Part shown: piece by piece, positions 1 through 64,000 of the stretch
Layout: the number at the start of each line of letters is the position of its first letter
Numbering within the stretch: position 1 is the first letter of the stretch
Source of the DNA: an uncultured virus (IMG/VR IMGVR_UViG_3300043803_001696)
Lineage: Duplodnaviria; Heunggongvirae; Uroviricota; Caudoviricetes
Length of the DNA: 64,000 nucleotides
Strand: one strand, 5' to 3'
Virus record (IMG/VR): IMGVR_UViG_3300043803_001696
Made by a program: the position numbers and the translations under genes
Notes under the pieces: model-generated
Databases searched by the model: none
What the model saw: only the letters and a program-made list of their open reading frames with translations
Told to the model about the DNA's origin: nothing

Positions 1-37
1 AAACCGTTGCTGGTTCTTTCTCCATTGGCTTTGTCGC

Positions 38-427
38 ATGATTAACGGCCTCTCACCATTAGCTAATGCCACACTTGTGTGGTCGGTGGCTTCTGGTTAT
101 GCCGTTGATAGTGAAACTGGAAATTACGTTTCCATTTCATCAGGTGTGACATACTACGCCAGTTTGAAGCAAAAGCGCAATCCGCAGTACGACTATTTGC
201 TTGGTGCTGATAGTACGGCTGTCTACATGGAGGGACGACTGACGGGGCCATTAGCACTGTCTGGTATCACTCCCGGAAGCTCCGCTGCTGCAACAATCAA
301 TGGGAGGGAAGGACGGTTTGAGCTATTACCAAACGAGCAAATTGCTGACCATTATTGGCAGTTTCTCGGCACGCCAATCAGAGGAATTTTTAGACTGGTT
401 GGCAAAGGAAGCGTTCAAAACGTTTGA
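38..427 (+). CDS. putative head-closure/neck protein
   Basis: 129 aa, directly upstream of the tail tube gene; position-based. Confidence 0.45.
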   Translation: MINGLSPLANATLVWSVASGYAVDSETGNYVSISSGVTYYASLKQKRNPQYDYLLGADSTAVYMEGRLTGPLALSGITPGSSAAATINGREGRFELLPNEQIADHYWQFLGTPIRGIFRLVGKGSVQNV

Positions 428-463
428 CGCTTAACCATTTTCTTTCCCATTGAGGATTTTCTC

Positions 464-1042
464 ATGCTCTACCACCCGACTGAACTGGTTAAGAGCCAAG
501 ACGTTATTGTGCGTGTTGGCTCGATTGCTGGCGCGGCTCGTCCCGTGATCACCCAGAGCGGCGCTACGTTCACCGTTAGCGGTGCTCCTACTCTATACAC
601 CCTGCAAGCCGCTACGACGGCTTCCGTGGCCTTTAACGACGGCAACACTGAGTTCTACCTGCTGGGCGGCGGCGGCTTCTCTGATAGCGTTATTGTTACT
701 TCCCAGGCCACTGCTTCCGTCACTTCTTACTTTCAGAAGGATGTTGACGGCACTGTGTTCCTGCCGAATAGCTTTGACGAAGCCTTCCAAGTGATTTCCG
801 CTTCGCGCTATGACAAGAACAATGAAGTGTACGTGGAAATCAATAAGCAACTCGGAGTGAGTGGCACCACTTACTACTACGATCGTGTGGCTTATACCGC
901 TCGCGTTATGAACTACAACGAAAGCTATCCCGCCGATAACCTTGTGGAGGTCACCTTCGACCTGATCAGCCGTGGTCGAATCGGTATTCACCAGAACGCT
1001 GAGAATACCGGCAGCCTGATTCCGACTGCTCCTAATAGCTGA
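464..1042 (+). CDS. major tail (tube) protein
   Basis: 192 aa, beta-rich, followed by a strong terminator and upstream of chaperones and tape measure. Confidence 0.7.
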   Translation: MLYHPTELVKSQDVIVRVGSIAGAARPVITQSGATFTVSGAPTLYTLQAATTASVAFNDGNTEFYLLGGGGFSDSVIVTSQATASVTSYFQKDVDGTVFLPNSFDEAFQVISASRYDKNNEVYVEINKQLGVSGTTYYYDRVAYTARVMNYNESYPADNLVEVTFDLISRGRIGIHQNAENTGSLIPTAPNS

Positions 1043-1063
1043 CTTTCCTCCATCGTCTTTGCT

Positions 1064-1090
1064 AGCCTTCCTTTACGGGAAGGCTTTTTT
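1064..1090 (+). terminator. Rho-independent terminator
   Basis: AGCCTTCC-tttacg-GGAAGGCT followed by a T-run. Confidence 0.8.
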
Positions 1091-1093
1091 ATT

Positions 1094-1501
1094 GTGAATA
1101 TTGCACAACTGCGAGATACGATTACAACGCTGTTAAGCGCCAGTCCGAACTTGGTGGGTTCTTACGCGCTGCCCAATGGCACTACGATTCCTGCCATCTA
1201 TGTGGTGGGTCAACAAGGTGTGCCTTCAGAGTTTAAGGTAACTGGCCTAGAGGTGACAATGCGACAGTTTCCAGAAATTATTCCGCGTTCACCGCTGTGC
1301 GGCCTCAAAATGAATCAACTATGGGAAGTAGTTTTGGTGCAATATACTCCTAGTGAAAATACTTTGCCGATTGCAATGGATAGGATGGTAAGGCGTTTCC
1401 CCGACTCCACGCCAAGATATTTTCCTGGCGATGACGTGGCCTATGAGCGCTGTCGATTTGTCATTCCAGATATGATTTTACGGCCCTTGTATGGATCATG
1501 A
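1094..1501 (+). CDS. putative tail terminator/completion protein
   Basis: 135 aa in the tail-connector block; size and position. Confidence 0.4.
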   Translation: MNIAQLRDTITTLLSASPNLVGSYALPNGTTIPAIYVVGQQGVPSEFKVTGLEVTMRQFPEIIPRSPLCGLKMNQLWEVVLVQYTPSENTLPIAMDRMVRRFPDSTPRYFPGDDVAYERCRFVIPDMILRPLYGS

Positions 1502-1956
1502 GTGGCATTGTTGTTGAAGCGAAGGTCATTGGCGGAGAAGGATGGGAGAAAAAACTACGTGCCGCTTTTGAAACCTGGGCATCAGAGGACATTGATGATG
1601 CCTATTGGGATGACCAATTTAAGGATGATAGATGGGTCTATCAAAACGAAACAAGGCGCAAAAATGGGGAAGTGGTAGGCTCTCCTCGCGACATTTACGA
1701 TTTGGGCGAGCTCTACGAAAGTGGGAGAGAATCTTTCAGGATTACTCAGGGATCGATGGATATCACTGCGTCATGGAATTGGGATGCAAAGAATTCTTCT
1801 GGCAGGGCATATGCGTGGTATGTTCATGAAGGGCTTGGCACTAATGTCACACCTCGTCCATGGACCGACGAATTGCAAGTGCCTAGCAGATTTGAGGCCA
1901 GCAGTGTTCGCCTTGCGTTGAGACGTAGAATCAAGATTGCTTTCCAGGGCAAGTGA
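1498..1956 (+). CDS. putative tail completion/neck protein (HK97 gp10-like)
   Basis: D-x-G-x-L-x-x-S and YAWYVHEG...RPW motifs typical of this family. Confidence 0.55.
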   Translation: MSGIVVEAKVIGGEGWEKKLRAAFETWASEDIDDAYWDDQFKDDRWVYQNETRRKNGEVVGSPRDIYDLGELYESGRESFRITQGSMDITASWNWDAKNSSGRAYAWYVHEGLGTNVTPRPWTDELQVPSRFEASSVRLALRRRIKIAFQGK

Positions 1957-2216
1957 ATATTGATTATTTGTGGAGCGAGGACCAAACAGTCCACGCTATC
2001 AACTGCTTAATTGAAGGCACAGCATTAGAGGCTGGCATTTTGTGTCTTGTTGCTTGCGGAGAAACCACCATTAGAATTTCAAACGAAAGTCACTCTCTCC
2101 TTGTTGAAGTGCCGCCTGATTTTCGCTCAGGCCATGAACGAGTGAAGGTGTTCAACGCATTGCTAAACATTCTTGACCATGAGCAAATACAGCTTTCTTC
2201 TGGAAACCAAGACTGA
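1953..2216 (+). CDS. hypothetical protein
   Basis: 87 aa ORF overlapping both neighbours. Confidence 0.5.
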   Translation: MNIDYLWSEDQTVHAINCLIEGTALEAGILCLVACGETTIRISNESHSLLVEVPPDFRSGHERVKVFNALLNILDHEQIQLSSGNQD

Positions 2217-2730
2217 GGAGTTTTTTGAGCTTCTCCCCAATATCCGCATGAAGAAATATGGCGGATGGCTGGTAGCGGAAGCTATTGAGCAAGAGGAAAT
2301 TAGCAAGCTGCAAAGCCAAGCAACCATTCGCGCCGTTCAACTTGCAAAACGCATCGCCACGGCAAAAGACATTCCTCTTGATGAAGCATTCTCTTTGCTG
2401 CAAGGTGGTGCTGGCTCTATCACGGAAGCAGAACTCCTCGCTGAATACACAGAAGAAACTCTCAGCATGATTACCAGCGGGTCTTCCGTGGAGAGCACTA
2501 ATGCTCGCATGGCAACTGCTTTCGTGCGTTCTCGCGGACAAGGACTGGTGGATGGCGAATGGCAGGATTTGGTTGATTGGGACTTGGAAGATACAAAAAC
2601 TCTTCCCCGTCGAGCCATCGCTAAGGTGGTGGAATTCATCTCCGCTGAGCAAGAAGCAGAAATGAAGGGGGCTGTAGATGTGGCAAAAAAATCCCAGAAG
2701 AGGAATATTCCTCAACAGCAGAACGTCTAG
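2179..2730 (+). CDS. tail assembly chaperone (gpG-like)
   Basis: Position before tape measure; slippery A AAA AAA at 2685-2691. Confidence 0.75.
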   Translation: MSKYSFLLETKTEEFFELLPNIRMKKYGGWLVAEAIEQEEISKLQSQATIRAVQLAKRIATAKDIPLDEAFSLLQGGAGSITEAELLAEYTEETLSMITSGSSVESTNARMATAFVRSRGQGLVDGEWQDLVDWDLEDTKTLPRRAIAKVVEFISAEQEAEMKGAVDVAKKSQKRNIPQQQNV

Positions 2731-3158
2731 AAGCCCAAGCCAGGAAGTTCCTGACTTCTCTCACTCCATGGAATGATCTTTATTTTCGACTGTCCGCGTC
2801 GGATTTTAAGGATGAGCGATGGAGTGCGAGATGTTTTGGGCGTCAACGCGTGAGCGATGTCAAAGCAGCTCTAAAGTTTCTAGAGAAACACGACATTACT
2901 AAATACAACATTCAAAGCGTAGCCGTAGCAAAGCTTGGTGCAATGGCTGCAGGCATGATGGGCGGCAAGAAGGTTTCGGTGAAGCCAGAAAACTTCCTAC
3001 CGTTTGATGCAGGAAAAGTCAAGAAAGATCATGGAGTTACAGACGAAAGCCTTATGGTGCTACAGCGTTTAATGAAGGAGCGCGTGATGAATGGACGAGT
3101 GATTGCCTTGCTTGCCGAGGAAATCAAAGCCTTTAGCGGACGCAACCAAGGGCAATGA
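2685..3158 (+). CDS. tail assembly chaperone gpT portion, expressed as G-T fusion by -1 frameshift
   Basis: The -1 frame is stop-free from 2685 (KKIPEEEYSSTAERLEAQARKFLTSLTPWNDLYFRL...) into ORF 2850-3158. Confidence 0.75.
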   Translation, partial: KKIPEEEYSSTAERLEAQARKFLTSLTPWNDLYFRLSASDFKDERWSARCFGRQRVSDVKAALKFLEKHDITKYNIQSVAVAKLGAMAAGMMGGKKVSVKPENFLPFDAGKVKKDHGVTDESLMVLQRLMKERVMNGRVIALLAEEIKAFSGRNQGQ

Positions 3159-3191
3159 TTATAGAATTGGTAACATAGAGGGTTTTGTCAA

Positions 3192-6100
3192 ATGGCGGTT
3201 CAAGACGCAGAACTTAAGCTGAAGGTAAGTCTTGACCTAGCTTTTTTTCGGCAGCAATTACTGGGACTAGGACAAGCGGCTGCTGGCACTTCAGTGCCCA
3301 TCCAGGTTAAGTTCGACAGGCTTAGCGTACAGAATGAGCTGAATGCTCTTGGCGTCAATATCAGACGAAGAAATTATCGCTTAAATATTGAGACCAACTT
3401 ATCTGCTGAAATTGCAAAAGCAGACACCCTGGCTCGCAAGCTTTCAGAATTAAGCGGACAAGTTAAAGCTGCTGCTGGGGGGACTTTTTCGCGAGGACCG
3501 CAGGGAGCTGCTGGTCTGGAACGCTTCATGCGCGAGCAAGGGCTCACTGGGCGTGCATTTAATGTGCAGCAAACTCAAGAGCAAATCGCGAAGCAAGCTA
3601 TTTTATCTCGACTAGGAAAACGCTCATTAATTAAGGGCGGATACAATATTGCGGGCTTAGAAAAAATTATTCGCGATCTCGGGGGTACACCGACTGGAAA
3701 CAGAGGCCAACTTACAGCGCAAGCAAAAAAATTAGTAGAGGAAGCGGATGGCATTGCAGACGCTGTTTTTGATAATCTGAAAAATCTGCAAATGAAGCTG
3801 CGTCCCATTCGTGGACAAGCTCAAACAAGCGCAACGCGCTCCATGCCCAATCTCAATGAGATGCTGGATCGCATGGCCAATTTGACCAGCAATCCTAGAG
3901 CTGCACAGCGCATGTTGCGCATGCTACCGGAAAGCCGCGTTACGACTGACTTGGTTGGGGCCGCTAATCGTCAAGCAGCCTTTCAACAACAATTTCCGCA
4001 GGGATATACGCTTCCCGGGTTTAATGCGCCCAGGGCTTTTGATCCACTGCTAAAGACAATTGCAAAGTCTTTTTCCGACTATGCGCGAACGGTTAATATT
4101 TCTAATCCATGGGTGGGTCAAATTGGCAATGGCATTGCAGGTATTATTGCGAAAGCGTCCACAAGTCCACAGGCTACGAGGCTTCTCCCTGCGGTTGGCG
4201 GCACAACGAGTCCACTGAATACACTGGAAGCTCGCTTGGCATCTAGTCGTGGAATGCTTGGCACCGGAGGTGGTGCTGCAGGCTCCTTATTTACAGGACG
4301 AGGTTCGGTAAATCCTGGGGTTTCGATGCTCTCTCCAGTTGGAATTTCTGGAGGCTATCGCCAAATGGCAGCGGCGTTGGCAAATCAAGCAGCCAATCCC
4401 GCGTTAGCGCATAGACAAATAGCTGATATTGGCTTTGGAGCTGTGCCAACTTCTGCCACTGGGCTTTCCGGGCAAGCATTAAATACAGTTCTCAATCAAG
4501 CATTTTTGCAACGCAGAGGATTGGGGGCTAGTGGTGCTCAGTCACGACCAATCTTTAGCACCGGTGGTGTCGCGGTACAACAAAACATTCCAGGAATGGC
4601 TTATCCGATGGCCGCTGGACTGGGTGGGTCAATGGGACAATTCCCCATGGCTGGAATGATGGGGCCGTCTACGCCCCTATCCATTAATGCGAGAACAAGC
4701 ATGTTTGGAGGTGGAGGGGGATTGCCGCCTCGTGGGCCTTTTGGTGGCTTTGGAGGAACGGGAGGGATGGGTGGCCAGTTTAATCGAGCGCTTGGAAACA
4801 TTCAATTACCCGGCGCCGGAATGGTGCGCGAATTGGGCGATGAATTTGGCATGGCAACAAAACAAGTGTTGCTATTTGGTACTGCTTACAAAGCATTAGC
4901 TTTCGCTACTTCTTTCCCCGCACAAGTGGGACAAGCAGTTGGCGCACTGCAGACTTTTAACAATACTCTCAAGGCAGTTTCTCCCACCGCACAAGAAGCA
5001 AAAAGTTCCAACGAATTAATCCTGGATCTAGTCAGTAGGTATAACGTGCCATTGCAATCGGCCCGTGATGGCTTTACAAAGTTATATGCTTCAATGCAGC
5101 CAGCGGGTTTTAGTGGCGATGAAGTGAGGACTATCTTCACTGGCATCAGCAAAGCTGCTGCTGCGTTTGGCATGAGCGCAGATAAAGTTGATCGTGTGAA
5201 TTATGCCTTTGCTCAGATGGCGAGCAAAGGTCAGGTAATGAGTGAAGAATTGAAGGGACAATTAGGCGACGTTTTACCTGGAGCGATGGCAATTTTCGCT
5301 GAAGCTGCTGGGTTTAAGGGACCAGATGCCATTCAGAAATTCTCAGCAGCCCTGGAAGAAGGTGCCTATAAAGGAACGGCAATGAAAGTATTGCTGCAGA
5401 ATGTTGGCACAATCATGAACAAGGAATTCGGTCCTGGTGCGGAAGGGGCAGCAAGGACGTTCCAGGGTGCAATGAATCGCATGCAAAATTCACTTACGCT
5501 TCTTTACGAAGGTTTTGAACCCATTGCCGTTGGATTCTTAAATGCCGTTGTAATGCCGTTGACAAATGGCATTAAGCAAGTAACAGATGGGTTAAATGCT
5601 TTTCTCACTGGCACTACCGCTAAAACCGCCGGTGGATTTGCCTTCGCTCAGCAGTTAGAAAATCTTCGTCCAACTTTCCAAGGTATTCAACAAAACGTGC
5701 AACAAGTGATTCCCGTGTTGCAACAGTTTGGGAAAGTGGCCTTGCAAGTGGCTCAAACACTGCTGCAGATTGCTGGCAATCCTTTCGTGGGTTACTTGGC
5801 TCGCGTGTATTTATCTGTGCTACCACTGACACTAGCAATTCAGACATTAAATCTACGGGCATTGGTGCCAATGATTGCAAATTTCCTTAGGGCTATTCCA
5901 GCGTTTGTTGCATTTAACGCTGCTGCGGCGCAAGGGGTTACGACAAACAAGGCCCTGCAATTGGCAATGTACACAACAGGGCAAACTGCTGGAGTAACGG
6001 CTGGTCAAATTCGGACGGTCTCACTGGCGTTAAAAGCTGCATTTGCAAGCACGGTAATATTAGCCGTCGTGGCAGGTATTGGCATGATTATTGAAAGGCT

Positions 6101-7802
6101 TATGACAATGAACGCAAAAATGGAGGAAACAAGACAAAAAGCACTCAATGCTGCGCAAGCAATTCGCTCAATGTCCGCTACGGACGCAAGATCAACGGAG
6201 CAAAGGACGTCTATGGTGATTAACGACCTAAAACGACTGCGGACTTCCAATGAGGATTTGACGCTTGGGAAGGATCGCGTTGTCACCGTTCCGGGTGATG
6301 TGGCCAAGCGCCTTGAAGCGGCTGGCGTTCCAGTAAGGTCGGACTTGCTTGGTAGAAAAGTAATTGAACGTGCAATGATAGAGTCCTATATACAGCAACA
6401 ATCTGGAATCTCTGCAGAGGCTCGCTTTAGGCAAGGGCAGTTAAGTTTTGAGGATAAACAAGCCGCAACTCCTGCTGTCATTGCGCCTGTTCCACCTGCA
6501 TCCCCAGACGGCTCCAAGCCTAAAGAGGGTAAGCGGATTCCAATTGAAGAGATCATGGATTATGAGAGTCAAAGAGCAATGCGTCTTAAGGCGTCCAATA
6601 TGCAATTGGCGTTAGATAGGAAAATTGCCGCCGCAAAAATGGCGGGCAATGATGCAGAAGCAGAATCGCTTGAAAGTCTCAGAGGCATATTAAAAATCAA
6701 TGGTGAGATTTCCGAGTTGGAGACGTTTAGGAATATGCTGATCGACAAGGAGGCTCAACTTATTGACAAAACTTTTACAAAAAAGAAATATGAAGACAAG
6801 CTCAACGACACAAATGTAAAAATTCACGAGCTCAAAAATGATCTGCAAAGTCAATACTTAAAGCTGCAAATTAGCGAAAAAGACCAACAAAAGAAGGCCG
6901 AAGAAGAGTTATCGAAGCGAATTGAAAAACAATTGCAACTTAATCGACTTATTGAAGATGCAGCAATTGCCGCTGGCACGATCACCCCAGGCGAGGCGAG
7001 AAAAAGAGCACAGCAAAGAGAATTTGATGATCAATTGTTAAGAGCCAAGGAGCTTGGTGCCACCCCAGAGCAACTCGTTGCTATTAAAGATTTCCAGGTC
7101 ATGACTCCACAAGCGGGGTCTATTCAGGAAAAGCTTAAGCTCTTGCGTGAAGAGTTAGAGAAACTTGCTTCTACTCAGGAAACGGTGACGTTCTCCGCTA
7201 ATGCCATTGGCGAAGCTTTTGCCAATTCTTTCAAGAGCGTCATTAGTGGTGCATCGTCTGCCCAGCAAGCACTTGGTAGTTTCTTCCAAAGCATTGCAGA
7301 CGCATTCTTGGATATGGCCGCACAAATGATCAAGAAATGGGTTGAAATGCAAATCATTGGTCTTGCTCAAAGCCTGCTTTCTCCATTAACTAAAGTCCCA
7401 GGTTCTTCCATAGTCAAAGGAATGGACGTGCCGATTGCACAAATGCCCGCCGGGATGCAATTTGCCAATGGTGGCATTGCCGCTGGCGGCTTCATGCCAA
7501 TTACTCCATTCGCTAGTGGGGGCATCGTCACTGGCCCCACGCTGGGCCTTGTAGGCGAGGGTCGTTACAATGAGGCAGTTATTCCCATGCCCAATGGCAA
7601 GAGCGTTCCAGTGGAGCTTGGCGGGGCCATGGGCAGCCCCATTACGAGCAACATCGTGGTCAACGTCAGCTCTGATGGTAAAACTTCTTCTTCTAACACT
7701 GGCTCCGATTCTGCCGGTCTTGGTCGCCGTCTTGAAGGCGCTGTGAAGCAAGTTATCGTGGATGAACTGCGTCCTGGTGGTCTTCTGTCGGGGAGGCGCT
7801 AA
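3192..7802 (+). CDS. tape measure protein
   Basis: 1536 aa, Ala/Gly/Gln-rich; tape-measure domain (AFAQMASKGQVMSEELKGQLGD); C-terminal FASGGIV...GEG...EAVIP and RPGG. Confidence 0.95.
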   Translation: MAVQDAELKLKVSLDLAFFRQQLLGLGQAAAGTSVPIQVKFDRLSVQNELNALGVNIRRRNYRLNIETNLSAEIAKADTLARKLSELSGQVKAAAGGTFSRGPQGAAGLERFMREQGLTGRAFNVQQTQEQIAKQAILSRLGKRSLIKGGYNIAGLEKIIRDLGGTPTGNRGQLTAQAKKLVEEADGIADAVFDNLKNLQMKLRPIRGQAQTSATRSMPNLNEMLDRMANLTSNPRAAQRMLRMLPESRVTTDLVGAANRQAAFQQQFPQGYTLPGFNAPRAFDPLLKTIAKSFSDYARTVNISNPWVGQIGNGIAGIIAKASTSPQATRLLPAVGGTTSPLNTLEARLASSRGMLGTGGGAAGSLFTGRGSVNPGVSMLSPVGISGGYRQMAAALANQAANPALAHRQIADIGFGAVPTSATGLSGQALNTVLNQAFLQRRGLGASGAQSRPIFSTGGVAVQQNIPGMAYPMAAGLGGSMGQFPMAGMMGPSTPLSINARTSMFGGGGGLPPRGPFGGFGGTGGMGGQFNRALGNIQLPGAGMVRELGDEFGMATKQVLLFGTAYKALAFATSFPAQVGQAVGALQTFNNTLKAVSPTAQEAKSSNELILDLVSRYNVPLQSARDGFTKLYASMQPAGFSGDEVRTIFTGISKAAAAFGMSADKVDRVNYAFAQMASKGQVMSEELKGQLGDVLPGAMAIFAEAAGFKGPDAIQKFSAALEEGAYKGTAMKVLLQNVGTIMNKEFGPGAEGAARTFQGAMNRMQNSLTLLYEGFEPIAVGFLNAVVMPLTNGIKQVTDGLNAFLTGTTAKTAGGFAFAQQLENLRPTFQGIQQNVQQVIPVLQQFGKVALQVAQTLLQIAGNPFVGYLARVYLSVLPLTLAIQTLNLRALVPMIANFLRAIPAFVAFNAAAAQGVTTNKALQLAMYTTGQTAGVTAGQIRTVSLALKAAFASTVILAVVAGIGMIIERLMTMNAKMEETRQKALNAAQAIRSMSATDARSTEQRTSMVINDLKRLRTSNEDLTLGKDRVVTVPGDVAKRLEAAGVPVRSDLLGRKVIERAMIESYIQQQSGISAEARFRQGQLSFEDKQAATPAVIAPVPPASPDGSKPKEGKRIPIEEIMDYESQRAMRLKASNMQLALDRKIAAAKMAGNDAEAESLESLRGILKINGEISELETFRNMLIDKEAQLIDKTFTKKKYEDKLNDTNVKIHELKNDLQSQYLKLQISEKDQQKKAEEELSKRIEKQLQLNRLIEDAAIAAGTITPGEARKRAQQREFDDQLLRAKELGATPEQLVAIKDFQVMTPQAGSIQEKLKLLREELEKLASTQETVTFSANAIGEAFANSFKSVISGASSAQQALGSFFQSIADAFLDMAAQMIKKWVEMQIIGLAQSLLSPLTKVPGSSIVKGMDVPIAQMPAGMQFANGGIAAGGFMPITPFASGGIVTGPTLGLVGEGRYNEAVIPMPNGKSVPVELGGAMGSPITSNIVVNVSSDGKTSSSNTGSDSAGLGRRLEGAVKQVIVDELRPGGLLSGRR

Positions 7803-7805
7803 ATT

Positions 7806-8159
7806 ATGACCCAACCCACTTTTGCCATTGCTTGCGAATACGGCCTTACGGTTCAACGTGGTAATCGCACAAAGCGCGTACAATTTGGCGATGGTTATGA
7901 GCAAATCAGCCCCGAAGCGATTAACAATGACATTCGTTCTTACCAAATTGATACTGTTCCTATTTCAGACGAAGCGGCCATCGCCCTTGACGCTCAACTC
8001 TCAGCGTTGAATGGCGACTTCTTCTATTCACAGTTCTTCATGGATGACCGCAAATATAAATATCGACTAGAGCCAAATCAATGGCAATGGAGAACCATTG
8101 GTCCCAACAGTAATGTGTTTTCCTTTTCCGTAAGGAGGATATATGACCCTAGAAGCTGA
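7806..8159 (+). CDS. distal tail protein (lambda gpM-like)
   Basis: VQFGDGYEQ motif. Confidence 0.9.
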   Translation: MTQPTFAIACEYGLTVQRGNRTKRVQFGDGYEQISPEAINNDIRSYQIDTVPISDEAAIALDAQLSALNGDFFYSQFFMDDRKYKYRLEPNQWQWRTIGPNSNVFSFSVRRIYDPRS

Positions 8160-8826
8160 TGTGCAACAAGGATGGCATGATGCCATTGTTGAACTGTTTG
8201 ATCTTGATCTAGAGCCCATTACAGGGGATCCTCAGGATAAGTTTTATTTCACCACGCAGTTGAAGCCAGACGATGCAAAGATTATCTGGCAAGGACGCAC
8301 TTACGAACCGTTGCCTATTTTGGCGGCAGGTTATGAACGCAGCACCACCGGGCAAGTTGCTCAACCATCGCTCACGGTGGCAAATGTCCTAGGAACATTT
8401 ACGCAGGTCATCAGCAGCCTTGATGACATGGTGGGAGCAAAAGTAACAAGGCGCCGCACTTTGGGCAAATATCTTGATGGAGAACCGCAAGCGGATCCCA
8501 CTCAGGAATTCCCATTGGACATCTTTTTCATTGAACGCAAAACAGCAGAAAATGCGCTCACCATTTCTTGGCAACTTGCAAGCGTCTTAGATCTAGAAGG
8601 CTTGTCATTGCCACGTCGCATTGTCACGCAAAATTACTGTCAATGGAAATACAGAAGTAGCGAATGTGGCTATGTAGGAGGGCCAGTGGCGACAGTGAAT
8701 GATACGCCCACGTCCAACCCAGATCTTGATATTTGCGGCAAAAGAGTGCAAAGTTGTCAGCTAAGATTTCCAAACCAATCTCTTCCTTTTGGGGGATTTC
8801 CTGGGGCAATTAGAGGAAGACAATGA
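8143..8826 (+). CDS. minor tail protein L (Fe-S tail tip)
   Basis: VTRRRTLGKYLDG, CQWKYRSSECGY, C-x6-C-x-LRF...PFGGFPG. Confidence 0.93.
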   Translation: MTLEADVQQGWHDAIVELFDLDLEPITGDPQDKFYFTTQLKPDDAKIIWQGRTYEPLPILAAGYERSTTGQVAQPSLTVANVLGTFTQVISSLDDMVGAKVTRRRTLGKYLDGEPQADPTQEFPLDIFFIERKTAENALTISWQLASVLDLEGLSLPRRIVTQNYCQWKYRSSECGYVGGPVATVNDTPTSNPDLDICGKRVQSCQLRFPNQSLPFGGFPGAIRGRQ

Positions 8827-9524
8827 GCTGGCAATCGCTGAAAGACGAGCTGAGAAGCTATGCACACTCAAAGCCCAACGAAGAGGTGTGTGGAATTATT
8901 GCAAAGGGCGAATTCTTTCCCTGCTCAAACATTCATTCCTCTCCATCGGAAAATTTTGGCATTTCCGCTGAAGACTACGCAAAAGCGGAGCGCCTGGGAA
9001 TTGAGGCCATTTTTCATTCGCACACTGGCTTCAACCACAGATTTAGTAAGCATGATATTGCGTCATGCAAGACAATCAATTTGCCATGGGTGATGTATTG
9101 CATTGGCACTAATAGTTGGCATGAAATGGATCCCACCGGCAATGCGCCCTATTTGGAAAGGCCATGGATTTATGGTGTGTATGATTGCTATGGCCTGGTA
9201 AGGGATTATTTCAGAAAAGAATATGACATTACGCTTGATGATTACGAAAGAGAAAGTGAGTTTGAATGGAGAAGCAGCGAGTGGCGCATGTTTGAAAAGA
9301 ACTTTGTTGGACAAGGCTTCGTAGAAATTGACAAGCCTCAAAGAGGGGATGTGTTGCTAATGCAGCTTCAGTCTGATTTCCCAAACCATGTGGGTATTAT
9401 TCACGATCCCAGTAAGAATATCTTTTACCAGCATTTGCTAGATAGACTGTCTGAAGCCAATGTCTATGGTGGTTATTGGCGAAAATGTACAGTTAAAGTG
9501 TTGCGCCACAAGAGCCTGTTGTAA
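8823..9524 (+). CDS. tail assembly protein K (JAB + NlpC/P60)
   Basis: EVCG...HSH...D JAB motif; GVYDCYGL...NHVGI NlpC/P60 motif. Confidence 0.93.
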   Translation: MSWQSLKDELRSYAHSKPNEEVCGIIAKGEFFPCSNIHSSPSENFGISAEDYAKAERLGIEAIFHSHTGFNHRFSKHDIASCKTINLPWVMYCIGTNSWHEMDPTGNAPYLERPWIYGVYDCYGLVRDYFRKEYDITLDDYERESEFEWRSSEWRMFEKNFVGQGFVEIDKPQRGDVLLMQLQSDFPNHVGIIHDPSKNIFYQHLLDRLSEANVYGGYWRKCTVKVLRHKSLL

Positions 9525-10162
9525 TGAAACTGATTGAAGTGAAACTGTTGGGAGAATTGGGCCGTAAGTTTGGCCGTAAGTTTCGCTTCATGGCGTCATC
9601 GCCTCGTGATGTGATGTCAGCTCTTTGCAATCAATTGGAAGGCTTCAAGGAATACATGGCTTCAGCTCACGAGAAAGGCGTGGGCTTTCGGCTGGTCAAT
9701 GATAATGATGAAGGCATGGATTACGACAATCTGATCATGCCTTGTAATCGCTTGATTATTGCCCCCATCGTTACTGGTGGTGGTTCAGTGGGCCGCATTC
9801 TTTTGGGCGTAGCGTTGGTAGCACTGTCTTTTGTGAGCTTTGGCGCTGGTAGCGCTTTTGCTGGCTTCACCACTGCAGCGATGGCAAAAACTGCTGGCAC
9901 TGCAGCAGGCTTTTCTTTGGGTAGTGGCATTTTGTTCAACTTGGGCCTCGGCTTGGTATTGACTGGTGTTGCCTCTTTGCTCACGCCTCAGCAGCAAGTT
10001 GCCACTCCTTCAGACTCAGAGCGTAAAGATAGCTTCTTGTTTGATCGAACCACGGAACTCACCACTCAGGGTCAGCCCATTCCATTGCTTTATGGCCGCT
10101 TCCTTGCGGCTTCTCCATTGGTTGTTTCGTCTGCAATCAGCACCCAACAGGTGCCCGTGTAA
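9524..10162 (+). CDS. tail assembly protein I
   Basis: LLGELGRKFG N-terminus, hydrophobic Gly-rich middle, QGQPIPLLYG. Confidence 0.92.
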   Translation: MKLIEVKLLGELGRKFGRKFRFMASSPRDVMSALCNQLEGFKEYMASAHEKGVGFRLVNDNDEGMDYDNLIMPCNRLIIAPIVTGGGSVGRILLGVALVALSFVSFGAGSAFAGFTTAAMAKTAGTAAGFSLGSGILFNLGLGLVLTGVASLLTPQQQVATPSDSERKDSFLFDRTTELTTQGQPIPLLYGRFLAASPLVVSSAISTQQVPV

Positions 10163-12279
10163 TGCAAGAATTCATTCGCGATAAGGAAGGCGGATGGACC
10201 GCTTACATTACTGGTGCTGGAGGCGGCGGCGGCGGTAAAGGGAAAAGTGGTGGACAGAACCGTCCAGAGGAAGATCCAGAATCTCTTAGGAGTCGCTCAG
10301 AGGCGACTGTCGTAGGCATTTTCTGTGAAGGGGAAGTAGAAGGTTTTGAGGATGGCGTGGATCCCCTCACCCGCATCTACCTGGATAATGTGCCCATCAA
10401 GAACATTGACGGTAGCTTCAACTATGGCGTGAATACTTTCTTTACGGGAAGCCCCGGAAGCGCCAATGGCAAAGGAGGGTTGCAGCCCGAAATTGCAGCA
10501 TCCATTCCATCGCTTAACCGAACTAGCGCTACTGGCGCCGTCAACTCTTTAGTGGTCGATTATCGAACTGGCACGCAAAATCAAGACTCCATGCCCGGCT
10601 TTGATGACGTGCGTATAGAGCAGCCAGTAGGGGTGAAATTAACTAGAACAGCGGGTTCAGTCGTAAAGACAACAGTCAGTGATTTGCTTGACAAAATTCG
10701 CATCAGAATTGGCATTGGAGCGCTTTTTTATATTGACAAGGAAAGCGGTGATGTGAAGGGGCGTTCCGTCACCTTTAATGTCAAAATTCGTCCCGATGGT
10801 GGTTCCAACTTTGTCAATGAAGACAAAACCATCACAGGCAAAAGCAGAGGGCCAGTTGATTTTGAATATGAATATGACCTTCAAGGTAACGGTCCATGGG
10901 TGGTGACAGTAGAGCGTGTTACGGAAGATCCGACCTCCACTACTATCAGTGATGATTTGTTTTTTAAGGCAATTGTTGGCATCTATACGCGTTCCTTTCG
11001 CTATCCAAATACGGCATTATTGGGCATCAAAATTGGTGCAGAAAATTTCACTGCAGTGCCTCAAGTTAGTGCAGACATGTTGGGCGTCAAGATCAAAGTA
11101 CCTACTAACTACGATCCAATTCTGCGGACTTATAGCGGCATTTGGGACGGCACTTTTAAGACAGTTTGGAGCAACAATCCGGCCTGGGTGTTCTATGACC
11201 TGCTCACAAATAAACGTTATGGAGCGGGAGAGTTTATTGACGAAGCTCAAGTGGATAGATACAGCCTCTATCCCATTGCCCAGTATTGCGATGAACTCGT
11301 GCCAGACGGCAAAGGTGGCTTGGAACCGCGCATGGTTTTCAACGCTTACATCACAGACAGGGCTGGCGCCTATGAAGTGCTTAATGCAATGGCAGCGGCT
11401 TTCCGAGGTATGTTGTATTTCAGCGAAGGCACAATTGTCGCCATTCAAGACAAGCCAAAGCAAATTAGCAAAATCTTTTCTCCCGCCAATGTCATCCAGC
11501 AAACTGATGACAGTGGAGAAATGAGCGAGCCGCCTTTTTCTTACGAAGGCACAGCAAGAAAAGCCAGGAAGACAGTGGCGTTGGTTTCATGGAATGACGC
11601 CTCTGATAACTACAAAGCCAAGGTTGAATACGTTGAAGACCGGGAAGGCATTGATCGCTATGGCTATAGGGAGACGGAAATTAGAGCTTTTGGTACGACA
11701 AGCCAAGGACAGGCTCAAAGGATTGGGCGATGGACGCTGCTGAGCGATCAACTAGAAACGGAAATCATCACTTTTAAGACAGCCACTGAAGGTTTCTTTG
11801 TACTGCCCGGAGAAGTTATTGGCATTGCTGATCCAGCAAAAGGAGGCAAACGCTTTGGAGGCAGAATTCTTGGTGCCACCACCACTTCCCTTTCCATTGA
11901 TTCTTCTTTCGTCATTGCCTCTGGCAATTCGTATCAGGCCAGTGTGATGCTGCCCAATGGCGTTGCCCAGACGCGTACTGTCACTAATGCTGCAGGCACC
12001 ACAGACACGCTGACGGTCTCTCCAGCCTTGTCTGACACGCCTCTAATTGGAGCCCCATGGGTGTTACAAGAAAATAACGATGGAGTAAGGACATTTAGGG
12101 TGGTGTCGGTAACAGAGGACGATGGGGTGGTAACGGTATTAGGTGCTTTGTACGACGAAAGCAAATTCATTCTTGCCGACACAAGCACGATCTTGGGCCT
12201 CACTCGCACTTCCATTGCTGGCCCTCAAGTGGTGCCAGCAGTTGCTGGGGGCAGCATTATCCTAGAGGTGCCCATCTAA
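10162..12279 (+). CDS. central tail tip protein J (short form)
   Basis: EGEVEG, YPNTAL, WDGTFK...NNPAW, GQAQRIGRW; 705 aa. Confidence 0.92.
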   Translation: MQEFIRDKEGGWTAYITGAGGGGGGKGKSGGQNRPEEDPESLRSRSEATVVGIFCEGEVEGFEDGVDPLTRIYLDNVPIKNIDGSFNYGVNTFFTGSPGSANGKGGLQPEIAASIPSLNRTSATGAVNSLVVDYRTGTQNQDSMPGFDDVRIEQPVGVKLTRTAGSVVKTTVSDLLDKIRIRIGIGALFYIDKESGDVKGRSVTFNVKIRPDGGSNFVNEDKTITGKSRGPVDFEYEYDLQGNGPWVVTVERVTEDPTSTTISDDLFFKAIVGIYTRSFRYPNTALLGIKIGAENFTAVPQVSADMLGVKIKVPTNYDPILRTYSGIWDGTFKTVWSNNPAWVFYDLLTNKRYGAGEFIDEAQVDRYSLYPIAQYCDELVPDGKGGLEPRMVFNAYITDRAGAYEVLNAMAAAFRGMLYFSEGTIVAIQDKPKQISKIFSPANVIQQTDDSGEMSEPPFSYEGTARKARKTVALVSWNDASDNYKAKVEYVEDREGIDRYGYRETEIRAFGTTSQGQAQRIGRWTLLSDQLETEIITFKTATEGFFVLPGEVIGIADPAKGGKRFGGRILGATTTSLSIDSSFVIASGNSYQASVMLPNGVAQTRTVTNAAGTTDTLTVSPALSDTPLIGAPWVLQENNDGVRTFRVVSVTEDDGVVTVLGALYDESKFILADTSTILGLTRTSIAGPQVVPAVAGGSIILEVPI

Positions 12280-12677
12280 TGGCTTACAACGAAGCAAGGT
12301 GGAACTTTCCGCAGTATTCCGCCTATTCCATTCTCAATGCAGCAGTGAATCCAGCAGTCTGCTGGAACCCTCCGCAGAACAATCCTTTCATCGCATCGTT
12401 TGAAGTGGATTTTTTGGACACGGCAGATAATCAATGGATCAGGATTGGTACAACGGCAGCCAATTACATCCGGTTCCCTTCAGACGTTTATGTGACCAAT
12501 AGTTCATATAGAATTAGAATTGCTACCATTGGCATTAACGGTAGACGCTCGCCATACGCTTATAGCACTGTGGTGTTAGCCAGCCCGTTGGTGTTTGACT
12601 TTACCGCCAGCCAAGACGTGCGCTTTTCGGACGGTACAATTGTTCCAAACCAGCGCCTCCTTTTCCTGATCCTTTGA
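12279..12677 (+). CDS. fibronectin-III-like tail protein
   Basis: W-x-PP...Y-R-I-R-I-A-T-I-G-x-N-G-R-R-S pattern; TAATG-coupled to J. Confidence 0.6.
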   Translation: MAYNEARWNFPQYSAYSILNAAVNPAVCWNPPQNNPFIASFEVDFLDTADNQWIRIGTTAANYIRFPSDVYVTNSSYRIRIATIGINGRRSPYAYSTVVLASPLVFDFTASQDVRFSDGTIVPNQRLLFLIL

Positions 12678-12678
12678 T

Positions 12679-13089
12679 ATGGCAAATCTTTACGGGCTTG
12701 ATGCCATTGGCAATGCCGCCTACGTGAAAGCCACTGGAGCTGGAAGCAATTCCGATCCTTACGTGGTGCAGAATGATTTGTTCAATGCTGCATTGAAGAG
12801 TGCTCAAATCACCAGCTCCGCTAGTGCTGATGTGATTGCTGCAGTGGCGAGCAATAAATTGCGCGTCCTCTCCATGGCCATTACAGCATCATCCGGCTGC
12901 ACCGTCAAGCTGCAAAGTGGAGGAACCACTGACAGAACGCCTCCCTTCCATATTGCAGCAAATGGCAATATCACTCTCTCCAATCCATTGGGTCTTTTTG
13001 AAAGCGTTAGCGGGGAAAAAATTAATGCAGTGGTGAGCGGTACGACCACTTATTCCGTGTTCCTTTCCTATCGTGAAGTGGCAGCATGA
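12679..13089 (+). CDS. putative tail/virion structural protein
   Basis: 136 aa, beta-rich, inside the tail operon. Confidence 0.55.
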   Translation: MANLYGLDAIGNAAYVKATGAGSNSDPYVVQNDLFNAALKSAQITSSASADVIAAVASNKLRVLSMAITASSGCTVKLQSGGTTDRTPPFHIAANGNITLSNPLGLFESVSGEKINAVVSGTTTYSVFLSYREVAA

Positions 13090-13796
13090 GCACATTTGTT
13101 GCTACAAGTTTGGCGCCACAAATTGACTTGCGCCTGTTGCGTAGGGATTATTTTGATGGCGTTAGCTTCCTTTTGCAAGATGAAGATGGCGAACCGTTTG
13201 ATTTAGCAGACGTGCAAGTGTGCGCGGCTGTGTGGAAAAAGACAGGCGAGACCACTGCAAGCTTAGTAACTTCCTTCAACATTGAAGAGCAAGAACCATT
13301 GCGGAATGGCCAAGTGAGGCTTTGGCTTACTTCCGCACAAACATCGTTGATCTGGGATGCCGCTGCAAATAGTGGCCCTGCCAATATTAGTCAAGCGTTT
13401 TTTCCGTCCGCTTATACCGCCGAAAACTCTAGCGATTCCTTGACTGCTTCGCCGTTGACATGGGACATTCGCATTGAAAAGCGGGAGTACGTGGCCAATT
13501 TGATTAGTGTCAGTAGCGGTGTTTTCATTGCGCAAACAAATCATGGCCTTGGCGCCACTGAGAGAACTGTTTTTAGTGGCACCACTACGAGTGGCATTAA
13601 TTACGATGGCACAAGCGCTCGTATTTACAGCGACTTAACCAATATCACCTACGCTTCTCCTTATTCTTTTACCATTGCTTCTCTTTCTGGCGTTACCAAC
13701 GCCGCCCTGGGGGGCAGTGTTTATAGACTAAGGCAAGATACTGTGGCCGCTGGTAGCGTTTTTGTTGGCACCACTTTCTCCAATTGTTTTCCCTGA
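13086..13796 (+). CDS. putative baseplate/fibre adaptor (BppU-like N-terminus)
   Basis: LQDEDGEPFDL...GQVRLWLT...WDIRIE pattern. Confidence 0.5.
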   Translation: MSTFVATSLAPQIDLRLLRRDYFDGVSFLLQDEDGEPFDLADVQVCAAVWKKTGETTASLVTSFNIEEQEPLRNGQVRLWLTSAQTSLIWDAAANSGPANISQAFFPSAYTAENSSDSLTASPLTWDIRIEKREYVANLISVSSGVFIAQTNHGLGATERTVFSGTTTSGINYDGTSARIYSDLTNITYASPYSFTIASLSGVTNAALGGSVYRLRQDTVAAGSVFVGTTFSNCFP

Positions 13797-13802
13797 GGAA
13801 CT

Positions 13803-15548
13803 ATGGCTGAGTTAAAAGAAGGCGTAGCAGTTGTCACGGTAGGACGCACTGCTCCAATTCCTCCTGGGCAACAAACAATGGCAACGAGTTTGCCTGTGGT
13901 GATTGCTAGTGATCAAACGCCCATTCCAGTGGAAGTGGCAAACCAGCAAATCAGCGAAGTTAGCTTGAGTTTGCTTGGCGTACCTCGTGCTGAAGTGGCG
14001 CTTGGCATCTTTGCTGATGTCACTACTTACGACATCAACCCAAATGAATGGGCAAGTGAAGGCGGTGGTGCCACCACTCATATTCCCAATGAAAGCGCAG
14101 CCAAAGTAACTCTTGGTAGCGCCAATACCAATAACTACCAGATCTTAAGCAGTAGGCGTTTCTTTCGTTATCAACCAGGGCGAGTGAGTGCAGCCACGTT
14201 TGGCGTGAGAAGCACAACTTCCAATGATTCTACCGACATCAAAAAATTTGGTGCTTTCGATAAGCGCGATGGTTATTACATTGAAGTGCAGGGTGGTGGA
14301 CAAACGGATTCTGCTAGCAAAGAATTTAATTGTTACTGCGTAAGGCGCACCAGTGCCTTTGAAAGCGACGAGGCTGGCATTCGCACTCCCAATGCTTTAG
14401 ACGGCGACATTGGCACGGCTGGCACTGATTTAGTAATCGTTCGCGCTGGTCTTACTTATATCCATGCAGGTCTTTTTGATCGAAGTGTTCGCGGGGCTGG
14501 TGGAGTTAACATTGGCAGCATTGCCTCTTCAGACGGCACCACTAGCGTTTCCGGTTCGTTTATTTCAGTGGAAGCGCCTTATCGTTATACCTACGAATAC
14601 CGAGTGCCGCGTAAATATTTCAGCCATGATCGCCTTGATGGTGAAACAAAAGCTCAGTATTACGCTGACAAAACTCCAGGCCGCAATTCGTTCTCCCTGT
14701 CCATTGGAGGCACTGCATCTAATCCAACAGTTTCCTACACCAACGGCAGTTCAGTAATCAATGTCAATGGAGACATTGTTACTGATACCAGTATTTGGAA
14801 CATTGACTTTTCAAAAGTGACAATGTTCAAGATTGAATATAGCTGGTATGGAGCTGTGGGCGGACATTTCTTGGCCTACGTTCCTGACGCCACCACCACG
14901 GGAGAGGCGCGATGGGCACGAATGCACCATATACGGGCCTCCAACCAGCTTACGAGTCCTAGCCTGGCCAACCCCACTCTTCCCATCTCTTACCTTGCTC
15001 AGAAGGCTACAAGCGCCAATGAGTGTGCGCTGTACAAATACGGGGCTTCTTACTATATTGATGGTGGCGATAAGGGCACTGTTACTGCCCGCTCAGAAAG
15101 CAATGCTGCTGATCGCACCGTCACAACAAGTGGCACCATGCTGATTGGCTTGCAAGTTAAGGAAAATATCAATTCCATCCGCAATCGAATGCAAGTGTAT
15201 CCCACTCGACTGGGAGTGGGCAGCAGCGACAGGGCGGTTGTTAAGCTCATCAAACGACCAACAACTGTTTCGGGCACTCCATCGTTTACCAGTGCTGACA
15301 CTCTGAGCCCTGTTAATGTCACAACAACAAGTGGTGTAGTAACAGTAAGTGGTGGAACAAACGTAGCGACGTTTTTTGTTGGAGCTGGCGGTGTAGATAT
15401 TGATTTATCTCCATACTTTGGTTACAACAAAGACTATCTTTCCTACCCATTGACTGCAGCAACTGGCGACACTCTGTATGTGTTCGCTCAGGGCATCGGA
15501 GCCAGTGCAAGCATGAGCGCCTCCCTAACATGGGAAGAGCAAGTGTAG
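13803..15548 (+). CDS. tail/virion protein, paralogue A
   Basis: 581 aa; FRYQPGRV, SKVTMFKIEYSWYGAVG, YIDGGDKGTVT, WEEQ end shared with 15555. Confidence 0.65.
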   Translation: MAELKEGVAVVTVGRTAPIPPGQQTMATSLPVVIASDQTPIPVEVANQQISEVSLSLLGVPRAEVALGIFADVTTYDINPNEWASEGGGATTHIPNESAAKVTLGSANTNNYQILSSRRFFRYQPGRVSAATFGVRSTTSNDSTDIKKFGAFDKRDGYYIEVQGGGQTDSASKEFNCYCVRRTSAFESDEAGIRTPNALDGDIGTAGTDLVIVRAGLTYIHAGLFDRSVRGAGGVNIGSIASSDGTTSVSGSFISVEAPYRYTYEYRVPRKYFSHDRLDGETKAQYYADKTPGRNSFSLSIGGTASNPTVSYTNGSSVINVNGDIVTDTSIWNIDFSKVTMFKIEYSWYGAVGGHFLAYVPDATTTGEARWARMHHIRASNQLTSPSLANPTLPISYLAQKATSANECALYKYGASYYIDGGDKGTVTARSESNAADRTVTTSGTMLIGLQVKENINSIRNRMQVYPTRLGVGSSDRAVVKLIKRPTTVSGTPSFTSADTLSPVNVTTTSGVVTVSGGTNVATFFVGAGGVDIDLSPYFGYNKDYLSYPLTAATGDTLYVFAQGIGASASMSASLTWEEQV

Positions 15549-15554
15549 GCATCT

Positions 15555-17936
15555 ATGACAAGTTTTTCTGAATATTATCAGGTGCCCGAGGATGCCCAGC
15601 CAGCGGGAAGCGAGCTTATTGACGCAGAATTGATTGACTTCCTAACGGGAGATTCTTTAATTGACCCTGTAGATCAAGAAGTCTTGACGGGTGACGCGAA
15701 AGGCACTTTGGTGCTCGTTGAGGATGAAGGGCTAACTCCCGTAACGCTTAGGAATTCCACTGGAGCCAACGTTTCAGTGGATGTGGTGAATACAAGTCAA
15801 AGCGAAGTAGAAGTGAGTTTGCTTGGCATTCCTCGTAGCGAGACAGCGCTAGGGCTTTTTGATGCCGTAAATATCTATGGAGTGAATGATAAAGAGTTTT
15901 ATGCGGGTCCAATTGCCGCTGGATATGTTTATAACCAGGATCCAAGCGATTGGACTTTTGCTGATGAGTATGGCTATTTCTGGAGGCATATTCCAGCAGA
16001 AAGCGCATTGCAAGCATATTCTTTCCCACCGCCATTGAGCTTCACTTATCCAGTGGATGATAATACAGGGCGATTTCCTGGTGGACGTAGCGATGGCTCG
16101 ATGACAACTTTTTGGGAAAGTAAACGCGCCTTTCGTTATCAACCAGGGCGCGTCACTGCTTTTACTTTTGGCGTGAGGATGTCCACTGGCAGTGATTATG
16201 AAGGAGAGGTTGTGAAATGGGGCTGCAGAAATGCTGTAGGGGATGGTTATTATTTTCAGCTAGACAAGGGCGGTGATTTATTCGTAGTACGCACTTCTCC
16301 TGATTTAGGCACAGCAAAAATTGGGCGTGACAACTGGAATGGTGATCCCATTCAGCCCAATGTAGGTAGCACTGGCTGGAACTTGGACTTGTCTCGCGTG
16401 ACAATGTTCAAGATTGAATTTAGCTGGTATGGAGCTGTTGGCGCTCGCTTCTTGGCGTATGTGCCAATTAATCATGATGAAGCGCGATGGGTGACGCTGC
16501 ATTATTTCTTTGCGGAAAATCAGTTCCTTTTTCCCAGCCTTCGCAATCCCTTCTTAAAGCTTTTCGTAGAGGCACGCACCACTGCGGGGGCAACGTCTCC
16601 TGCATTCATCAATTTATACGGCAGCAGTGTTTACATTGATGGTGGAGATAAAGGCACTGTTACAACTGGCGCTGTAGGTCTTGATGCGCCCAAGCCGATC
16701 AATAGCACTCCTAGGGCGATTCTTGGCTTGCAAGTTAAAAGCAGCATCAATGGGGTGGAAAACAAGAAATCCATATTTCCAAACAACTTATCAGTGTATG
16801 CCACCACTGACACACGGTTTGACTTGGTCTTTCAAGGCAATGGAATTTGCGCGGGAGAGAGTTATTTTTATGGCAATGGTACGAGTATCACTGCAAATGC
16901 AGCCTCAGGCATAACTGTAATTCGCGCTGGAGCAAATACACTTACCACTCCATCGGGACAATTTTTTCCTGATGTGAGGAATGAGCTGGGAGGGGCAGTG
17001 GACTACAGAAGTGGTCGCCGCGTAAAAGTGGTTGGACCAGGCATCCTGGCCACTCATGTGGCAGCCCTTTCCGATGACTTAACTCGCATTACTACCGATG
17101 CTTTTCTTCCTGAAGGCATCACAAGTATTACGTTGGGGCGAATGAATAACTACGTTGTGAGCAGTGGATTTGTTGGGAGCGGAGTCACTCAAGGCACGAT
17201 TTTTAGAACTTTTGTGAATGGCTATGCCCGTATAGGCCTGCTACCCAATGCCTCTGGGCTCTCTTACAATCCATCATCTGACTCTGTATTATGGGTGGCG
17301 TCAGACTATCCCGCTCTTTTATTTAACCGATTTGGGCAACTTGTTGGAGAAGCTCGTTATCCAAGCGATTATATTTGCAATCAAGCGACAGATTTTAGCA
17401 TTGCATTTCCGACCAGTGGTACTACGACCCTTAGCGCAGCAGGGCGGTCAATTACCATTTCTGGCACCAATCCATGGCCCATTCGTTTAGTGGTAGAAGC
17501 TCATGCGGACGCCGTGGTTTCGGACGTGGTACTGGCTCAGCAACCATTGGCTGTGCGTCTATATCCTGGCAGCGGCTCTAGCCAGGCACAAACATCGTGG
17601 CCACTAAGCAGTGGCTTCACTCAAAATGCCACTGCAGCAGGCGGCACTGATTATGTTGCCAATCATTTCGTAGATAGTCTTGCCGATCCATTGAGCGCCG
17701 CATTGGTAGACAAACAAGGCTTGCGCGTCCTAAAAGGAGGCCAGCGTGTGGCAACTTACTTTATTGCCAGTGGCGAAAGCCGTCAGTTTGATCTCAGCTC
17801 ACTATTTGGTCCTGATAAGATGTTTATAACAGGCAGTCCAGGAAGCATTGAAAGCACGGGAGCACTTTTTGTTGTTGCCACTGCTCGCACTGCATCAGGA
17901 GAGGCCAGTGCAAGCATTAACTGGGAGGAACAATAA
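15555..17936 (+). CDS. tail/virion protein, paralogue B
   Basis: 793 aa; same motif series as 13803-15548. Confidence 0.65.
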   Translation: MTSFSEYYQVPEDAQPAGSELIDAELIDFLTGDSLIDPVDQEVLTGDAKGTLVLVEDEGLTPVTLRNSTGANVSVDVVNTSQSEVEVSLLGIPRSETALGLFDAVNIYGVNDKEFYAGPIAAGYVYNQDPSDWTFADEYGYFWRHIPAESALQAYSFPPPLSFTYPVDDNTGRFPGGRSDGSMTTFWESKRAFRYQPGRVTAFTFGVRMSTGSDYEGEVVKWGCRNAVGDGYYFQLDKGGDLFVVRTSPDLGTAKIGRDNWNGDPIQPNVGSTGWNLDLSRVTMFKIEFSWYGAVGARFLAYVPINHDEARWVTLHYFFAENQFLFPSLRNPFLKLFVEARTTAGATSPAFINLYGSSVYIDGGDKGTVTTGAVGLDAPKPINSTPRAILGLQVKSSINGVENKKSIFPNNLSVYATTDTRFDLVFQGNGICAGESYFYGNGTSITANAASGITVIRAGANTLTTPSGQFFPDVRNELGGAVDYRSGRRVKVVGPGILATHVAALSDDLTRITTDAFLPEGITSITLGRMNNYVVSSGFVGSGVTQGTIFRTFVNGYARIGLLPNASGLSYNPSSDSVLWVASDYPALLFNRFGQLVGEARYPSDYICNQATDFSIAFPTSGTTTLSAAGRSITISGTNPWPIRLVVEAHADAVVSDVVLAQQPLAVRLYPGSGSSQAQTSWPLSSGFTQNATAAGGTDYVANHFVDSLADPLSAALVDKQGLRVLKGGQRVATYFIASGESRQFDLSSLFGPDKMFITGSPGSIESTGALFVVATARTASGEASASINWEEQ

Positions 17937-18493
17937 TGGCCTTCGTTGGACTCGTTGCAAATCGCAACCTTGCCGATGCGGGTAGTGCAGAAATTGCTTG
18001 GGATAATTTAGGGGCAGGCATTAGTTACACATTTAACAATGTAACAACCAGCGGAGTCGTTATCAGGGGAGCAGATATTCTGGCGATCACTGGTATTAAT
18101 AGGGTTAGCGCAAGAGATTTATTACTTCTTCAGGGACTCACTAGCAATGCCCAGACAAGGCTTAACACCATCAGTCAACAGGTGGCTTCTGGTGTTGTCC
18201 TGCAAAATAATGCACTGCTGCGAGCTTCTCCATCTTCCATCGGGAATTATTCGCTCAATGGCAATCTTTCTGCGCAAAGCATTCGTATCAATGGAGTGCC
18301 GGTGCAGTCTTTAACCACTTCACCCTTTTCTGGCGCCACTGCTATCGCTTCTGTTTTGTTGGATAATGTTATAATTTCAAGCAATTTTACTGTTCAAAAT
18401 ACTACTAGTCTTGGTACAATTTCGTCGCCAGAGGTAGCTATTCCGGTTGCGGATGGTGGCTACATTTATTACCTAAGAGCAGGGCAATCATGA
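17936..18493 (+). CDS. putative tail fibre component
   Basis: N-terminal GLVANRNLAD...AWDNLG anchor motif. Confidence 0.5.
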   Translation: MAFVGLVANRNLADAGSAEIAWDNLGAGISYTFNNVTTSGVVIRGADILAITGINRVSARDLLLLQGLTSNAQTRLNTISQQVASGVVLQNNALLRASPSSIGNYSLNGNLSAQSIRINGVPVQSLTTSPFSGATAIASVLLDNVIISSNFTVQNTTSLGTISSPEVAIPVADGGYIYYLRAGQS

Positions 18494-19830
18494 CACAGCA
18501 GTTTGGTTTTCGTGCTTCTAGGAGCCTCGCAGAGGTTGAGAATAGAGACGCATGCTGGGACAATTTAGGAATTGATAGACGCGACTTGGCGTTGCTGGTT
18601 GGGACAAGCGCTGCTGGCGTGACGGAAGGAGATTATTTCAATTGCAAAAATTTGACCACTTTTTTAGAGCCACAAATTAGTGGGCTAACAGTAAGCGCTG
18701 GATCTGGCCTGGTGGCCATGCTTGGCAAGATTAGCAAAAATGGAGATACTGGCATTGGCACACTTTCTGGCTCTACCGTCAACAACGACAGGGCTTATTA
18801 CAATGCTGCATTTGATATTATTTCGGCTTCAACAAATAGCTTCTTTTCTCCTACTACAACATCTGGATACAGCGCTGGCGCTCAATACTTACTGGGCCCT
18901 GTTTCCCTGCCCAACTTAACCATTAGCGGCTTTAATTTCACAGGCGATACCAAACAGTGGTCTGAGTATTTCGTCAAATATCGCAATCACTTAAGACTAA
19001 CTGATAGTGGGGGAACCCAACGTTTTTCTCCATTGTACCTAGCTCCACCCACGGTACTTGATTCAAATGTGTTGTGGCTTGACGCAGAATTTAGTGAAAT
19101 AACCCTAGATGGGGATAAGGTGGGGCGATGGGAAGATGTATTACGCCGCGCTAATGCCTCGCAAGCCGAAGCAAGCTATCGCCCAACATTTGTAACCAAT
19201 GACCTTGACAACAGGCCCGCTGTTCAATTTGATGGCACGGATGATTTCTTGAATATTGGCACGCTTGGGGCAACGCTTCCAACGGCAGCAACTCTTGTCG
19301 TTGTTTTTAGCCTTAGTAGCGCACTGACGACAGGGGATTCTGTTTATTCTATTGTCAGCTCATTGGCGAATATTTCCAGCTCGTGGAGAAATGGAAGTGG
19401 TAGCGGTGCATGGGGATTGTTCACCAACAGCATCATTTCTAGCTTTCCAGTTGACATGCCAGTTAATGGCACTGTAATTGCCAGCGTGCGAGCAAGTAGT
19501 GCCTATGGTCTTGAATTTAGGCTTGGCGGCATTAGACAGTCTTTCATTGCTCCTCCTTCTTATTCTTACTCCAGCGCAGGCAATTTTGTCATTGGCGTGA
19601 GTGATTCGGTGAGTCGCTCCAATGCTTTTCAAGGAAGAATTAACGCTTTGGCCTTGTTCAACGAAGTGTTGAGCGATGCTGAGCTGTTCTCGCAGGAAGA
19701 ATATTTCAGGTGGAGAAATGGCTTTGTCTACAATCCAGATGCCGCTGATTTATCATTTACAAAGGTAATCCATGACGAAAGGCAGAACCAGTTTCTGTTG
19801 GAAGACAATTCTGTGTTAGAGGCTGGTTGA
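18490..19830 (+). CDS. tail fibre with LamG/concanavalin-like lectin domain
   Basis: LWLDA...V-x-x-W-x-D...P-x-V-x-FDG-x-DD...F-x-G-x-I...LSD-x-E pattern. Confidence 0.7.
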   Translation: MTQQFGFRASRSLAEVENRDACWDNLGIDRRDLALLVGTSAAGVTEGDYFNCKNLTTFLEPQISGLTVSAGSGLVAMLGKISKNGDTGIGTLSGSTVNNDRAYYNAAFDIISASTNSFFSPTTTSGYSAGAQYLLGPVSLPNLTISGFNFTGDTKQWSEYFVKYRNHLRLTDSGGTQRFSPLYLAPPTVLDSNVLWLDAEFSEITLDGDKVGRWEDVLRRANASQAEASYRPTFVTNDLDNRPAVQFDGTDDFLNIGTLGATLPTAATLVVVFSLSSALTTGDSVYSIVSSLANISSSWRNGSGSGAWGLFTNSIISSFPVDMPVNGTVIASVRASSAYGLEFRLGGIRQSFIAPPSYSYSSAGNFVIGVSDSVSRSNAFQGRINALALFNEVLSDAELFSQEEYFRWRNGFVYNPDAADLSFTKVIHDERQNQFLLEDNSVLEAG

Positions 19831-20360
19831 TTATGACTCGCGGACTGGTTCGTAAAAACAATTTAAGGGATTTGACGAATGCCGAGCAGGCCAGGACTAA
19901 TCTTGGCCTGCAAAATGATGATTACCAAAGAATTAAGGGGCTTTTTCTCTCGTCTGGCGTGAGCAATTTAGACGTACAAAAAATTGCCAACTCTTCCACT
20001 AATTTTCAAAGCCAAGTTAATGCTTCGACCGCTCTGCTTGGCACTATCACTCCTGCTCTATATGCCGACAAGGTGGGTGACACCCTTTCTGGAACGTGGA
20101 CAAATAGTGGCAAGATAGGGGCCAGTGGCATTGTGGTTAGTGGCATCACTCGCCCTGGAAGCACTGATGCATTATTTTTGCGCTCTTCCCCATTGTCTTC
20201 TCTTCAAATTGAAACGGCATCAGGCGTGGTACTACCGAGTGGCTTGGTTGTGAACAACCTTACCAGTAGCGGCAATGTTGTCATTGCTTCTGGGAAAGTG
20301 GTAAATCGTACGATGGTAATTGGCATTAGGGGGGTGCCTTATAAAATTGATCTGGCTTAG
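19827..20360 (+). CDS. putative tail fibre component
   Basis: NNLRDL...ARTNLGL motif. Confidence 0.5.
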   Translation: MIMTRGLVRKNNLRDLTNAEQARTNLGLQNDDYQRIKGLFLSSGVSNLDVQKIANSSTNFQSQVNASTALLGTITPALYADKVGDTLSGTWTNSGKIGASGIVVSGITRPGSTDALFLRSSPLSSLQIETASGVVLPSGLVVNNLTSSGNVVIASGKVVNRTMVIGIRGVPYKIDLA

Positions 20361-20401
20361 GCACTGATAGACTATCATTAATTCCTGTTTAGCTTGCGAT
20401 T

Positions 20402-21478
20402 GTGACCAAAATTTCTCAACTTTCGTCCATTGGTGATTCACTGGCCATTGGTGATCAGTTTTTGATTAGGGACATTGACGACGCAGTCACCCCTAATAAA
20501 AGCGTCACGATTAGTGGCATGACGAGAGCGCTGGATACCGGCACGTTGCTAGCACCAGCGCTGGCCTTTGCTTCTGATAAAAATACCGGCATCTACAGCC
20601 CTGGCGCAGACACGCTGGCCTTCGTCGAAGGCGGCACCGAGGCCATGCGCATCGACAGCTCCGGCAACGTGGGAATCGGGACCACTAGCCCTACCGCACC
20701 GCTACACGTAAACGGAAATATTGCTTTAGACAATGAAGTATTAAACACGCCTAAATATATTAACTTTCGTGCTAACGCAGTTGCTACTGAATATGGCGGA
20801 ATAAGGTGGTATAACTTCCAGTGGAACACTACAATAAGAGCTTCAATAGTATCCGGGCCTGACGGATCTGTTGCCAACGGATATTTAGCATTTTGTACAG
20901 GTGTTAGCGGTAACGACGCCACCGAAAGGATGCGCATCGACAGCTCCGGCAACGTGGGGATTGGCACAACAAGCCCCAGCACATATGTTCAAGACAATGG
21001 TCTTGCAGTATACCGCAATGCAAATAACTCTCAACCCAATTTTAGTGTAGTCAATGCAAGCGCTAGCGGTAACGCGGCATCAGTTTTACAAATACTTGGT
21101 AGCGGTGGAAGTTGTTTAATCTCGACTACATCTTCAGGATGGACAGACTACGGTATTATTAAGAGCGCCTCTACAACTGTTGAGTCACGAAATAACTGGC
21201 TTTCATTTGGTGCGCCGAATGGTTTTATTTTTGGAACGGGCGCGACACCGTATGTAGAAAAGATGCGCATCGACAGCTCCGGCCGTGTGGGGATTGGGAC
21301 TAGTAGCCCCACCACGCTGCTAGATGTAAACGCGGACACCATTCGCGTGCGCACTGCCCGCACACCAGCATCTGCATCTGCTAGCGGCGCTACCGGCGAA
21401 ATCTGCTGGGACGCCAACTACATCTACGTCTGCACGGCGACAAACACATGGAAGCGCACGGCAATCAGCACATGGTGA
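20402..21478 (+). CDS. modular tail fibre protein
   Basis: Three MRIDSSG[NR]VGIGT[TS]SP repeats; C-terminal GEICWDANYIYVCTATNTWKR. Confidence 0.8.
   Translation: MTKISQLSSIGDSLAIGDQFLIRDIDDAVTPNKSVTISGMTRALDTGTLLAPALAFASDKNTGIYSPGADTLAFVEGGTEAMRIDSSGNVGIGTTSPTAPLHVNGNIALDNEVLNTPKYINFRANAVATEYGGIRWYNFQWNTTIRASIVSGPDGSVANGYLAFCTGVSGNDATERMRIDSSGNVGIGTTSPSTYVQDNGLAVYRNANNSQPNFSVVNASASGNAASVLQILGSGGSCLISTTSSGWTDYGIIKSASTTVESRNNWLSFGAPNGFIFGTGATPYVEKMRIDSSGRVGIGTSSPTTLLDVNADTIRVRTARTPASASASGATGEICWDANYIYVCTATNTWKRTAISTW
20645..21283 (+). repeat. three identical 21-bp repeats ATGCGCATCGACAGCTCCGGC
   Basis: At 20645-20665, 20930-20950 and 21263-21283; the first two share 29 bp. Confidence 0.95.
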
Positions 21479-21564
21479 TGTCTACCGCAAGTCAGACGGC
21501 ACCTTGATGATCGCTTACTAGGCACGCTCACCCCAGCCACAGTTCACCTACCACCACCTGACCC

Positions 21565-21882
21565 ATGACTACCACCACTGAGTACACCTGGGGCATCGCC
21601 CAGATGGAGCGCCACACCGCTGACGGCTATGTTTATACCGCCCACTACACCGTGGACGCCAATGACGGCACCTATTCCGCTGGTGCCTACGGCAGTGTCG
21701 GCTTCCAGCGCCCCGAAAACTTGATTCCTTTTTCTGATCTCACCCAGGAACAGGTGATTGGCTGGACGCAAGAAGCCCTTGGCGGTGATGAAAAGGTTGC
21801 TGAAATTGAAGCAGCTCTCCAAGGCCAGCTTGATGAGCAGCACGCTCCCACGAAAGCCGCAGGGCTTCCTTGGGCCAGTTAA
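21565..21882 (+). CDS. fibre-associated protein (chaperone-like)
   Basis: 105 aa, IPFSDLTQEQVIGW...GLPW; follows the fibre gene. Confidence 0.6.
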   Translation: MTTTTEYTWGIAQMERHTADGYVYTAHYTVDANDGTYSAGAYGSVGFQRPENLIPFSDLTQEQVIGWTQEALGGDEKVAEIEAALQGQLDEQHAPTKAAGLPWAS

Positions 21883-21907
21883 GCTTTAACTTCCTTCTCG
21901 TTTTTCA

Positions 21908-22054
21908 ATGGCAGTAAAAAGCAAAGGCGGCAGTGCAGCCCTTAAGCGCCAGCATGAGCCAGGGCCCCCTAAGACCACTTCCATTGGACAGGGCCAAAAT
22001 TCGCGTCCACGCAGGCGTGGGAAAAAGCCTACAAGAGGCCAGGGAAAAGGCTGA
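21908..22054 (+). CDS. small basic protein (48 aa)
   Basis: Read by hand: MAVKSKGGSAALKRQHEPGPPKTTSIGQGQNSRPRRRGKKPTRGQGKG. Confidence 0.65.
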   Translation: MAVKSKGGSAALKRQHEPGPPKTTSIGQGQNSRPRRRGKKPTRGQGKG

Positions 22055-22083
22055 TTGACGGCTCACCATGAGGAGGCTACCAT
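22055..22083 (+). promoter_or_regulatory. sigma70-like promoter
   Basis: TTGACG-17 nt-TACCAT. Confidence 0.5.
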
Positions 22084-22106
22084 TCTGGGGCCTCCTTTTT
22101 CATGCC

Positions 22107-22358
22107 ATGCCTTTCGTCAACACCATTTCCTTTGCCCATCGCTTTTCTGATGATGAAGCGATGGAAGGGTATTGTTCCTACAAAGAAGTTAATCACACCT
22201 ATAGCGGAGATGGCGCCCAGGCGGTTTCACGAGCCTTCTTTGAATTTATGATGGCCTGCGGCTATCTTCCCCATAGCATTATTGAGGCAATGCAGGATAT
22301 TAGCAGCGAGTACAAAAGAACCTGCGGCTACAATAAGGAAAAGACAATGGAAAAATAA
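22107..22358 (+). CDS. hypothetical protein
   Basis: ORF 22068-22358; likely start at ATG 22107, downstream of the promoter. Confidence 0.55.
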   Translation: MPFVNTISFAHRFSDDEAMEGYCSYKEVNHTYSGDGAQAVSRAFFEFMMACGYLPHSIIEAMQDISSEYKRTCGYNKEKTMEK

Positions 22359-23584
22359 TGGGGCAAGTAATTGCTGGCGGCGAACAGTTTGAAACCCACA
22401 TAGAGGCTGATCATAGGGGTCGCGTGCTGCAAAGCGGCCCTGACAGCGGAATGGTCGATGCCTTTGGTCGCCAGCGCGTCAGCGCTCCCTACACGCTGTT
22501 TGATAGCACGCTGCGCTATGACAAGCGGCCAGATCAATGGTTTGAAGTTGTTTCTGGAGGTGGTAGCTCGACATTCTTGCCAAATGAGTGCAGTGTTGCA
22601 ATGACAGTTGGTACGGCTTCTGGAAGCACAGTGCTTCGCCGTACTAAACAAAACTTTCCTTACCAGGCAGGCAAAAGCCTGATGATCATGCAAAGCTTCG
22701 CTGGCGCCACTCTTGCTGCTGGCGTCACTCAAGAAATTGGCTTTTTTGATAATAACAACGGCGTTTTCGTAAGGGCTAGTGGCACAACCATTCAATTCGT
22801 GGTAAGAAGTTTTGCTACTGGAGCAGTGGTTGAAAATGTGGTCAACCAAAGCAATTGGAACATTGACACGCTGCCATCTTTGAACTTTGCCAAGGCTCAA
22901 ATTTTCACTGCTGATCTTGAATGGTTAGGAGTGGGGCGTGTGCGTTGCGGGTTTGTTATTGATGGTGAAGTGACGTATTGCCATGAATTTCAACATGCCA
23001 ATTTGATTGATTCTGTCTATATGCAAACGGCAATTTTGCCATTGTCCTATCGCATTCACAACAGCACTGCACAGGCTTCTGGTCGCACCTTAAAGCAGAT
23101 TTGTTGCAGTATTTTAAGCGAAGGAGGCTATGAGCCAGATGGGGCAATTTATTCGATTAGCCATGATTTAGGGGCGGTTGCTAATGCAACTGGAGAGCGT
23201 GTTACTGCTGGCATTCGCATGGCAAGTGGTCGTACTGGCAATGTCATTCTTCCTGTGCGGATTTCTACGACCACTGCTTCCAACGATGTGGTGCTATGGC
23301 GTTTGCGCTTAAATCCAACCGTGTCTGGCGTTACTTGGGTGCCTGCGGACAATGGAAGGGGAAATGTCGAGACTATTACCAGCGCCACATCGGTGTCTGG
23401 TGGCACTGTAATTGACTCTGGATTTGTTTCACAGGGATCAGCAAATAACTATGCAGTGGCAGAAGCCATTCGTCTTGCTTTGGGGCAGAATGCGTCTGGC
23501 GTGAGCGACACCTTAATTTTGACAGTAGACAGCAATGTTAGTGCTAAAGCCCTTGGGATGATTGGATGGGTTGAAGTGGCGTAG
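22358..23584 (+). CDS. virion protein, distant paralogue of 13803/15555
   Basis: DAFGRQRVS, FPYQAGKS, KAQIFTADLEWLGVGRVR, GWVE end. Confidence 0.65.
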   Translation: MGQVIAGGEQFETHIEADHRGRVLQSGPDSGMVDAFGRQRVSAPYTLFDSTLRYDKRPDQWFEVVSGGGSSTFLPNECSVAMTVGTASGSTVLRRTKQNFPYQAGKSLMIMQSFAGATLAAGVTQEIGFFDNNNGVFVRASGTTIQFVVRSFATGAVVENVVNQSNWNIDTLPSLNFAKAQIFTADLEWLGVGRVRCGFVIDGEVTYCHEFQHANLIDSVYMQTAILPLSYRIHNSTAQASGRTLKQICCSILSEGGYEPDGAIYSISHDLGAVANATGERVTAGIRMASGRTGNVILPVRISTTTASNDVVLWRLRLNPTVSGVTWVPADNGRGNVETITSATSVSGGTVIDSGFVSQGSANNYAVAEAIRLALGQNASGVSDTLILTVDSNVSAKALGMIGWVEVA

Positions 23585-23640
23585 GATAGAACTGTAACAA
23601 GGCAATAGTTGTAGACTGTTCTAATGATGCCAAGCGAAAT

Positions 23641-23982
23641 GTGGATCCAGCACGTTACGACATAACTATTCATCAAGGCGCCACCTTTCAAATGGCCCTT
23701 CAATACAAGGATAGTGCTGGCACGCCAGTCAACATGAATGGTTACGCCTTGGAGGCTGAGCTATGGAATCGCACTGGCACTGCAAAACTTGCCAATTTTG
23801 CCACTCCATGGACCGTTCAATCCAGTGGCATGTTTAATTTGCGGCTTTCCAGTGCTGTCACATCCGGCATCACAGAACAAGGGCAATACGATTTAATGAT
23901 TACGGAGCCGGGTGGTGATAAATACTACTTATTGCAAGGCACTGCTTATATTGACCTGGGGCTGACTGGACGAGGATTGTGA
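23641..23982 (+). CDS. adaptor-like structural protein
   Basis: [11 protein letters not shown]...YDL...YYLLQG pattern; precedes the collagen gene. Confidence 0.6.
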
Positions 23983-25136
23983 TGGCTGGCAATATTACTA
24001 TCACGCAAGACAACACGCAACTTGTCATTACAGAAGAGAGCGGCAATGAAGTGGTGGTTCTTGCCACCAGCTCTCCCTCTATTGTTCTGAGTGGAGACGG
24101 GCCACAGGGCGCAATTGGTGTTACAGGCGCAACTGGCGTGCAGGGTGTCACTGGCGTTCAAGGGGCCACGGGCATTACTGGCGCCAGTGGTCCAGTGGGT
24201 GCCACTGGAGTGCAAGGCCCAACGGGAGCAACTGGCGTGGTGGGCGTTACAGGCGCTACGGGCGCCACTGGCGCTCAAGGGGCCACGGGCCCGGTGGGTA
24301 TCACTGGAGCCACTGGTGCTACCGGCGTAATTGGCGTTAGTGGCGCTACTGGGCCAATTGGTGCCACAGGGGTGATTGGCCCCACTGGTGTGTCAGGCCC
24401 CACTGGAGCGACTGGCGCCCTGGGCGCTACTGGCGTTCAAGGGGCCACGGGTGCCACGGGAGTAGTGGGCGTGTCTGGTGCTACTGGCCCGGTGGGAATC
24501 ACAGGGGCAACTGGTGCAATTGGTGTGTCAGGAGCAACAGGCGCCACTGGTGCAATTGGTGTGTCAGGAGCGACAGGCGCCACTGGTGCGACGGGCATTG
24601 GCATCACAGGTGCTACTGGTGCTACTGGCGTGGTTGGCGTGAGTGGCGCCACGGGGGCCATTGGATCCACGGGTATTCAAGGTGCTACTGGACCTATTGG
24701 GCCGACTGGTGCAACAGGTGTAGCGGGAGACACTGGCCCAATTGGAGCCACTGGTGCTTCAGGCGTTCAGGGCGCGACGGGGGTTCAGGGCGCCACTGGC
24801 GTTATTGGTATCACTGGCGCTACTGGAGTTACTGGTGCCACGGGAGTTGTGGGTGTTAGTGGTGCTACGGGCGTACAAGGCGCTACTGGCGCCACAGGTC
24901 CCGCAGGGGATACTGTTACCATTGGAGCCAATGCCGCAGATGTTCTTTCTGCTATAGCAGGGGAAATTACCGCAGACGATGCTGCTGATGACAAGATTGT
25001 TTTTTGGGATGACAGTGCAAGTAAGTTGACATATCTTACAGTAGGAAGTAACTTGACTATTTCCGGCACTACAATTTCAGCTAGTGGCGGCGGGTCTGTC
25101 AGTGTTGATCCTGTTATCGCTGGGATGATTTTCTGA
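23979..25136 (+). CDS. collagen-like fibre protein
   Basis: Long uninterrupted Gly-X-Y run dominated by G-A-T/G-V-T/G-I-T. Confidence 0.93.
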
Positions 25137-25495
25137 TGGCTGCTCCAAACCTTAAAAACCCAACGACAATCCTGGGACGCACAGCCCGTTATGCCGTCAC
25201 GACGAGCTTGGCCGCGGCCCTGAGCAACAGCGCCGCCAGCGGTAAGGTGCTGAAGATCAACAGCATCTTCTGCGCCAATGTGGATGGCGTGAATGCTGCT
25301 GACATCAGCGTGAGCATCTTTGATGGGACAACTGATCGCTACATTGCCAGGACGATTGCAGTGCCTGCTGACGCTACGCAAGTGCTCAGCACTAAAGAGA
25401 CGTACTTCTACCTAGAGGAAGGCGACAGCATCCGTGCCTTGGCCAGTGCGGCAAGCGACTTGGAACTGGTGATCGGCTACGAGGAGATCAGCTAA
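25136..25495 (+). CDS. virion structural protein
   Basis: MAAPN...YLEEGDSIRA...SDLE...YEEIS; coupled to both neighbours. Confidence 0.6.
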   Translation: MAAPNLKNPTTILGRTARYAVTTSLAAALSNSAASGKVLKINSIFCANVDGVNAADISVSIFDGTTDRYIARTIAVPADATQVLSTKETYFYLEEGDSIRALASAASDLELVIGYEEIS

Positions 25496-27144
25496 TGAGA
25501 CTTGGACTGATTGGCGGAACGGATAGCAAGCGCACCAGCGGGGTGTATCAGCCCGAGGACGTGGTGGCGTTGCAAGATGCCAAAAAGTACGTCTCGCGCT
25601 TTGGTTATGACGGCGTTTTCAACGCTTTGACCAGCTCTGGCGCTGAAGAGGGCTTTGATGTTAGCCGTGACGGACGCTATGTCTATGTTGCGGTGCGTGG
25701 TACGCGAACTACTGCAACCATCTTTCAGTACGAATGCACAACACCTTGGAATCTTGCAACGATCACCTACTCCAGTAAAAGCCTAGTCGTTGGCGATTAT
25801 GAACTTAACTGCAATGGCATCGCTATCAGTGATGATGGCACCCGCCTTTATTTCACCGGGTATAATGTAGATACCGTGTGGTCTTGCACATTATCCACGC
25901 CTTACGATCTTGCCACTGCCACAGTTGACGTGAAGAAAGTCTACGTCGGCGGGCAAGACACAGTGCCGAGCACGCCATTCTTTGGCGACAGCGGCACCAA
26001 GATGTATGTCATGGGTACCAACAATGACACGGTGTATCAGTACACACTAAGCACTGCTTGGGACGTCACCACGGCTACTTACGCCAGCAAAAGTTTCAGT
26101 GTCACGACGCAAGATACTACACCGCAAGGCATTTTCTTTAAGAGTGATGGCCTGGCTTTTTACATGGTTGGGCAAACGACCGATACCGTTTATCAATATA
26201 CTTTAAGCACTGCTTGGGACATTAGCACTGCAAGTTACGCCAGTCTTAGCTTTTCTGTCGCCACGCAGGAAACGTCGCCTCGCGCATTGTTCTTCACGTC
26301 AGGCGGCAGCAGGATGTTTGTCATCGGTACAAGTGGCGACGACGTTAATGAATACAATCTAGGCACCTCCTGGGATGTCAGCACAGCATCTTTTGTGCGC
26401 GTGTCTGCGACAGTCGGTGAAGCAACTCCTACCGGACTCTGGTTCAAGGAAGATGGCTTTAAAATGTATATCACTGGACAAGGCAACGACACTATTAGAG
26501 AGTTTTCGTTGTCATCAGCCTTTAACGTATCCACAATTTCTTTTGTACGCTCACTATCTATTGGATTTGAAGCCAATCCCACAGGTATAACTTTCAAGGA
26601 CGACGGTACTGAGTTATATGTTTTAGGTCAGACAAATGACACTGTTTACGAAATCCAACTCGGCACTGCATGGGACATCAGCACTGCCAGGGGATTTATT
26701 TATGTATTTGCTACAGAAAGTGCTCCTCGCGGTATTCACATCAACAGCGATGGAACCCTGCTATTTCTTGCCGGCACTGCCTCTAACAACATTCGTAAAT
26801 ACACACTTTCTACTGCCTACGAGGTGGGAACTGCCACATTGTCCCAGAGCTTTGCATTGACGGGAGCCCTTGGAGTTCACGTTACTGCGGACGGTCGAAC
26901 CATGTACGCATCCACTAGCGACACTGCCTTAAATGGAGGAAGACAAGTTAGGCAGATTTCAATGACATCACCTAACGATCTGACAACGGCATCTCTTAAT
27001 ACCACGGAATTGATTGCATTTTATGGTTTGACCGGACCAGTTGGTCTGGTGTGGGGCGTCCGCGTATCGCCTGATAACACTCGTATGTTTGCGCTCACCG
27101 ACAGTGCGCAGGGCCTATACCAATTCTCTCTGAGGTTTGCGTGA
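25495..27144 (+). CDS. beta-propeller repeat protein (putative receptor-binding)
   Basis: Repeated D-T-V-Y-Q-Y-T-L-S-T-A-W-D-[VI]-[ST]-T-A / G-x-x-F-K-x-D-G blades. Confidence 0.8.
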   Translation: MRLGLIGGTDSKRTSGVYQPEDVVALQDAKKYVSRFGYDGVFNALTSSGAEEGFDVSRDGRYVYVAVRGTRTTATIFQYECTTPWNLATITYSSKSLVVGDYELNCNGIAISDDGTRLYFTGYNVDTVWSCTLSTPYDLATATVDVKKVYVGGQDTVPSTPFFGDSGTKMYVMGTNNDTVYQYTLSTAWDVTTATYASKSFSVTTQDTTPQGIFFKSDGLAFYMVGQTTDTVYQYTLSTAWDISTASYASLSFSVATQETSPRALFFTSGGSRMFVIGTSGDDVNEYNLGTSWDVSTASFVRVSATVGEATPTGLWFKEDGFKMYITGQGNDTIREFSLSSAFNVSTISFVRSLSIGFEANPTGITFKDDGTELYVLGQTNDTVYEIQLGTAWDISTARGFIYVFATESAPRGIHINSDGTLLFLAGTASNNIRKYTLSTAYEVGTATLSQSFALTGALGVHVTADGRTMYASTSDTALNGGRQVRQISMTSPNDLTTASLNTTELIAFYGLTGPVGLVWGVRVSPDNTRMFALTDSAQGLYQFSLRFA

Positions 27145-27488
27145 TGCTCTACTCCTTCCACGGCAATCGCCCTGCCCCGCTCCCCTTCCGCATCACCTTG
27201 CCCAACGGTTTCACCCGCACCGATCCGAGCACCTTCACCGAGGATGAGATCCTCATTGCTGGTTTCACCGGCCCCTATGTTGAACCGCCTTACGACCCTG
27301 CCACGGAGCAACTCGACTGGGCGGATGGTATCTACACCGTCGTTTCACTGCCGCCTGCGCCACCCGCGCCTGAACCCTTGGACCTCACCGCCACTGCTAA
27401 TGGCATCCTCGCCGCAGCAGCTACGGGTGACGCTAAGCTACTTGCCACGTTGTTGAGCGATCTCTTGGCAGCGGCTAAGCAAGTATGA
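27141..27488 (+). CDS. fibre-associated protein
   Basis: LPFRITLPNGFTRTD...PPYDP...QLDW. Confidence 0.55.
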   Translation: MMLYSFHGNRPAPLPFRITLPNGFTRTDPSTFTEDEILIAGFTGPYVEPPYDPATEQLDWADGIYTVVSLPPAPPAPEPLDLTATANGILAAAATGDAKLLATLLSDLLAAAKQV

Positions 27489-27495
27489 TCGTTGA

Positions 27496-29097
27496 ATGAA
27501 GCCACGCCTACACTTAATCGGTATTTTTCATACCCAGCACACTCAGTCTTATAGCCATTGCGCTTTCACGGGCAAAGCCTTGCGCTTTCCCAAGATGATG
27601 CAGGACCAAGGCTATGAAGTGATTGAGTACAGTAATGAAGGAAGTGAAGGTGGTGCTGATGAGTACATCACCATGCTCGACGCAGCGGAGTTCAACACGC
27701 TATTCAAACGCAGCTCTACCGACTTCCACGGCAACGACGCCACCGTTGGCAGCGAAGCCCACCAAATCTTTGAGCAACGCCTTATCCCCGCCTTACGCGA
27801 GCACCTCCAGCCACAAGACATCATCTGTCACCCGTTTGGCCATGCGCACCAACAGCTCATGGCTGAGTTCCCCGGTCACCAGCACGTTGAGACTGGCATC
27901 GGCTACCCCACGCTGATGCCAAATAGTTTTCGTATTTTTGAAAGCTACGCATGGATGCACTACCACCAAGGCAAAGAAGGTCGCAATGGAAAGAACTACG
28001 AATGGGTGGTGCCTAATTATTACGACTTGGATGACTGGGAGCCTAATTATGAACCTGGTCAATACCTTGCCTTCTTGGGTCGCATTACTCCCCTGAAGGG
28101 CATTGATACGATCAAGGCGATTGCCGACCACAGTCCTTGGCCCATTGTGCTCCATGGCCAAGGAGATCCGTCTCCCTGGACCCATCCAAACATTGAATAT
28201 AGAGGGCCAATAACAGGGCGCAAGCGTTCTGATTTTCTGCGCAATGCTCGCGCTTTATTGGCTCCAACAGTATTCACTGAGCCGTTTTGCGGCATGGCCG
28301 TTGAAGCCATGCTATGTGGCACTCCAGTGGTGTCAGTAGATTATGGTGCCATGACCGAAACTGTCATTCCTGGGGTTAGCGGATTTCATTGTCACACTTT
28401 GCAGGATTGGGTGGATGGTATTCATGGCGTGGGGAGTTTAGACCGTCAAATGATTGCCACAATTGCTCGCAATAAATGGTCGCTAGAAGCTTGCGGGAAG
28501 CGTTATGACAAAATCTTCCAGCAACTAAACGCCTTGTACCGCAATGGTTGGTACGAACTTAGGGAGATTAGTTTCAATCAAATTACACACGAAGAAACCC
28601 CTTTTGCTGAACGTTTAGCAGAATGGATTTCTACCAATATCAATCCGGCAAGCGTATTGGACGTTGGCTGCGGCCCTGGTATTTATGTGGACGCATTGAG
28701 GAGTAGGGGAATTTCCGCTATTGGCATTGATACTGATGATCGCGTGGTAGGCAAGCCTTATCTGCGTCAAGAAAGTCTATTTGAAAATGAAGATACAGCC
28801 GAAGTCGTAATCTGCCTTGAAGTTGCCGAGCATATTGCAGAGGAACAAGCAGGCAACGTAGCGGCTTGTGTTGCTGCCAATGTCAAACCCGGCGGCATCT
28901 TAATTTGGAGCGCTGCACACCCCGGCCAAGGCGGCACTGGCCACATTAACTGCCAGCCAAAAACTTACTGGGCGGAACTATTAACTTGGCACGGCCTTGC
29001 ACGCGACGAGGAACTAGAGCAACGGCTAGTGGATCATGCTAAAAATGGTTATCACATGGGCTGGTTTGTCCAGAACGCCATGGTATTCAAGCGTTAG
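27496..29097 (+). CDS. GT-B (GT4-like) glycosyltransferase fused to SAM-dependent methyltransferase
   Basis: FLGRITPLKG and EPFCGMAVEAMLCGTPVV; C-terminal VLDVGCGPG, CLEVAEH, GQGGTGHINCQ. Confidence 0.9.
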   Translation: MKPRLHLIGIFHTQHTQSYSHCAFTGKALRFPKMMQDQGYEVIEYSNEGSEGGADEYITMLDAAEFNTLFKRSSTDFHGNDATVGSEAHQIFEQRLIPALREHLQPQDIICHPFGHAHQQLMAEFPGHQHVETGIGYPTLMPNSFRIFESYAWMHYHQGKEGRNGKNYEWVVPNYYDLDDWEPNYEPGQYLAFLGRITPLKGIDTIKAIADHSPWPIVLHGQGDPSPWTHPNIEYRGPITGRKRSDFLRNARALLAPTVFTEPFCGMAVEAMLCGTPVVSVDYGAMTETVIPGVSGFHCHTLQDWVDGIHGVGSLDRQMIATIARNKWSLEACGKRYDKIFQQLNALYRNGWYELREISFNQITHEETPFAERLAEWISTNINPASVLDVGCGPGIYVDALRSRGISAIGIDTDDRVVGKPYLRQESLFENEDTAEVVICLEVAEHIAEEQAGNVAACVAANVKPGGILIWSAAHPGQGGTGHINCQPKTYWAELLTWHGLARDEELEQRLVDHAKNGYHMGWFVQNAMVFKR

Positions 29098-29235
29098 TGC
29101 TTGATATTTTTAGGCATTGCGCAATGCGGGTGATATGGATGCACACAATGTATATACATTTTTGAAACCATTGCCAAACCCGCCGAAAACAGACACAGCC
29201 CGACAACGATTTCCATGGCCACTAAAAAGCTTGTT

Positions 29236-29625
29236 TTATTGTAGCTTCCAGGTGATGCGCAATTCTCCCCCCAAAGCCTTCACGTCATCGCTCGCGCTTT
29301 CTGGAGCTTCATGAACAATCATCACCGATGGCACCACTGCATTCGGCAATGGCGTGATAGTGGCTTGCGGAAATAGTTCTTGGGCCTTTTCGGCAAGCTT
29401 GTCGGCAATAATCTTTCTCTCCTCTTTCTCCCATTGCTCCACTAGCTCTTTCGCTTGCGCATCCACTTTTTTGAGCGTATTGTGCGTTTTCCATTCAGTC
29501 CAAAACGGGAAGCAATATTCAAGGAGCAAGGGAAACCATGGGAACAGGCGAACGCGAGACCATTGCTTGGCCACTTCTAGCGCCAGCTCATAACAGAGCG
29601 CAAGAAGAACCGTCTGCTTGCTCAT
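29236..29625 (-). CDS. hypothetical protein (lysis cassette, possibly membrane-associated)
   Basis: Coupled to the YkuD-like gene; hydrophobic N-terminus then coiled coil. Confidence 0.5.
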   Translation of the reverse strand: MSKQTVLLALCYELALEVAKQWSRVRLFPWFPLLLEYCFPFWTEWKTHNTLKKVDAQAKELVEQWEKEERKIIADKLAEKAQELFPQATITPLPNAVVPSVMIVHEAPESASDDVKALGGELRITWKLQ

Positions 29626-30134
29626 CCTTCTTGATAAACACTGACGAAGACCTTCCCTTTCCTGTAGAGAGGAAGCACCTTGTCAATTAGATGGCGGTTA
29701 TGCGTGCGAAGACAACCATGAGTGCCTACAAGGGGCTGCATGGGCGCCCAGGCGCCAGGCCATCCCAAGGCAGAGCCACCACCATGAAGGCCAATCCCAG
29801 CCCGTCCAATGCCCGTCTCTTGGTTTTCTAGGTCAATCATGTCATAGAAGGCCCAGCCATAAGCCATTAGGGTGCGGTCAAAAGCAGGATTATTTCCATT
29901 GATGGAATAATCGTTGTAGAGCTGACCAAGCCTGTAGAGGCCAGGAGGCGTGTCAGACCTTTGCACTTTCCATTCGTAGTCACTGTACTGACCACGCGCA
30001 AGACACGGCACTTCCCATAGAAGCTTTCCCTCAAAAGAGAAAGCTTTCATTGTCTCCGTTTTGTCGTTTACTACTAAATGAGAATCATTTGCAGTAAAAC
30101 CAAAATCCTGCGGGCGCTTCTTGGGGCCAATCAT
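29622..30134 (-). CDS. L,D-transpeptidase (YkuD)-like protein, candidate endolysin
   Basis: TPPGLY, IGLHGGG...THGCLR catalytic His/Cys motif. Confidence 0.8.
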   Translation of the reverse strand: MIGPKKRPQDFGFTANDSHLVVNDKTETMKAFSFEGKLLWEVPCLARGQYSDYEWKVQRSDTPPGLYRLGQLYNDYSINGNNPAFDRTLMAYGWAFYDMIDLENQETGIGRAGIGLHGGGSALGWPGAWAPMQPLVGTHGCLRTHNRHLIDKVLPLYRKGKVFVSVYQEG

Positions 30135-30278
30135 TTACGGCTTAGCGCGAAAGATGGTCTTCAGACCTTCCATAAGCAGTTGTAAGATGTTATTGCTTTT
30201 CCACGGCGAGTGATCAAGAATTTGATCTGCAGCAGCAACAAGAATGCCGCCAATCACAAACCACTGAATGGGTTCCAT
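30135..30278 (-). CDS. small membrane protein, candidate holin (47 aa)
   Basis: Read by hand: MEPIQWFVIGGILVAAADQILDHSPWKSNNILQLLMEGLKTIFRAKP. Confidence 0.6.
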   Translation of the reverse strand: MEPIQWFVIGGILVAAADQILDHSPWKSNNILQLLMEGLKTIFRAKP

Positions 30279-30301
30279 GCTTCTGAAGCGTTTTCTAAAT
30301 C

Positions 30302-30535
30302 CTAACGCTTGATTTCCAAAGATCGCACACGCGACTCTAAGGCTCTAATATTCTCCGTCAGATCATCAAGTTTTTCAGTGATATTTTCCACTTGAGTGGT
30401 AATTTTCACTTGCTGATGGCCAATGCTCATCATCATGCCACCAGTGGCAAGAAGCATGCCAGCCGTAATGCTAACAGCCAAGTTAGCAAGCTTATCCTGC
30501 CATTCTTCCATTGGTCGTTGATAGCATTTTCTCAC
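30302..30535 (-). CDS. TM + coiled-coil protein (holin/lysis accessory)
   Basis: Hydrophobic helix then LESRVRSLE coiled coil. Confidence 0.5.
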   Translation of the reverse strand: MRKCYQRPMEEWQDKLANLAVSITAGMLLATGGMMMSIGHQQVKITTQVENITEKLDDLTENIRALESRVRSLEIKR

Positions 30536-30590
30536 ATTCTACATCTATCACCGTTGTCTCTTTTGGTCTTGTAAGCTTAAGGCAGGTCAA

Positions 30591-31094
30591 TTGAATATTG
30601 CCATGGGGATGAGAAATGGACCAAATGAACTCCTCCATTCGCTCACTGAATTACGCCCAGGCGACGCCAAAAGACGTTATCGAAAAAGTATCTTTGAAGA
30701 CTTTCCCACGAGGGGAGCGTTAGGTCATTGCACTTGCGCTTATTGCGGCGTGTGGAATGAAAAGCTAACCATTGATCACATTGTCCCCAAAAGCAAAGGC
30801 GGTCCGCACTTTGCAAAATGGAACAACATCCCTTCATGTTTGGCATGCAATGCAGACAAAGGAAGCCTGCCATTGTTTGAATGGTGGAGGCCCAAACAGT
30901 TCTGGTCCCAAAAGCGAGAAGAAACACTTCTTGCCTGGATTCACGCTCATAGTTTTGTGAGCGCTCACACTGACATTGGAGATTGGGAGCAATGGATGGA
31001 AGAAACTCAACGGGTGCTGCCCATTCATGAACGTCCCAAAGAAAAAGCGGCCTTTATGTGGCCGCCTTCTTTGCAAGTGAGACTAGCTAGTTAG
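30591..31094 (+). CDS. HNH endonuclease
   Basis: CAYCG...LTIDHIVPKSKGG...N...SCLACNADKG. Confidence 0.9.
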   Translation: MNIAMGMRNGPNELLHSLTELRPGDAKRRYRKSIFEDFPTRGALGHCTCAYCGVWNEKLTIDHIVPKSKGGPHFAKWNNIPSCLACNADKGSLPLFEWWRPKQFWSQKREETLLAWIHAHSFVSAHTDIGDWEQWMEETQRVLPIHERPKEKAAFMWPPSLQVRLAS

Positions 31095-31477
31095 CTAACC
31101 GGCTGAAAGAATGGTTCCGAAGGTCCCTGTCTGGTGCCAGGCAAGGGGCAGAAGCCATCAGGGCATCCGCTGGCCATGTAATCATCAGGGTCGTATTGAA
31201 CACTTGACACTGCCTCCATTGTTTCCTTCACTGCCTTGCCAAGCAGGGCCTCTTCCAGCTCGCGAAGGGCAATCAGGCGTTCCAGATACCATTGGGCTTT
31301 CTTAAGGTCTTCAGCGCCATTCTTTTTGGAATAGCGCCAAACGTATTTCTGGACATTACCTTTGAGAAAACCCTTGAATTCTTCCACACTCATGGAAGCC
31401 TCAATGGCTTCAATACATTGAATGCTTCCGAAGCTGTCTGCATAATGTGCAGGGCTATTCACTGGATCGTTCATCAT
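31091..31477 (-). CDS. DUF3310-family protein
   Basis: DPVNSPAHY...CIEAI...GNVQKYVWRY..KNGAEDLKKAQWYLERL. Confidence 0.88.
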   Translation of the reverse strand: MMNDPVNSPAHYADSFGSIQCIEAIEASMSVEEFKGFLKGNVQKYVWRYSKKNGAEDLKKAQWYLERLIALRELEEALLGKAVKETMEAVSSVQYDPDDYMASGCPDGFCPLPGTRQGPSEPFFQPVS

Positions 31478-32187
31478 CAGAATTGGTAGTTGTTTGCTTG
31501 AAAGGCTTCAAAAGCTTCAGGGGCAATGGGAGTAGCAAGCTCTAGGAGGGCTTTTGCGTAAGCAACAATCTCCCCTTGAGCGCCATGGCCAATGCGCAGA
31601 GCAATGAAATGGAGCAGGGCTTGCAGAGAGCACGTCCAAGTGAAGGAGGTGTACATACAAGCGGGCAGGACACCCCTTGCCTGCTCTCTGCTAATACCCG
31701 CCATCACCATGGCTCCATAAGCCTCCTGGGCTGCCTGGATGGCCTCTGCATAGGCATTGAAGGCAATGGCTGCTTCACGCTTTGCAGCAGGACCGTCTGA
31801 AGCTTGGCGATTATTTTCGCTTTGCTTCATGAATTCCAAAGGCACGTAAAAGTCCACGTCGTCTGCTGGGCAGTAACGAAAGCTTTTCTCATTCCAACCC
31901 AGTTGATCATCAACGTAAGTGGATGCCACTGTATGCTTCCACCATTGGCGAGCAATAAACAGTGGTGCTTTGACGTGCCATTTGAAGACCACGCCCCTAA
32001 AAGGGGAAGTGTGGTGCTCGCGAGCCAAGTAGTTGAGAAGTTTTGCATCCTTGGCGGAAAACTCCTCAGAGCGAGCTTCAAAGCTTTGGCGAGCATCATT
32101 GACAATGGAAAGACTGTTTCCCATGGAGTCAACCAGCATCACCAGGCTTTTCCCATCGCCCAGTGGATCAAGAAGCGGGAGCGTCAT
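31477..32187 (-). CDS. thyX: flavin-dependent thymidylate synthase
   Basis: HTSPF, APLFIARQWWKH, WNEKSFRY, REQARGVLP, LR...AQGEI. Confidence 0.93.
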   Translation of the reverse strand: MTLPLLDPLGDGKSLVMLVDSMGNSLSIVNDARQSFEARSEEFSAKDAKLLNYLAREHHTSPFRGVVFKWHVKAPLFIARQWWKHTVASTYVDDQLGWNEKSFRYCPADDVDFYVPLEFMKQSENNRQASDGPAAKREAAIAFNAYAEAIQAAQEAYGAMVMAGISREQARGVLPACMYTSFTWTCSLQALLHFIALRIGHGAQGEIVAYAKALLELATPIAPEAFEAFQANNYQF

Positions 32188-32317
32188 CTGATGGCTTCAT
32201 GGAAGGAGAGGAGGCATGCCAATCATAGTCGTAGCAGTGCTTTTCGGCAAGCCGTCTTTTCTTTTTCGGGCCTTTCGCCATGGTTTTTACACTTGCTTCG
32301 CTATTTGCGAATAGCCT

Positions 32318-32704
32318 ATGGAAAGAAGGACGACAACGATGAGCTTTGTAATTCCTGTGCAGCTTGCCTACAATGGCAAAAACTACATGAGTCAGATGGG
32401 GCCTTTCAATCATTCAACTGAGCGCGAGTTTGCTCTCACCGTGAACCGTCGCGCCATTGATGATTGCACAAGCCTGGAGCAGCTCAAGCCCGTAACCAAA
32501 AATCTTCTGGAAGGCTGGTCATCCATGCAAACCGCCTTCCAAGATTTAATGATTGAAAACATCAAGCTTCGTCAAGCTCTTGACAAAAGCCGATTGGATG
32601 TTGAAGCCGCCGAAGAACTGTTGGTGCAGGCTAGTTCCGTAATTGACGGTCTGACAAAAAAGAAGCAATCAGCGCAAGCCAGGCGGAATCTTTGGCCATG
32701 GTAG
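32318..32704 (+). CDS. NblA-like protein with coiled-coil extension (tentative)
   Basis: STEREFAL...AIDDCTSLEQLK...LLEGW resembles the NblA helix-loop-helix pattern. Confidence 0.4.
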   Translation: MERRTTTMSFVIPVQLAYNGKNYMSQMGPFNHSTEREFALTVNRRAIDDCTSLEQLKPVTKNLLEGWSSMQTAFQDLMIENIKLRQALDKSRLDVEAAEELLVQASSVIDGLTKKKQSAQARRNLWPW

Positions 32705-33005
32705 ACGTGAGCAAAAAAATGGTCCAATTGCTCGTATAAGCGAGATTGTATTTGCGACAATCTCTTTCATAACCAGAGCCAGTGACGTGGCGGCCACGAT
32801 TGTAAACGCCACCTTGGATTTCGATGCCAGTGCGAGAGATGGGATGAGCAAAATCTAGGCGGTAGCGCTTGGAACGTTTTGACTTAGCGTGGCGCTCTTG
32901 AAAATCTTTTTCCCACGCATCAATATCAGAAAATTCTCTTTCAAGAATTAACTTGGGATAGTGTGCTTGCCAGAGGCTGAGAAACTGATCTTCAAGAGCG
33001 CTCAA
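32631..33005 (-). CDS. Vsr/DUF559-like PD-(D/E)XK endonuclease
   Basis: RYRLDFAHP...IEIQGG...GRH...YERDCRKYN. Confidence 0.8.
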   Translation of the reverse strand: MSALEDQFLSLWQAHYPKLILEREFSDIDAWEKDFQERHAKSKRSKRYRLDFAHPISRTGIEIQGGVYNRGRHVTGSGYERDCRKYNLAYTSNWTIFLLTSTMAKDSAWLALIASFLSDRQLRN

Positions 33006-33008
33006 CAG

Positions 33009-33602
33009 CTAGACAGCAGCTAGATGCACTGTAGCGCCTTGATTCTGGTAGTGGCCAGAATAGGCTTCTTGCACATCACTGGTAAGGCGATAGAGCATGA
33101 TTTGCACAATCCCTTCATTCGCATAGATGCGAGCCGTGAAAGGCGTTGGATTGGCAATGTGCATGGTCAAATAACCAGACCAGCCAGGCTCAATGGGCGT
33201 CACGTTGATAATGATGCCACAGCGAGCGTAGGTGCTTTTCCCATCGCATAAGCCCATCACATTGGTGGGCATGGAAATCAGCTCAAGGCTGGTTCCAAGA
33301 CCAAAAGAAAAAGGAGGAAGCTCAAAGAATGCACTTCCTTCGCGATGAACCAACCCAGATCGGTATGGAATGCTGTCATCCGCTTTCTTGGGGTCTAGCG
33401 TGAGATTGGGCCTGTAATCTCCTTCGTCTGTGAAGACGAGAAACTCTTTCGGGGAAAGGCGAATGTCATAACCTGCCTGGGAAAGGCCATACGAGATGGC
33501 CTTAGTCCCGTTGGACAGGGAGCGTCGCTTTTCCCCAACGTAAGGCGTAAAAATGTCAAGCTCAGCAAGCTCGGCAATTTCCTTATCGTTGAGGAGGCTC
33601 AT
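33009..33602 (-). CDS. dcd: dCTP deaminase
   Basis: ISYGLSQAGYDIRL, GKSTYARCG, TPIEPGWSG, YANEGIVQ, YQNQ. Confidence 0.93.
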   Translation of the reverse strand: MSLLNDKEIAELAELDIFTPYVGEKRRSLSNGTKAISYGLSQAGYDIRLSPKEFLVFTDEGDYRPNLTLDPKKADDSIPYRSGLVHREGSAFFELPPFSFGLGTSLELISMPTNVMGLCDGKSTYARCGIIINVTPIEPGWSGYLTMHIANPTPFTARIYANEGIVQIMLYRLTSDVQEAYSGHYQNQGATVHLAAV

Positions 33603-33605
33603 GGC

Positions 33606-33860
33606 TCAGAACAGATCGTCGGAACTGCCGCCACGATTGTCCCAGACGCTGGCGTAGCCTTTGGGGGCTTCGCGATCAGCACCTTTCACCTTTACGCTGC
33701 CCGTATAGCCAGGCGCACGATCAGAGGTTTTCTTGGTGTTTTCCCACACTGCAAGATCAAGGGAATAGTTGCCACGCTCATTGGGGCCAGCCTGCTTAAG
33801 TGCATTGAGCACGTCAGGGGTGAGGTCGATTGCAGCAGTGATAGGGGGCCGATTGGCCAT
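33606..33860 (-). CDS. putative single-stranded DNA-binding protein
   Basis: 84 aa, KKTSDRAPGYTG, acidic DDLF tail; next to exonuclease and annealase. Confidence 0.55.
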   Translation of the reverse strand: MANRPPITAAIDLTPDVLNALKQAGPNERGNYSLDLAVWENTKKTSDRAPGYTGSVKVKGADREAPKGYASVWDNRGGSSDDLF

Positions 33861-33907
33861 GGTGTTTCTCCGTAGGAGGGATGGTAGCCCGTTTGGGCCC
33901 GCTCATC

Positions 33908-34672
33908 TTACCCCCTATCCTCTGTAAGGGCAAATGCCCTGCCGCCTGGGTAGTGCGCCTTGAAGTATCTCTTAACAGTGTCGTGCATGATGCGCTGTTG
34001 GCTAATCAGCTCAAACCCATCAAGGTGGAGCAATTGCAGAGAGGGCTCCACCTCTTTGTTCTCAGGGTCGTAGCAGGCGATCACGCACCATGCCTCATCA
34101 ATGGAACAAGAATAAAGTTGTTCTGCTGCCATGGCATAGGCGCCCAATTGCCGCTTGTAATCTGCCAGTTGGTAATCAGGCTTTTCTTTGTAGCTGGTTT
34201 TCCAATCGACGAGCGCCACTGATCCATCCCCCATCGCCGCCACCATATCCAGCGTGCCGCTGTAGCCAATGTGATCTTCCTCGTGCCACCATGCCACGGC
34301 GCTTTCTACAAGGATGGGCGTTTCAATGGTGGCAAGGAATGGCTCCACTGCTTCAAAATATGGCAGCCAGTCTGGGGCTTTCTCTAGGTGATGCTCAATG
34401 TCTTCTCCATTGAAATGATCCTCAATCACGCCGTGCATCCATGTGCCGCGATTAGCAGCAAGCCTGGTGCGCCTCTTTGCCTCCTCCTCCCCCACTCGTT
34501 TGCGCCAGTTGATTAACGCCATGATCTTTCCCACGGGAGCCATGGAAGAAAGCACAGTGGTGGTAGAGGGCAGGAGCATGCCCTCTGGTACGTTTGGAAA
34601 GCCCAAGCATTGGTAGTGTCTTTTGCCGTTGAGACTAATGCGACGAGGCTCAAAAGGCTGTAGAGCAAGCAT
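33908..34672 (-). CDS. PD-(D/E)XK exonuclease
   Basis: PSTTTVL, RGTWMH, YSGTLD...DWKTS...QLGAYAMA. Confidence 0.88.
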   Translation of the reverse strand: MLALQPFEPRRISLNGKRHYQCLGFPNVPEGMLLPSTTTVLSSMAPVGKIMALINWRKRVGEEEAKRRTRLAANRGTWMHGVIEDHFNGEDIEHHLEKAPDWLPYFEAVEPFLATIETPILVESAVAWWHEEDHIGYSGTLDMVAAMGDGSVALVDWKTSYKEKPDYQLADYKRQLGAYAMAAEQLYSCSIDEAWCVIACYDPENKEVEPSLQLLHLDGFELISQQRIMHDTVKRYFKAHYPGGRAFALTEDRG

Positions 34673-34710
34673 GGGAAGGGAGGCAAGACCCAGATCGTAA
34701 CAGGCCTTTC

Positions 34711-34851
34711 CTATCGTGACGGCACGCAGTAGTTACCGCTGCGATAGTAACCCAATGGGCAAGAGCCGCCGTTGTAAGGCAAGGGCTGGTTGCAGGCCAT
34801 CACTGGCATTGGACACAGAAAGAAAACAATGGAGCAAGCAAGGATTTTCAT
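34711..34851 (-). CDS. small secreted Cys-containing peptide (46 aa)
   Basis: Read by hand: MKILACSIVFFLCPMPVMA-CNQPLPYNGGSCPLGYYRSGNYCVPSR. Confidence 0.55.
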   Translation of the reverse strand: MKILACSIVFFLCPMPVMACNQPLPYNGGSCPLGYYRSGNYCVPSR

Positions 34852-34930
34852 AGTTCAGAAATTAAGTAGCCGTCGCCATCAGTGACAATTTCCCCAGCAA
34901 AGGCCCGCGCTAGGCGGGCCGAAGCCAGGT

Positions 34931-35905
34931 CTATTGCTTTCCCTGAACGAACACTTGCACTCCCTTAATGGCCTGCTCAACAGTGCCTTCAGTGCAAATG
35001 GCTCGCAGCGCATCAATTTCCTTTGCCATTGCGGCTTTGGTAATCTTGATGCCTTTTTCCTTAGTCCATGAGGTGACCATGGTTGTGATGACATTGGCAA
35101 ACATTGCACTGTCCTTCACGTCGTCGCCCTTGGAAAGGCCGATGCCTTCCAAGCCTGCCTTCACGGCTTGCATACTGTTCTTGCGCTCTCCATAGCCAAG
35201 GGGGTCTGCATCCCCGAAAGCAAGAAGCGCTGCCTTGCCATCAAACTCACTGGTTCCATTGGCGGCAGAAGATTCAATTGTTCCAACTGCAGGAGTAGCG
35301 TTTTCAACTGGCGCTGCCTTCTCTGCTGGCCGCGCAACAGGCTTCGGCGTTTCCTGTTGGAGCGGGAGTTTGGGAGTTGCTTTTTCATCGTCTGCCTTAG
35401 GGATGTCTTCGCCGGAATAGAGCTTGAGACCAAGGCCAGTGAAGGTGGCAATGCACTTCACGCTGGCGCGTTGGATGTTGTCGCTCACCTGACGAGCATC
35501 AAGCTCTTTTACTGCATTGTGCTTGTTGTCCATGATGGGAAACACCAGCGCAGGAGTGCGACGAGCTCCGTCCGTCAGATAGGGACGCAGAAGCCAGCAA
35601 CCTTCTTTACCAAACACAGGCCAGCCAATGGTGCTCTCCTCAAAAGCAACGAACAGAGCAGGGAACTGTTCTTTCAAATAGCGGAAAGCAAAAGGCCAGG
35701 AAAGGTAGGACAGGCCTTTGTAGTTTTTCTCTACATGCTCACCAATGGGAAGTTCATAGGCAGTGGTAAAAGCCTCGGGGGAGATTTCAAGAGGAGTGAA
35801 CATGCCAAGCGAGCGTTCGGTCATCATGGTCTGAGAAACATTGTCCATGGACTGAAAATCAGCGGGGTTGTAGGTGAAGATGGTATGAGAGGGCAGGCTA
35901 ATCAC
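34931..35905 (-). CDS. single-strand annealing protein (Sak3/DUF1071-like)
   Basis: EKNYKGLSYLSW, PIMDNKHNA, QRASVKCIA...GLGLKLYSGEDIP. Confidence 0.85.
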   Translation of the reverse strand: MISLPSHTIFTYNPADFQSMDNVSQTMMTERSLGMFTPLEISPEAFTTAYELPIGEHVEKNYKGLSYLSWPFAFRYLKEQFPALFVAFEESTIGWPVFGKEGCWLLRPYLTDGARRTPALVFPIMDNKHNAVKELDARQVSDNIQRASVKCIATFTGLGLKLYSGEDIPKADDEKATPKLPLQQETPKPVARPAEKAAPVENATPAVGTIESSAANGTSEFDGKAALLAFGDADPLGYGERKNSMQAVKAGLEGIGLSKGDDVKDSAMFANVITTMVTSWTKEKGIKITKAAMAKEIDALRAICTEGTVEQAIKGVQVFVQGKQ

Positions 35906-36165
35906 GGTTCAATGGAGGAATCGAATTTGTAACTGTTGTCATAAAAAATGACAAGCTTTTGAGGTTTTTCGCCTTCGTATGTGACAAGGCTGGAACCCGG
36001 AAGCGGCCAATCAGTAACCAAGCGAATATCACTCACTCGCTCAGTATTCTTCTCGTCATACCCTTCCTCCATTGCTCCTTGTTCAAAACAAAGAAGCACT
36101 TCAATGTCGGGGCCAGCAACGGCTTGCGCTTTGTTAAGAAGTTGAAGCAGCTCGGACAGTTTCAT
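35902..36165 (-). CDS. hypothetical protein
   Basis: 87 aa, coupled to neighbours. Confidence 0.6.
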   Translation of the reverse strand: MKLSELLQLLNKAQAVAGPDIEVLLCFEQGAMEEGYDEKNTERVSDIRLVTDWPLPGSSLVTYEGEKPQKLVIFYDNSYKFDSSIEP

Positions 36166-36395
36166 GGTGCGTCGGAATGATTAGAAAGAACGGCGTAGTC
36201 AATACAGGCTTCCCATGCCTCGTTTGCAAAAGCATTGCTGCCTTCCCATGCGGGCACCGATCTAATGAGGCGCTCAAGGGTTTCGGAGCGGGATAGGCAG
36301 GCGTGATCAGCAATGCTGCAAAGATGACTGTATGCAGTGTCAGACAGGGTGAAGTGCTTGCGATGCTTGCCGCCCTCATAAGGGCTTCTGGGCAT
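36162..36395 (-). CDS. ribbon-helix-helix (CopG-like) DNA-binding protein
   Basis: RKHFTLSDTAYSHL...LSRSETLERLIR; likely ATG at 36395. Confidence 0.7.
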   Translation of the reverse strand: MPRSPYEGGKHRKHFTLSDTAYSHLCSIADHACLSRSETLERLIRSVPAWEGSNAFANEAWEACIDYAVLSNHSDAP

Positions 36396-36531
36396 GGTTG
36401 ATGCTCGTGGTTCAGGCCCACAATAGCCAGCGAGAAGCCTTTCGCAAGCATGGTGGCCATCAGAATGTCTTATGGTTGCCGCTGGTTGCGACTGCTGAAC
36501 GGAACTGGCATGATGGTGGACGCCGTTCCCA

Positions 36532-38499
36532 TTGCTCATGTCATTCTCAATACTGGACCACCTTGATTCACTTGAGAAAAGCAACGAGCCTGGCAAGTAT
36601 CAGTGTCCAGCTTGTGGAGGGAATGACTTTACTGTCAACAAAAACACGGGCGGCTACAACTGCTGGCACGATCCATCCCCTGCTCATCGCGCTGAAATTC
36701 GCGACACCCTAGCCCCTCTCACTCGCTGGGAGAAACCCTCGCGGGATCCTGGTCGCTATCAGTTTGACTACAGGAATGGCGATGGGAGGGAAGTGGTGAG
36801 GGTGCATCGTGATGACACCTCAGGCAGCAAGAAGATTTGGCAAGAATTTCCCACCATTAAAGAAGGCGGCAATCACAAAACTCAACTGCAGGAAGTAAAG
36901 GCTGGCATCCTTCCATACAAATATTCGGAAGCAGTTGCTGAAAGTGAAAAGACTGGCCTCCCTGTGTTCATTGTTGAAGGGGAGCTGACTTGTGAGGCCA
37001 TGTGGGCCATTGGCCTGCCTTGTGTCACCTTCCTTGGCGGAAGCAAGCAGTATCGCACCAATGGCGACTACTCCCATCTGTTTAGAAGCGTTCAGGCGGT
37101 GCTGTGCCCTGATAGGGACCAGCAGGGCGTGGCCTTCATGGCAGAAGTGGCAGCCGACAATCCTGGCGCACAGTGGCTTTATGCAGATCCTCGCAGTTGG
37201 GAATGGGACAATCTTCCAACTGGCAACGGCTATGACATTGCCGACTACATCGAAGAAGGCGCCACTAAAGACGACTTGCTGGCTTCCATTGGAACCAATC
37301 GTCACCAACGGCGAGATGGTAAGCCATCGTATGAAGAAATCATTTCCACCATTGAAGGTTTTGTTGGGTTGTATGCCAATGATGCTCGCATTGCTTACGA
37401 AGCTTCTGCATGGTTAGAGCAACATGGCGTGAAGATGAGTCAGCAAAATGTTGACAAGATCGTTGAAGAAGCGAAGGGGCGCATCTATGGCAGGGAAGAA
37501 ATTGAAACCATTGATGCCATGACCATCGCCAATTCAGACAAGGCTAGGGAATGGCTCATTGCAGGCATCATGCCCCTTGGCAGTGTGATGCTCTTGGCGG
37601 CATCCGGCGGTACTGGAAAAAGTACTGTTGCTTACAACTGGGCGCTAAACATTGCTCAGGGCCAGCCATGGAGCGGAAGGCGTTGCATGAAAGGCAAAAG
37701 CCTCATCATTCAAAGTGACGAACCCTTGGTAGACACCAGCGAGAAGCTGGGAGTGATTGGCTATCAAGATGCAGCTTTGGAACCGGGCACCATTTGTTTC
37801 TGGGAAAGCTGGCGCTTTGCCCACATGAAACAGCTAGAAGACTATGTGAGAAGGCACCGCCCTTTATTCGTCACCATTGATAGTCTCACCGCCTGCCTTG
37901 CAGGAATGAATGTTGACTTAATCAAGAGCAATGCTGGCGATGTAATTTACGGCCTGCGAGATATTGCTAATACCTATCGCTGTTCAATTCTCATTCTTCA
38001 CCATTTGAACAAGAGTGGTGGCCTGCGAGATTCGACCAGCTTTGTAGACAACGTTAGTGAGGTGGTGAAGCTCACTCGCTCTGAAGGCAACTTCGACCCC
38101 AATGAATTCACTCTTGAATGGCTTAAGAGTAGGAGTGGCCTGACGGGCAAGCATTCCCTGCAGCGTGATAGTTTGAACTATGGCTGGCGTTATACAGGCC
38201 CCATTGGTGGTTCGCTGGAGGAACTGGATCAAGCCGTCAACACCATCAACATGCGAAAGACTGAGCGTTTTAACAAGCAGCAAGTGGCCTCTTTGGCTGG
38301 CAATTGGGACGTGGCAGCTATTGGCAAGATGCTGGAAGTGGCCAGGAGGCAAGGGCTTATCACCAGTAGCTTTCAAGATGGTCCCAATGGAGAAAAGACA
38401 AGGATGTATCAATCTTGGGACTATCAAGAGCCTGAGTTCAACTTTGACCCTGCCCCTCAGTCTGCCCCTGCAGAGGCAGAAGAAGAAGACTTTTTCTAG
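36532..38499 (+). CDS. primase-helicase (Zn finger, TOPRIM, RepA/AAA_25 helicase)
   Basis: CPACG...NCWH; FIVEGE...PDRD..G; ASGGTGKST Walker A; TIDSL; ILHHLNK. Confidence 0.92.
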   Translation: MLMSFSILDHLDSLEKSNEPGKYQCPACGGNDFTVNKNTGGYNCWHDPSPAHRAEIRDTLAPLTRWEKPSRDPGRYQFDYRNGDGREVVRVHRDDTSGSKKIWQEFPTIKEGGNHKTQLQEVKAGILPYKYSEAVAESEKTGLPVFIVEGELTCEAMWAIGLPCVTFLGGSKQYRTNGDYSHLFRSVQAVLCPDRDQQGVAFMAEVAADNPGAQWLYADPRSWEWDNLPTGNGYDIADYIEEGATKDDLLASIGTNRHQRRDGKPSYEEIISTIEGFVGLYANDARIAYEASAWLEQHGVKMSQQNVDKIVEEAKGRIYGREEIETIDAMTIANSDKAREWLIAGIMPLGSVMLLAASGGTGKSTVAYNWALNIAQGQPWSGRRCMKGKSLIIQSDEPLVDTSEKLGVIGYQDAALEPGTICFWESWRFAHMKQLEDYVRRHRPLFVTIDSLTACLAGMNVDLIKSNAGDVIYGLRDIANTYRCSILILHHLNKSGGLRDSTSFVDNVSEVVKLTRSEGNFDPNEFTLEWLKSRSGLTGKHSLQRDSLNYGWRYTGPIGGSLEELDQAVNTINMRKTERFNKQQVASLAGNWDVAAIGKMLEVARRQGLITSSFQDGPNGEKTRMYQSWDYQEPEFNFDPAPQSAPAEAEEEDFF

Positions 38500-38525
38500 A
38501 CTGTTTTCATTCCATTGAAAAGACC

Positions 38526-38675
38526 ATGGCTATCATCTGGGACCAATCGCCTCAAGCTTCCGAAGAGGAAATTGAAAAGATCATTGAAGAAGCTGAGCAA
38601 GATTATGAAGTGAAAGCAGAAGTGGAGGAAAAGGCTAGGCAGCTAAAAAGCCCCTTTCGGGGCTTCGGTAATTAA
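38526..38675 (+). CDS. small acidic protein (49 aa)
   Basis: Read by hand: MAIIWDQSPQASEEEIEKIIEE... Confidence 0.5.
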   Translation: MAIIWDQSPQASEEEIEKIIEEAEQDYEVKAEVEEKARQLKSPFRGFGN

Positions 38676-38713
38676 AGGATGGGTCTCAATCCTTAATAAG
38701 CTTCGCCTCTATT

Positions 38714-38740
38714 AAAGGCTCCTTACGGGGCCTTTTTGTT
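38714..38740 (+). terminator. putative terminator
   Basis: AAAGGCTCC-ttac-GGGGCCTTT-TTGTTT between convergent genes. Confidence 0.55.
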
Positions 38741-38886
38741 TGCCTTGTTGGTCTGCCAGCGAAGACGCTCCATCTCTCGGCGCTCGCTTCTGTCCTTGCC
38801 ATAGAGCCAATCCTGCATGGACTGACCAGGCTTTGGGCCGTTGCGAGGCAGACGAATGATCTTGCCTTGATCGGGCTCGGAAGGGT

Positions 38887-39069
38887 TCACTTGAGACGCG
38901 TGCGGGGGACAAGGCGAGGATCGCTGTGCTTGTAGGTGATGAGCCAATGGGTGATGGCTTCCTTGTCCACCTGCGGCTTGGCGCACCACCTTTCCAGCCA
39001 TTCCTTGGAATGACCATTGGCGCTAAGCCATTCATCCGTGTGAATTTCAGGGGCTATGCCGTAGTCCAT
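38887..39069 (-). CDS. hypothetical protein
   Basis: 60 aa; overlapped by a second minus-strand ORF ending at 38723. Confidence 0.45.
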   Translation of the reverse strand: MDYGIAPEIHTDEWLSANGHSKEWLERWCAKPQVDKEAITHWLITYKHSDPRLVPRTRLK

Positions 39070-39256
39070 TGATTTGGAGGAAAGGACTTCCCAATGCTAG
39101 CCCCATCGTCAAATTTTATGTGCCAATAAGAAACTGGCACACTGCTTATTGATTTTCGGAAAAATCTCTTTACTCTGGTTCTCGTAAGGGCTCACTTACG
39201 CGCACTTACTGCAGAGAGAGCTTGTGATAAAGCGAAAGCCCTGCAACCCTTTCGCT

Positions 39257-39309
39257 AGAGCGCCTACGCGCACCAGCGAGCCCCCAGGCGAGCTTTTTCA
39301 CGGCGCTCT
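39257..39309 (+). repeat. structured CCCA-hairpin element, copy 1
   Basis: AGAGCGCC-tacgcgcacc-AGCgaGCC-CCCA-GGCgaGCT-ttttcac-GGCGCTCT. Confidence 0.75.
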
Positions 39310-39354
39310 TCTCTTCAATTCCCCTCTAAACTACTGAGGCGAATTTCTTTCTTC

Positions 39355-39600
39355 ATGATCAAACCGCCCTTTCCTCCTGATCGTCTTCCGACTATGGAGC
39401 ATGCGGGAGTTACTATTGAACCTTTCGTTCACCATGGTTTCTCTCAACCAAATCGTGGCCCCTCTCCTAAATCTCGCACTCTCTATGGTGCTCGTGATAC
39501 TGCAGGTGAACGCCACTGGCGAGGAAGTTATGAAGAAATCGCATCTTTAATTGATCGCAACTTTGAAACCCCTGCTCTTGCTAGCGGCCTTGCATCATGA
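39355..39600 (+). CDS. hypothetical protein
   Basis: 81 aa, ATGA-coupled to the next gene. Confidence 0.6.
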   Translation: MIKPPFPPDRLPTMEHAGVTIEPFVHHGFSQPNRGPSPKSRTLYGARDTAGERHWRGSYEEIASLIDRNFETPALASGLAS

Positions 39601-39908
39601 CTGACATTGAACAGTTCCTCAAGGAACTAGAAAGCATCAAGGCAAATCAAAAAGCATTGGCTGAAAAGGAAGCACAATGCAAAGCAGACCTTCTGGCAGC
39701 AATGCAGGAAGATGGCCTTGAAAAAGAAGAAAGCCCTTATGGCACCATTCGCATTCAGCGTCGTTATGACAAGGACTATGGAAGCGAAATCAGGGCGATG
39801 GAGGAAGAGCTTAAGGCTGCCAAGAAGCTAAAAGACGACCTGGGTGATTATGAAATCCTGGGCTTCAAGGATAGCTTGGTGTACACACCTCCCAAGGATT
39901 TGTTCTGA
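39597..39908 (+). CDS. coiled-coil protein (Gp157/Gam-like, tentative)
   Basis: Coiled coil then LLAAMQEDGLEK...YGTIRI. Confidence 0.4.
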   Translation: MTDIEQFLKELESIKANQKALAEKEAQCKADLLAAMQEDGLEKEESPYGTIRIQRRYDKDYGSEIRAMEEELKAAKKLKDDLGDYEILGFKDSLVYTPPKDLF

Positions 39909-39910
39909 CA

Positions 39911-40033
39911 ATGGACAAGGATGCCATTGAGCGCCTGATTGACGCAAAAATTCTTGCTCATGAAAGGCGCATTGGTTGGATTAGCGGCATTGCAGGAGCA
40001 CTCTTCATGGGTGCTCTTTTTCTTTTACAATAA
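39911..40033 (+). CDS. small membrane protein (40 aa)
   Basis: Read by hand: MDKDAIERLIDAKILAHERRIGWISGIAGALFMGALFLLQ. Confidence 0.55.
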   Translation: MDKDAIERLIDAKILAHERRIGWISGIAGALFMGALFLLQ

Positions 40034-40053
40034 GTCAGCATTTCCTGACGGCC

Positions 40054-40233
40054 ATGAGCCTCGCCACTCCCTCTCCATCGCCCTTCCTTTCTCAAGAGGA
40101 ATGGCAAGAACTGCAAGCATTACGCAAGGCTATTACAGACAATCCTGCTAGTGTTGCACCATGGAAGCAAGAGCAATTTAGTGCCTTGTTTGCTCGTTCT
40201 CTCATGGGGAAAGGTGATCCTTCCTTCGACTAA
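40054..40233 (+). CDS. hypothetical protein (59 aa)
   Basis: Read by hand: MSLATPSPSPFLSQEEWQELQALRKAITDNPASV... Confidence 0.55.
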   Translation: MSLATPSPSPFLSQEEWQELQALRKAITDNPASVAPWKQEQFSALFARSLMGKGDPSFD

Positions 40234-40235
40234 AC

Positions 40236-40991
40236 ATGGCCCGTCCAGATATTTCTTTTGAAAGCACCGAGCAGCAGTTGGAATACAGCCTGAAGGTGCT
40301 CACACAAGCAGGCTTCACTCCATTGCAAATTGAACGCATTCGCAATGAAGTGGGTGTTGGTAAAAACAAGATTCCTTACGACAAGGAAAGCACCGGCTGG
40401 CGACGGTTCATGGTGCAAGAACTTCTTGCTGCTCGCATGAGCAATAGGCAAATCTCTGAAGTGCTCAATCTGTCCAAGGAAACGGTTAATGCCGACAGGA
40501 AGCATAATCGTGACATTTGGACCCAGGAAATCCTTAAAAGTCAAGACACATGGCGGGCGCAATTACTTCGTGAACAGGCAGAGCTTAAAGAGATGGCAGT
40601 ACAAGGCTTTCATGCCAGCAAGAAAAAGCGCATTACTACTACCAACGATCGCACTAATGAAACCACCACGAGAACCGAGGAAACGGCTGGAGAAAGTAGC
40701 TTTTTGACAGTCGCAAAAGGCTGCCTTGAGCAGCAAGCTAAAATCCTTGGTCTGTTTGACATTAAGCCCCAGCAAGAAGAGAAAAGCGGCTACAAGAACT
40801 TTTTGGATAGTCTTTCGTCTCAAATTGCCAAGATCAAAGAGGCAGAACAAACAGCTACAGACCGTGCTGTGGCCATTGAAGCCAAGGCAGAATTTGATGA
40901 AAATGGCGAACCCACTGGTCAAAGCAGGCCAATGCTTTCAGCATACGTTGAAAACGACGAGGACGATGAAAGCGAAGATGATGAAGAATAA
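40236..40991 (+). CDS. HTH protein, candidate terminase small subunit
   Basis: MSNRQISEVLNLSKETVNAD HTH; helical core ending QQAKILGL; acidic tail. Confidence 0.55.
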   Translation: MARPDISFESTEQQLEYSLKVLTQAGFTPLQIERIRNEVGVGKNKIPYDKESTGWRRFMVQELLAARMSNRQISEVLNLSKETVNADRKHNRDIWTQEILKSQDTWRAQLLREQAELKEMAVQGFHASKKKRITTTNDRTNETTTRTEETAGESSFLTVAKGCLEQQAKILGLFDIKPQQEEKSGYKNFLDSLSSQIAKIKEAEQTATDRAVAIEAKAEFDENGEPTGQSRPMLSAYVENDEDDESEDDEE

Positions 40992-41010
40992 TTTCTTTGT
41001 GATGTGCCCC

Positions 41011-41039
41011 TTGACAATGGCGCACCCAACAGGCACACT
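41011..41039 (+). promoter_or_regulatory. sigma70-like promoter
   Basis: TTGACA-17 nt-CACACT. Confidence 0.5.
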
Positions 41040-41060
41040 GGCATTGCCCCTCACTTTCCC

Positions 41061-41519
41061 ATGGACTTTTCTAGCGTTAACGATTTCCTAAAGAAAGCCA
41101 CCTCGGCTAAAAACCAAGAGCGCCAGGTGATTGATGATGAGCTCGACCCGTTTCTTTCAGATCCGGCCACTTTTGGTGTGACGCCTGAACTGGCAAGGAC
41201 CATTGATGGCTTGAAGCACAAATATGGCGATGAAGCTTTCCGTCAAATTGGCATCTTCTGCCTAGGAAAATGGCTAGAAGTTCATCAGGAAATATTGAAC
41301 CAGCACATTGAAAACGACGCAATGGATGGAGCGTTGTTGACAATGAATGACATCAGCAAGCTGACACTAACCATTCAAACCGTTGATGGCATTGGCAGTT
41401 TTGGTGGTGATGAAGATTGGAAGCGCATGCTGAAAAACAGCGTTGGGCAAGCGTTTCTGGAACACCTTGAAGAAGATGGTCTTGACCCTATGTCCTTTTT
41501 TGGCAGGAGGAAATCATGA
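41061..41519 (+). CDS. hypothetical protein
   Basis: Likely ATG 41061, after the promoter and a pyrimidine leader. Confidence 0.65.
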   Translation: MDFSSVNDFLKKATSAKNQERQVIDDELDPFLSDPATFGVTPELARTIDGLKHKYGDEAFRQIGIFCLGKWLEVHQEILNQHIENDAMDGALLTMNDISKLTLTIQTVDGIGSFGGDEDWKRMLKNSVGQAFLEHLEEDGLDPMSFFGRRKS

Positions 41520-41689
41520 TCAACAGCAACGTGATGGACACTTACGCCATCTACTTTGAAGACGGTGATCAGTTTTCACTGACGGCCAAAGACAGCTTCT
41601 ATGCCCATCAAATGGCTTTAGAACTCGTGCCCAACAAAAAGGTGGTCAAGATAGAAAAGCTTGGGCAACAAGAGGGTGGTGAACCATGA
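41516..41689 (+). CDS. hypothetical protein (57 aa)
   Basis: Read by hand; ATGA overlaps on both sides. Confidence 0.55.
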   Translation: MINSNVMDTYAIYFEDGDQFSLTAKDSFYAHQMALELVPNKKVVKIEKLGQQEGGEP

Positions 41690-42030
41690 CTTCCCCATCG
41701 CTCCCTCCCATGATTAGCCTTTGCATTCCACCAGTGCTTAAGGCTGAAGCAGAGCGCTTGGCTGCTGAAGAGCCATCGGTGCATCCAGCATGGAGCAAGA
41801 TTTCAGCACGAGGCAAGCACTTTGTTCTTCGCACTTCCTCCATTGAAGACATTGAAGAAGTGGCCGACTGGGCGCGATCATGGCTGACAGAGCCTGCAGA
41901 GCCTCTAGACAAGGCTCGTAGGCAGGCTTTTCAGAACGTTGTAGAGCGAGCAGGGCGCCATGTGCATTTGGCTCCCATTGGCTCTTGCCACTTCCTGGCA
42001 ACTGGCTGGAAGCGCAAGGAAAGCCAGTAA
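41686..42030 (+). CDS. hypothetical protein
   Basis: 114 aa coupled ORF. Confidence 0.6.
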   Translation: MTSPSLPPMISLCIPPVLKAEAERLAAEEPSVHPAWSKISARGKHFVLRTSSIEDIEEVADWARSWLTEPAEPLDKARRQAFQNVVERAGRHVHLAPIGSCHFLATGWKRKESQ

Positions 42031-42113
42031 CACATAAGGACAAGTGATGGTTCCAGGGATTGACAGGGCCTGGGGCTAGGCGGCAGTATTGGCAAGTGTT
42101 CTTCACCACCACC

Positions 42114-42449
42114 ATGACCACCATCATTGATCAGCGAGCTTACGGCACCAATGCCTTCGTCAAGTATGACTACGGCATGCAAATTGTTATGAACGCAGGA
42201 TCCCCTTGCGTGGAATGGAGCTTTCGCGTGAAAGATTTGCAGCAGTGGCTTACCACCTTGGAAGAAACCATGGTGAGAGAAGAGAATGCTGGCAATCGTC
42301 GTGATCTGGAAAGCATGTATTTCAGCCTTAAGGCTGCTCACAATCTCCATTTGAAGCAACACAAAGAGATTGTCACTGAAGCGCCCACGGCTGATGATCT
42401 TCTGGCTTACTTGGCTGACTATGCCGCTGCCGTGGGAGGACAAGGCTGA
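42114..42449 (+). CDS. hypothetical protein
   Basis: Likely ATG 42114; TTGACA at 42060. Confidence 0.6.
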   Translation: MTTIIDQRAYGTNAFVKYDYGMQIVMNAGSPCVEWSFRVKDLQQWLTTLEETMVREENAGNRRDLESMYFSLKAAHNLHLKQHKEIVTEAPTADDLLAYLADYAAAVGGQG

Positions 42450-42814
42450 TGACTGATTCCTTTATCGCACCACCGCCGGAGCTGATGCAGCAGTGGTGGG
42501 AGCAAGCCGATCAGTATCAAGACGATCCAAAGACTTACTTCGACTTTATAGTTACCGAAGTAGCCCAATGGGGCGCCGACCAAGAACTGGAGGCGTGCTG
42601 TGAATTATTAAGACAATTCGGTTCTAATGAAACACTGCCAAGACTTCAACGTGTTCGTCGACCCGAGCCGCCGAGCTTGAAGGAAGAAGCACTCAAGGGA
42701 TTTGACACTATAGCGAGCATTGTCCTTGACGAATATAGTGGAACTACATTCTACGAGCAATATAAAAAGGTTACTGATACCGTCATCCGCGCACTGGAGG
42801 CGCTACCTGAATGA
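42449..42814 (+). CDS. hypothetical phage protein
   Basis: PPPELMQQW...QWGADQELEACC...PPSLKEEAL. Confidence 0.65.
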   Translation: MTDSFIAPPPELMQQWWEQADQYQDDPKTYFDFIVTEVAQWGADQELEACCELLRQFGSNETLPRLQRVRRPEPPSLKEEALKGFDTIASIVLDEYSGTTFYEQYKKVTDTVIRALEALPE

Positions 42815-43080
42815 CTGAACTATCACCACAAGCGCAGGCGGTGTTGGATGCAGTGGCCTCCCAAATGGAAGGCGAATGGATCTCTCCTGACTTCATTCCC
42901 TATGAAGCAAAGAAAATCGCCGCCGCCCTGCGGGCTGCTGCTCATCAGGTGGTGCCGGAGCCTCCGATGATCGTTGAGGGTGGTCGCACTTATGAGGAAG
43001 CGTGGACCGCCACCGTCCATGACGACATTCGCCGCCGTTTTCTCGCCATCGCCGCCGAGCTGGAGGGTGGCAATGACTGA
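42811..43080 (+). CDS. hypothetical phage protein
   Basis: MTELSPQAQAVLDA...LAIAAELEG. Confidence 0.65.
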   Translation: MTELSPQAQAVLDAVASQMEGEWISPDFIPYEAKKIAAALRAAAHQVVPEPPMIVEGGRTYEEAWTATVHDDIRRRFLAIAAELEGGND

Positions 43081-43429
43081 CTTCCGTGCGCTGTGCGCTG
43101 AGCTGGTTGAGCTAGATCAAGCAGAGCCAGGCGATTACGCCAACTGGAGGCAAAACTGGAACGCTGCCATAGCCCGCGCCCGCGCCGCGCTGGAGGCCCA
43201 GCCCGAGCCGCAGGGGCCGACCCAGGCTGAACTTAGAACTTTTGCTTGTAAGTGGTGGCACTCATTTGGTTTCGTTAAAAACAAAGCGACTTGTACTTGG
43301 GTAATTGATCAGATTGCGCCAGAGCATTTTGTTGATTTCTCTCGCGATCTACTTGCCCGCTGGGGCCGCCCCGCCATCGAGCCGGTGCCGGTGAGCGAGC
43401 CCCTGCCGGGGCCCGAGGGGAACATGTGA
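43073..43429 (+). CDS. hypothetical phage protein
   Basis: MTDFRALCAEL start; ARARAAL, LARWGRP motifs. Confidence 0.65.
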   Translation: MTDFRALCAELVELDQAEPGDYANWRQNWNAAIARARAALEAQPEPQGPTQAELRTFACKWWHSFGFVKNKATCTWVIDQIAPEHFVDFSRDLLARWGRPAIEPVPVSEPLPGPEGNM

Positions 43430-43659
43430 TGACCCAAGAGCCTGATTTTCGCGCATTATGCGCCAAACTCATGGACCGATGGACTAAAGGAAAAGACTAT
43501 TGGTCTGTTCTAGCTCAAATCCAAAGCGCACTAGCTTATGATCCTCGTAACGACGACGACTACGACTCCTACGAATACGCTACAGAACCTATTCCCTATG
43601 ACACAACATGGGCGAAAACAAACCCCCCTGACGATGGAGGAATGGAAGGAACTATATGA
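43426..43659 (+). CDS. hypothetical phage protein
   Basis: DFRALCAKL motif shared with the previous gene. Confidence 0.55.
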   Translation: MMTQEPDFRALCAKLMDRWTKGKDYWSVLAQIQSALAYDPRNDDDYDSYEYATEPIPYDTTWAKTNPPDDGGMEGTI

Positions 43660-43704
43660 ATGGTACGTTTACATTCTGTATCGAAATGCTGTTGACTATT
43701 AACT

Positions 43705-43726
43705 AAGGGCCGTAAGGCCCTTTTTT
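43705..43726 (+). terminator. Rho-independent terminator
   Basis: AAGGGCC-gtaa-GGCCCTT-TTTT. Confidence 0.8.
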
Positions 43727-44080
43727 CTTGCCTAATCACGCCCCGCCTATTGCAAGACAAAAGAAAAGAGGAGCTTTCGCTCCTCCTTCTTTACAAGCCT
43801 CCGATGAGCTTCTTTTCTTGGCGCATCTTCAACCAAGAGAATGGAAACCTCACTCGCCCAATGCGCGATGGAGGCCCTTGCGGAATCCTCCTTTCCATTC
43901 AAACCCGTCCACCCTCACGGCTCAAAGAGGAGGTTGTTACGCCTCAGGACCGACTTGCTTGGAAAGCATAGCACCTCCTGCGTCGAAACAGTCCATTGGC
44001 AATGGAAAGGGAAAATGTGGTACGGTGAACACTGTCAGGAGGCGACTCCCTGACCCTCGCTATTTACTTTCTCTTTACAA

Positions 44081-44440
44081 ATGCTTCGTTTCTTTTCCAT
44101 TGCTTCCATTGCTCTCAGCGCCTTGGCGCCCCTTGCAGTGGAGGCTAAATCGTCGTGCGGCACTGCCAGCTACTATGGTCTCAATGATGGCTTTGCAGGC
44201 CGTCTCACTGCCAACGGAGAGCGCTTCGTTCCCTCCAGGCTTACCACTGCCCATCCATCGCTTCCTTTTGGCACCAGGCTTCGCGTGACTAACCAAAACA
44301 ACGGCAGGAGCGTTGTGGTTAGCGTGAATGATCGTGGCCCCTACTATGGCAGCCGCATCATTGATCTTTCTCATGGGGCGTTTGCTCAAATCGCCAGCAC
44401 CAGTCAGGGACTTGCCAGTGTCTGTATCAGCAGGCTGTAA
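44081..44440 (+). CDS. rlpA: RlpA-like (DPBB) lytic transglycosylase with signal peptide
   Basis: ASYYG...TANGERF...AHPSLPFGT...NDRGPY...RIIDLS. Confidence 0.9.
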   Translation: MLRFFSIASIALSALAPLAVEAKSSCGTASYYGLNDGFAGRLTANGERFVPSRLTTAHPSLPFGTRLRVTNQNNGRSVVVSVNDRGPYYGSRIIDLSHGAFAQIASTSQGLASVCISRL

Positions 44441-44460
44441 TTCTTAGCGCAAGCTCTGCA

Positions 44461-44493
44461 AGGCGTCCCTCGACTGGGGGGCGTCTTTTTTTT
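44461..44493 (+). terminator. Rho-independent terminator
   Basis: GC-rich hairpin followed by a T8 run. Confidence 0.65.
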
Positions 44494-44501
44494 GCGTTAC
44501 A

Positions 44502-44939
44502 TTGACTTGGCTAATTTCGTTTTCAATGCAATTAGAGTTAATTCCTGGAATTGGAGAATGCTTTTCGGACTGCATTGCGACAAAAGAATGCAGCACCTGT
44601 CGTCGTCGATTGCCGGAAAATTGCTTTGAAGTAAATTATTTGAACTTAAAAGGACAACCTCGCTACTCATCGCGTTGCAATAGCTGCAAAAAGAACGCTA
44701 TAGATCACCTTAAAAAATTAAAAAAAATACATCCCCCACCGCCGAAGGGAACGCTTTGTGCAGTACCTGGCTGCGTAAGACTAGGCACATGCCTTGATCA
44801 TGATCATAATTCTGGAAGGGCTCGTGGATATATCTGCGGTCCTCATAATTCCGCTTTTGCTTACTGCAATGATTCTGTTGGTGGAGTACAGGCACTTTTG
44901 GAATACGCGCAGCAATGGGAGGCTAAAGGGTCTGGCTAA
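44502..44939 (+). CDS. endonuclease VII-like HNH nuclease (free-standing)
   Basis: CSTC...CNSC Zn motif; CLDHDHNSGRARGYICGPHN. Confidence 0.8.
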   Translation: MTWLISFSMQLELIPGIGECFSDCIATKECSTCRRRLPENCFEVNYLNLKGQPRYSSRCNSCKKNAIDHLKKLKKIHPPPPKGTLCAVPGCVRLGTCLDHDHNSGRARGYICGPHNSAFAYCNDSVGGVQALLEYAQQWEAKGSG

Positions 44940-45012
44940 CTTTGTAATAGTCCTTTACAAACCCCGCAGGATCCGGCCGATCGTGTAATGTGCTCTCGTC
45001 GCCTCGCTTCCG

Positions 45013-45210
45013 ATGAACAACCTCCCCTCCATTGTTTCTTTCTTCTCCATCTCCTGTGGCATGAGTATGCTCACTCTGGCCGCCTTAGTGCATACGCCCG
45101 AGCCGCAAGATAGCCCGGCAATGCTTCGCCAATGCCTAAACATTCACCCTGAGCGCTATTGCCGCCTCACTTACGCTCCGTCTACAGTGAAGGCAATGGA
45201 AAGTAAGTGA
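45013..45210 (+). CDS. small membrane-anchored protein
   Basis: 65 aa, N-terminal hydrophobic segment, CLNIHPERYC. Confidence 0.55.
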   Translation: MNNLPSIVSFFSISCGMSMLTLAALVHTPEPQDSPAMLRQCLNIHPERYCRLTYAPSTVKAMESK

Positions 45211-45416
45211 TGTTTGAGCCTGGCGCAATTGTTGATCTCAACGACCACATCTTTGGCTGGAGAGGACAATATAAAGTGCTCCCTAAGAAGGCAGAAACCT
45301 CCCTAGTCAAGATTAAGAATCTGGGGACAAACAGTGAGCAGTTTGTCAGTGCTGACAGGCTTCGCAGGAGTCGTTTGTCACAATTCTTCATCAAGGGCCT
45401 TGCGCCTAAACGATAA
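45207..45416 (+). CDS. hypothetical protein (SH3-like size and pattern)
   Basis: 69 aa, FEPGAIV start. Confidence 0.55.
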   Translation: MMFEPGAIVDLNDHIFGWRGQYKVLPKKAETSLVKIKNLGTNSEQFVSADRLRRSRLSQFFIKGLAPKR

Positions 45417-45438
45417 ACAACTCTGATGGTTCAGGGGC

Positions 45439-45490
45439 TTGACCGGGGCTCCGTCCATGGGCATTATGGCTTCAACGAGGCGCGAGCCTC
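45439..45490 (+). promoter_or_regulatory. early promoter + GCGA hairpin leader, copy 1
   Basis: TTGACC-17-CATTAT-6-AACGAGGC GCGA GCCTC. Confidence 0.8.
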
Positions 45491-45506
45491 TCATTCCTTT
45501 CTTTCC

Positions 45507-45812
45507 ATGACCACCTACCTCCTCGGCTACGCAACCAAAACCCCCATCGTGCGCGGTTTCCTTCGCCACGCTGGTAGCAGCATCGTCAGCGTGGAATTCG
45601 TCAAGGCTGACGGCAGCCTCCGCAAGATCCAATTCAATCCTTGCGACCGCCAGGAAATCAAAGGCACTGGCAAGCCCTCTACCAATGCTTCCATTGTTCG
45701 CTGCCGCGACTTTGCAGTGGCCCGCAAGGATGGGCAGGGCGCTTGGCGTTCCTTTGACTGCGAGCGTGTGGTGAGCATCACTGCCAAAGGCGAGACGCTG
45801 GTGCTGGCCTGA
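45507..45812 (+). CDS. SH3/WYL-like fold phage protein
   Basis: SVEFVKADGSLRK...WRSFDCERV. Confidence 0.7.
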   Translation: MTTYLLGYATKTPIVRGFLRHAGSSIVSVEFVKADGSLRKIQFNPCDRQEIKGTGKPSTNASIVRCRDFAVARKDGQGAWRSFDCERVVSITAKGETLVLA

Positions 45813-45861
45813 TCGTTTGTAAACAATTGTGACAGGGGCCAATCCAGGCCCCTCTGTCCTG

Positions 45862-45889
45862 TATTGTTCTCTCACGAGGCGCGAGCCTC
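45862..45889 (+). promoter_or_regulatory. early promoter + GCGA hairpin leader, copy 2
   Basis: TATTGT-6-ACGAGGCGCGAGCCTC. Confidence 0.75.
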
Positions 45890-45907
45890 TCCTTTCCTTT
45901 CCTTCCC

Positions 45908-46168
45908 ATGGCAACCATTCCCACTGTCCACCTCAACGGCACCGGCTTCACCGATCTGCGCGACGGCTACGCTGCTGCGTACGATGCCATTGACAAGGCC
46001 ATTGACGCCCTGGCGAAAGCCGAGCTCAATGGGAGGGATTTCTATCCGCAGGGCCCTGATGCCTACTATCACGCTCGCAAGGAGCGCGATCAGGCCTTCT
46101 ACCGCCTGCATGCTGTTCACGACTACGTGGGCGAGATGCTGGCTGGCATTTGCGACCAACAGCGCTGA
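45908..46168 (+). CDS. hypothetical phage protein
   Basis: PTVHLNGT...NGRDFYPQG. Confidence 0.7.
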   Translation: MATIPTVHLNGTGFTDLRDGYAAAYDAIDKAIDALAKAELNGRDFYPQGPDAYYHARKERDQAFYRLHAVHDYVGEMLAGICDQQR

Positions 46169-46199
46169 AGCGCCAAAGCGTGAAGCTTTGTAACGGGGC

Positions 46200-46228
46200 T
46201 TGACCTCAGGCCCCAAATGAACTAATTT
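46200..46228 (+). promoter_or_regulatory. sigma70-like promoter
   Basis: TTGACC-17-TAATTT. Confidence 0.6.
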
Positions 46229-46260
46229 TCCTTTCGTCAGCCAACTTTCCTCTCAAAGCC

Positions 46261-47262
46261 ATGAGCCACCAATTCACCTCCGGCGTGTTCTTCAACAATG
46301 AGCCCGCCTGGCACAAGCTTGGCACCGTCCTCGACGGCACCCAGCCCGCCCGTGAAGCTTTCGCCACTGCCAACGCAGACTGGGGCACCATCAGCACTCC
46401 CGTGTTTGATCCTGCTGGTGAGCCCATCCCTGGCTACCAGGCCATCACTCGCGGCGACACTGGCAATGTGCTCTCCATCCAAAGCGAAAGCTATGCCATC
46501 GTTCAAAACGAACAGCTCATCAGGGTGGCAGAAGCCCTGCATGAAGATGCAACGATGGATGCCGTGGTGGTGCTCAACGAAGGGCGCAAGGTTGCATTCA
46601 CCGCCAAGGTGAACAATTCCGAAGCTGATGTGCTCCCTGGTGACACCATCCACCAATACCTTGTTGGTTGCACTTCTCACGATGGCACTATTGCCTTCCA
46701 GGTGATGTTCAGCCCCATTCGTGTGGTGTGTCAGAACACGCTTTCCTACGCTCTGGGCCGTGCTGCTGCTGGTGCATCCACCAAGAAGATGCGCATTCGC
46801 CATACCAAGAACGCCAACGCTCTCATTGATCACCTCCCCTCGATCATTGATATGCAGCGCCAGCAGTTCACTGCGGGCATTGATGAGCTGAAGGCAATGG
46901 CCGCCAAGCCCTGCACTTCCGCTCTGTTCCGTCAGTATTGCGAAAGCGTGTTTGCTGACCAACTGGTGGGCATGACCAACGACAAGCGGGGCGACAAGAG
47001 CACTGCCCGCTCCAAGAAGCTGGAAGACCTCACTGCCTGGGACAACGTGGCCAACAAGTTCCATGGGGAAGGCATTGGCTTTGATATTCCTGGCGTGCAG
47101 GGCACCATGTGGGGCGCCTATCAAGCCATCACGGAGTATTTCTCGCACGATGCAGGCCGTGCCGTGGATTCCATTGATGCTGCCCGCCAGCGGCTGGAAA
47201 GCCTCTACTGGGGCACTGGTGCTGCCACCATCGCCAAGGCCCACTCCCTGGCTCTGGCCTGA
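46261..47262 (+). CDS. DUF932-family protein
   Basis: PAWHKLG, Y-x-IVQN, TSHDGT...SPIRVVCQNTL, IRHT, GTMWGAYQAITEY. Confidence 0.88.
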   Translation: MSHQFTSGVFFNNEPAWHKLGTVLDGTQPAREAFATANADWGTISTPVFDPAGEPIPGYQAITRGDTGNVLSIQSESYAIVQNEQLIRVAEALHEDATMDAVVVLNEGRKVAFTAKVNNSEADVLPGDTIHQYLVGCTSHDGTIAFQVMFSPIRVVCQNTLSYALGRAAAGASTKKMRIRHTKNANALIDHLPSIIDMQRQQFTAGIDELKAMAAKPCTSALFRQYCESVFADQLVGMTNDKRGDKSTARSKKLEDLTAWDNVANKFHGEGIGFDIPGVQGTMWGAYQAITEYFSHDAGRAVDSIDAARQRLESLYWGTGAATIAKAHSLALA

Positions 47263-47294
47263 GCGTTGCAATGGAGGGAAATGGGGCTGGGGGC

Positions 47295-47346
47295 TTGCGC
47301 TCCTGGCCCTTTTCGCTTACTGTTCTTTCAACGAGGCGCGAGCCTC
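47295..47346 (+). promoter_or_regulatory. early promoter + GCGA hairpin leader, copy 3
   Basis: TTGCGC-17-TACTGT-6-AACGAGGCGCGAGCCTC. Confidence 0.8.
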
Positions 47347-47361
47347 ACCGCCTTTCACTCC

Positions 47362-47667
47362 ATGGCTGCTTCCTTCTCCACCCTGACCGCCACTGAGCGT
47401 TGCCTTGTCGCGGCTCCCGCCAACGCATGGGAGGTGTGCGCCGCTGTTCACGACTTTGGCGGCATCGTTGACTGTGCAGTGCGTAGCTTCAACGGCAAGA
47501 AAGTGCTCAATGCCGTCAAGCTGGGCAACGACTGCTTCGACGTCACCCTGGTGAATCACAACCATCTCCAAGGCAGGCTTGTTAAGGGCTCCACCATTCG
47601 CTTCACCACCACCGGCACTTGGCTCAAGGAATGGCTGGAAGCAGTGGGTTCCACCGTCACTTTGTGA
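47362..47667 (+). CDS. hypothetical protein
   Basis: ATG directly after leader copy 3. Confidence 0.65.
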   Translation: MAASFSTLTATERCLVAAPANAWEVCAAVHDFGGIVDCAVRSFNGKKVLNAVKLGNDCFDVTLVNHNHLQGRLVKGSTIRFTTTGTWLKEWLEAVGSTVTL

Positions 47668-47706
47668 AGAAACAACGGAAGGGGCGCTTGGGCGCCCTTT
47701 CTGGCT

Positions 47707-47735
47707 TATTATTCCCTCAACGAGGCGCGAGCCTC
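47707..47735 (+). promoter_or_regulatory. early promoter + GCGA hairpin leader, copy 4
   Basis: TATTAT-6-AACGAGGCGCGAGCCTC. Confidence 0.8.
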
Positions 47736-47751
47736 TCCCTTCCTTCTTCCC

Positions 47752-47988
47752 ATGACCTCCTCCTTCATCCAAGACCAGCTCATTTCCATGGTTGCTCGCT
47801 TCATCTGCGAAGCCAAGGCTGGTGACATGCTCATGCTTCCTGCCATGGCAGCCCTCCACAAGCGTGAAGATGGCCGCATCTGCATGAGCCGCCGAGGAAG
47901 CCTGCCCATGCCACTGTGGGAGCCCCTGAGCCACGATATTGTTGCCACCATTGTTAGGTGGAGCAAAGAAGACCTGCAGGCCGCCTGA
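47752..47988 (+). CDS. hypothetical protein
   Basis: ATG after leader copy 4. Confidence 0.65.
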   Translation: MTSSFIQDQLISMVARFICEAKAGDMLMLPAMAALHKREDGRICMSRRGSLPMPLWEPLSHDIVATIVRWSKEDLQAA

Positions 47989-48226
47989 GCGGCCTCTCCC
48001 CCCTCCGCACCCTCCGAACCCTCCGCAGCCTCCCTAGAACCGTGCAAGACACCATCAACATCCTGGCCATCAGCAATAAAGGCCGTAGCCGCATCGGCAC
48101 CACCATCACCACTGCCATTGTTGAGCAGAATTTCCACGACAAGCTTTTCATTGTGCTTCCGCAGTTCAATCAATGCCGATGGATTAAAAGGAACAACGAT
48201 CCTGACTTTCGCATTATCCCTGAGGA

Positions 48227-48427
48227 TTGATCATGCCTTACTCTCTCGTTCTTGATGATGAATGGGGCATTCCATTCACTGCTAAAACCTTCGCTTCTAT
48301 TGAAGAAGTGCAAGATGAAATTAAGACAATGGACGAAGCATTGGACGATGCAGGACTAAGCGCCGCTCATGACATTCGTTGCATTATTGACCAGCTCAAA
48401 GAAATTATTGAGGCCGAAAAAGCCTGA
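48227..48427 (+). CDS. small acidic protein
   Basis: 66 aa. Confidence 0.55.
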   Translation: MIMPYSLVLDDEWGIPFTAKTFASIEEVQDEIKTMDEALDDAGLSAAHDIRCIIDQLKEIIEAEKA

Positions 48428-48432
48428 AACCC

Positions 48433-48738
48433 ATGCACACCATCCGCAACTACAACAGCAACGGGCCTTACTTTCCTTCCACCCAGGGAGTGTATCAAGC
48501 AGCGCGTCTCCGTGAATTGATCATGCACGTCAGAGTGTGCATGCAAGATGGAGACTACCAAATTGGCGTGTTTGATGATGATGGTCAATGCAAAGGTATT
48601 TGGACTGATGAAGCAGAGCCTGAGCCTGATGGTGAAGGAGGCATGGTTCTAGGAAGACCCGCTTATGTGCTATATCGCCCTGGTGACATCCCTGCAGGCT
48701 TGTGGAACTTGATGCTTTCTAAATTCAAGAGGGTTTGA
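48433..48738 (+). CDS. hypothetical protein
   Basis: 101 aa. Confidence 0.6.
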   Translation: MHTIRNYNSNGPYFPSTQGVYQAARLRELIMHVRVCMQDGDYQIGVFDDDGQCKGIWTDEAEPEPDGEGGMVLGRPAYVLYRPGDIPAGLWNLMLSKFKRV

Positions 48739-48740
48739 CC

Positions 48741-49154
48741 ATGGGAACCAATTATTATTTGCATGCTCCTAAATGCTTGCACTGTGGTAAAGAAGTAGAA
48801 GAACCATTGCATCTTGGCAAAAGCTCGGCAGGGTGGTGCTTTGGCTTGCACGTGTATCCCGAAAAAGATTTACACAATTGGGGCGATATGTGGAGCCATA
48901 TTCATTACAAGGTGGAAGAAAAAGATTATGAAATTAGAAACGAGTATGGAGATTCCATTGATCCTGCTCTTTTCTTTTCCATTGTTTGGGATAGAAAAGG
49001 ACGGTCGGAAAAGCTTTTCGACAAGAAATGGTTAGCAGATAATCACGCCACGATTGGCCCTTGTGGTCTCGCCAGGCATGCTTTGTATCCTGGCCATTGC
49101 ATTGGCCATGGTGGCGATGGCCCTTTTGATTACATCATTGGAGAATTCTCATGA
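48741..49154 (+). CDS. conserved phage protein
   Basis: MGTNYY...CxxC...LHLGKSSAGWCF...NEYG...GEFS. Confidence 0.75.
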   Translation: MGTNYYLHAPKCLHCGKEVEEPLHLGKSSAGWCFGLHVYPEKDLHNWGDMWSHIHYKVEEKDYEIRNEYGDSIDPALFFSIVWDRKGRSEKLFDKKWLADNHATIGPCGLARHALYPGHCIGHGGDGPFDYIIGEFS

Positions 49155-49330
49155 TTGACGATGATTCGCTTTCACACTTCGTTGAGGACTGGTGGAGAGG
49201 CATGGTGCTTTACGATCCTGACACTAAAGAATATGTGGACAATATCTTCAAAAACATTCACAAACAGCATTTTGTTGATTTTTTGCGGGATGCTTTAGTT
49301 GAACTTGGTGGCCAGTATGATTCTCATTGA
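49151..49330 (+). CDS. hypothetical protein (59 aa)
   Basis: Read by hand, ATGA-coupled. Confidence 0.5.
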   Translation: MIDDDSLSHFVEDWWRGMVLYDPDTKEYVDNIFKNIHKQHFVDFLRDALVELGGQYDSH

Positions 49331-49472
49331 TTATTTCTCAGAAGCTTGCTGCAAGGGCACAGAGCTTGTAGAGGGCTGGTACTGGTATGAAGACGATGGG
49401 GAAGAAGTGGGAGGGCCGTATAGAGACGAAAAAGCCGCCATTGCGGCGGCTCAATCAGGGCTTAAATGGTGA
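49317..49472 (+). CDS. hypothetical protein (51 aa)
   Basis: Read by hand: ...EGWYWYEDDGEEVGGPYRDEKAAIAAA. Confidence 0.55.
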   Translation: MILIDYFSEACCKGTELVEGWYWYEDDGEEVGGPYRDEKAAIAAAQSGLKW

Positions 49473-49488
49473 GGGTTCGGCTGGCTAT

Positions 49489-49557
49489 GTATTGGGTCCG
49501 GCTGAAAGTGTATTGGACCCGGCTAGAGGCGTATTGGGTCCGGGCAAAGGTGTATTA
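49489..49557. repeat. 21-bp period tandem repeat
   Basis: GTATTGGGTCCGGCTGAAAGT / GTATTGGACCCGGCTAGAGGC / GTATTGGGTCCGGGCAAAGGT / GTATTA. Confidence 0.85.
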
Positions 49558-49995
49558 GTGCGTTTGTACTATTTTTCTTGGTGAGAATGAGAATCGTTCT
49601 CAATAGTACTGGTGTACTGTAGTACTGGTGTACTACTGATACTGAGAATCATTCTCAATAATGGCATCCATAAGCTGAGCTTATCAATCCGGGCCGAACC
49701 ATCAGCATCCCTTATCTTATAAGGCATCCTGATCATTCCAGGCCAAACAATCAGCCCAGCTTATCAGCGCCCGACTAGTACGTTTGCACTTGTGCCGATT
49801 GGCGGATTGGCACAATCCCCGGATTCCCGACCGACTCGCCGTAGTATTGCGAAATGTGACAATCGCTTGCCCATGGCAGTGCATTATCACGATGCCGTTA
49901 TGTCCCAGTTCTTTACCCTTAGGAGCGCTGTTGTTAGCTATACCTTTCGGCCTTTCCAGTTCTTTATACTGCAGCGAACCATAAGCAGCGCTGAT
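49557..49995. promoter_or_regulatory. cluster of Fur-, LexA-, LysR- and HLR1-like boxes (left)
   Basis: TGAGAATn[AG]TTCTCA x2; AGTACTGGTGTACT x2 plus 2 variants; AT[AC]AG[CG]-N3-[CG]CT[TG]AT x5; ATTGCGAA-at-GTGACAAT. Confidence 0.7.
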
Positions 49996-50378
49996 CAGCG
50001 CTGAGAGGCTCCCAGGAGCCTCTGTGAGGCGTTTCAGGCCTTCCCGGCTATCCCCACACCTAGAAGCGCTTTCCGCAGCTTTCCAGATGGGGCAAGGCGT
50101 TTCGGCCGTTACGGTTCGCCTCGCTACTTTTTGGGCAATGGTTGACAGGATGGCGGGAGGCATGATTTGCGCGCGCATGCGCGTTCTTTCCTTCCCTGCA
50201 GGATCCTCCCAACCACGGGCGCCAGACAATGGGCCAAACCATGAAAGCGGCGCAGTGCGCCGCATTGTGTGCCGGTGCTGGAGGCGGCACAGCATGCCGC
50301 GCCCTGGTCCGTTCTGGCGGCAACAATGGGCCCATGGCAGGGAAGCGATTCCCGGCCGATTCCCTCCGCTTTCCTCTC

Positions 50379-50699
50379 ATGACCTTCTGCAATCGCCCGG
50401 ACGCCTTTGAATTTCTGTCTGCCGTATCACGTGGCCAGAAACGTGGCACCGTGAAAGCCATTAAGGCAGCGGCCAGAACCCTCGGGCTGATCGACAGCAT
50501 CTCCCACGCACAGCACGGCTACCACGTAAGCAAGGGATGGGAGATCAGCCCTTGCCAGACCCTGAGGGACGTTGCTGAGGCTCTCCTATGGTCGTTTGCT
50601 TCTGCGCCCGTTCTGCCTGCTGAAAAGGCGCGTGCACTCTATCGGCAGACCGTGAAAGGTCACCGCGTGGCGTGGGATGAACCGTCCGAGAACTTCTGA
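50379..50699 (+). CDS. hypothetical protein
   Basis: ATG after GGGAA-GCGA-TTCCC hairpin and pyrimidine leader. Confidence 0.6.
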   Translation: MTFCNRPDAFEFLSAVSRGQKRGTVKAIKAAARTLGLIDSISHAQHGYHVSKGWEISPCQTLRDVAEALLWSFASAPVLPAEKARALYRQTVKGHRVAWDEPSENF

Positions 50700-50744
50700 G
50701 CCTTTCTTTACTTTCCTTTCTTTCCCTTTCTTTCCTTCTGAATC

Positions 50745-50897
50745 ATGACAAGTCTCACCCCCGGCCAACTCATCGAACTGATCGCCCTGGTGGATGACAA
50801 CAACCAGTTCAATGATGAAGAGGATGCTTTCAACTATTGGCAGGAGGTTTCCGATGCGTTGAAGGCAGATTATCGCAAGTGGTTTGAAACTTTCTAG
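50745..50897 (+). CDS. small acidic protein (50 aa)
   Basis: Read by hand: MTSLTPGQLIELIALVDDNNQFNDEEDAFNYWQEVSDALKADYRKWFETF. Confidence 0.6.
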   Translation: MTSLTPGQLIELIALVDDNNQFNDEEDAFNYWQEVSDALKADYRKWFETF

Positions 50898-50928
50898 CCT
50901 TTCTTTCTTTCCTTCTTTCTTTCTGATC

Positions 50929-51624
50929 ATGAAACTTTCTTCCCTTTCTTTTCACCTTTCTACTGTCAGCTCTAACGCTAAGACTGGGCCCATAGCCGTT
51001 AGCACGTCCTCCCGCGCCACGTGTTCTCCTTCCTGTCCTTTCTTTCAGAACGGATGCTACGCAGAATCGGGCCCACTTCTCCTACATTGGCGAAAGGTTA
51101 CCGAAGGTCTGCGCGGTGTTACATTCTCGGAATTCCTTTCTAGTCTTCTCAGCTTAGAAAGTGGGCGTCTGTTTCGCCACAATCAGGCTGGAGATTGCCC
51201 GCATACAAACGGCAGAATCAGCCGCACATTCATCCGCCGCATGGTAGCAAGTGTGCAACACTTAAAGGCCTTCACCTACACTCACCATGACATAAAGTTG
51301 GGAGAGAATCTTCAGCTTCTGAAATACGCTAACCGCAACGGTTTTACAATCAATCTCAGCACTGAGTCAGAAACAGCCGCCGATGATGCAATCGCCGCCG
51401 GATTACCTGCCGTGATGGTAGCTAACAGCGATGAAGAGCGCACAACGTGGCACACGCCGGCCGGGAACACTGTTCTAGTGTGTCCTGCGCAACGTTCAGA
51501 CACTACCACTTGCGCCGATTGCAAGCTGTGCCATCATCGCGGCCGCAGGGTAGTGATAGCTTTCCTCGCCCATGGCACTGGAAAGAAGAAAGCTAACGCC
51601 GCAATCGCTCCCACTAGCCTATAG
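50929..51624 (+). CDS. Cys-rich phage protein (GP88-like, possible Fe-S enzyme)
   Basis: SNAKTG...TCSPSCPF...GCYA, FRHNQAGD, YTH, NLS, CPAQ...CADCKLC, FLAHG. Confidence 0.7.
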   Translation: MKLSSLSFHLSTVSSNAKTGPIAVSTSSRATCSPSCPFFQNGCYAESGPLLLHWRKVTEGLRGVTFSEFLSSLLSLESGRLFRHNQAGDCPHTNGRISRTFIRRMVASVQHLKAFTYTHHDIKLGENLQLLKYANRNGFTINLSTESETAADDAIAAGLPAVMVANSDEERTTWHTPAGNTVLVCPAQRSDTTTCADCKLCHHRGRRVVIAFLAHGTGKKKANAAIAPTSL

Positions 51625-51638
51625 GCTGCGAAACGATC

Positions 51639-51673
51639 GGGCCCTTACTTTATAGTGAGGGCCCCTTTCTTTC
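51639..51673 (+). terminator. putative terminator
   Basis: GGGCCCTTAC-tttata-GTGAGGGCCC then pyrimidines. Confidence 0.55.
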
Positions 51674-51695
51674 TATGGTTGGGAGACAATTAGCC

Positions 51696-51782
51696 TATTG
51701 AGAGGCGTTCTCAATAAGACATTTTTATCAGCATTGCTTATCAGTTGCAAAATGTTACAGGGAGCAGTAGTACGGGCGTTCT
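51696..51782. promoter_or_regulatory. cluster of Fur-, LysR-, HLR1- and LexA-like boxes (right)
   Basis: TATTGAGAggcgtTCTCAATA; ATCAGCattGCTTAT; GTTGCAAA-at-GTTACAGG; AGTACgggcGTTCT. Confidence 0.7.
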
Positions 51783-52049
51783 ATCGCAGGGGGTCGGGGA
51801 TACCCAAATTAGGAGCGACGTAATTTTCAATCCATTTTTTCCCCATATGCCACTTCCCAGTGCGCACTGACCGAACGATCTAGAGCTGAACGATGGGGAG
51901 TGAGGTCACCAAGATTGTTCGTCGTCTTATGGTTCTTTCAGGATGAGAGCTATGGCAAGGAGGACGAAAGTAAGGAGGATTAGGAGAGCAATAATTACGC
52001 TCCAGGAGGGATCAGTTGGTGAGGCGAGGGGATGAAGCATGAATTTATG

Positions 52050-52348
52050 AAGGCCGCTTGCGAGAGGGTAGCTCCCCCAGGAGCGTCATTCATGCGGCCT
52101 TAGTCTTACTATTGTCTCATTTGAGACTGTTTTAAGACTGGCGATAGCTACGCACAATATGGGCGATCAAAAGAAAAGAAGAAAGCGAAAGGAGGTGGTA
52201 AGGAAGGAGCCCAGGAATGTACCGCCTTGGGGGCTCAGCTCGTAGGGCTCCTAGCAAAGGCTTCTTAAAAGAAGGGAGTTGAGAGGAGGATGGTGGAGCT
52301 GAGCCGCTTGTTATCTATCGCCTTGGGGGCTCCTGCTCGTAGCGGCTC
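52050..52348. repeat. structured CCCA-hairpin element, copies 2 (+), 3 (-) and 4 (-)
   Basis: 52050-52101, 52205-52252 and 52301-52348; 8-bp outer stems; CGCCTTGGGGGCTC is identical in copies 3 and 4. Confidence 0.75.
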
Positions 52349-52543
52349 GCGGAGGCTTGAAAGCTGCTCGTAATGGAGCACACGCTACGCCTATTGTTAT
52401 TGTAGAGCTAAATCTTATGAGTCTTAAATGAGACTCATGCTATAGCAAGGAAGTGACAGTTAGGAAAGTGTCTTTTATTGGCAAATCAAGACAAAAGCAA
52501 GGAAAATAAGCGCTGTTAGCATTACTTTCCCTTCTCCGCAACC

Positions 52544-52783
52544 ATGGGATATAACAACAGTCGCACGGGCTATGCCACAGTCGTCAGCTTTTGGAGAGTG
52601 TTCGTCTCTTCAGAAAGAGCATGGCCTCGCACCATTCGGGACTTGCCTGCCATGGTCAAGCCCCCTAAGGAGCAGTTCTACCGTCCACGCGTGGCAGCGC
52701 ATAGCGGCCATCAAATTGACCTCCTGGATTGGCACTTATCTTTAGATGAGACGCCACCGGCATGCTGCTATCCTGATTGGTAG
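52544..52783 (+). CDS. hypothetical protein
   Basis: 79 aa, pyrimidine leader. Confidence 0.5.
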   Translation: MGYNNSRTGYATVVSFWRVFVSSERAWPRTIRDLPAMVKPPKEQFYRPRVAAHSGHQIDLLDWHLSLDETPPACCYPDW

Positions 52784-52796
52784 TTCCTCGTGTCCC

Positions 52797-53159
52797 ATGA
52801 GCTTCGCCAGTTCCCTGCTCTTCTCCATTGCAATGGATGCCTGCAAGGAAGACTTAGACGAAGCGCGAGAGCGTCTTGAAGCTTTTGAACTATGTAATGA
52901 CAAGGTGACTGCTGCTGCGCTTGGCTATTTGCTTGCTAAGCAAGAAGAAAAAAGGAAGGAAGAGCAGGAAGAATGGATTTATGACCGCTTGTGTTCCATC
53001 ATTGATAGTTGCATGGAGTGTGATGGCACCTACTACACAGAAAGTGCAGTGGAAGCCATTTTTGAAGTGTTTTATGATTGGTTAATTCACCACACTGAAA
53101 AGGACTGCGAAAAAGAACTTACCAAATTGTTTAAGCCTTATATTGTGCAAAAGCACTAA
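52797..53159 (+). CDS. hypothetical acidic protein
   Basis: ORF 52746-53159; likely start MSFASS. Confidence 0.6.
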   Translation: MSFASSLLFSIAMDACKEDLDEARERLEAFELCNDKVTAAALGYLLAKQEEKRKEEQEEWIYDRLCSIIDSCMECDGTYYTESAVEAIFEVFYDWLIHHTEKDCEKELTKLFKPYIVQKH

Positions 53160-53221
53160 TTGCTACCATTTTCTTTTTCCATAGCCTTTAGCCTTAAGGA
53201 GCTAGTCTCTTTAGGGCTTTT

Positions 53222-53410
53222 ATGTGGGATGATCTTCCTAGCCCCTTTATGGTGGGAGCCATTAAGGTGTGGCCGGTCCATTCCAGGCCAGATTTTTCTT
53301 GGTTTGTAGCTTACGAAGGTAAGCCGTTCTATTTCAAAACCAAGAGCAGCGCCATGCTCTTCGCCAGGGACAAGCAGTCCATGGAAGACCCAGACGGGCT
53401 GTGCGACTAG
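53222..53410 (+). CDS. hypothetical protein
   Basis: 62 aa. Confidence 0.55.
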   Translation: MWDDLPSPFMVGAIKVWPVHSRPDFSWFVAYEGKPFYFKTKSSAMLFARDKQSMEDPDGLCD

Positions 53411-53513
53411 CGCCAATTGTGCAAAGATGTTGTGATTAAAGCTGGCACGATGGAAGTTTGAGCTAGGCTTTTTCCTGTTGTCACCAGCCCGCATGAGCGG
53501 GCTTTTTCGTCTC

Positions 53514-54959
53514 ATGAAGCTGAAGGAAGGAGCCAAGGCAGACAAGATTGCTCGCACAGGAAGAGTCCAAAATTGGATGGATGATACCAATGGACGCTTG
53601 CCCGTATCTTGCACAGTTTTTGTAGTTGAAGATTCAATGGAAGGGGAGGAAGGCATTGAAGCATCTTGGCGCTTTGTTTCCCATGGTCTGCGTAATGGTG
53701 CAGGAGTTGCTGTTCATTTATCTAATTTGCGCGGCAAAGGGCATGAAAATGGCAAAGGGCTTGTAGCAAGTGGTCCTGTAAGTTTTGGCAAGATTTATTC
53801 CACTCTCAATGAAATTCTTCGTCGCGGCGGCGTCTATAAAAACGGGGCTGTAGTATTGCATCTTGATTATGACCATCCTGATGCGCTTGATTTCCTGCAA
53901 GCTTCTAGGCAAGAACTTCCATGGGTGAAACGTTGTCTAAACGTAGACGAAAATTTCCTTGAACGTTCTTCTAAGGAGCTGATTGATACTCTCCTTAAAG
54001 GCATTGGCACTGGCGACATCTGGCTTAATAAGATTCGCTACAACGAAAAAGGCGAGCGCATTCGTGCCAATGTTTGCCTGGAAGTGTATCTCCCCCATCG
54101 TGGCACCTGCCTGCTGCAGCATGTCAATATGGGCGCCTGCTCCATTGAAGACGTGACAGGGGCCTTTGTGGAGGGCATGGAGCAGCTCTGTGAGCTTCAT
54201 GGCAAAACGGGCGTGGGCGCCACAGGCGAATATCTTCCTTCTGTGATTGATAGACAAGTGGGGCTTGGCATGCTTGGGCTTGCTAATTTCCTTTCCCTCC
54301 ATGGCATTTCTTATGCTGACTTCGGCAAAGCCCTGAAAGCCTTCAATCAAGAAGATCCGCGAGACTGGTATGAAATTATGGACAAGCCAGTGGGTAATGC
54401 CGTATTTGCCATCTTCCAAGGTATTAGTGGTGCTGCTGAAGTGGCTCGTGAAGCTGGAATGGAACGCGCCTTCTGCATTGCTCCTACAGCCTCTTGCTCC
54501 TACCGCTATTTAGATTCCAAAGGCTTTACGACAGCCCCTGAAATCGCCCCTCCCATTGCTCGTTTAGTTGATCGGGATAGTGGCACTTTCGGCGTGGAAA
54601 GCTTTGACTATGGGGAAGTGGAAATTGCTGCTGAAGTGGGCTGGGACAATTACAAACTGGTCGCAGATGAGCTGGTACGTCTGTATCAAAACACTGGTCT
54701 TTTCCATGGCTATTCGTATAACTCATGGAGCGACATTGTTATTTACGACGAGGCCTTCTTGAAAGATTGGCTAGAATCTCCTCAGACAAGCCTCTACTAT
54801 TCGCTGCAAGTTCTCCCGGACACGCAACGAAAAGATGATGCTTACGCTGCCTTAGACGACGAATTTAAGACCATGTTTGGACTCAGCGATACTGAGCCCT
54901 TAGGAGAGACTGTCTCTTGTGGCATAGATGCTGGTTTCTGCGCTGCATGTGCAGAGTGA
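53514..54959 (+). CDS. nrdA: ribonucleotide reductase large subunit (compact cyanophage-type class I alpha)
   Basis: LPVSC, ANVCLE (NxCxE), IAPTASCS, TSLYY tyrosine pair, C-terminal CAAC. Confidence 0.88.
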   Translation: MKLKEGAKADKIARTGRVQNWMDDTNGRLPVSCTVFVVEDSMEGEEGIEASWRFVSHGLRNGAGVAVHLSNLRGKGHENGKGLVASGPVSFGKIYSTLNEILRRGGVYKNGAVVLHLDYDHPDALDFLQASRQELPWVKRCLNVDENFLERSSKELIDTLLKGIGTGDIWLNKIRYNEKGERIRANVCLEVYLPHRGTCLLQHVNMGACSIEDVTGAFVEGMEQLCELHGKTGVGATGEYLPSVIDRQVGLGMLGLANFLSLHGISYADFGKALKAFNQEDPRDWYEIMDKPVGNAVFAIFQGISGAAEVAREAGMERAFCIAPTASCSYRYLDSKGFTTAPEIAPPIARLVDRDSGTFGVESFDYGEVEIAAEVGWDNYKLVADELVRLYQNTGLFHGYSYNSWSDIVIYDEAFLKDWLESPQTSLYYSLQVLPDTQRKDDAYAALDDEFKTMFGLSDTEPLGETVSCGIDAGFCAACAE

Positions 54960-55046
54960 CCCATCCTTCTCCTCCTTTTGTTGATGGGGCCGCTTTGACG
55001 GCCCTCTTCTGTCTGTTTTCATTCCTTTCCATCGCGCTTTCTAATA

Positions 55047-55781
55047 ATGACCGTCCTTGAAAAGAGCCCCTATTCAGCAATGATCGCCAAGAAGCGCCCC
55101 TGGCAAGCCACGCCAGTGGACAATTCGCCTGTGAAGGAAGGCGCTGAATCCACGCTTTTCAAGACCATTGCTTTGCGCCACCTTGAACTGCCCGTGAAGG
55201 ACTTGCTTGAGCAAGGCTTACAGAAGGAACTGCCTTCCACTCCTGGCATCATTGAGGCGTTGCGCTCCAACCAGAAGGATGAAGAGCGTCATGATGAAGC
55301 GCTGAACTATGTTGCTGCCGCCTATGGCACTGACGAGAAGGCAGAGCGAGAAGTGCAAAACATCTTGAAGGTGTGGATGGAGCACCCCGCCCATCCAATT
55401 CATAAAGTGTCCATTATTGAGCGTTCTATCTTCTTCGTTGCCCTGCCGTTCTTCCGCTTCAATGGCAACATCGGCATGCGCACGGTGTCAGCAGACATTA
55501 GCCGTGACGAGCAAGTGCATTGTGGCGTTCATGGTTTGGTGGCCAAGGAACTGGGCGAAACGGAAACGGAAAGCCTTAATAAGCTGCGCATTGCCACTGC
55601 TGGCTGGCTGTTTGAGCACTTGGGCAAGAGCGATGATCAATGGCTCGACAAAAACGCTTGGATGCAGCGCTCTGAGCGCCTGTTCTGGGAAGGAAAGGCT
55701 TCTGGCATGGAAGACTCCCGTCGTAGCCGTCAAATCGCGTTCTTTGAAAGTTCAAACGTAAATCTTCCATGCTATGGTTGA
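55047..55781 (+). CDS. nrdB: ribonucleotide reductase small subunit (ferritin-like beta)
   Basis: DEERH and DEQVH metal-ligand motifs, C-terminal FFE...Y; directly after alpha. Confidence 0.8.
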   Translation: MTVLEKSPYSAMIAKKRPWQATPVDNSPVKEGAESTLFKTIALRHLELPVKDLLEQGLQKELPSTPGIIEALRSNQKDEERHDEALNYVAAAYGTDEKAEREVQNILKVWMEHPAHPIHKVSIIERSIFFVALPFFRFNGNIGMRTVSADISRDEQVHCGVHGLVAKELGETETESLNKLRIATAGWLFEHLGKSDDQWLDKNAWMQRSERLFWEGKASGMEDSRRSRQIAFFESSNVNLPCYG

Positions 55782-55835
55782 CATTTGATTCCCTTCTTAT
55801 GCTATGATTACGGGGTTAACCACCCCGTTTTTTTT
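55778..55835 (+). promoter_or_regulatory. promoter overlapping a terminator-like hairpin
   Basis: TTGACA...TGcTATGAT, then ACGGGGT-taacc-ACCCCGT-T run immediately before ATG. Confidence 0.65.
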
Positions 55836-56477
55836 ATGGAAGAAATCTGGAAACCTATTCCTGGCTACGAAAATTTATACGAAGCCTCAAGCTTGGGTAA
55901 TATTAGATCTGTAGACAGGACTGTTTTAGATGAGCGAAATCAGAAGCAGCGCACGCGCACATTCAGGGGGAGACAATTGTCCCCAAATATCAATAAAGAT
56001 AGCGGCCGTCATTCTGTCATGCTTTCTAAAGAAGGAAAGACAAAAAGATTCACAGTCGCTCGTTTAATTTGCCTGGCTTTTCATGGCTTGCCTCCAGAAG
56101 GGAAAAATTTAGTATTGCATTATGACGACATTCATACAAATAATATGCCAGAAAACTTAAGGTGGGGCAATCACTTGGAAAATCTAGAAGATTGCGTTCG
56201 CAATAGAGGCTCTCATCCCCGTTACATTGATGGCAGAAGCAATCGCAAGAGAGGACCAGTCGGGGGCGCCATCTTAAATGAGTATCAAGTAAGAGTGTTG
56301 AGGCGACTTCCTGACCTACGCTCACTGCGAGGGTTGAGGGAAGACCTGGCCGAAGAGTGGGGAGTCGCTCCTTCTAGCATATCCAGCGCCAAATACAAAC
56401 AAACAGCGTGGAACACGCTATCTCCTGTGCCGCTATGGGAAATCGCCAACGTAAATCTTCCTTCCTACGGCTCTTGA
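55836..56477 (+). mobile_element. NUMOD4-HNH homing endonuclease
   Basis: EIWKPIPGYENLYEASSLGNIRS (NUMOD4); VARLICLAFHG...VLHYDD..TNN..ENLRWG (HNH). Confidence 0.92.
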
Positions 56478-56483
56478 CGCTGT

Positions 56484-56522
56484 GGGGCTTCCGCTATTGC
56501 TACATCGGAAGCCCCGCTTTTC
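56484..56522 (+). terminator. terminator-like hairpin
   Basis: GGGGCTTCCG-12 nt-CGGAAGCCCC-gcTTTTT. Confidence 0.6.
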
Positions 56523-56580
56523 CCGCATAGAAAGCCCCGTCTTTCTTGTCTAGAGTTGATTAAAGACTTCTTCAAAAGCC

Positions 56581-56793
56581 GTGGGCGAGCGCAGGACGTT
56601 TGACACCCCCATTCGCTGCAAATGGAACGCGCCCATTCATAATTTATTGAAAGCCATTGATAATCACACTGAATTATTTCTTCTCCATGGAGACCCTTGG
56701 CATGCCAAAAAGGCAGCAGAACTCAGGGCTTATGTTCACGAACTAAAAACTTGGATTCACAAAGAAGAACAAAATACCCTTGGTCAGATTTGA
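56581..56793 (+). CDS. hypothetical phage protein
   Basis: TPIRCKWNAPIHNLLKAIDNH...LRAYVHELKTWIH. Confidence 0.65.
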   Translation: MGERRTFDTPIRCKWNAPIHNLLKAIDNHTELFLLHGDPWHAKKAAELRAYVHELKTWIHKEEQNTLGQI

Positions 56794-56848
56794 ACTGACA
56801 CTTGTCTGAGCTTAAATCAGATGCCTCTTCCTATTGGGCTACAAGGGC
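56775..56848 (-). tRNA. trnL: tRNA-Leu(UAA), short variable loop, no encoded CCA
   Basis: Full cloverleaf: GCCCTTG/CAAGGGT-A, D GCC/GGC, anticodon TCTGA-ttTAAgc-TCAGA, T GTCAG-TTCAAAT-CTGAC. Confidence 0.9.
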
Positions 56849-56852
56849 GTGA

Positions 56853-57006
56853 GACAGAACTTATCCCGCATTAGGGAATTAACAGGTGCGGCCTGTAGTT
56901 CTGTCAACAAGAACCATGAATGCTTCAACTCATCCACGGCATCTCCGAAACCAGCATTGACGAGGATGCTGGTGCCGTTGGCCAACGGGCTCCTGCAGGA
57001 AGCCCC
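56853..57006 (-). ncRNA. candidate structured RNA upstream of the tRNA
   Basis: Multiple stems and two potential pseudoknots; extended -10 TGcTAAGAT at 57018-57010. Confidence 0.55.
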
Positions 57007-57012
57007 AAAATC

Positions 57013-57141
57013 TTAGCAGCGCCAGCTCCAAAACACAACCGCTCCTTCTGAGCACAATTGCTTATGTACGTGCCTTGCCTCTCGCAGGGGCACTACAACT
57101 TCCCTTTTCTGACCATGAAGGATAAACAACAGTCCAACCAT
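57013..57141 (-). CDS. hypothetical protein (42 aa)
   Basis: Read by hand: MVGLLFILHGQKREVVVPLREARHVHKQLCSEGAVVFWSWRC. Confidence 0.45.
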   Translation of the reverse strand: MVGLLFILHGQKREVVVPLREARHVHKQLCSEGAVVFWSWRC

Positions 57142-57143
57142 GG

Positions 57144-57374
57144 CTAGATGTCATAAAGCTTGCATCGCGGAGAATCAGGGAACAGCGAACATTCCTTGTC
57201 CCACCAATCCCCTCTGTCTTTCTCTCCATTGAGCCAATAATATTGCTGCATGTGGTGAGCGTAGGCCTTTTCAGCCAACTTGCGATCTTCCATGCTCACG
57301 CCAGGCTCTTGCATGGCATAAGCGGCTTCAATGGCAGCGTGAAACGCCTCTTCAGCAGCCCGAGAAAGAACCAT
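57144..57374 (-). CDS. hypothetical protein with CP12-like C-terminus
   Basis: Ends WWDKECSLFPDSPRCKLYDI, resembling the C-x8-C-x-x-Y-D tail of CP12. Confidence 0.5.
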   Translation of the reverse strand: MVLSRAAEEAFHAAIEAAYAMQEPGVSMEDRKLAEKAYAHHMQQYYWLNGEKDRGDWWDKECSLFPDSPRCKLYDI

Positions 57375-57398
57375 GGTGGAAACGCAAGTACGGCTAGT

Positions 57399-57587
57399 CT
57401 ATTCAACGCTTTCTTTCTTTGCAAGTTGCTCCACCTTTAACTGCTGCTGCAGCTTTTTCAAGCGTGGCAGGAGCGAGGGTTCGTAAAAATGATCTGCTGC
57501 TAGCAGTTGAAGAGCAGTTTGCCTATCAGCTTCTAACAATGCAACAAGATACGACACCTCCTTCAAGGAAAGATAAAAATGCTTCAT
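57399..57587 (-). CDS. hypothetical protein
   Basis: 62 aa downstream of the terminase. Confidence 0.5.
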   Translation of the reverse strand: MKHFYLSLKEVSYLVALLEADRQTALQLLAADHFYEPSLLPRLKKLQQQLKVEQLAKKESVE

Positions 57588-57635
57588 TTTTCAAAAAAGT
57601 CGATAATTCTAAATTCCTGAAAATTCTAGTGGTGA

Positions 57636-59012
57636 TCAGCGTACCAGACTGTTCAGCCAATCAATATCATTATCCTTAGAGGCTTCAAGAATGGCACCAG
57701 CCAAGGCAAAAGCGTAGTCATCTACTCCCACTTCTTTACCACCAGTTACTGCCCATTGCCCACTGCTTCTGTAGATAACACTGAGGTTTTTCAGTTGCTT
57801 GACGGCTTTCTCGTGAGGATACATTTCAATAAGGCCAGCATTAAAGAGCTCCTTCATCTTGCTAAATGCTTTCATCTTGGTGCTAACGGACCAAGCAAGT
57901 TCAGCAATGGGGAAGTCTTTAGACATGCTTTGAATGGTGCCAGAACTGTTGAACTGGTCAAGCACAATACTTTGAAAATCGTAAATGCGGTGGTGCTCCC
58001 TAATCCATTCTTCTACCTTGGCAATATTCACTTCTTTCTTTCCGCCAATATCAAAATCAGGCTCAAAGGCGTGAAATTTGTCCACCACTAGGCGCTCACC
58101 TTCGTAATGCACAATGCAAGCAGTGTAATCATCTCGACCCACGCCACCACGAGCAGGGTCAAGGGCCAATACATATGTTCCCATTAGTTCACGCTGCGGA
58201 AACAAAATGCCCCTTTCTTTATTCACGGAAATGTCAACAATCTCCGCTGCCAACAATGCAGAGTTGTTCTTGGCAAACTGAGCACCATATTCCACCCAGA
58301 ACTTATCAGGGTCGCGTTTTAGTTCAGCTTCAAGGAACGGACACCCCCATGGCAAATTTGGATTGACTGTCCAAGTGGCCAGGTTTTCCGCTTGCATGAA
58401 CGGGTAGTCACCAGACGTGGCTTCGCAATAGTGTTGATAGAACAAGCCATCAGTGAGCCATGGCGAAGACAGTTCCAGGATGCGACCGTGCTTGCCAAAC
58501 TGAGCGATGGAGGGAGACAGGGCTTGGTAGATGGCACCGGCGCCACGGTTGGCATCGCCTTCAATGGCAAAGCTCAGCTCGTCCATGATTAGCATCACCA
58601 CGGCTTTACCACGAGAAGCACGAGCTGATGCGGGAATGGCCTGGAACACGCAATTATTGCTCACTTCAATCTCAGTGGCCGTCTCCCTAGTGATCTCACC
58701 CACCAAGGGAGAGTCCATCAACAATTGACGGATGTTGTTCAGGGCAAGCTTGGCCTGGCTTTGATCGTTTGCAATGGTGAGGATGTAAAACTTTTCCGAC
58801 TTTCTTACGCGCCTCTTGTATTGATCTTCCAGAACAAAGCAGGCATAGAGCGCTGCAATGGAGGCCATGAGCGTCTTACCACAGCGTCGGCCTAGTGCCC
58901 ACACAGCGTGCGTCTTGTCTCCACCAAAATAAGAATCAAGAATGCGCTTCTGCTCAGGCCACAACTCTAATTGCAGAACTAGCTTGGCAAATTCACTGCA
59001 TTTAAGCTTCAT
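57636..59012 (-). CDS. terL: terminase large subunit
   Basis: GRRCGKT Walker A, LIMDE Walker B, SSP motif III, ALDPA and DDYAFA nuclease aspartates. Confidence 0.92.
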   Translation of the reverse strand: MKLKCSEFAKLVLQLELWPEQKRILDSYFGGDKTHAVWALGRRCGKTLMASIAALYACFVLEDQYKRRVRKSEKFYILTIANDQSQAKLALNNIRQLLMDSPLVGEITRETATEIEVSNNCVFQAIPASARASRGKAVVMLIMDELSFAIEGDANRGAGAIYQALSPSIAQFGKHGRILELSSPWLTDGLFYQHYCEATSGDYPFMQAENLATWTVNPNLPWGCPFLEAELKRDPDKFWVEYGAQFAKNNSALLAAEIVDISVNKERGILFPQRELMGTYVLALDPARGGVGRDDYTACIVHYEGERLVVDKFHAFEPDFDIGGKKEVNIAKVEEWIREHHRIYDFQSIVLDQFNSSGTIQSMSKDFPIAELAWSVSTKMKAFSKMKELFNAGLIEMYPHEKAVKQLKNLSVIYRSSGQWAVTGGKEVGVDDYAFALAGAILEASKDNDIDWLNSLVR

Positions 59013-59494
59013 GCAAGTTCATCCATGCTGCGCAACTTTTCTTTAGGGACAAAATATGCAGGGCGTCCACGGGCAGGATCAGCCCAATATTTCTCCTCCA
59101 TCGCCTCTTCTCCATAGCACCAGCCATGGATGAGGGTGGTCTTGTCTTCAATCGTAACCAAGACAAACTTCTTTTTCGGACTTTCGTTTTTTTGGACGAT
59201 CAAGTCATATTTATGCTTGCTTCTGGTTTTTACGTCAATGCCAGGCAGATCATCAGAGCCGCGCTTAGCTTCAGTTTCTTGATAAAGCAAAGGTTTCATG
59301 CCCAGATAAGAGGCCACTGCCATTTCCCCCGCCGCGCCCAGTAGATGAATATCCAGAGCCTTGCTTCCCTTCCAGGCTCCGCCATTACGCCCGCGCAAGC
59401 CTTTGCTTTCATTAAAGCCCTGGCGCCTCAGTCCTTCCTCCATGGCCAATTGACGTTCTTCATCAGTGAAGACAAATTCAATGGGAGTGGGCAT
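59009..59494 (-). CDS. PD-(D/E)XK-like nuclease-fold protein
   Basis: GAAGEMAVA...D...IDVKT...FVLV...GW; likely ATG 59494. Confidence 0.6.
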   Translation of the reverse strand: MPTPIEFVFTDEERQLAMEEGLRRQGFNESKGLRGRNGGAWKGSKALDIHLLGAAGEMAVASYLGMKPLLYQETEAKRGSDDLPGIDVKTRSKHKYDLIVQKNESPKKKFVLVTIEDKTTLIHGWCYGEEAMEEKYWADPARGRPAYFVPKEKLRSMDELA

Positions 59495-59560
59495 GATTAA
59501 ATGGACATCGTGGCTACTGTAGCCACCAGTTAGCATGGATGCAACACATAATGCGGGAAA

Positions 59561-61606
59561 ATGTCGGAAGAAATCGTCAATCTTGGCCACAACGGCAATG
59601 AGAGCCTGCGAGTGGACGGTCTGGTGAATGCCCTCACAGGCATGGGCACTGGTCGCGACAAAAGCCAATTCACTTCCGCCCAGCCCATCGTCTTTCTCAC
59701 ACAGGAAGAACTAGAAAACCTTTATTCCGAGTGGATTCCCAAGCGAATTGTGGACATTGTTGCCGAACAAGCCACTAGAAAGGGTTTCAAGGTGCTGTTT
59801 GGTGGAGAAGGTGCTGCCGCTGAAGAGGTGGCTGGCATTGAGCAAATTATCGAGGATTTATACATCCTTGAGAACCTCGGTCTTGCTTGTAAAAATGCAC
59901 GACTTTTTGGCGGCGCAGTTATTCTTCTGTACATCGACGACGGGCGCCCTGCAAACCAGCCCGTAGATCGACGGAACATCCGCAGTATTGAAGGTATGGA
60001 AGTGCTTGATCGCTGGCAGATTGCCCCAGTGATCAGCGAGGAAAGTCTCTACGACTATTCCAAGGCCACTTACTATCAAATCATTTCTGGCGACCTCATT
60101 CGCCAGCCACAACTCACTTACATCCACAAAGACAGGATCCTGAGGTTTGATGGGGAATGGCTTCCCTACAGGATCAGGCAGCGGAACTATGGGTGGGGGA
60201 TGAGCAGTCTGCAGAGTGTTTATGACAGCTTTCGCTTCTATTCCACTGGCATTAGTTCTGCAGCCACGCTTCTTACTGAATTTGACATCTTTGTGCATAA
60301 ACTTCGCGGCCTGTCCACGATGCTTGCTGCTGGCAAAGAAAAGGACGTGCGCGATCGCCTGATCTTGAACGACATGAGCAAGAGCGTGTATCGCGGCTAT
60401 GCAATTGACGCAGAGAAAGAAGAGCTGGAATTCATTAGCCGCAACTTTGGTGGCATTGGAGAAATCCTGGAGAAACTGCGCATTGATATTATTGGCGCCT
60501 CACAAATTCCTCACACCATTCTTTTTGGGGAAAGCCCTAGCGGATTGGGCTCCACTGGCCGGAGCGAAGAGCGTGACTTTGCAAAAATGTTGGGTGACTA
60601 TCAGGCATCTCGATTCAAGCGCCCAATCAAGCATCTCATGGAGATGATTCTTCTGAGCAAAGACGGTCCCACCAATGGACAAGTGCCTGATTCATGGCGC
60701 ATTCATTTCAACGACTTGTTTGAACTGAATGAAAGGGAGAAGGCCGACGTGAGGGCTCGCGTGGCGGCAGTAGACGGCCGTTACATCCAACTTGGCGTGC
60801 TCCACCCGAAAGAAGTGGCAGAGGCCCGTTATGGCGGTTCTGAATGGTCAATGGAACTCACTCTCGACCCATCGCTTCCCCGTGAACTGCCGCAGCCCGG
60901 CGGTGAGATGAAAGTGCCTCCTGGTGGGCGCGACCCAATGAACGAAGAGAATGGCACTCTGCCGATGGACGGAAGCCGTGAGGTGCAAGATGCAGCAGGA
61001 TTGTTCTTGCCTCGCGACCTTGAAAAGGTCAGGGGCGACGTGCAGTTCAAAGACAAGGATCTTCACCAGCAAGCCATTGCTGCTACAAAGTCAAAGTTCA
61101 AAGTATGGCCGAGCGCTTATGCCAGCGCATACATGGTTCAGAAATACAAAGAACTTTATTCCAAGAAGCACGGTGGTGGCAGTGGCTTCAAGGGGGACGA
61201 TGGTGACGTGAATTACGACGATCTTGACAAGTGGTTCAAGGAAGAATGGGTGAGGATTGGAGCCAATGGAGAAATCCTTGGCGAATGCGGCGGTCGCGAA
61301 GAGAAGGAAGGTAAGCCCAAGTGCCTACCCAAGGCAAAGGCCCAAGCCATGAACAAGGAAGAGCGACAGACGATTGTAGCCCGCAAGCGTAAAGCTGACC
61401 CTGATCCTGATCGTCGGGGACCAGCAAAGCTTGTTAGCAGCAAAGTGGATGCTATTGAGCCCATGAAAGTGGAAGGGCTAATGCTTGCTGACATTGACGA
61501 GGCTGCGTTTATTTCGGACGAAGACATCGAGGATGCTATGAAGCAATGGAAGGAAGAAGCTCCAGCACAGTTCAAAGAGCTGCTAGAGGCTGACAATGCT
61601 GAATGA
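59561..61606 (+). CDS. portal protein (DUF1073-type) with C-terminal extra domain
   Basis: DGLVNALTGMGTGRDK, ARLFGGA, IHKDRILRFDG, GWGMS, IPHTILFGESPSGL. Confidence 0.88.
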   Translation: MSEEIVNLGHNGNESLRVDGLVNALTGMGTGRDKSQFTSAQPIVFLTQEELENLYSEWIPKRIVDIVAEQATRKGFKVLFGGEGAAAEEVAGIEQIIEDLYILENLGLACKNARLFGGAVILLYIDDGRPANQPVDRRNIRSIEGMEVLDRWQIAPVISEESLYDYSKATYYQIISGDLIRQPQLTYIHKDRILRFDGEWLPYRIRQRNYGWGMSSLQSVYDSFRFYSTGISSAATLLTEFDIFVHKLRGLSTMLAAGKEKDVRDRLILNDMSKSVYRGYAIDAEKEELEFISRNFGGIGEILEKLRIDIIGASQIPHTILFGESPSGLGSTGRSEERDFAKMLGDYQASRFKRPIKHLMEMILLSKDGPTNGQVPDSWRIHFNDLFELNEREKADVRARVAAVDGRYIQLGVLHPKEVAEARYGGSEWSMELTLDPSLPRELPQPGGEMKVPPGGRDPMNEENGTLPMDGSREVQDAAGLFLPRDLEKVRGDVQFKDKDLHQQAIAATKSKFKVWPSAYASAYMVQKYKELYSKKHGGGSGFKGDDGDVNYDDLDKWFKEEWVRIGANGEILGECGGREEKEGKPKCLPKAKAQAMNKEERQTIVARKRKADPDPDRRGPAKLVSSKVDAIEPMKVEGLMLADIDEAAFISDEDIEDAMKQWKEEAPAQFKELLEADNAE

Positions 61607-62273
61607 CTTATCTTCGTTCAGCAGCGTCGTTATGTCTATCAGGATGGACGCTGAATGGTCTTATGACCGCCGCAGTGGACGTTATCGTGACGAGAAAGGC
61701 CGATTCCTAAGTAAAACATCAGTGGGTAAGCTTGTTGATGGTCGCATTGACAAGCTGGAGGCGCAACTAAAGCGTTTCACGCGGATGTTAGGAGACGGTT
61801 CAATTACGCTTGATCAATGGCAGGGAAGCGTTCGTGAAGCAATTAAAGCAGCGCACATTCAAGCAGCGACCATTGGCTACGGCGGAAGGGCCGAAATGGG
61901 CAGCGCGGAATATGGTCGCATCGGCCAACGCCTCCGTGCGGAATACACTTATCTACAAGGTTTTGTACGTGACCTTTTGGATGGCCGTATTTCTGCCCCT
62001 ATGGCTGTTGCTCGTATTGGCCTCTATGCTCAGAGCGTGCGGGGCTCTTATTGGCAAGGCACAGAAATGCGCGAGCAACAACGTGGGTTTTCGTTGATGC
62101 GCCGCATCTTGGATGCTCAAGCAGTGCATTGCCAAGACTGCCTTGGCTATGCAGCGCGTGGCATCGTGCCTATTGGCAGCGTTCCCATGCCTGGTGTGCG
62201 TTGTGCATGTGGAGCACGCTGCAAATGCACGGTTAAATACTTTAGGCAGCAACCACAAGCTGTGCCAGTATAG
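61596..62273 (+). CDS. head morphogenesis (MuF/gp7-like) protein
   Basis: Follows the portal; HCQDC...PMPG..CACGARCKC C-terminus. Confidence 0.7.
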   Translation: MLNDLSSFSSVVMSIRMDAEWSYDRRSGRYRDEKGRFLSKTSVGKLVDGRIDKLEAQLKRFTRMLGDGSITLDQWQGSVREAIKAAHIQAATIGYGGRAEMGSAEYGRIGQRLRAEYTYLQGFVRDLLDGRISAPMAVARIGLYAQSVRGSYWQGTEMREQQRGFSLMRRILDAQAVHCQDCLGYAARGIVPIGSVPMPGVRCACGARCKCTVKYFRQQPQAVPV

Positions 62274-62293
62274 TAAGGCAAAGCTTGAAGCCC

Positions 62294-63046
62294 ATGAAAG
62301 TCCTTTTAGGAGACACTGGTTTAATTGGCAGAGTTTTGCAGCAATCTACTAACTTTGATGCCACCTTTAATTCCAGCAACATTCACGAGCTGCCGAATAT
62401 TGCCAATATGCCGGGGCAAGTAGACGAGCTGTATCTTGCATGTCTGCCCGCGACGAAGTGGCTAGTTAATCAAGACCCAGCAAAAGATTTAAACAATATT
62501 CTTTCCATTGTCGATGTATTGACGACAGTTTGGGCGACAAAAGTAATTCTTATTTCTACCATTGATATTTATCAACATACTGACTGCGGAGCAAGTGAAG
62601 ACTTTTGGACACATTTTGGCCCATTGGGTTACGGCTCCAACAGGCTTCTATTTGAAACACTTATCCAAAACACGCTTGCTTTTAACACTTGCATTGTGCG
62701 GCTCCCCGCTGTCTTTCATCCGCTCATTAAAAAGAACATTTTATTTGACTTGCTTAATGATAATAATGTGGAGCAAATCAACGGCAACTCGGCCTATCAG
62801 TGGTATCCACTTAATCGTCTATGGCAAGACATTCAATCGGTAAAAGGCGAAGGTGTAATCAATCTGTTTCCGCCTCCCATTGAAACTTTGGACATTATTG
62901 ACAAGTTTTTTCCGAATGCGCAAATCGCTTCTGGGGATCGAATTTCTTACGATTACAGCACCATGGCCACGCAAAGTGGTTATTGGCTTTCCAAGGATGA
63001 AGTGATGCAAGAGATGGAGGCATTTATCAATGAAGCTCGGAGTTAG
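62294..63046 (+). CDS. NAD-dependent epimerase/dehydratase (SDR)
   Basis: GDTGLIG Rossmann motif, ISTIDIY, YGSNR, IVRLP. Confidence 0.85.
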   Translation: MKVLLGDTGLIGRVLQQSTNFDATFNSSNIHELPNIANMPGQVDELYLACLPATKWLVNQDPAKDLNNILSIVDVLTTVWATKVILISTIDIYQHTDCGASEDFWTHFGPLGYGSNRLLFETLIQNTLAFNTCIVRLPAVFHPLIKKNILFDLLNDNNVEQINGNSAYQWYPLNRLWQDIQSVKGEGVINLFPPPIETLDIIDKFFPNAQIASGDRISYDYSTMATQSGYWLSKDEVMQEMEAFINEARS

Positions 63047-63749
63047 CGCGATTGGCTGGGAAGCCGAGGACCATTCTGAAATCGTGCTGCATCTTCCCGA
63101 TGGCATTGAACTATTAGAAGCAGTGCCTTTTAAAAGGCACAGTCGTTTTTCTGGCTGTCTACAAAAATATTCTGCTCAATCGTTGTTCTACGGCATGGAC
63201 ATTGATGCGTTTTGGAATGAACAGGCTTTTGATCTGTGCTTGGCAAAGTTAATAGCAATGGCGCAAAAATATGAATGGAAAAGAATGGTACTTGGCAGTC
63301 CAGGGTTGCGCAAAGATGACAGGCGTTATTTAATGGACGCGCTTGCAAGAAACAACGATGCGCTTGCCGCCATTGATTGTATTGTTTGCATTGAGCCCGT
63401 GGCTAAGCCATATGGTGGTGAATACTTTTTCACGGTTGAAGAAATTGTTCAAAGCCTTGCCGAGTATTCTTTATCGCACGTAGCAACAATGATCGACACA
63501 AACAGTGCATGGCTAGAGAGTCAATGGCCAGAAGACGTGCTTCTTCAATACTTTCCATACATTAAGCATGTCCACATTAGTGACCAAAACATTGGCGCCA
63601 TTATTTGCCAGGACAAGCACGAACGTTTTGCAGAGGCGTTGCGCAATACCGAGTATGAAGGCGGAGTGATTCGCGAGCTATTAAAGGCAAAAAACTATCC
63701 AGGTGAGTACGATTATTTCGCTCAAATTTACAAGCCATCCAGCATTTGA
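63030..63749 (+). CDS. sugar phosphate isomerase/epimerase (xylose isomerase-like TIM barrel)
   Basis: VLGSPGLR, CIEPV..YGG, MIDT, HVHIS. Confidence 0.82.
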   Translation: MKLGVSAIGWEAEDHSEIVLHLPDGIELLEAVPFKRHSRFSGCLQKYSAQSLFYGMDIDAFWNEQAFDLCLAKLIAMAQKYEWKRMVLGSPGLRKDDRRYLMDALARNNDALAAIDCIVCIEPVAKPYGGEYFFTVEEIVQSLAEYSLSHVATMIDTNSAWLESQWPEDVLLQYFPYIKHVHISDQNIGAIICQDKHERFAEALRNTEYEGGVIRELLKAKNYPGEYDYFAQIYKPSSI

Positions 63750-64000
63750 CGCACTCGCTCTTCAATTAAGTAGATGCCTTGAATTTTGCCTGTGTAGCAA
63801 GACAGAAGATTGTCTTGCTGTTTGAATAATGGCGCTCGATAGGCACTGGCATTACTTCGCTTGCTTTTCATTGAAAGCACAATGCTGTGCTGAGAGAGAT
63901 GGTTTGAAAAATCAGGCCAGTAATGACAAACGTGATTTTCTGCTTTACGTCTAAGCTGTTCCAACTGTTCCCTTGATGGTTCTTCGTTGACAGGAGCGAC
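63728..64000 (-). CDS. C-terminal part of a probable FAD-dependent oxidoreductase (truncated by window)
   Basis: Frame open to the window end; ends SCYTGKIQGIYLIE; context next to epimerase and isomerase. Confidence 0.55.
   Translation of the reverse strand, partial: VAPVNEEPSREQLEQLRRKAENHVCHYWPDFSNHLSQHSIVLSMKSKRSNASAYRAPLFKQQDNLLSCYTGKIQGIYLIEERVRQMLDGL

Follow-up and report, generated by a model that had tools for sequence, protein, structure and literature searches.

The locus studied here raises the question of why a cyanosiphovirus genome should carry two separate clusters of sites that look like the binding boxes of host regulators, with a small island of genes between them. The window, that is, the whole 64,000-nt stretch of DNA that was analysed, is part of a siphovirus of about 72.8 kb (the length of the whole-genome model) that is kin to Synechococcus phage S-CBS4. 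All 24 of the sequencing runs found to hold the window came from lake metagenomes, all being kept as contigs, and the genome was circularly permuted with respect to its nearest record. The clusters lie at 49556-49995 (left) and 51699-51783 (right). A blastn search with this region against a phage collection gave zero matches, and an Rfam search over 49000-53600 likewise gave none.

The left edge of the slot in which the boxes lie is formed by p57, a conserved 57-aa gene at 49299-49472 that ends the + strand early block and had zero family matches in profile searches. From its stop codon onwards the slot starts with three to four 21-bp direct repeats on the + strand (49478-49556, core GTATTGGGTCCGGC; period 21, 3.3 copies by TRF), which the original prediction had not mentioned, and is then packed with predicted host-regulator sites. 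The repeats are the constant element of the slot. Their array is the only one of its kind on the genome model, where the core has just one further pair of matches, a weaker one (41160/41187), and equivalents with three to six copies and a 21-23-bp period were found in 24 of 61 dereplicated relatives. A p57 homologue lay directly left of the arrays in all eight relatives, out of 11 tabulated, that had a p57 match, and in 20 of the 61 loci of the wider set.

Boxes of one type (B) correspond to the cyanobacterial LexA 14-bp palindrome RGTACNNNDGTWCB / AGTACWNWTGTACT, with two exact sites and three variants carrying one or two mismatches. As had been predicted, the exact sites lie at 49605 and 49621, where two abutting boxes (2x AGTACTGGTGTACT, 16 bp apart) form a direct repeat spanning 49604-49635, and variants stand beside them; compared with TAGTAC-N4-GTACTA, these lie at 49556-49571 (one mismatch) and 49776-49791 (two), with a third in the right cluster at 51768 (one). 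The sole other exact site in the 64 kb is at 12633, and the five strand-matches to the pattern compare with a mean of 0.23 in 100 shuffles, none of which reached five. Set against the LexA consensus and the picocyanobacterial boxes listed in Table 1 of PMC3091678, the B boxes of the phage family agreed at 13-14 of 14 positions with the Synechococcus and Prochlorococcus recA and lexA boxes given there: AGTACTGGTGTACT of the window and AGTACGTTTGTACT and AGTACGCCTGTACT of relatives can be compared with the recA boxes CGTACGTTTGTACT and CGTACGCCTGTACT, and the relatives' box GGTACAAATGTACT with the lexA box GGTACAAATGTATT. Judged by sequence, the identification of the B boxes as host LexA sites is convincing.

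The Fur-like scores previously assigned to two sites, 15/19 at 49583 and 16/19 at 49638, were reproduced exactly and are the two best + strand scores of the window. The inverted repeats concerned (A boxes) are TGAGAAT-C-GTTCTCA at 49588-49602 and a perfect TGAGAAT-C-ATTCTCA, followed by ATAA, at 49643-49657. Their layout is that of the Fur inverted repeat GATAAT-C-ATTATC within the 19-bp consensus, with one change per half-site, and two relatives carry hybrids of one canonical and one A-type half (TGATAATGATTCTCA in L018 and TGAGAATCATTATCA in L073). At a threshold of at least 15/19 there were four matches with both strands counted, one of them outside the clusters at 57656, against a mean of 0.17 in 30 block shuffles; the third A site, at 51699, scored 11/19. 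The core ATTCTCAATAA of the box at 49643 is also found in the Anabaena FurA consensus (PMC4005646), the full 19-bp form of which had no match in the window at 14/19 or better, and a scan of a genome collection for TTGAGAATNATTCTCAA (at least 121 stretches) gave no cyanobacterium among the 80 matches listed. The A boxes are probably Fur-family sites.

A third type, the C dyad ATMAGS-N3-SCTKAT, occurs exactly at 49670, 49701, 49719 and 49750 (a group spanning 49670-49764 with spacings of 31, 18 and 31 bp), at 49981-49995 and at 51727, and nowhere else in the window, so that the five palindromes noted earlier in the left cluster are all exact and are joined by one in the right. All six fit the T-N11-A spacing of LysR-type regulators, a feature too loose to name a regulator. 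The 18/31-bp rhythm returns in relatives as 49-50-bp units, and 16 of 18 C-dyad stretches across IMG/VR belong to the S-CBS4-like phage family. We know of no host partner for either the C dyads or the 21-bp repeats; since both are nearly restricted to this phage family, their partner may be a phage protein.

The fourth type (D) resembles HLR1, which PMC6525291 describes as two 8-nt direct repeats (G/T)TTACA(T/A)(T/A) with 2 nt between them. The HLR1-like repeat expected at 49846 is indeed present, on the + strand at 49847-49861, but as HLR1 it scores only 12/16. Sites with up to three mismatches to HLR1 are scattered, with 19 genome-wide. Slot sites of relatives score 14-16/16, L049 having three perfect units, and 15 of 41 sites with up to two mismatches fall within 200 bp of B or C boxes, a zone that makes up 2.9% of 646 kb. 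The RpaB/HLR1-type assignment is thus weak in the window and clear in relatives. As the A, C and D patterns were built from these very sites, the counts obtained with them are partly circular: with at most one mismatch, the A pattern was found three times against 1.98 expected, so that its number is not rarer than chance and only its placement is non-random, and the C pattern 10 times against 2.16 expected; the D pattern TTGCRAAATGTKACA was exact only at 49847 and 51745; and with at most two mismatches the A, B and C boxes of the 72.8-kb genome model are confined to the two clusters save for one A-like site at 30079. These data suggest that the boxes are host-regulator-like sites rather than products of chance.

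The right cluster packs one site of each type into 51699-51783 on the + strand, as had been claimed: an A-like site (51699-51713), a C dyad (51727-51741), a D box (51745-51759, 13/16 to HLR1) and a LexA-like box (51768-51783). The block GGGAGCAGTAGTACGG in this cluster is kept in nine relatives, and none of 12 predicted RNA pairs there covaries. Between the clusters lies the island, a variable cassette of three + strand ORFs (50379-51624), each with a CT-rich leader in front. The first encodes 106 aa (50379-50699; 156 aa if read from 50229), its longer form being confined to near-identical phages, with zero matches in a search against phages. The second (50745-50897, 50 aa) has a JetC-like match in PADLOC that looks sub-threshold (E 0.0043, 12.8 bits), PADLOC being otherwise empty for the island. 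The third (50929-51624) is a DUF7227 protein (PF23872, E 2.4e-80) with no solved relative. NCBIfam gave zero matches to the island ORFs, and no DNA-binding domain was found in any of the three. The island differs in content in the relative L013 despite 97% identity of ribonucleotide reductase (RNR). A terminator-like hairpin on the + strand (51639-51664; an 11-pair stem with seven GC pairs, then a T-rich tail) stands between the cassette and the right module. To the right of this module lie a 37-aa membrane-type ORF on the - strand (51927-52040; phrog_814, E 5.8e-9), the frame of which stays open in L013 and L015, and then the next + strand genes, p79, p137, p62 and the RNR large subunit (52544-54959), which are candidate targets of the right cluster.

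It had been stated that neither cluster lies directly in front of a gene. The distances are indeed large, 230-380 bp from the left cluster to the next start codon and 760 bp from the right cluster to the next + strand ORF, yet each cluster is located in a long intergenic stretch that leads up to + strand genes, and the two modules share the same orientation. A promoter consensus scan gave four promoter-like sites where 4.4 were expected, with no rightward one at a cluster, and a candidate -35 TTACAG / -10 TACTAT in the right module is lost in L063 and L081. In L053, the last Pho box of the slot stands 10 bp before TACACT, which is the PhoB-promoter spacing given in PMC1906773.

Comparison with relatives revealed one slot with changing content. 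Many relatives retain the position to the right of p57 and the 21-bp repeats, and in them it holds LexA boxes with up to nine C dyads (L088), 13 to 31 phased Pho boxes, or unknown repeats. Pho boxes number 13, 20 and 31 in L051, L053 and L084, and in L217 a 380-bp stretch has about 19 strict copies, among which two LexA boxes sit in phase. At least two B or C boxes were present in 18 of the 33 dereplicated relatives having at least 5.5 kb upstream of RNR, and the 1,050-bp slot, 4.1% of the bases, held 31 of 54 LexA-like and 48 of 63 C boxes. Of the eight stretches across IMG/VR in which four perfect phased Pho boxes occur, seven are this slot, and p57 stands beside five of the eight Pho-array stretches and 14 of the 18 C-dyad stretches. 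Arrays turn over fast even between the near-identical window and L013, and box types are swapped, the A box being replaced by TATGCGCATA or GATACG-N4-CGTATC. The B and Pho boxes match the host consensus exactly and stay constant while the proteins are only 62-80% identical. The S-CBS4 record lacks both A-D boxes and tandem arrays and breaks off precisely at the expected place of the slot, its p101 homologue reaching the last base and its p62 homologue starting at base 27. We did not retain this record as proof that the slot is dispensable; it may reflect a true deletion or an assembly gap.

Picocyanobacteria have very few transcription factors. We put at about even the chance that the clusters are a real, conserved and family-specific control region of S-CBS4-like lake cyanosiphoviruses, and we rate just as highly the fuller proposal, which could equally well hold or fail, that this is an accessory, rapidly evolving region that would recruit global regulators of the host and gate the neighbouring cassette and the RNR genes. 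A shortened copy of the predicted module lies 2.1 kb rightward, and therefore two copies flank the variable cassette, the right one facing nucleotide-metabolism genes. In the proposed mechanism, host LexA, Fur and RpaB dimers would bind the incoming phage DNA, the bound regulators would set transcription of the cassette and of the genes to the right, and accessory gene expression would in this way be tied to DNA damage, iron status and light in the host. The phage probably reads or soaks up host stress signals at the slot. The original prediction had held that one promoter would not need iron, SOS and light regulators stacked together, but host promoters do stack them in the examples given in PMC6525291, where HLR1 ends 5 nt from the Fur box of isiA and lexA also has an HLR1, so that only a few bases separate a light/redox (RpaB) site from an iron (Fur) site, as with the predicted sites in the slot. 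Those promoters have one or two sites per kind at a mapped start, whereas the phage slot has up to dozens, together with 21-bp repeats and C dyads.

These site numbers in sister phages (up to 31 Pho boxes and nine C dyads) are far beyond the need of a promoter and speak against the control reading, and for that reason titration or occupancy stays a live explanation. The suggestion that host proteins are recruited for structural purposes or titrated therefore survives in part: the boxes do resemble host sites, while the placement at a genome end that went with it is not supported. On this account the slot is a DNA sponge or landing pad in which occupancy, not local promoters, matters; LexA, Fur and RpaB (PhoB in sister phages) would be drawn off the host as the phage genome multiplies, rewiring its stress regulons, or the bound proteins would assemble into a bulky structural complex. 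We regard this as possible though unlikely. The long Pho arrays, their near restriction to this slot among IMG/VR stretches, the mixing of several regulator types in one array and the fast turnover of arrays all fit it. The window itself, with five LexA-like, three Fur-like and two HLR1-like sites, stays within the range of a complex promoter; PhoB is an activator, and it is not obvious what a phage would gain by titrating it; slippage expands tandem repeats even in the absence of selection; and the S-CBS4 record is without such arrays. A broader form, a 'regulator trap' in which the 21-bp repeats anchor a fast-evolving slot and each lineage carries its own arrays of host-regulator sites as sponge or sensor, is a similarly doubtful possibility, and so, at the same tentative level, is the particular mix that it would imply, with LexA, Fur and RpaB here and PhoB plus LexA in sister phages.

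The recurrence of the 21-bp repeats in varying surroundings, at a locus that is unique on the genome model, could also point to a replication origin, with the repeats as iterons for a phage initiator and the host boxes gating its firing. Response-regulator sites gate some bacterial origins, and certain satellite phages have two-site origins, to which a pair of clusters with shared boxes a few kilobases from each other bears some likeness. Among the genes of the phage is a primase-helicase (36532-38499), but the replication genes lie 11 kb off, no initiator-like gene is adjacent and the neighbouring ORFs have no family match. Moreover, there is no AT-rich unwinding stretch beside the repeats, the right cluster is without them, GC skew shows no turn at the locus, and the replication genes are shared by the S-CBS4 record, in which there are no such repeats, although this may be an assembly gap. 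We therefore hold an origin to be improbable. In plasmids and plasmid-prophages, too, iteron arrays consist of phased direct repeats outside coding sequence, and a gene block has an array on either side as here; these arrays bind or titrate their own initiator, titration being accepted for them. They bind their own Rep, whereas the recognisable sites of the slot are mostly of host-regulator type and its two clusters enclose no Rep gene.

Slightly less probable still is that the boxes are operators of the phage's own HTH proteins, their likeness to host boxes being convergent or partial. Two candidate proteins exist, an HTH_3 protein of 99 aa (E 1.5e-9), the gene of which lies outside the window (19311-19610 of the nearest record, minus strand), and one of 251 aa in which a weak LuxR-type HTH was detected (40236-40991), but both have homologues in box-less S-CBS4. 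Although the C dyads and 21-bp repeats are family-specific and the box types swap like immunity operators, the constancy of the B and Pho boxes and their exact match to host consensus argue for host proteins; the phage ORFs scanned had no LexA, Fur or response-regulator domain, and a profile search of the nearest record found no LexA domain. The twin operators OL and OR of lambda likewise lie some 2 kb from each other, share one orientation and flank a gene block; the slot shares this layout, with no repressor gene between its clusters and with variable cargo as the block.

As to the placement at a genome end, the contig of the nearest record begins inside the left cluster (49722), the S-CBS4 record is cut at the slot, the contigs of L052, L073 and L085 end at or near their own arrays, and a contig end lies within 6 kb upstream of RNR in 42 of 80 loci, compared with 22 downstream. 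Metagenome assemblies break in such repeat-rich stretches, where the end of a contig is therefore not the end of a genome, and the enrichment was dropped as a sign of a terminus since the breaks are accounted for by a box block that is shared in mosaic fashion: another genome has only a 42-bp box block in common with this one, so that the loose ends seen at 49619 and 49660 arise without physical ends. Three metagenome runs have single contigs that span both clusters, and in five of five near-complete relatives the slot is internal, at least 1.9 kb from either contig end, with contig ends that all differ; this also speaks against a T5-like injection-stop region, which would lie at a fixed physical end of virion DNA. 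Molecule ends showed no reported pile-up, in contig material that could not reveal one; the terminase genes lie 6-8 kb away, and for typing of the packaging mode the terminase had no solved relative and only distant named ones. A genome-end element, whether packaging site, injection stop or end protection, is accordingly very improbable.

Among known systems, the control reading finds its closest parallels in phages that use host regulators. Promoter P1 of GIL01, as described in PMC4551915, has several host SOS boxes per control region, and LexA-operated phage promoters share with the slot the use of host LexA boxes on phage DNA, the host repressor acting instead of or beside the phage's own. 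Those phages are temperate and leave lysogeny, whereas domain searches of the phage ORFs here found no integrase/repressor module, and the boxes occur in two copies, mixed with Fur-like, HLR1-like and unknown types. S-CBS4, the cultured relative, forms plaques. The CtrA-box control of Alphaproteobacteria phages termed 'lytic deferment' in PMC9437464 is similar in that lytic phages carry sites of a host global regulator that time development by host state; there, one regulator acts at scattered promoter sites, and in the slot several would act within one hypervariable stretch. The sister phages show the exact 8+3-bp Pho rhythm of cyanobacteria (CTTAACCT, 3-bp linkers; PMC1906773), with 13-31 boxes and embedded LexA boxes compared with about three boxes in the Pho promoter described there, while the window itself has none; phage response to P stress is treated in PMC10976474.

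Across the family, the slot concentrates predicted sites for regulators of light, iron, phosphate and DNA-damage responses beside accessory and nucleotide-synthesis genes. A regulator trap, if real, would mean that phages hijack the stress signalling of their host in a manner that has yet to be described. Provided that the sites are bound, the arrays would provide natural 'decoy arrays' of one to about 30 sites for comparing titration with local control, and the slot would be a compact model of how a lytic phage reads the state of its host or disarms its stress responses.

In this study, we found that a single locus of the lake cyanophage genome is unique, conserved and fast-evolving, and is dense with matches to the binding sites of host regulators. 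The locus flanks a variable gene cassette (the island) and lies upstream of nucleotide-synthesis genes. The window is a tailed-phage genome encoding a tape measure protein (3192-7802), a tail tip protein, a primase-helicase (36532-38499), a large terminase (57636-59012, minus strand), a portal (59561-61606), two ribonucleotide reductase (RNR) subunits (53478-55781), ThyX, a dCTP deaminase and a Sak-type annealing protein. Among named phages, Synechococcus siphovirus S-CBS4 is its nearest relative (66% identity in the portal and 61% in the terminase), and the stretch was present in 24 lake-water metagenome runs. The nearest record, G001 (48,637 bp), consists of window positions 49722-64000, 8,796 bases outside the window and positions 1-25562, indicating a genome of about 72.8 kb that, compared with the window, is circular or permuted. 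The G001 contig end at 25562 falls 67 bases inside an ORF (25495-27144), likely in a strain-variable zone; the tail-fibre-region protein before it (23979-25136) contains collagen triple-helix repeats in four stretches (PF01391, E 3e-41). Homing-type HNH endonuclease genes adjoin the RNR genes (55785-56477, NUMOD4+HNH_3) and lie within the nucleotide-metabolism block (30591-31094, HNH_5), and in one relative, L034, insertion of an HNH gene has separated the p57 gene from the arrays.

The boxes form a left cluster (49556-49995) and a right cluster (51699-51783), which have the same orientation, the right being a shortened copy of the left. The original prediction had placed exact matches to the published cyanobacterial LexA pattern at 49605 and 49621; both are exact, and the pattern occurs at a single further place in 64 kb (five strand-matches against 0.23 expected), with variants of the 16-bp TAGTAC-N4-GTACTA at 49556, 49776 and 51768. 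Its two Fur scores, 15/19 and 16/19, were likewise reproduced and are the top two plus-strand scores in the window, a score of 15 being reached at one further site (57656, minus strand). The dyad ATMAGS-N3-SCTKAT, also as predicted, is exact at 49670, 49701, 49719, 49750, 49981 and 51727 and has no exact copy elsewhere, and the 15-nt word TTGCRAAATGTKACA has exact copies at 49847 and 51745 only. When up to two mismatches were allowed in the 72.8-kb model, Fur-like boxes, LexA-like boxes and dyads were confined to the two clusters, with the sole exception of 30079. Three to four 21-bp direct repeats (49478-49556), overlooked in the prediction, start six bases past the stop codon of the conserved 57-aa gene p57.

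Comparison of the LexA-like boxes across the phage family (AGTACGTTTGTACT, AGTACGCCTGTACT, GGTACAAATGTACT) with the published recA boxes of Synechococcus CC9902 (CGTACGTTTGTACT) and WH8102 (CGTACGCCTGTACT) and the lexA box (GGTACAAATGTATT) in Table 1 of Li et al. (PMC3091678) argues strongly for their being LexA sites. The Fur-like box, GAGAAT-C-ATTCTC, differs from the Fur consensus used in the prediction (GATAAT-C-ATTATC) by one change per half-site; two relatives (L018 and L073) carry hybrid boxes with one half of each type, and the core ATTCTCAATAA falls within the Anabaena FurA consensus (PMC4005646). Because no match to the whole 19-bp FurA consensus was found, these boxes are only probable Fur-family sites. 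The two HLR1-like sites of the window match at 12 and 13 of 16 positions, and comparable scores are scattered genome-wide. In the relatives (646 kb), 41 HLR1-like sites have two mismatches or fewer, and 15 of them fall no more than 200 bp from a LexA-like box or dyad, a zone making up 2.9% of the sequence; this association is real, although the sequences are interrelated and its p-value is overstated. Three perfect HLR1 units are present in the corresponding slot of L049. For the dyad, the LysR label holds only in the broad sense of a T-N11-A motif.

The neighbouring genes are all on the plus strand, apart from a minus-strand 37-aa ORF right of the right cluster. To the left of the left cluster are small early genes, of which p57 (49299-49472) is the last. 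The island, to its right, holds three ORFs, each with a CT-rich leader in front: the first has 106 aa if it starts at 50379 and 156 aa if it starts at 50229, the second has 50 aa, and the third (50929-51624) encodes a DUF7227 protein. A terminator-like hairpin (51639-51664) separates the island from the right cluster, which is followed by p79, p137, p62 and RNR. CT-rich leaders (CTTTCTTTC... ending TGA(A)TC; 50694-50744, 50897-50928 and 51655-51672) stand directly 5′ of island start codons in place of a Shine-Dalgarno sequence, and relatives have comparable tracts (TRF matches, e.g., CTTTCCTTT). A promoter scan placed none with confidence. The sequence surrounding the LexA box of the right cluster, GGGAGCAGTAGTACGG, is retained in nine relatives, and no RNA covariation was seen in it. 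Between the right cluster and p79, about 760 bases contain no plus-strand ORF. Here, the 37-aa ORF (51927-52040, phrog_814), of hydrophobic membrane type, is antisense to any rightward right-cluster transcript and its frame is open in L013 and in L015, the latter starting with GTG; the ORF could be part of a small membrane-protein/antisense pair. In the same gap, the plus-strand non-coding stretch 52187-52440 shows 73-80% nucleotide identity in at least nine relatives, whose proteins reach no higher similarity, and contains a duplicated module (CGCYTKGGGGCTC...CTCGTAGSGGCTC). RNAalifold predicted an 8-pair helix there, with double changes in 5 of 18 pairs, mostly from two poorly aligned rows; an Rfam search of the stretch gave no match, and a structured RNA or leader may be encoded there.

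An RNR protein search yielded 253 related viral stretches; the 80 best were retained and dereplicated to 61. Gene order is kept, and the p57 homologue, where matched, always lies immediately left of the arrays. Of the 33 loci that extend 5.5 kb or more upstream of RNR, 18 had at least two LexA-like boxes or dyads, and the 21-bp repeats are present in 25 dereplicated sequences, including the window. The slot, taken as 1,050 bp around these repeats, makes up 4.1% of bases and contains 31 of 54 LexA-like boxes, 48 of 63 dyads and, for the palindrome TATGCGCATA, 17 of its 35 copies. In many relatives (L016, L022, L032, L033, L039, L044, L061, L062, L065, L070 and L088), LexA-like boxes have this palindrome, frequently with GCATA after it, as their immediate left neighbour; the window lacks it. 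The LexA-like boxes of the five near-complete relatives (CheckV completeness 92-100%) cluster at a single syntenic place. Dyads stand in pairs 18 bp apart, the pairs recur at intervals of 49-50 bp, and a single phage has as many as nine dyads; throughout IMG/VR, 16 of the 18 stretches with such a pair belong to the S-CBS4-like family. What fills the slot varies: the word CTTAACCT, a cyanobacterial Pho box with a 3-bp linker (PMC1906773), recurs there with an 11-bp period in 13 (L051), 20 (L053) and 31 (L084) copies, and other lineages have 4-10 copies of 21- to 27-bp units. Four perfect phased Pho boxes occur in eight stretches in all IMG/VR, seven being the slot of this family, and L217 has two LexA boxes within its Pho array. 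Between the window and L013 (97% RNR identity), flanking genes are 88-100% identical, and the arrays and the entire island are different. A perfect palindrome, GATACG-N4-CGTATC, replaces the right-cluster Fur-like box in L013 (4215-4235) and L015 (4030-4050), indicating that box types are exchanged module-wise between close relatives.

In the likeliest reading, to which we give about an even chance, host LexA, Fur-type and RpaB-type proteins bind the locus and set the transcription of neighbouring genes: they would occupy the predicted sites at the clusters and, once bound, would determine the transcription level of adjacent phage genes. The premise that stacking of unrelated regulators is odd did not hold, since the host promoters of isiA and lexA stack them likewise; in Synechocystis, HLR1 ends 5 nt from a Fur box in the isiA promoter and is also contained in the lexA promoter (PMC6525291). 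The main rival, a sharper form of the original idea, is that the locus is a DNA sponge or landing pad, for which the 13-31-site arrays and mixed arrays of sister phages speak; however, site numbers in the window are modest, and we consider it unlikely. An iteron origin would account for the 21-bp repeats but is without an AT-rich element and an initiator gene nearby; it is quite improbable. Phage-encoded regulators may well bind the dyads or repeats, and two phage proteins have helix-turn-helix motifs; as the binders that explain the locus, they are a doubtful choice.

A genome-end role of the clusters, as originally proposed, is very improbable, with contigs bridging them and the slot internal in all five near-complete relatives, at least 1.9 kb from both contig ends, all of which differ. 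Single contigs from three runs span both clusters (X4, 45705-53409; X1, 49252-51947; X12, 49392-51801). Contig ends are somewhat enriched at the region, and three runs have loose ends at positions 49619 and 49660, which indicate that another genome shares just the 42-bp LexA-plus-Fur block, with different flanks, so that assemblies break there without a physical end. The S-CBS4 record (NC_016766.1) is cut exactly at the expected slot position, through a genuine deletion or a gap in the assembly. At the record junction (69213-69420 followed by 1-212), an ORF missing from the annotation, homologous to window 48433-48738, reaches the last base, its stop lying 5 nt into the record start, and the p62 homologue (27-212) has an in-frame stop; the assembly may have a gap at this junction, or the sequence may contain errors there.

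Phages carrying sites for host regulators have been described before: LexA sites in GIL01 (PMC4551915), CtrA sites in phages of Alphaproteobacteria (PMC9437464), and Pho boxes (PMC10976474) and HLR1 (PMC6525291) in cyanophages. In open-access papers and preprints, we found no description of comparable LexA/Fur/HLR1 arrays in cyanophages. What is new is a variant with such arrays in a cyanophage slot; if the sponge reading were true, the novelty would go beyond a variant of known host-regulator sites on phage DNA.

Follow-up and report, generated by a model that had tools for sequence, protein, structure and literature searches.

Covariation supports an apparently undescribed, modular structured RNA family in S-CBS4-like cyanophages

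Several RNAs offer points of comparison for a small structured RNA encoded beside a phage tRNA gene. RNAC and RNAD of bacteriophage T4 lie within the tRNA gene cluster of that phage and are processed from tRNA-containing precursors. In phages of the phi29 type, which have a protein-primed genome and a small packaging ATPase, the pRNA (RF00044) is another phage-encoded non-coding RNA. Purine-type riboswitch aptamers are three-way junctions with loop-loop contacts, and in eukaryotes the MALAT1/mascRNA system provides a long-lived non-coding RNA whose 3' end is made by an RNase P cut at a tRNA-like structure for which decoding is not required. One account of the T4 RNAs lists RNAC and RNAD, which are late RNAs, among "RNAs of yet unknown functions" (PMC9697503), and pRNA is described as multimerising through intermolecular kissing between identical molecules (PMC4201828).

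Here, we present an element found ahead of a tRNA-Leu(UAA) gene in the genome of an uncultured virus of the Caudoviricetes (IMG/VR record IMGVR_UViG_3300043803_001696), of which a stretch of 64,000 nucleotides, hereafter the window, was analysed. A sequence-only reading of the region had proposed a two-domain pseudoknotted RNA co-transcribed with the tRNA, and the strings that it quoted were all found at 56853-57006 on the minus strand. Our results support a real, strand-specific structured RNA candidate and point to a family of structured RNAs in S-CBS4-like cyanophages that appears not to have been described before; it would add a well-supported modular family to the very few known in cyanophages. 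According to our leading reading, held with slightly more belief than doubt, the element encodes a structured non-coding RNA that stands alone, is specific to S-CBS4-like cyanobacterial siphoviruses and would act in trans once released.

Among the systems above, T4 RNAC and RNAD represent the nearest known kind, all being phage-encoded small non-mRNA RNAs, and the likeness is one of kind alone, with no relation of sequence or structure seen. T4 is a myovirus of E. coli whereas the phage of the element is a cyanobacterial siphovirus, and a conserved start motif of its own precedes the element, which in about half of its members is kept although no tRNA follows. With phi29-type pRNA, it shares a three-way junction with a few bases of complementarity between its two hairpin loops, and both RNAs are encoded by phages in need of a packaging motor. 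By contrast, no RF00044 match to the element was obtained at E <=10, its phage has a conventional large terminase and a portal, and its two junction hairpins are of equal length and separated by a short linker, a geometry that would fit an intramolecular contact. The likeness to purine-type aptamers is limited to the outline, an outer stem with two side-by-side hairpins joined by loop-loop pairs, whereas the element has neither an Rfam match nor an expression platform and is followed by a tRNA, a minihelix or nothing. Finally, the members bearing a minihelix (11 of the 72 judged) recall MALAT1/mascRNA, with the differences that cleavage of the element is putative and that half of the members have no tRNA-like element.

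The large terminase (TerL), the gene order and the tail genes of the source phage place it among the siphoviruses, as a relative of Synechococcus phage S-CBS4. Its 458-aa TerL is 60.7% identical to that of S-CBS4, the closest cultured phage, with which it shares gene order, and tape-measure, tail, Sak-like annealing-protein and primase/helicase matches also point to a siphovirus. The portal gene (Phage_portal_3 match) is divergent from the terminase operon, and plus-strand genes encoding ribonucleotide reductase subunits, a NUMOD4/HNH endonuclease and a 70-aa ORF converge on the element (Table 1). Of the 74 window ORFs, 29 were scanned (those of at least 130 aa), and none of these encodes an integrase. 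The 42-aa ORF that precedes the element had no match in Pfam or PHROG; its homologues stop 9-12 nt ahead of the first hairpin in many, not all, members, and an unannotated homologue is readable in S-CBS4.

Table 1. Positions, in the window, of the RNA element, its predicted parts and the neighbouring features
Feature	Position	Strand	Remarks
Large terminase	59012-57636	minus	
62-aa ORF	57587-57399	minus	
76-aa ORF	57374-57144	minus	
42-aa ORF	57141-57013	minus	conserved; ends in the -10-like motif, outside the RNA
Extended -10-like motif TGCTAAGAT	57018-57010	minus	family form TGnTAnnnT, 6 nt ahead of the GCUU of P1
RNA element	57006-56853	minus	
P1, 5' hairpin GGGCUUCCUGCAGGAGCCC	57005-56987	minus	core GCUUCC-UGCA-GGAGC at 57003-56989; the window adds GG/CC
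P2 CCGUU-GGCC-AACGG	56988-56975	minus	perfect 14-nt palindrome adjoining P1
P3 (A)CCAGCAU-CCUCGUCA-AUGCUGG(U)	56973-56950	minus	conserved pyrimidine-rich loop
Linker GGAGAUGCCGU	56946-56936	minus	counterpart of the family motif GGGAUUCCGU, kept in most members
P4 GCCGUGGAUG-AGUUGAAG-CAUUCAUGGU	56940-56913	minus	conserved loop (U)UGAAG; in the MFE structure
Three-way junction (3WJ)	56905-56853	minus	outer stem GACAGAACU/AGUUCUGUC; covariance model R1 and covariation
3WJ hairpin A ACAGG-CCGCA-CCUGU	56896-56882	minus	
3WJ hairpin B UCCC-UAAUGC-GGGA	56877-56864	minus	
Spacer UCAC, 4 nt, junction to tRNA	56852-56849	minus	putative RNase P cleavage at the tRNA 5' end
tRNA-Leu(UAA), 74 nt, short variable region	56848-56775	minus	ARAGORN; Rfam tRNA 58.7 bits

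The element recurs at the same place in related phages. A TerL-based scan of viral contigs produced 36 loci, with 25 distinct 1-kb downstream stretches that could be aligned; 20 of these carry the element, one ends short of it, and four (L023, L027, L031 and L035, with TerL 69-94% identical over the best segment) lack it. Furthermore, scans with a degenerate P1-P2 pattern returned 67 viral contigs, 3 short contigs from metagenome-assembled genomes (MAGs) and 69 metagenome contigs. Together, the viral and metagenome contigs hold 75 distinct versions of the element, judged on their first 150 nt, and in the members found in this way P1-P2 look conserved partly because the search pattern demanded those bases. 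The three MAG contigs carry the labels Bradyrhizobium, Bacteroidetes and Aquiluna but probably represent phage DNA that was binned wrongly, and one pattern scan of genome contigs found no homologue in a cyanobacterial or other host genome. S-CBS4 itself has no P1-P2 and does have the three-way junction, 5 nt beyond which a tRNA-Thr begins, and its GenBank record has no feature annotated under the element. In a blastn search of 50,697 GenBank phage records, the element alone matched nothing credible, the tRNA part of the window alone matched S-CRM01 and S-CBWM1, and the S-CBS4 counterpart matched only itself. Two runs labelled RNA-Seq, which are probably DNA, contributed contig pieces of 151-193 nt that are uninformative on ends or strand.

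A 162-nt stretch containing the element has a folding energy of -63.7 kcal/mol, whereas 200 dinucleotide shuffles average -48.8 (z -3.64) and none of them was as stable. For the three-way junction that the sequence-only reading had drawn as its second domain, a covariance model, R1, was built from 20 sequences and a structure that we supplied, followed by model-based realignment. It scores 63 bits in the window (E 3e-17) and gave 85 matches at E <=1e-4 in 100 sources, 47 of them distinct; detecting the S-CBS4 junction (21.5 bits, E 2e-4) requires the filters to be switched off, and under the same setting the distant TerL relatives L023, L027, L031, L034 and L035 gave no R1 match better than E 0.07. 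Over the 47 distinct sequences, standard pairs fill 97.0% of the cells; sliding the 3' partners by 1-3 columns lowers this share to 39-46%. Two-sided changes occur at 17 of the 21 pairs, so that this domain is borne out. The covariation score reaches 0.557, against 0.223 in shuffled alignments, and none of 500 shuffles attains it (an earlier set was similar), a comparison which overstates significance, the sequences being related and the alignment fitted to R1. Because the supplied structure biases the realignment, we rely on the slid controls, which are fairer and show a clear difference. RNAalifold on a plain MAFFT alignment recovered hairpin B alone, differences in helix length having been misaligned.

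The complementarity noted earlier between the two junction loops holds across the family. In the window, loops A and B pair as G-C, C-G and A-U; the family forms are CCGCA and UAnnGC, with G3-C6 in all 47 sequences and C4-G5 in 46, and the exception, CCGAA facing UGAUUC, is a compensatory A4-U5 confined to one lineage (L083, L128, L166). The covariation behind the loop-loop contact is thus real but thin, amounting to a single evolutionary event, and the alignment supports a junction in which two hairpins of equal length would be tied by a contact of 2-3 bp. The loops are invariant, and the junction nucleotides are fairly conserved (a U and a purine in 47/47, an A in 42/47), a pattern compatible with a ligand pocket or with tertiary packing. 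The presence of G-U pairs makes the fold specific to the strand of the tRNA.

In the 5' half, covariation supports four successive hairpins, designated P1 to P4, with 92.4% of cells paired in 24 sequences, against 28-44% after sliding, and two-sided changes at 12 of 28 pairs. P2 is paired throughout (100%), its five pairs being formed in 52 of 52 distinct sequences, and changes on both sides at two of them (G-C to A-U, U-A to C-G); its forms are CCGUU/AACGG (51), CCAUU/AAUGG (17) and CCAUC/GAUGG (7). P3, which is the CCAGCAU/AUGCUGG hairpin proposed from the sequence alone, is 95.8% paired and covaries at 3 of 8 pairs, and P4 shows two-sided changes at 6 of 10. P1 varies mostly on one side (U-G/U-A, C-G/U-G), with two-sided changes at 1 of 5 pairs and 7 sequence forms among 75 members, and some of its seemingly unpaired cells reflect a one-column misalignment in rows with a shorter or longer P1.

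By eye, an H-type pseudoknot of 6 bp between the P3 loop and the G-run before GGAUUCC is possible in the L008, L043, L047 and L093 lineages; none was seen in the window or in the L010 lineages, likewise by eye.

The subtypes of the family differ by whole modules. Other hairpins take the place of P3 in L024/L025 and the L042 type, and L014 has two copies of it: P3 is a variable module. The L051/L058 type has no separate P4, the UUGAAG-loop hairpin having moved into junction hairpin B, and the L094/L133 type has shorter versions of both junction loops. What all these subtypes keep is P1, P2, the three-way junction and an exposed GAAG(C) motif, placed in a loop or a linker and present in S-CBS4 as well; a G-rich GAUUCC motif is kept in most of them.

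The element also appears to have its own start. The sequence-only reading had placed the RNA after a -10-like signal, and a motif of the form TGnTAnnnT ends exactly 6 nt before the GCUU of P1 in 72 of the 73 distinct members with upstream sequence; the motif lies outside the search pattern. In many members, the window with its 42-aa ORF included, the TAA of this motif also serves the upstream ORF as its stop codon, and neither motif nor spacing changes in members whose upstream ORF stops 30-58 nt earlier or in which a different ORF runs in. A two-hexamer promoter scan did not call it. We infer that TGnTAnnnT is a candidate promoter -10 element providing the RNA with its own start.

Downstream, the members form a natural series, from a full tRNA to a bare acceptor/T-arm minihelix to nothing, which bears on the reason for the stable RNAs that phages carry beside their tRNAs. 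A tRNA-Leu(UAA) follows the element in 24 of 75 members (12 of under 80 nt and 12 of 80 nt or longer), a minihelix in 11 and neither in 37, the remaining 3 being too short to judge. The tRNA or minihelix, present in 35 of the 72 judged members, lies a few nucleotides past the junction (spacers measured by eye). The minihelix consists of acceptor and T stems only, without D or anticodon arms, and among its 7 forms, compared by eye, compensatory changes occur at the second (U-G/C-G/U-A) and fourth (U-A/C-G) acceptor pairs, with T stems of the forms CUGG/CCAG, CCGG/CCGG and CUGA/UCAG. An integrase/attP reading was also considered for this minihelix, and the ORFs scanned gave no integrase. Because such an acceptor/T-arm helix is the classical minimal substrate of RNase P, RNase P would release the RNA upstream of it, and of the three options raised from the sequence alone (a riboswitch-like RNA, a ribozyme, or a small RNA released by RNase P cleavage), the third is the best fit to a family in which a tRNA or minihelix follows in 35 of 72 members. 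The 37 of 72 members without a tRNA-like element imply that RNase P is not the general maker of the 3' end. In 16 of the 23 tRNA-less members that were parsed, a run of at least four T occurs soon past the outer stem, which is weak evidence for termination in DNA that is AT-rich anyway.

The proximity of the tRNA raises the alternative of a cis-acting 5' leader that drives, stabilises or times the expression or processing of the phage tRNA-Leu(UAA). The element abuts the tRNA in the window and in 24 of the 72 judged members, always tRNA-Leu(UAA) in that group, and tRNA and element have their putative promoter in common. However, the full covarying structure is kept in the 37 members with neither tRNA nor tRNA-like helix, the partner in S-CBS4 is a tRNA-Thr, and in 11 members the tRNA has been swapped for a non-decoding minihelix, which together make a leader function unlikely.

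The riboswitch option draws on pairings that the sequence-only reading had combined into a pseudoknotted first domain, namely an enclosing helix ACGGCA/UGCCGU and a pseudoknot CUCGUC:GAUGAG. Their bases can pair in 91.7% of cells (30-50% in slid controls), yet they show no two-sided change, and each of 500 shuffles reaches their score; P2 and P4, both of which covary, use the same strands, and L093 breaks ACGG/CCGU. We therefore favour four separate hairpins over that domain, whose pairings may be alternative states. The CCGU of the linker has as alternative partners the ACGG of P2 or positions inside an extended P4. As a side observation, CCGUU is present twice around AACGG, and the recurring GAAGC is complementary to the 5'-terminal GCUUC; both may point to alternative folds. 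A riboswitch-like sensor would use the three-way junction as its aptamer and alternate between two exclusive states, with P2 opposed to ACGG/CCGU and P4 to the pairing of the P3 loop with GAUGAG. The kissing loops of the junction, which invite comparison with purine-type aptamers, its fairly conserved junction nucleotides, the doubled CCGUU, the compatibility of the alternative pairings and the neighbouring glutamine-II riboswitch of some relatives all speak for such a sensor. It is nonetheless quite improbable: the alternative pairings have no compensatory change and one of them is broken in L093, both an expression platform and a constant downstream gene are missing, and no Rfam riboswitch matched at E <=10.

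The last point extends to every Rfam family. The search suggested in the sequence-only reading, made against Rfam 15 (4227 models), found only the tRNA over the whole window at the gathering threshold. Within 56500-57400 at E <=10, it returned the tRNA and three matches to snoRNA models (E 2.2-7.6), all off the element, and in 10 related loci at E <=1 the tRNA, Glutamine-II, abiF and one chance match, none on the element. The novelty of the element stands in this respect, and the covariation among homologues that was to be sought is found in the junction and in P1-P4 alike. A literature search through titles and abstracts returned no description of the element, though one may exist.

P1 and P2 also have a symmetry that a hairpin does not require. 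The P1 loop UGCA and the P2 loop GGCC are self-complementary, and two independent loop variants remain palindromic, L029 having GGCC in P1 and L008 having GGCGCC in P2. Chance may be behind this, as may dimerisation between RNAs or an operator in the DNA at +1 to +32. On the DNA-level reading, a dimeric phage regulator would bind P1-P2 as its operators at +1 to +32 of the promoter, or the two palindromes would be recognised by the terminase or in packaging, next to terL. With the loops counted, P2 is perfectly palindromic over 14 bp and P1 nearly so; the changes in L029 (UGCA to GGCC) and L008 (GGCC to GGCGCC) preserve this property, which a hairpin alone does not need, and the site is downstream of the terminase gene. 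On the other hand, P1 keeps U-G pairs, which are C-A mismatches on the other strand, the half-sites of P2 change together as in an RNA stem, and P3, P4 and the three-way junction show RNA-type, strand-specific covariation. We give a DNA-level role of P1-P2 little credence; it could be true alongside the RNA.

A self-assembling phage RNA was also considered, forming a dimer or ring through the P1/P2 loops or through intermolecular pairing of the junction loops, and serving the neighbouring packaging machinery or an RNA-only assembly. If true, this would bring a principle like that of pRNA or of ROOL/GOLLD RNAs to a cyanophage with a conventional terminase; we consider it very unlikely. The palindromy-keeping loop changes in L029 and L008 are the observation cited for it, a simple hairpin having no such need.

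Self-cleavage, by which a ribozyme would free itself or the 5' end of the tRNA without RNase P, is an equally slim prospect. The element is compact and multi-helical, has invariant loop and junction nucleotides and lies beside an RNA processing site, yet no Rfam ribozyme family (hammerhead, twister, pistol, hatchet, HDV-like and others) matched at E <=10, the structure is kept in members with nothing to release, and lineages that lost the tRNA conserve the minihelix, a helix of the kind that is the classical minimal substrate of RNase P. A small protein can be practically dismissed: a 48-aa ORF with a TTG start (56839-56985, minus strand) overlaps the region and one frame is free of stops over the first 150 nt in 32 of 75 members, whereas all three frames are stopped within 150 nt in 41 of 75, the helices bear indels of 1-2 nt together with compensatory substitutions, and the 48-aa ORF would run into the tRNA.

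For the stand-alone RNA that we favour, the architecture is well supported and the following mode of biogenesis plausible. Transcription would start from the TGnTAnnnT extended -10-like promoter and yield an RNA of about 155-190 nt that begins with P1. In about half of the members, the window included, this RNA would be co-transcribed with a tRNA or an acceptor/T-arm helix, at which RNase P cleavage would free it with a tail of 2-6 nt; in the remaining members, it would end at a U-rich stretch past the outer stem of the junction. The freed RNA would then act in trans. A scaffold that binds a protein or a machinery seems likelier than an antisense regulator, given the invariant exposed loops (CCUCGUCA, UUGAAG and CCGCA/UAnnGC), the swapped modules and the lack of a conserved antisense target. 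That the RNA acts in trans and binds protein is something that we purely infer.

Two more specific readings were considered and rejected. The P3 loop has a 10-nt perfect complement in the portal gene (61493-61502), about 0.4 being expected by chance; this complement is at the homologous place in some relatives and missing in L012, L013, L014 and L015, does not change when the loop changes in L022, and encodes a conserved D-E motif. A T-box-like UUG specifier in the P4 loop was set aside as well, the loop being AGAAGG in tRNA-Leu-bearing members and UAGAAG in L029.

Although P1-P2 are missing from S-CBS4, this phage and its host Synechococcus CB0101 make the junction and its link to the tRNA directly testable in culture.

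Lastly, a second structured RNA shares the intergenic neighbourhood in some relatives, where Glutamine-II riboswitches (RF01704) were found (L109 at 6298-6354, L011, L015, L042 and L060). It is a separate element, located downstream of the tRNA or minihelix and absent from the window, and our element is unmatched to RF01704. A similar -10-like motif can be read ahead of the Glutamine-II riboswitch in these relatives.

Directly after the three-way junction that forms the 3' part of the candidate RNA, a tRNA-like minihelix of ~45 nt was identified in several related loci (designated by L-numbers), occupying the position held by the tRNA in other members. Only the acceptor stem and the T arm are present, the loop of the latter being of the GGUUCGAUUCC type; D arm and anticodon arm are missing. 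Compensatory changes were observed in both stems, acceptor and T. The tRNA-Leu(UAA) found 3' of the element also occurs in two forms at one position (12 and 12 among the 75 distinct versions of the element): a short form of 74–79 nt with a short variable region, which is the form of the window, and a long form of 82–88 nt with a long arm. A long variable arm is usual for tRNA-Leu and a short variable region is unusual. In L050 and L072, the base preceding the tRNA anticodon was read as C instead of U.

Further downstream, relatives carry a Glutamine-II riboswitch (RF01704, 31.7–46.4 bits) that directly follows the tRNA or minihelix and is preceded by a TGATAnnnT motif resembling, as read from the sequence, the -10-like motif of the element. 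In Synechococcus phage S-CBS4 (L109), this riboswitch stands upstream of the 39-aa gp007; an Rfam search of the whole window at gathering threshold returned no match to it. Relatives also carry matches to the abiF RNA motif (RF03085) a few kb downstream, with none in the window at the Rfam gathering threshold.

On the 5' side, the tetraloops of the first two hairpins, P1 and P2, are both self-complementary (UGCA and GGCC), P2 being a 14-nt perfect palindrome, and palindromy is preserved in two independent variants, with a P1 loop GGCC in L029 and a P2 loop GGCGCC in L008. In S-CBS4, the sequence upstream of the junction is unrelated to the hairpins P1–P4; it includes a possible H-type pseudoknot (GCCUGA...GGGGGU...UCAGGC ACCCCC), and a GAUGAAGC motif immediately precedes the junction. 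Many members present, directly 5' of the RNA, a 42–46 aa ORF with the conserved pattern ...VPLxEARxxH/NKxLxxxGAxV(F/Y)W..., which matched nothing in Pfam and PHROG; it is lacking in the L008, L009, L024 and L103 lineages, and its S-CBS4 homologue is missing from the feature table of the record.

The pyrimidine-rich loop of the next hairpin, P3, is perfectly complementary over 10 nt to the 3' part of the portal gene (AUUGACGAGG in the mRNA), as also found in some relatives. This site was rejected as evidence of an antisense target, since it encodes a conserved D-E motif and shows no covariation with the loop.

Coordinates of features in the window and in related loci
Feature	Location	Strand	Score
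Conserved 42–46 aa ORF	window 57013-57141	-	
Conserved 42–46 aa ORF, S-CBS4	L109:5859-5999		
P1 and P2	window 56975-57003	-	
S-CBS4 region upstream of junction	L109:6040-6150		
tRNA-Leu(UAA), short form	window 56775-56848	-	
tRNA-Leu(UAA), long form (examples)	L009:4258-4339, L042:388-475		
Minihelix, just 3' of junction	L010 about 6149-6193; also L011, L013, L014, L018, L060, L111		
Glutamine-II riboswitch RF01704	L109:6298-6354 (S-CBS4), L011:6211-6264, L015:6227-6281, L042:315-374, L060:286-340		
abiF RNA motif RF03085	L011:8120-8156	-	48.9 bits
abiF RNA motif RF03085	L109:7018-7055	-	34.3 bits
Portal-gene complement of P3 loop	window 61493-61502	+	
NUMOD4 + HNH_3 endonuclease gene	window 55785-56477	+	
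251-aa ORF	window 40236-40991	+	

Among the other genes of the window, a 251-aa ORF showed similarity to phrog_645 (E 4.9e-9), which carries the PHROG annotation 'Rnase E' and could be relevant to RNA processing during infection. In addition, a homing-type endonuclease gene with NUMOD4 and HNH_3 domains directly follows the ribonucleotide reductase beta-subunit gene, and the S-CBS4 record has an 'endonuclease VII' annotated adjoining its own beta-subunit gene.
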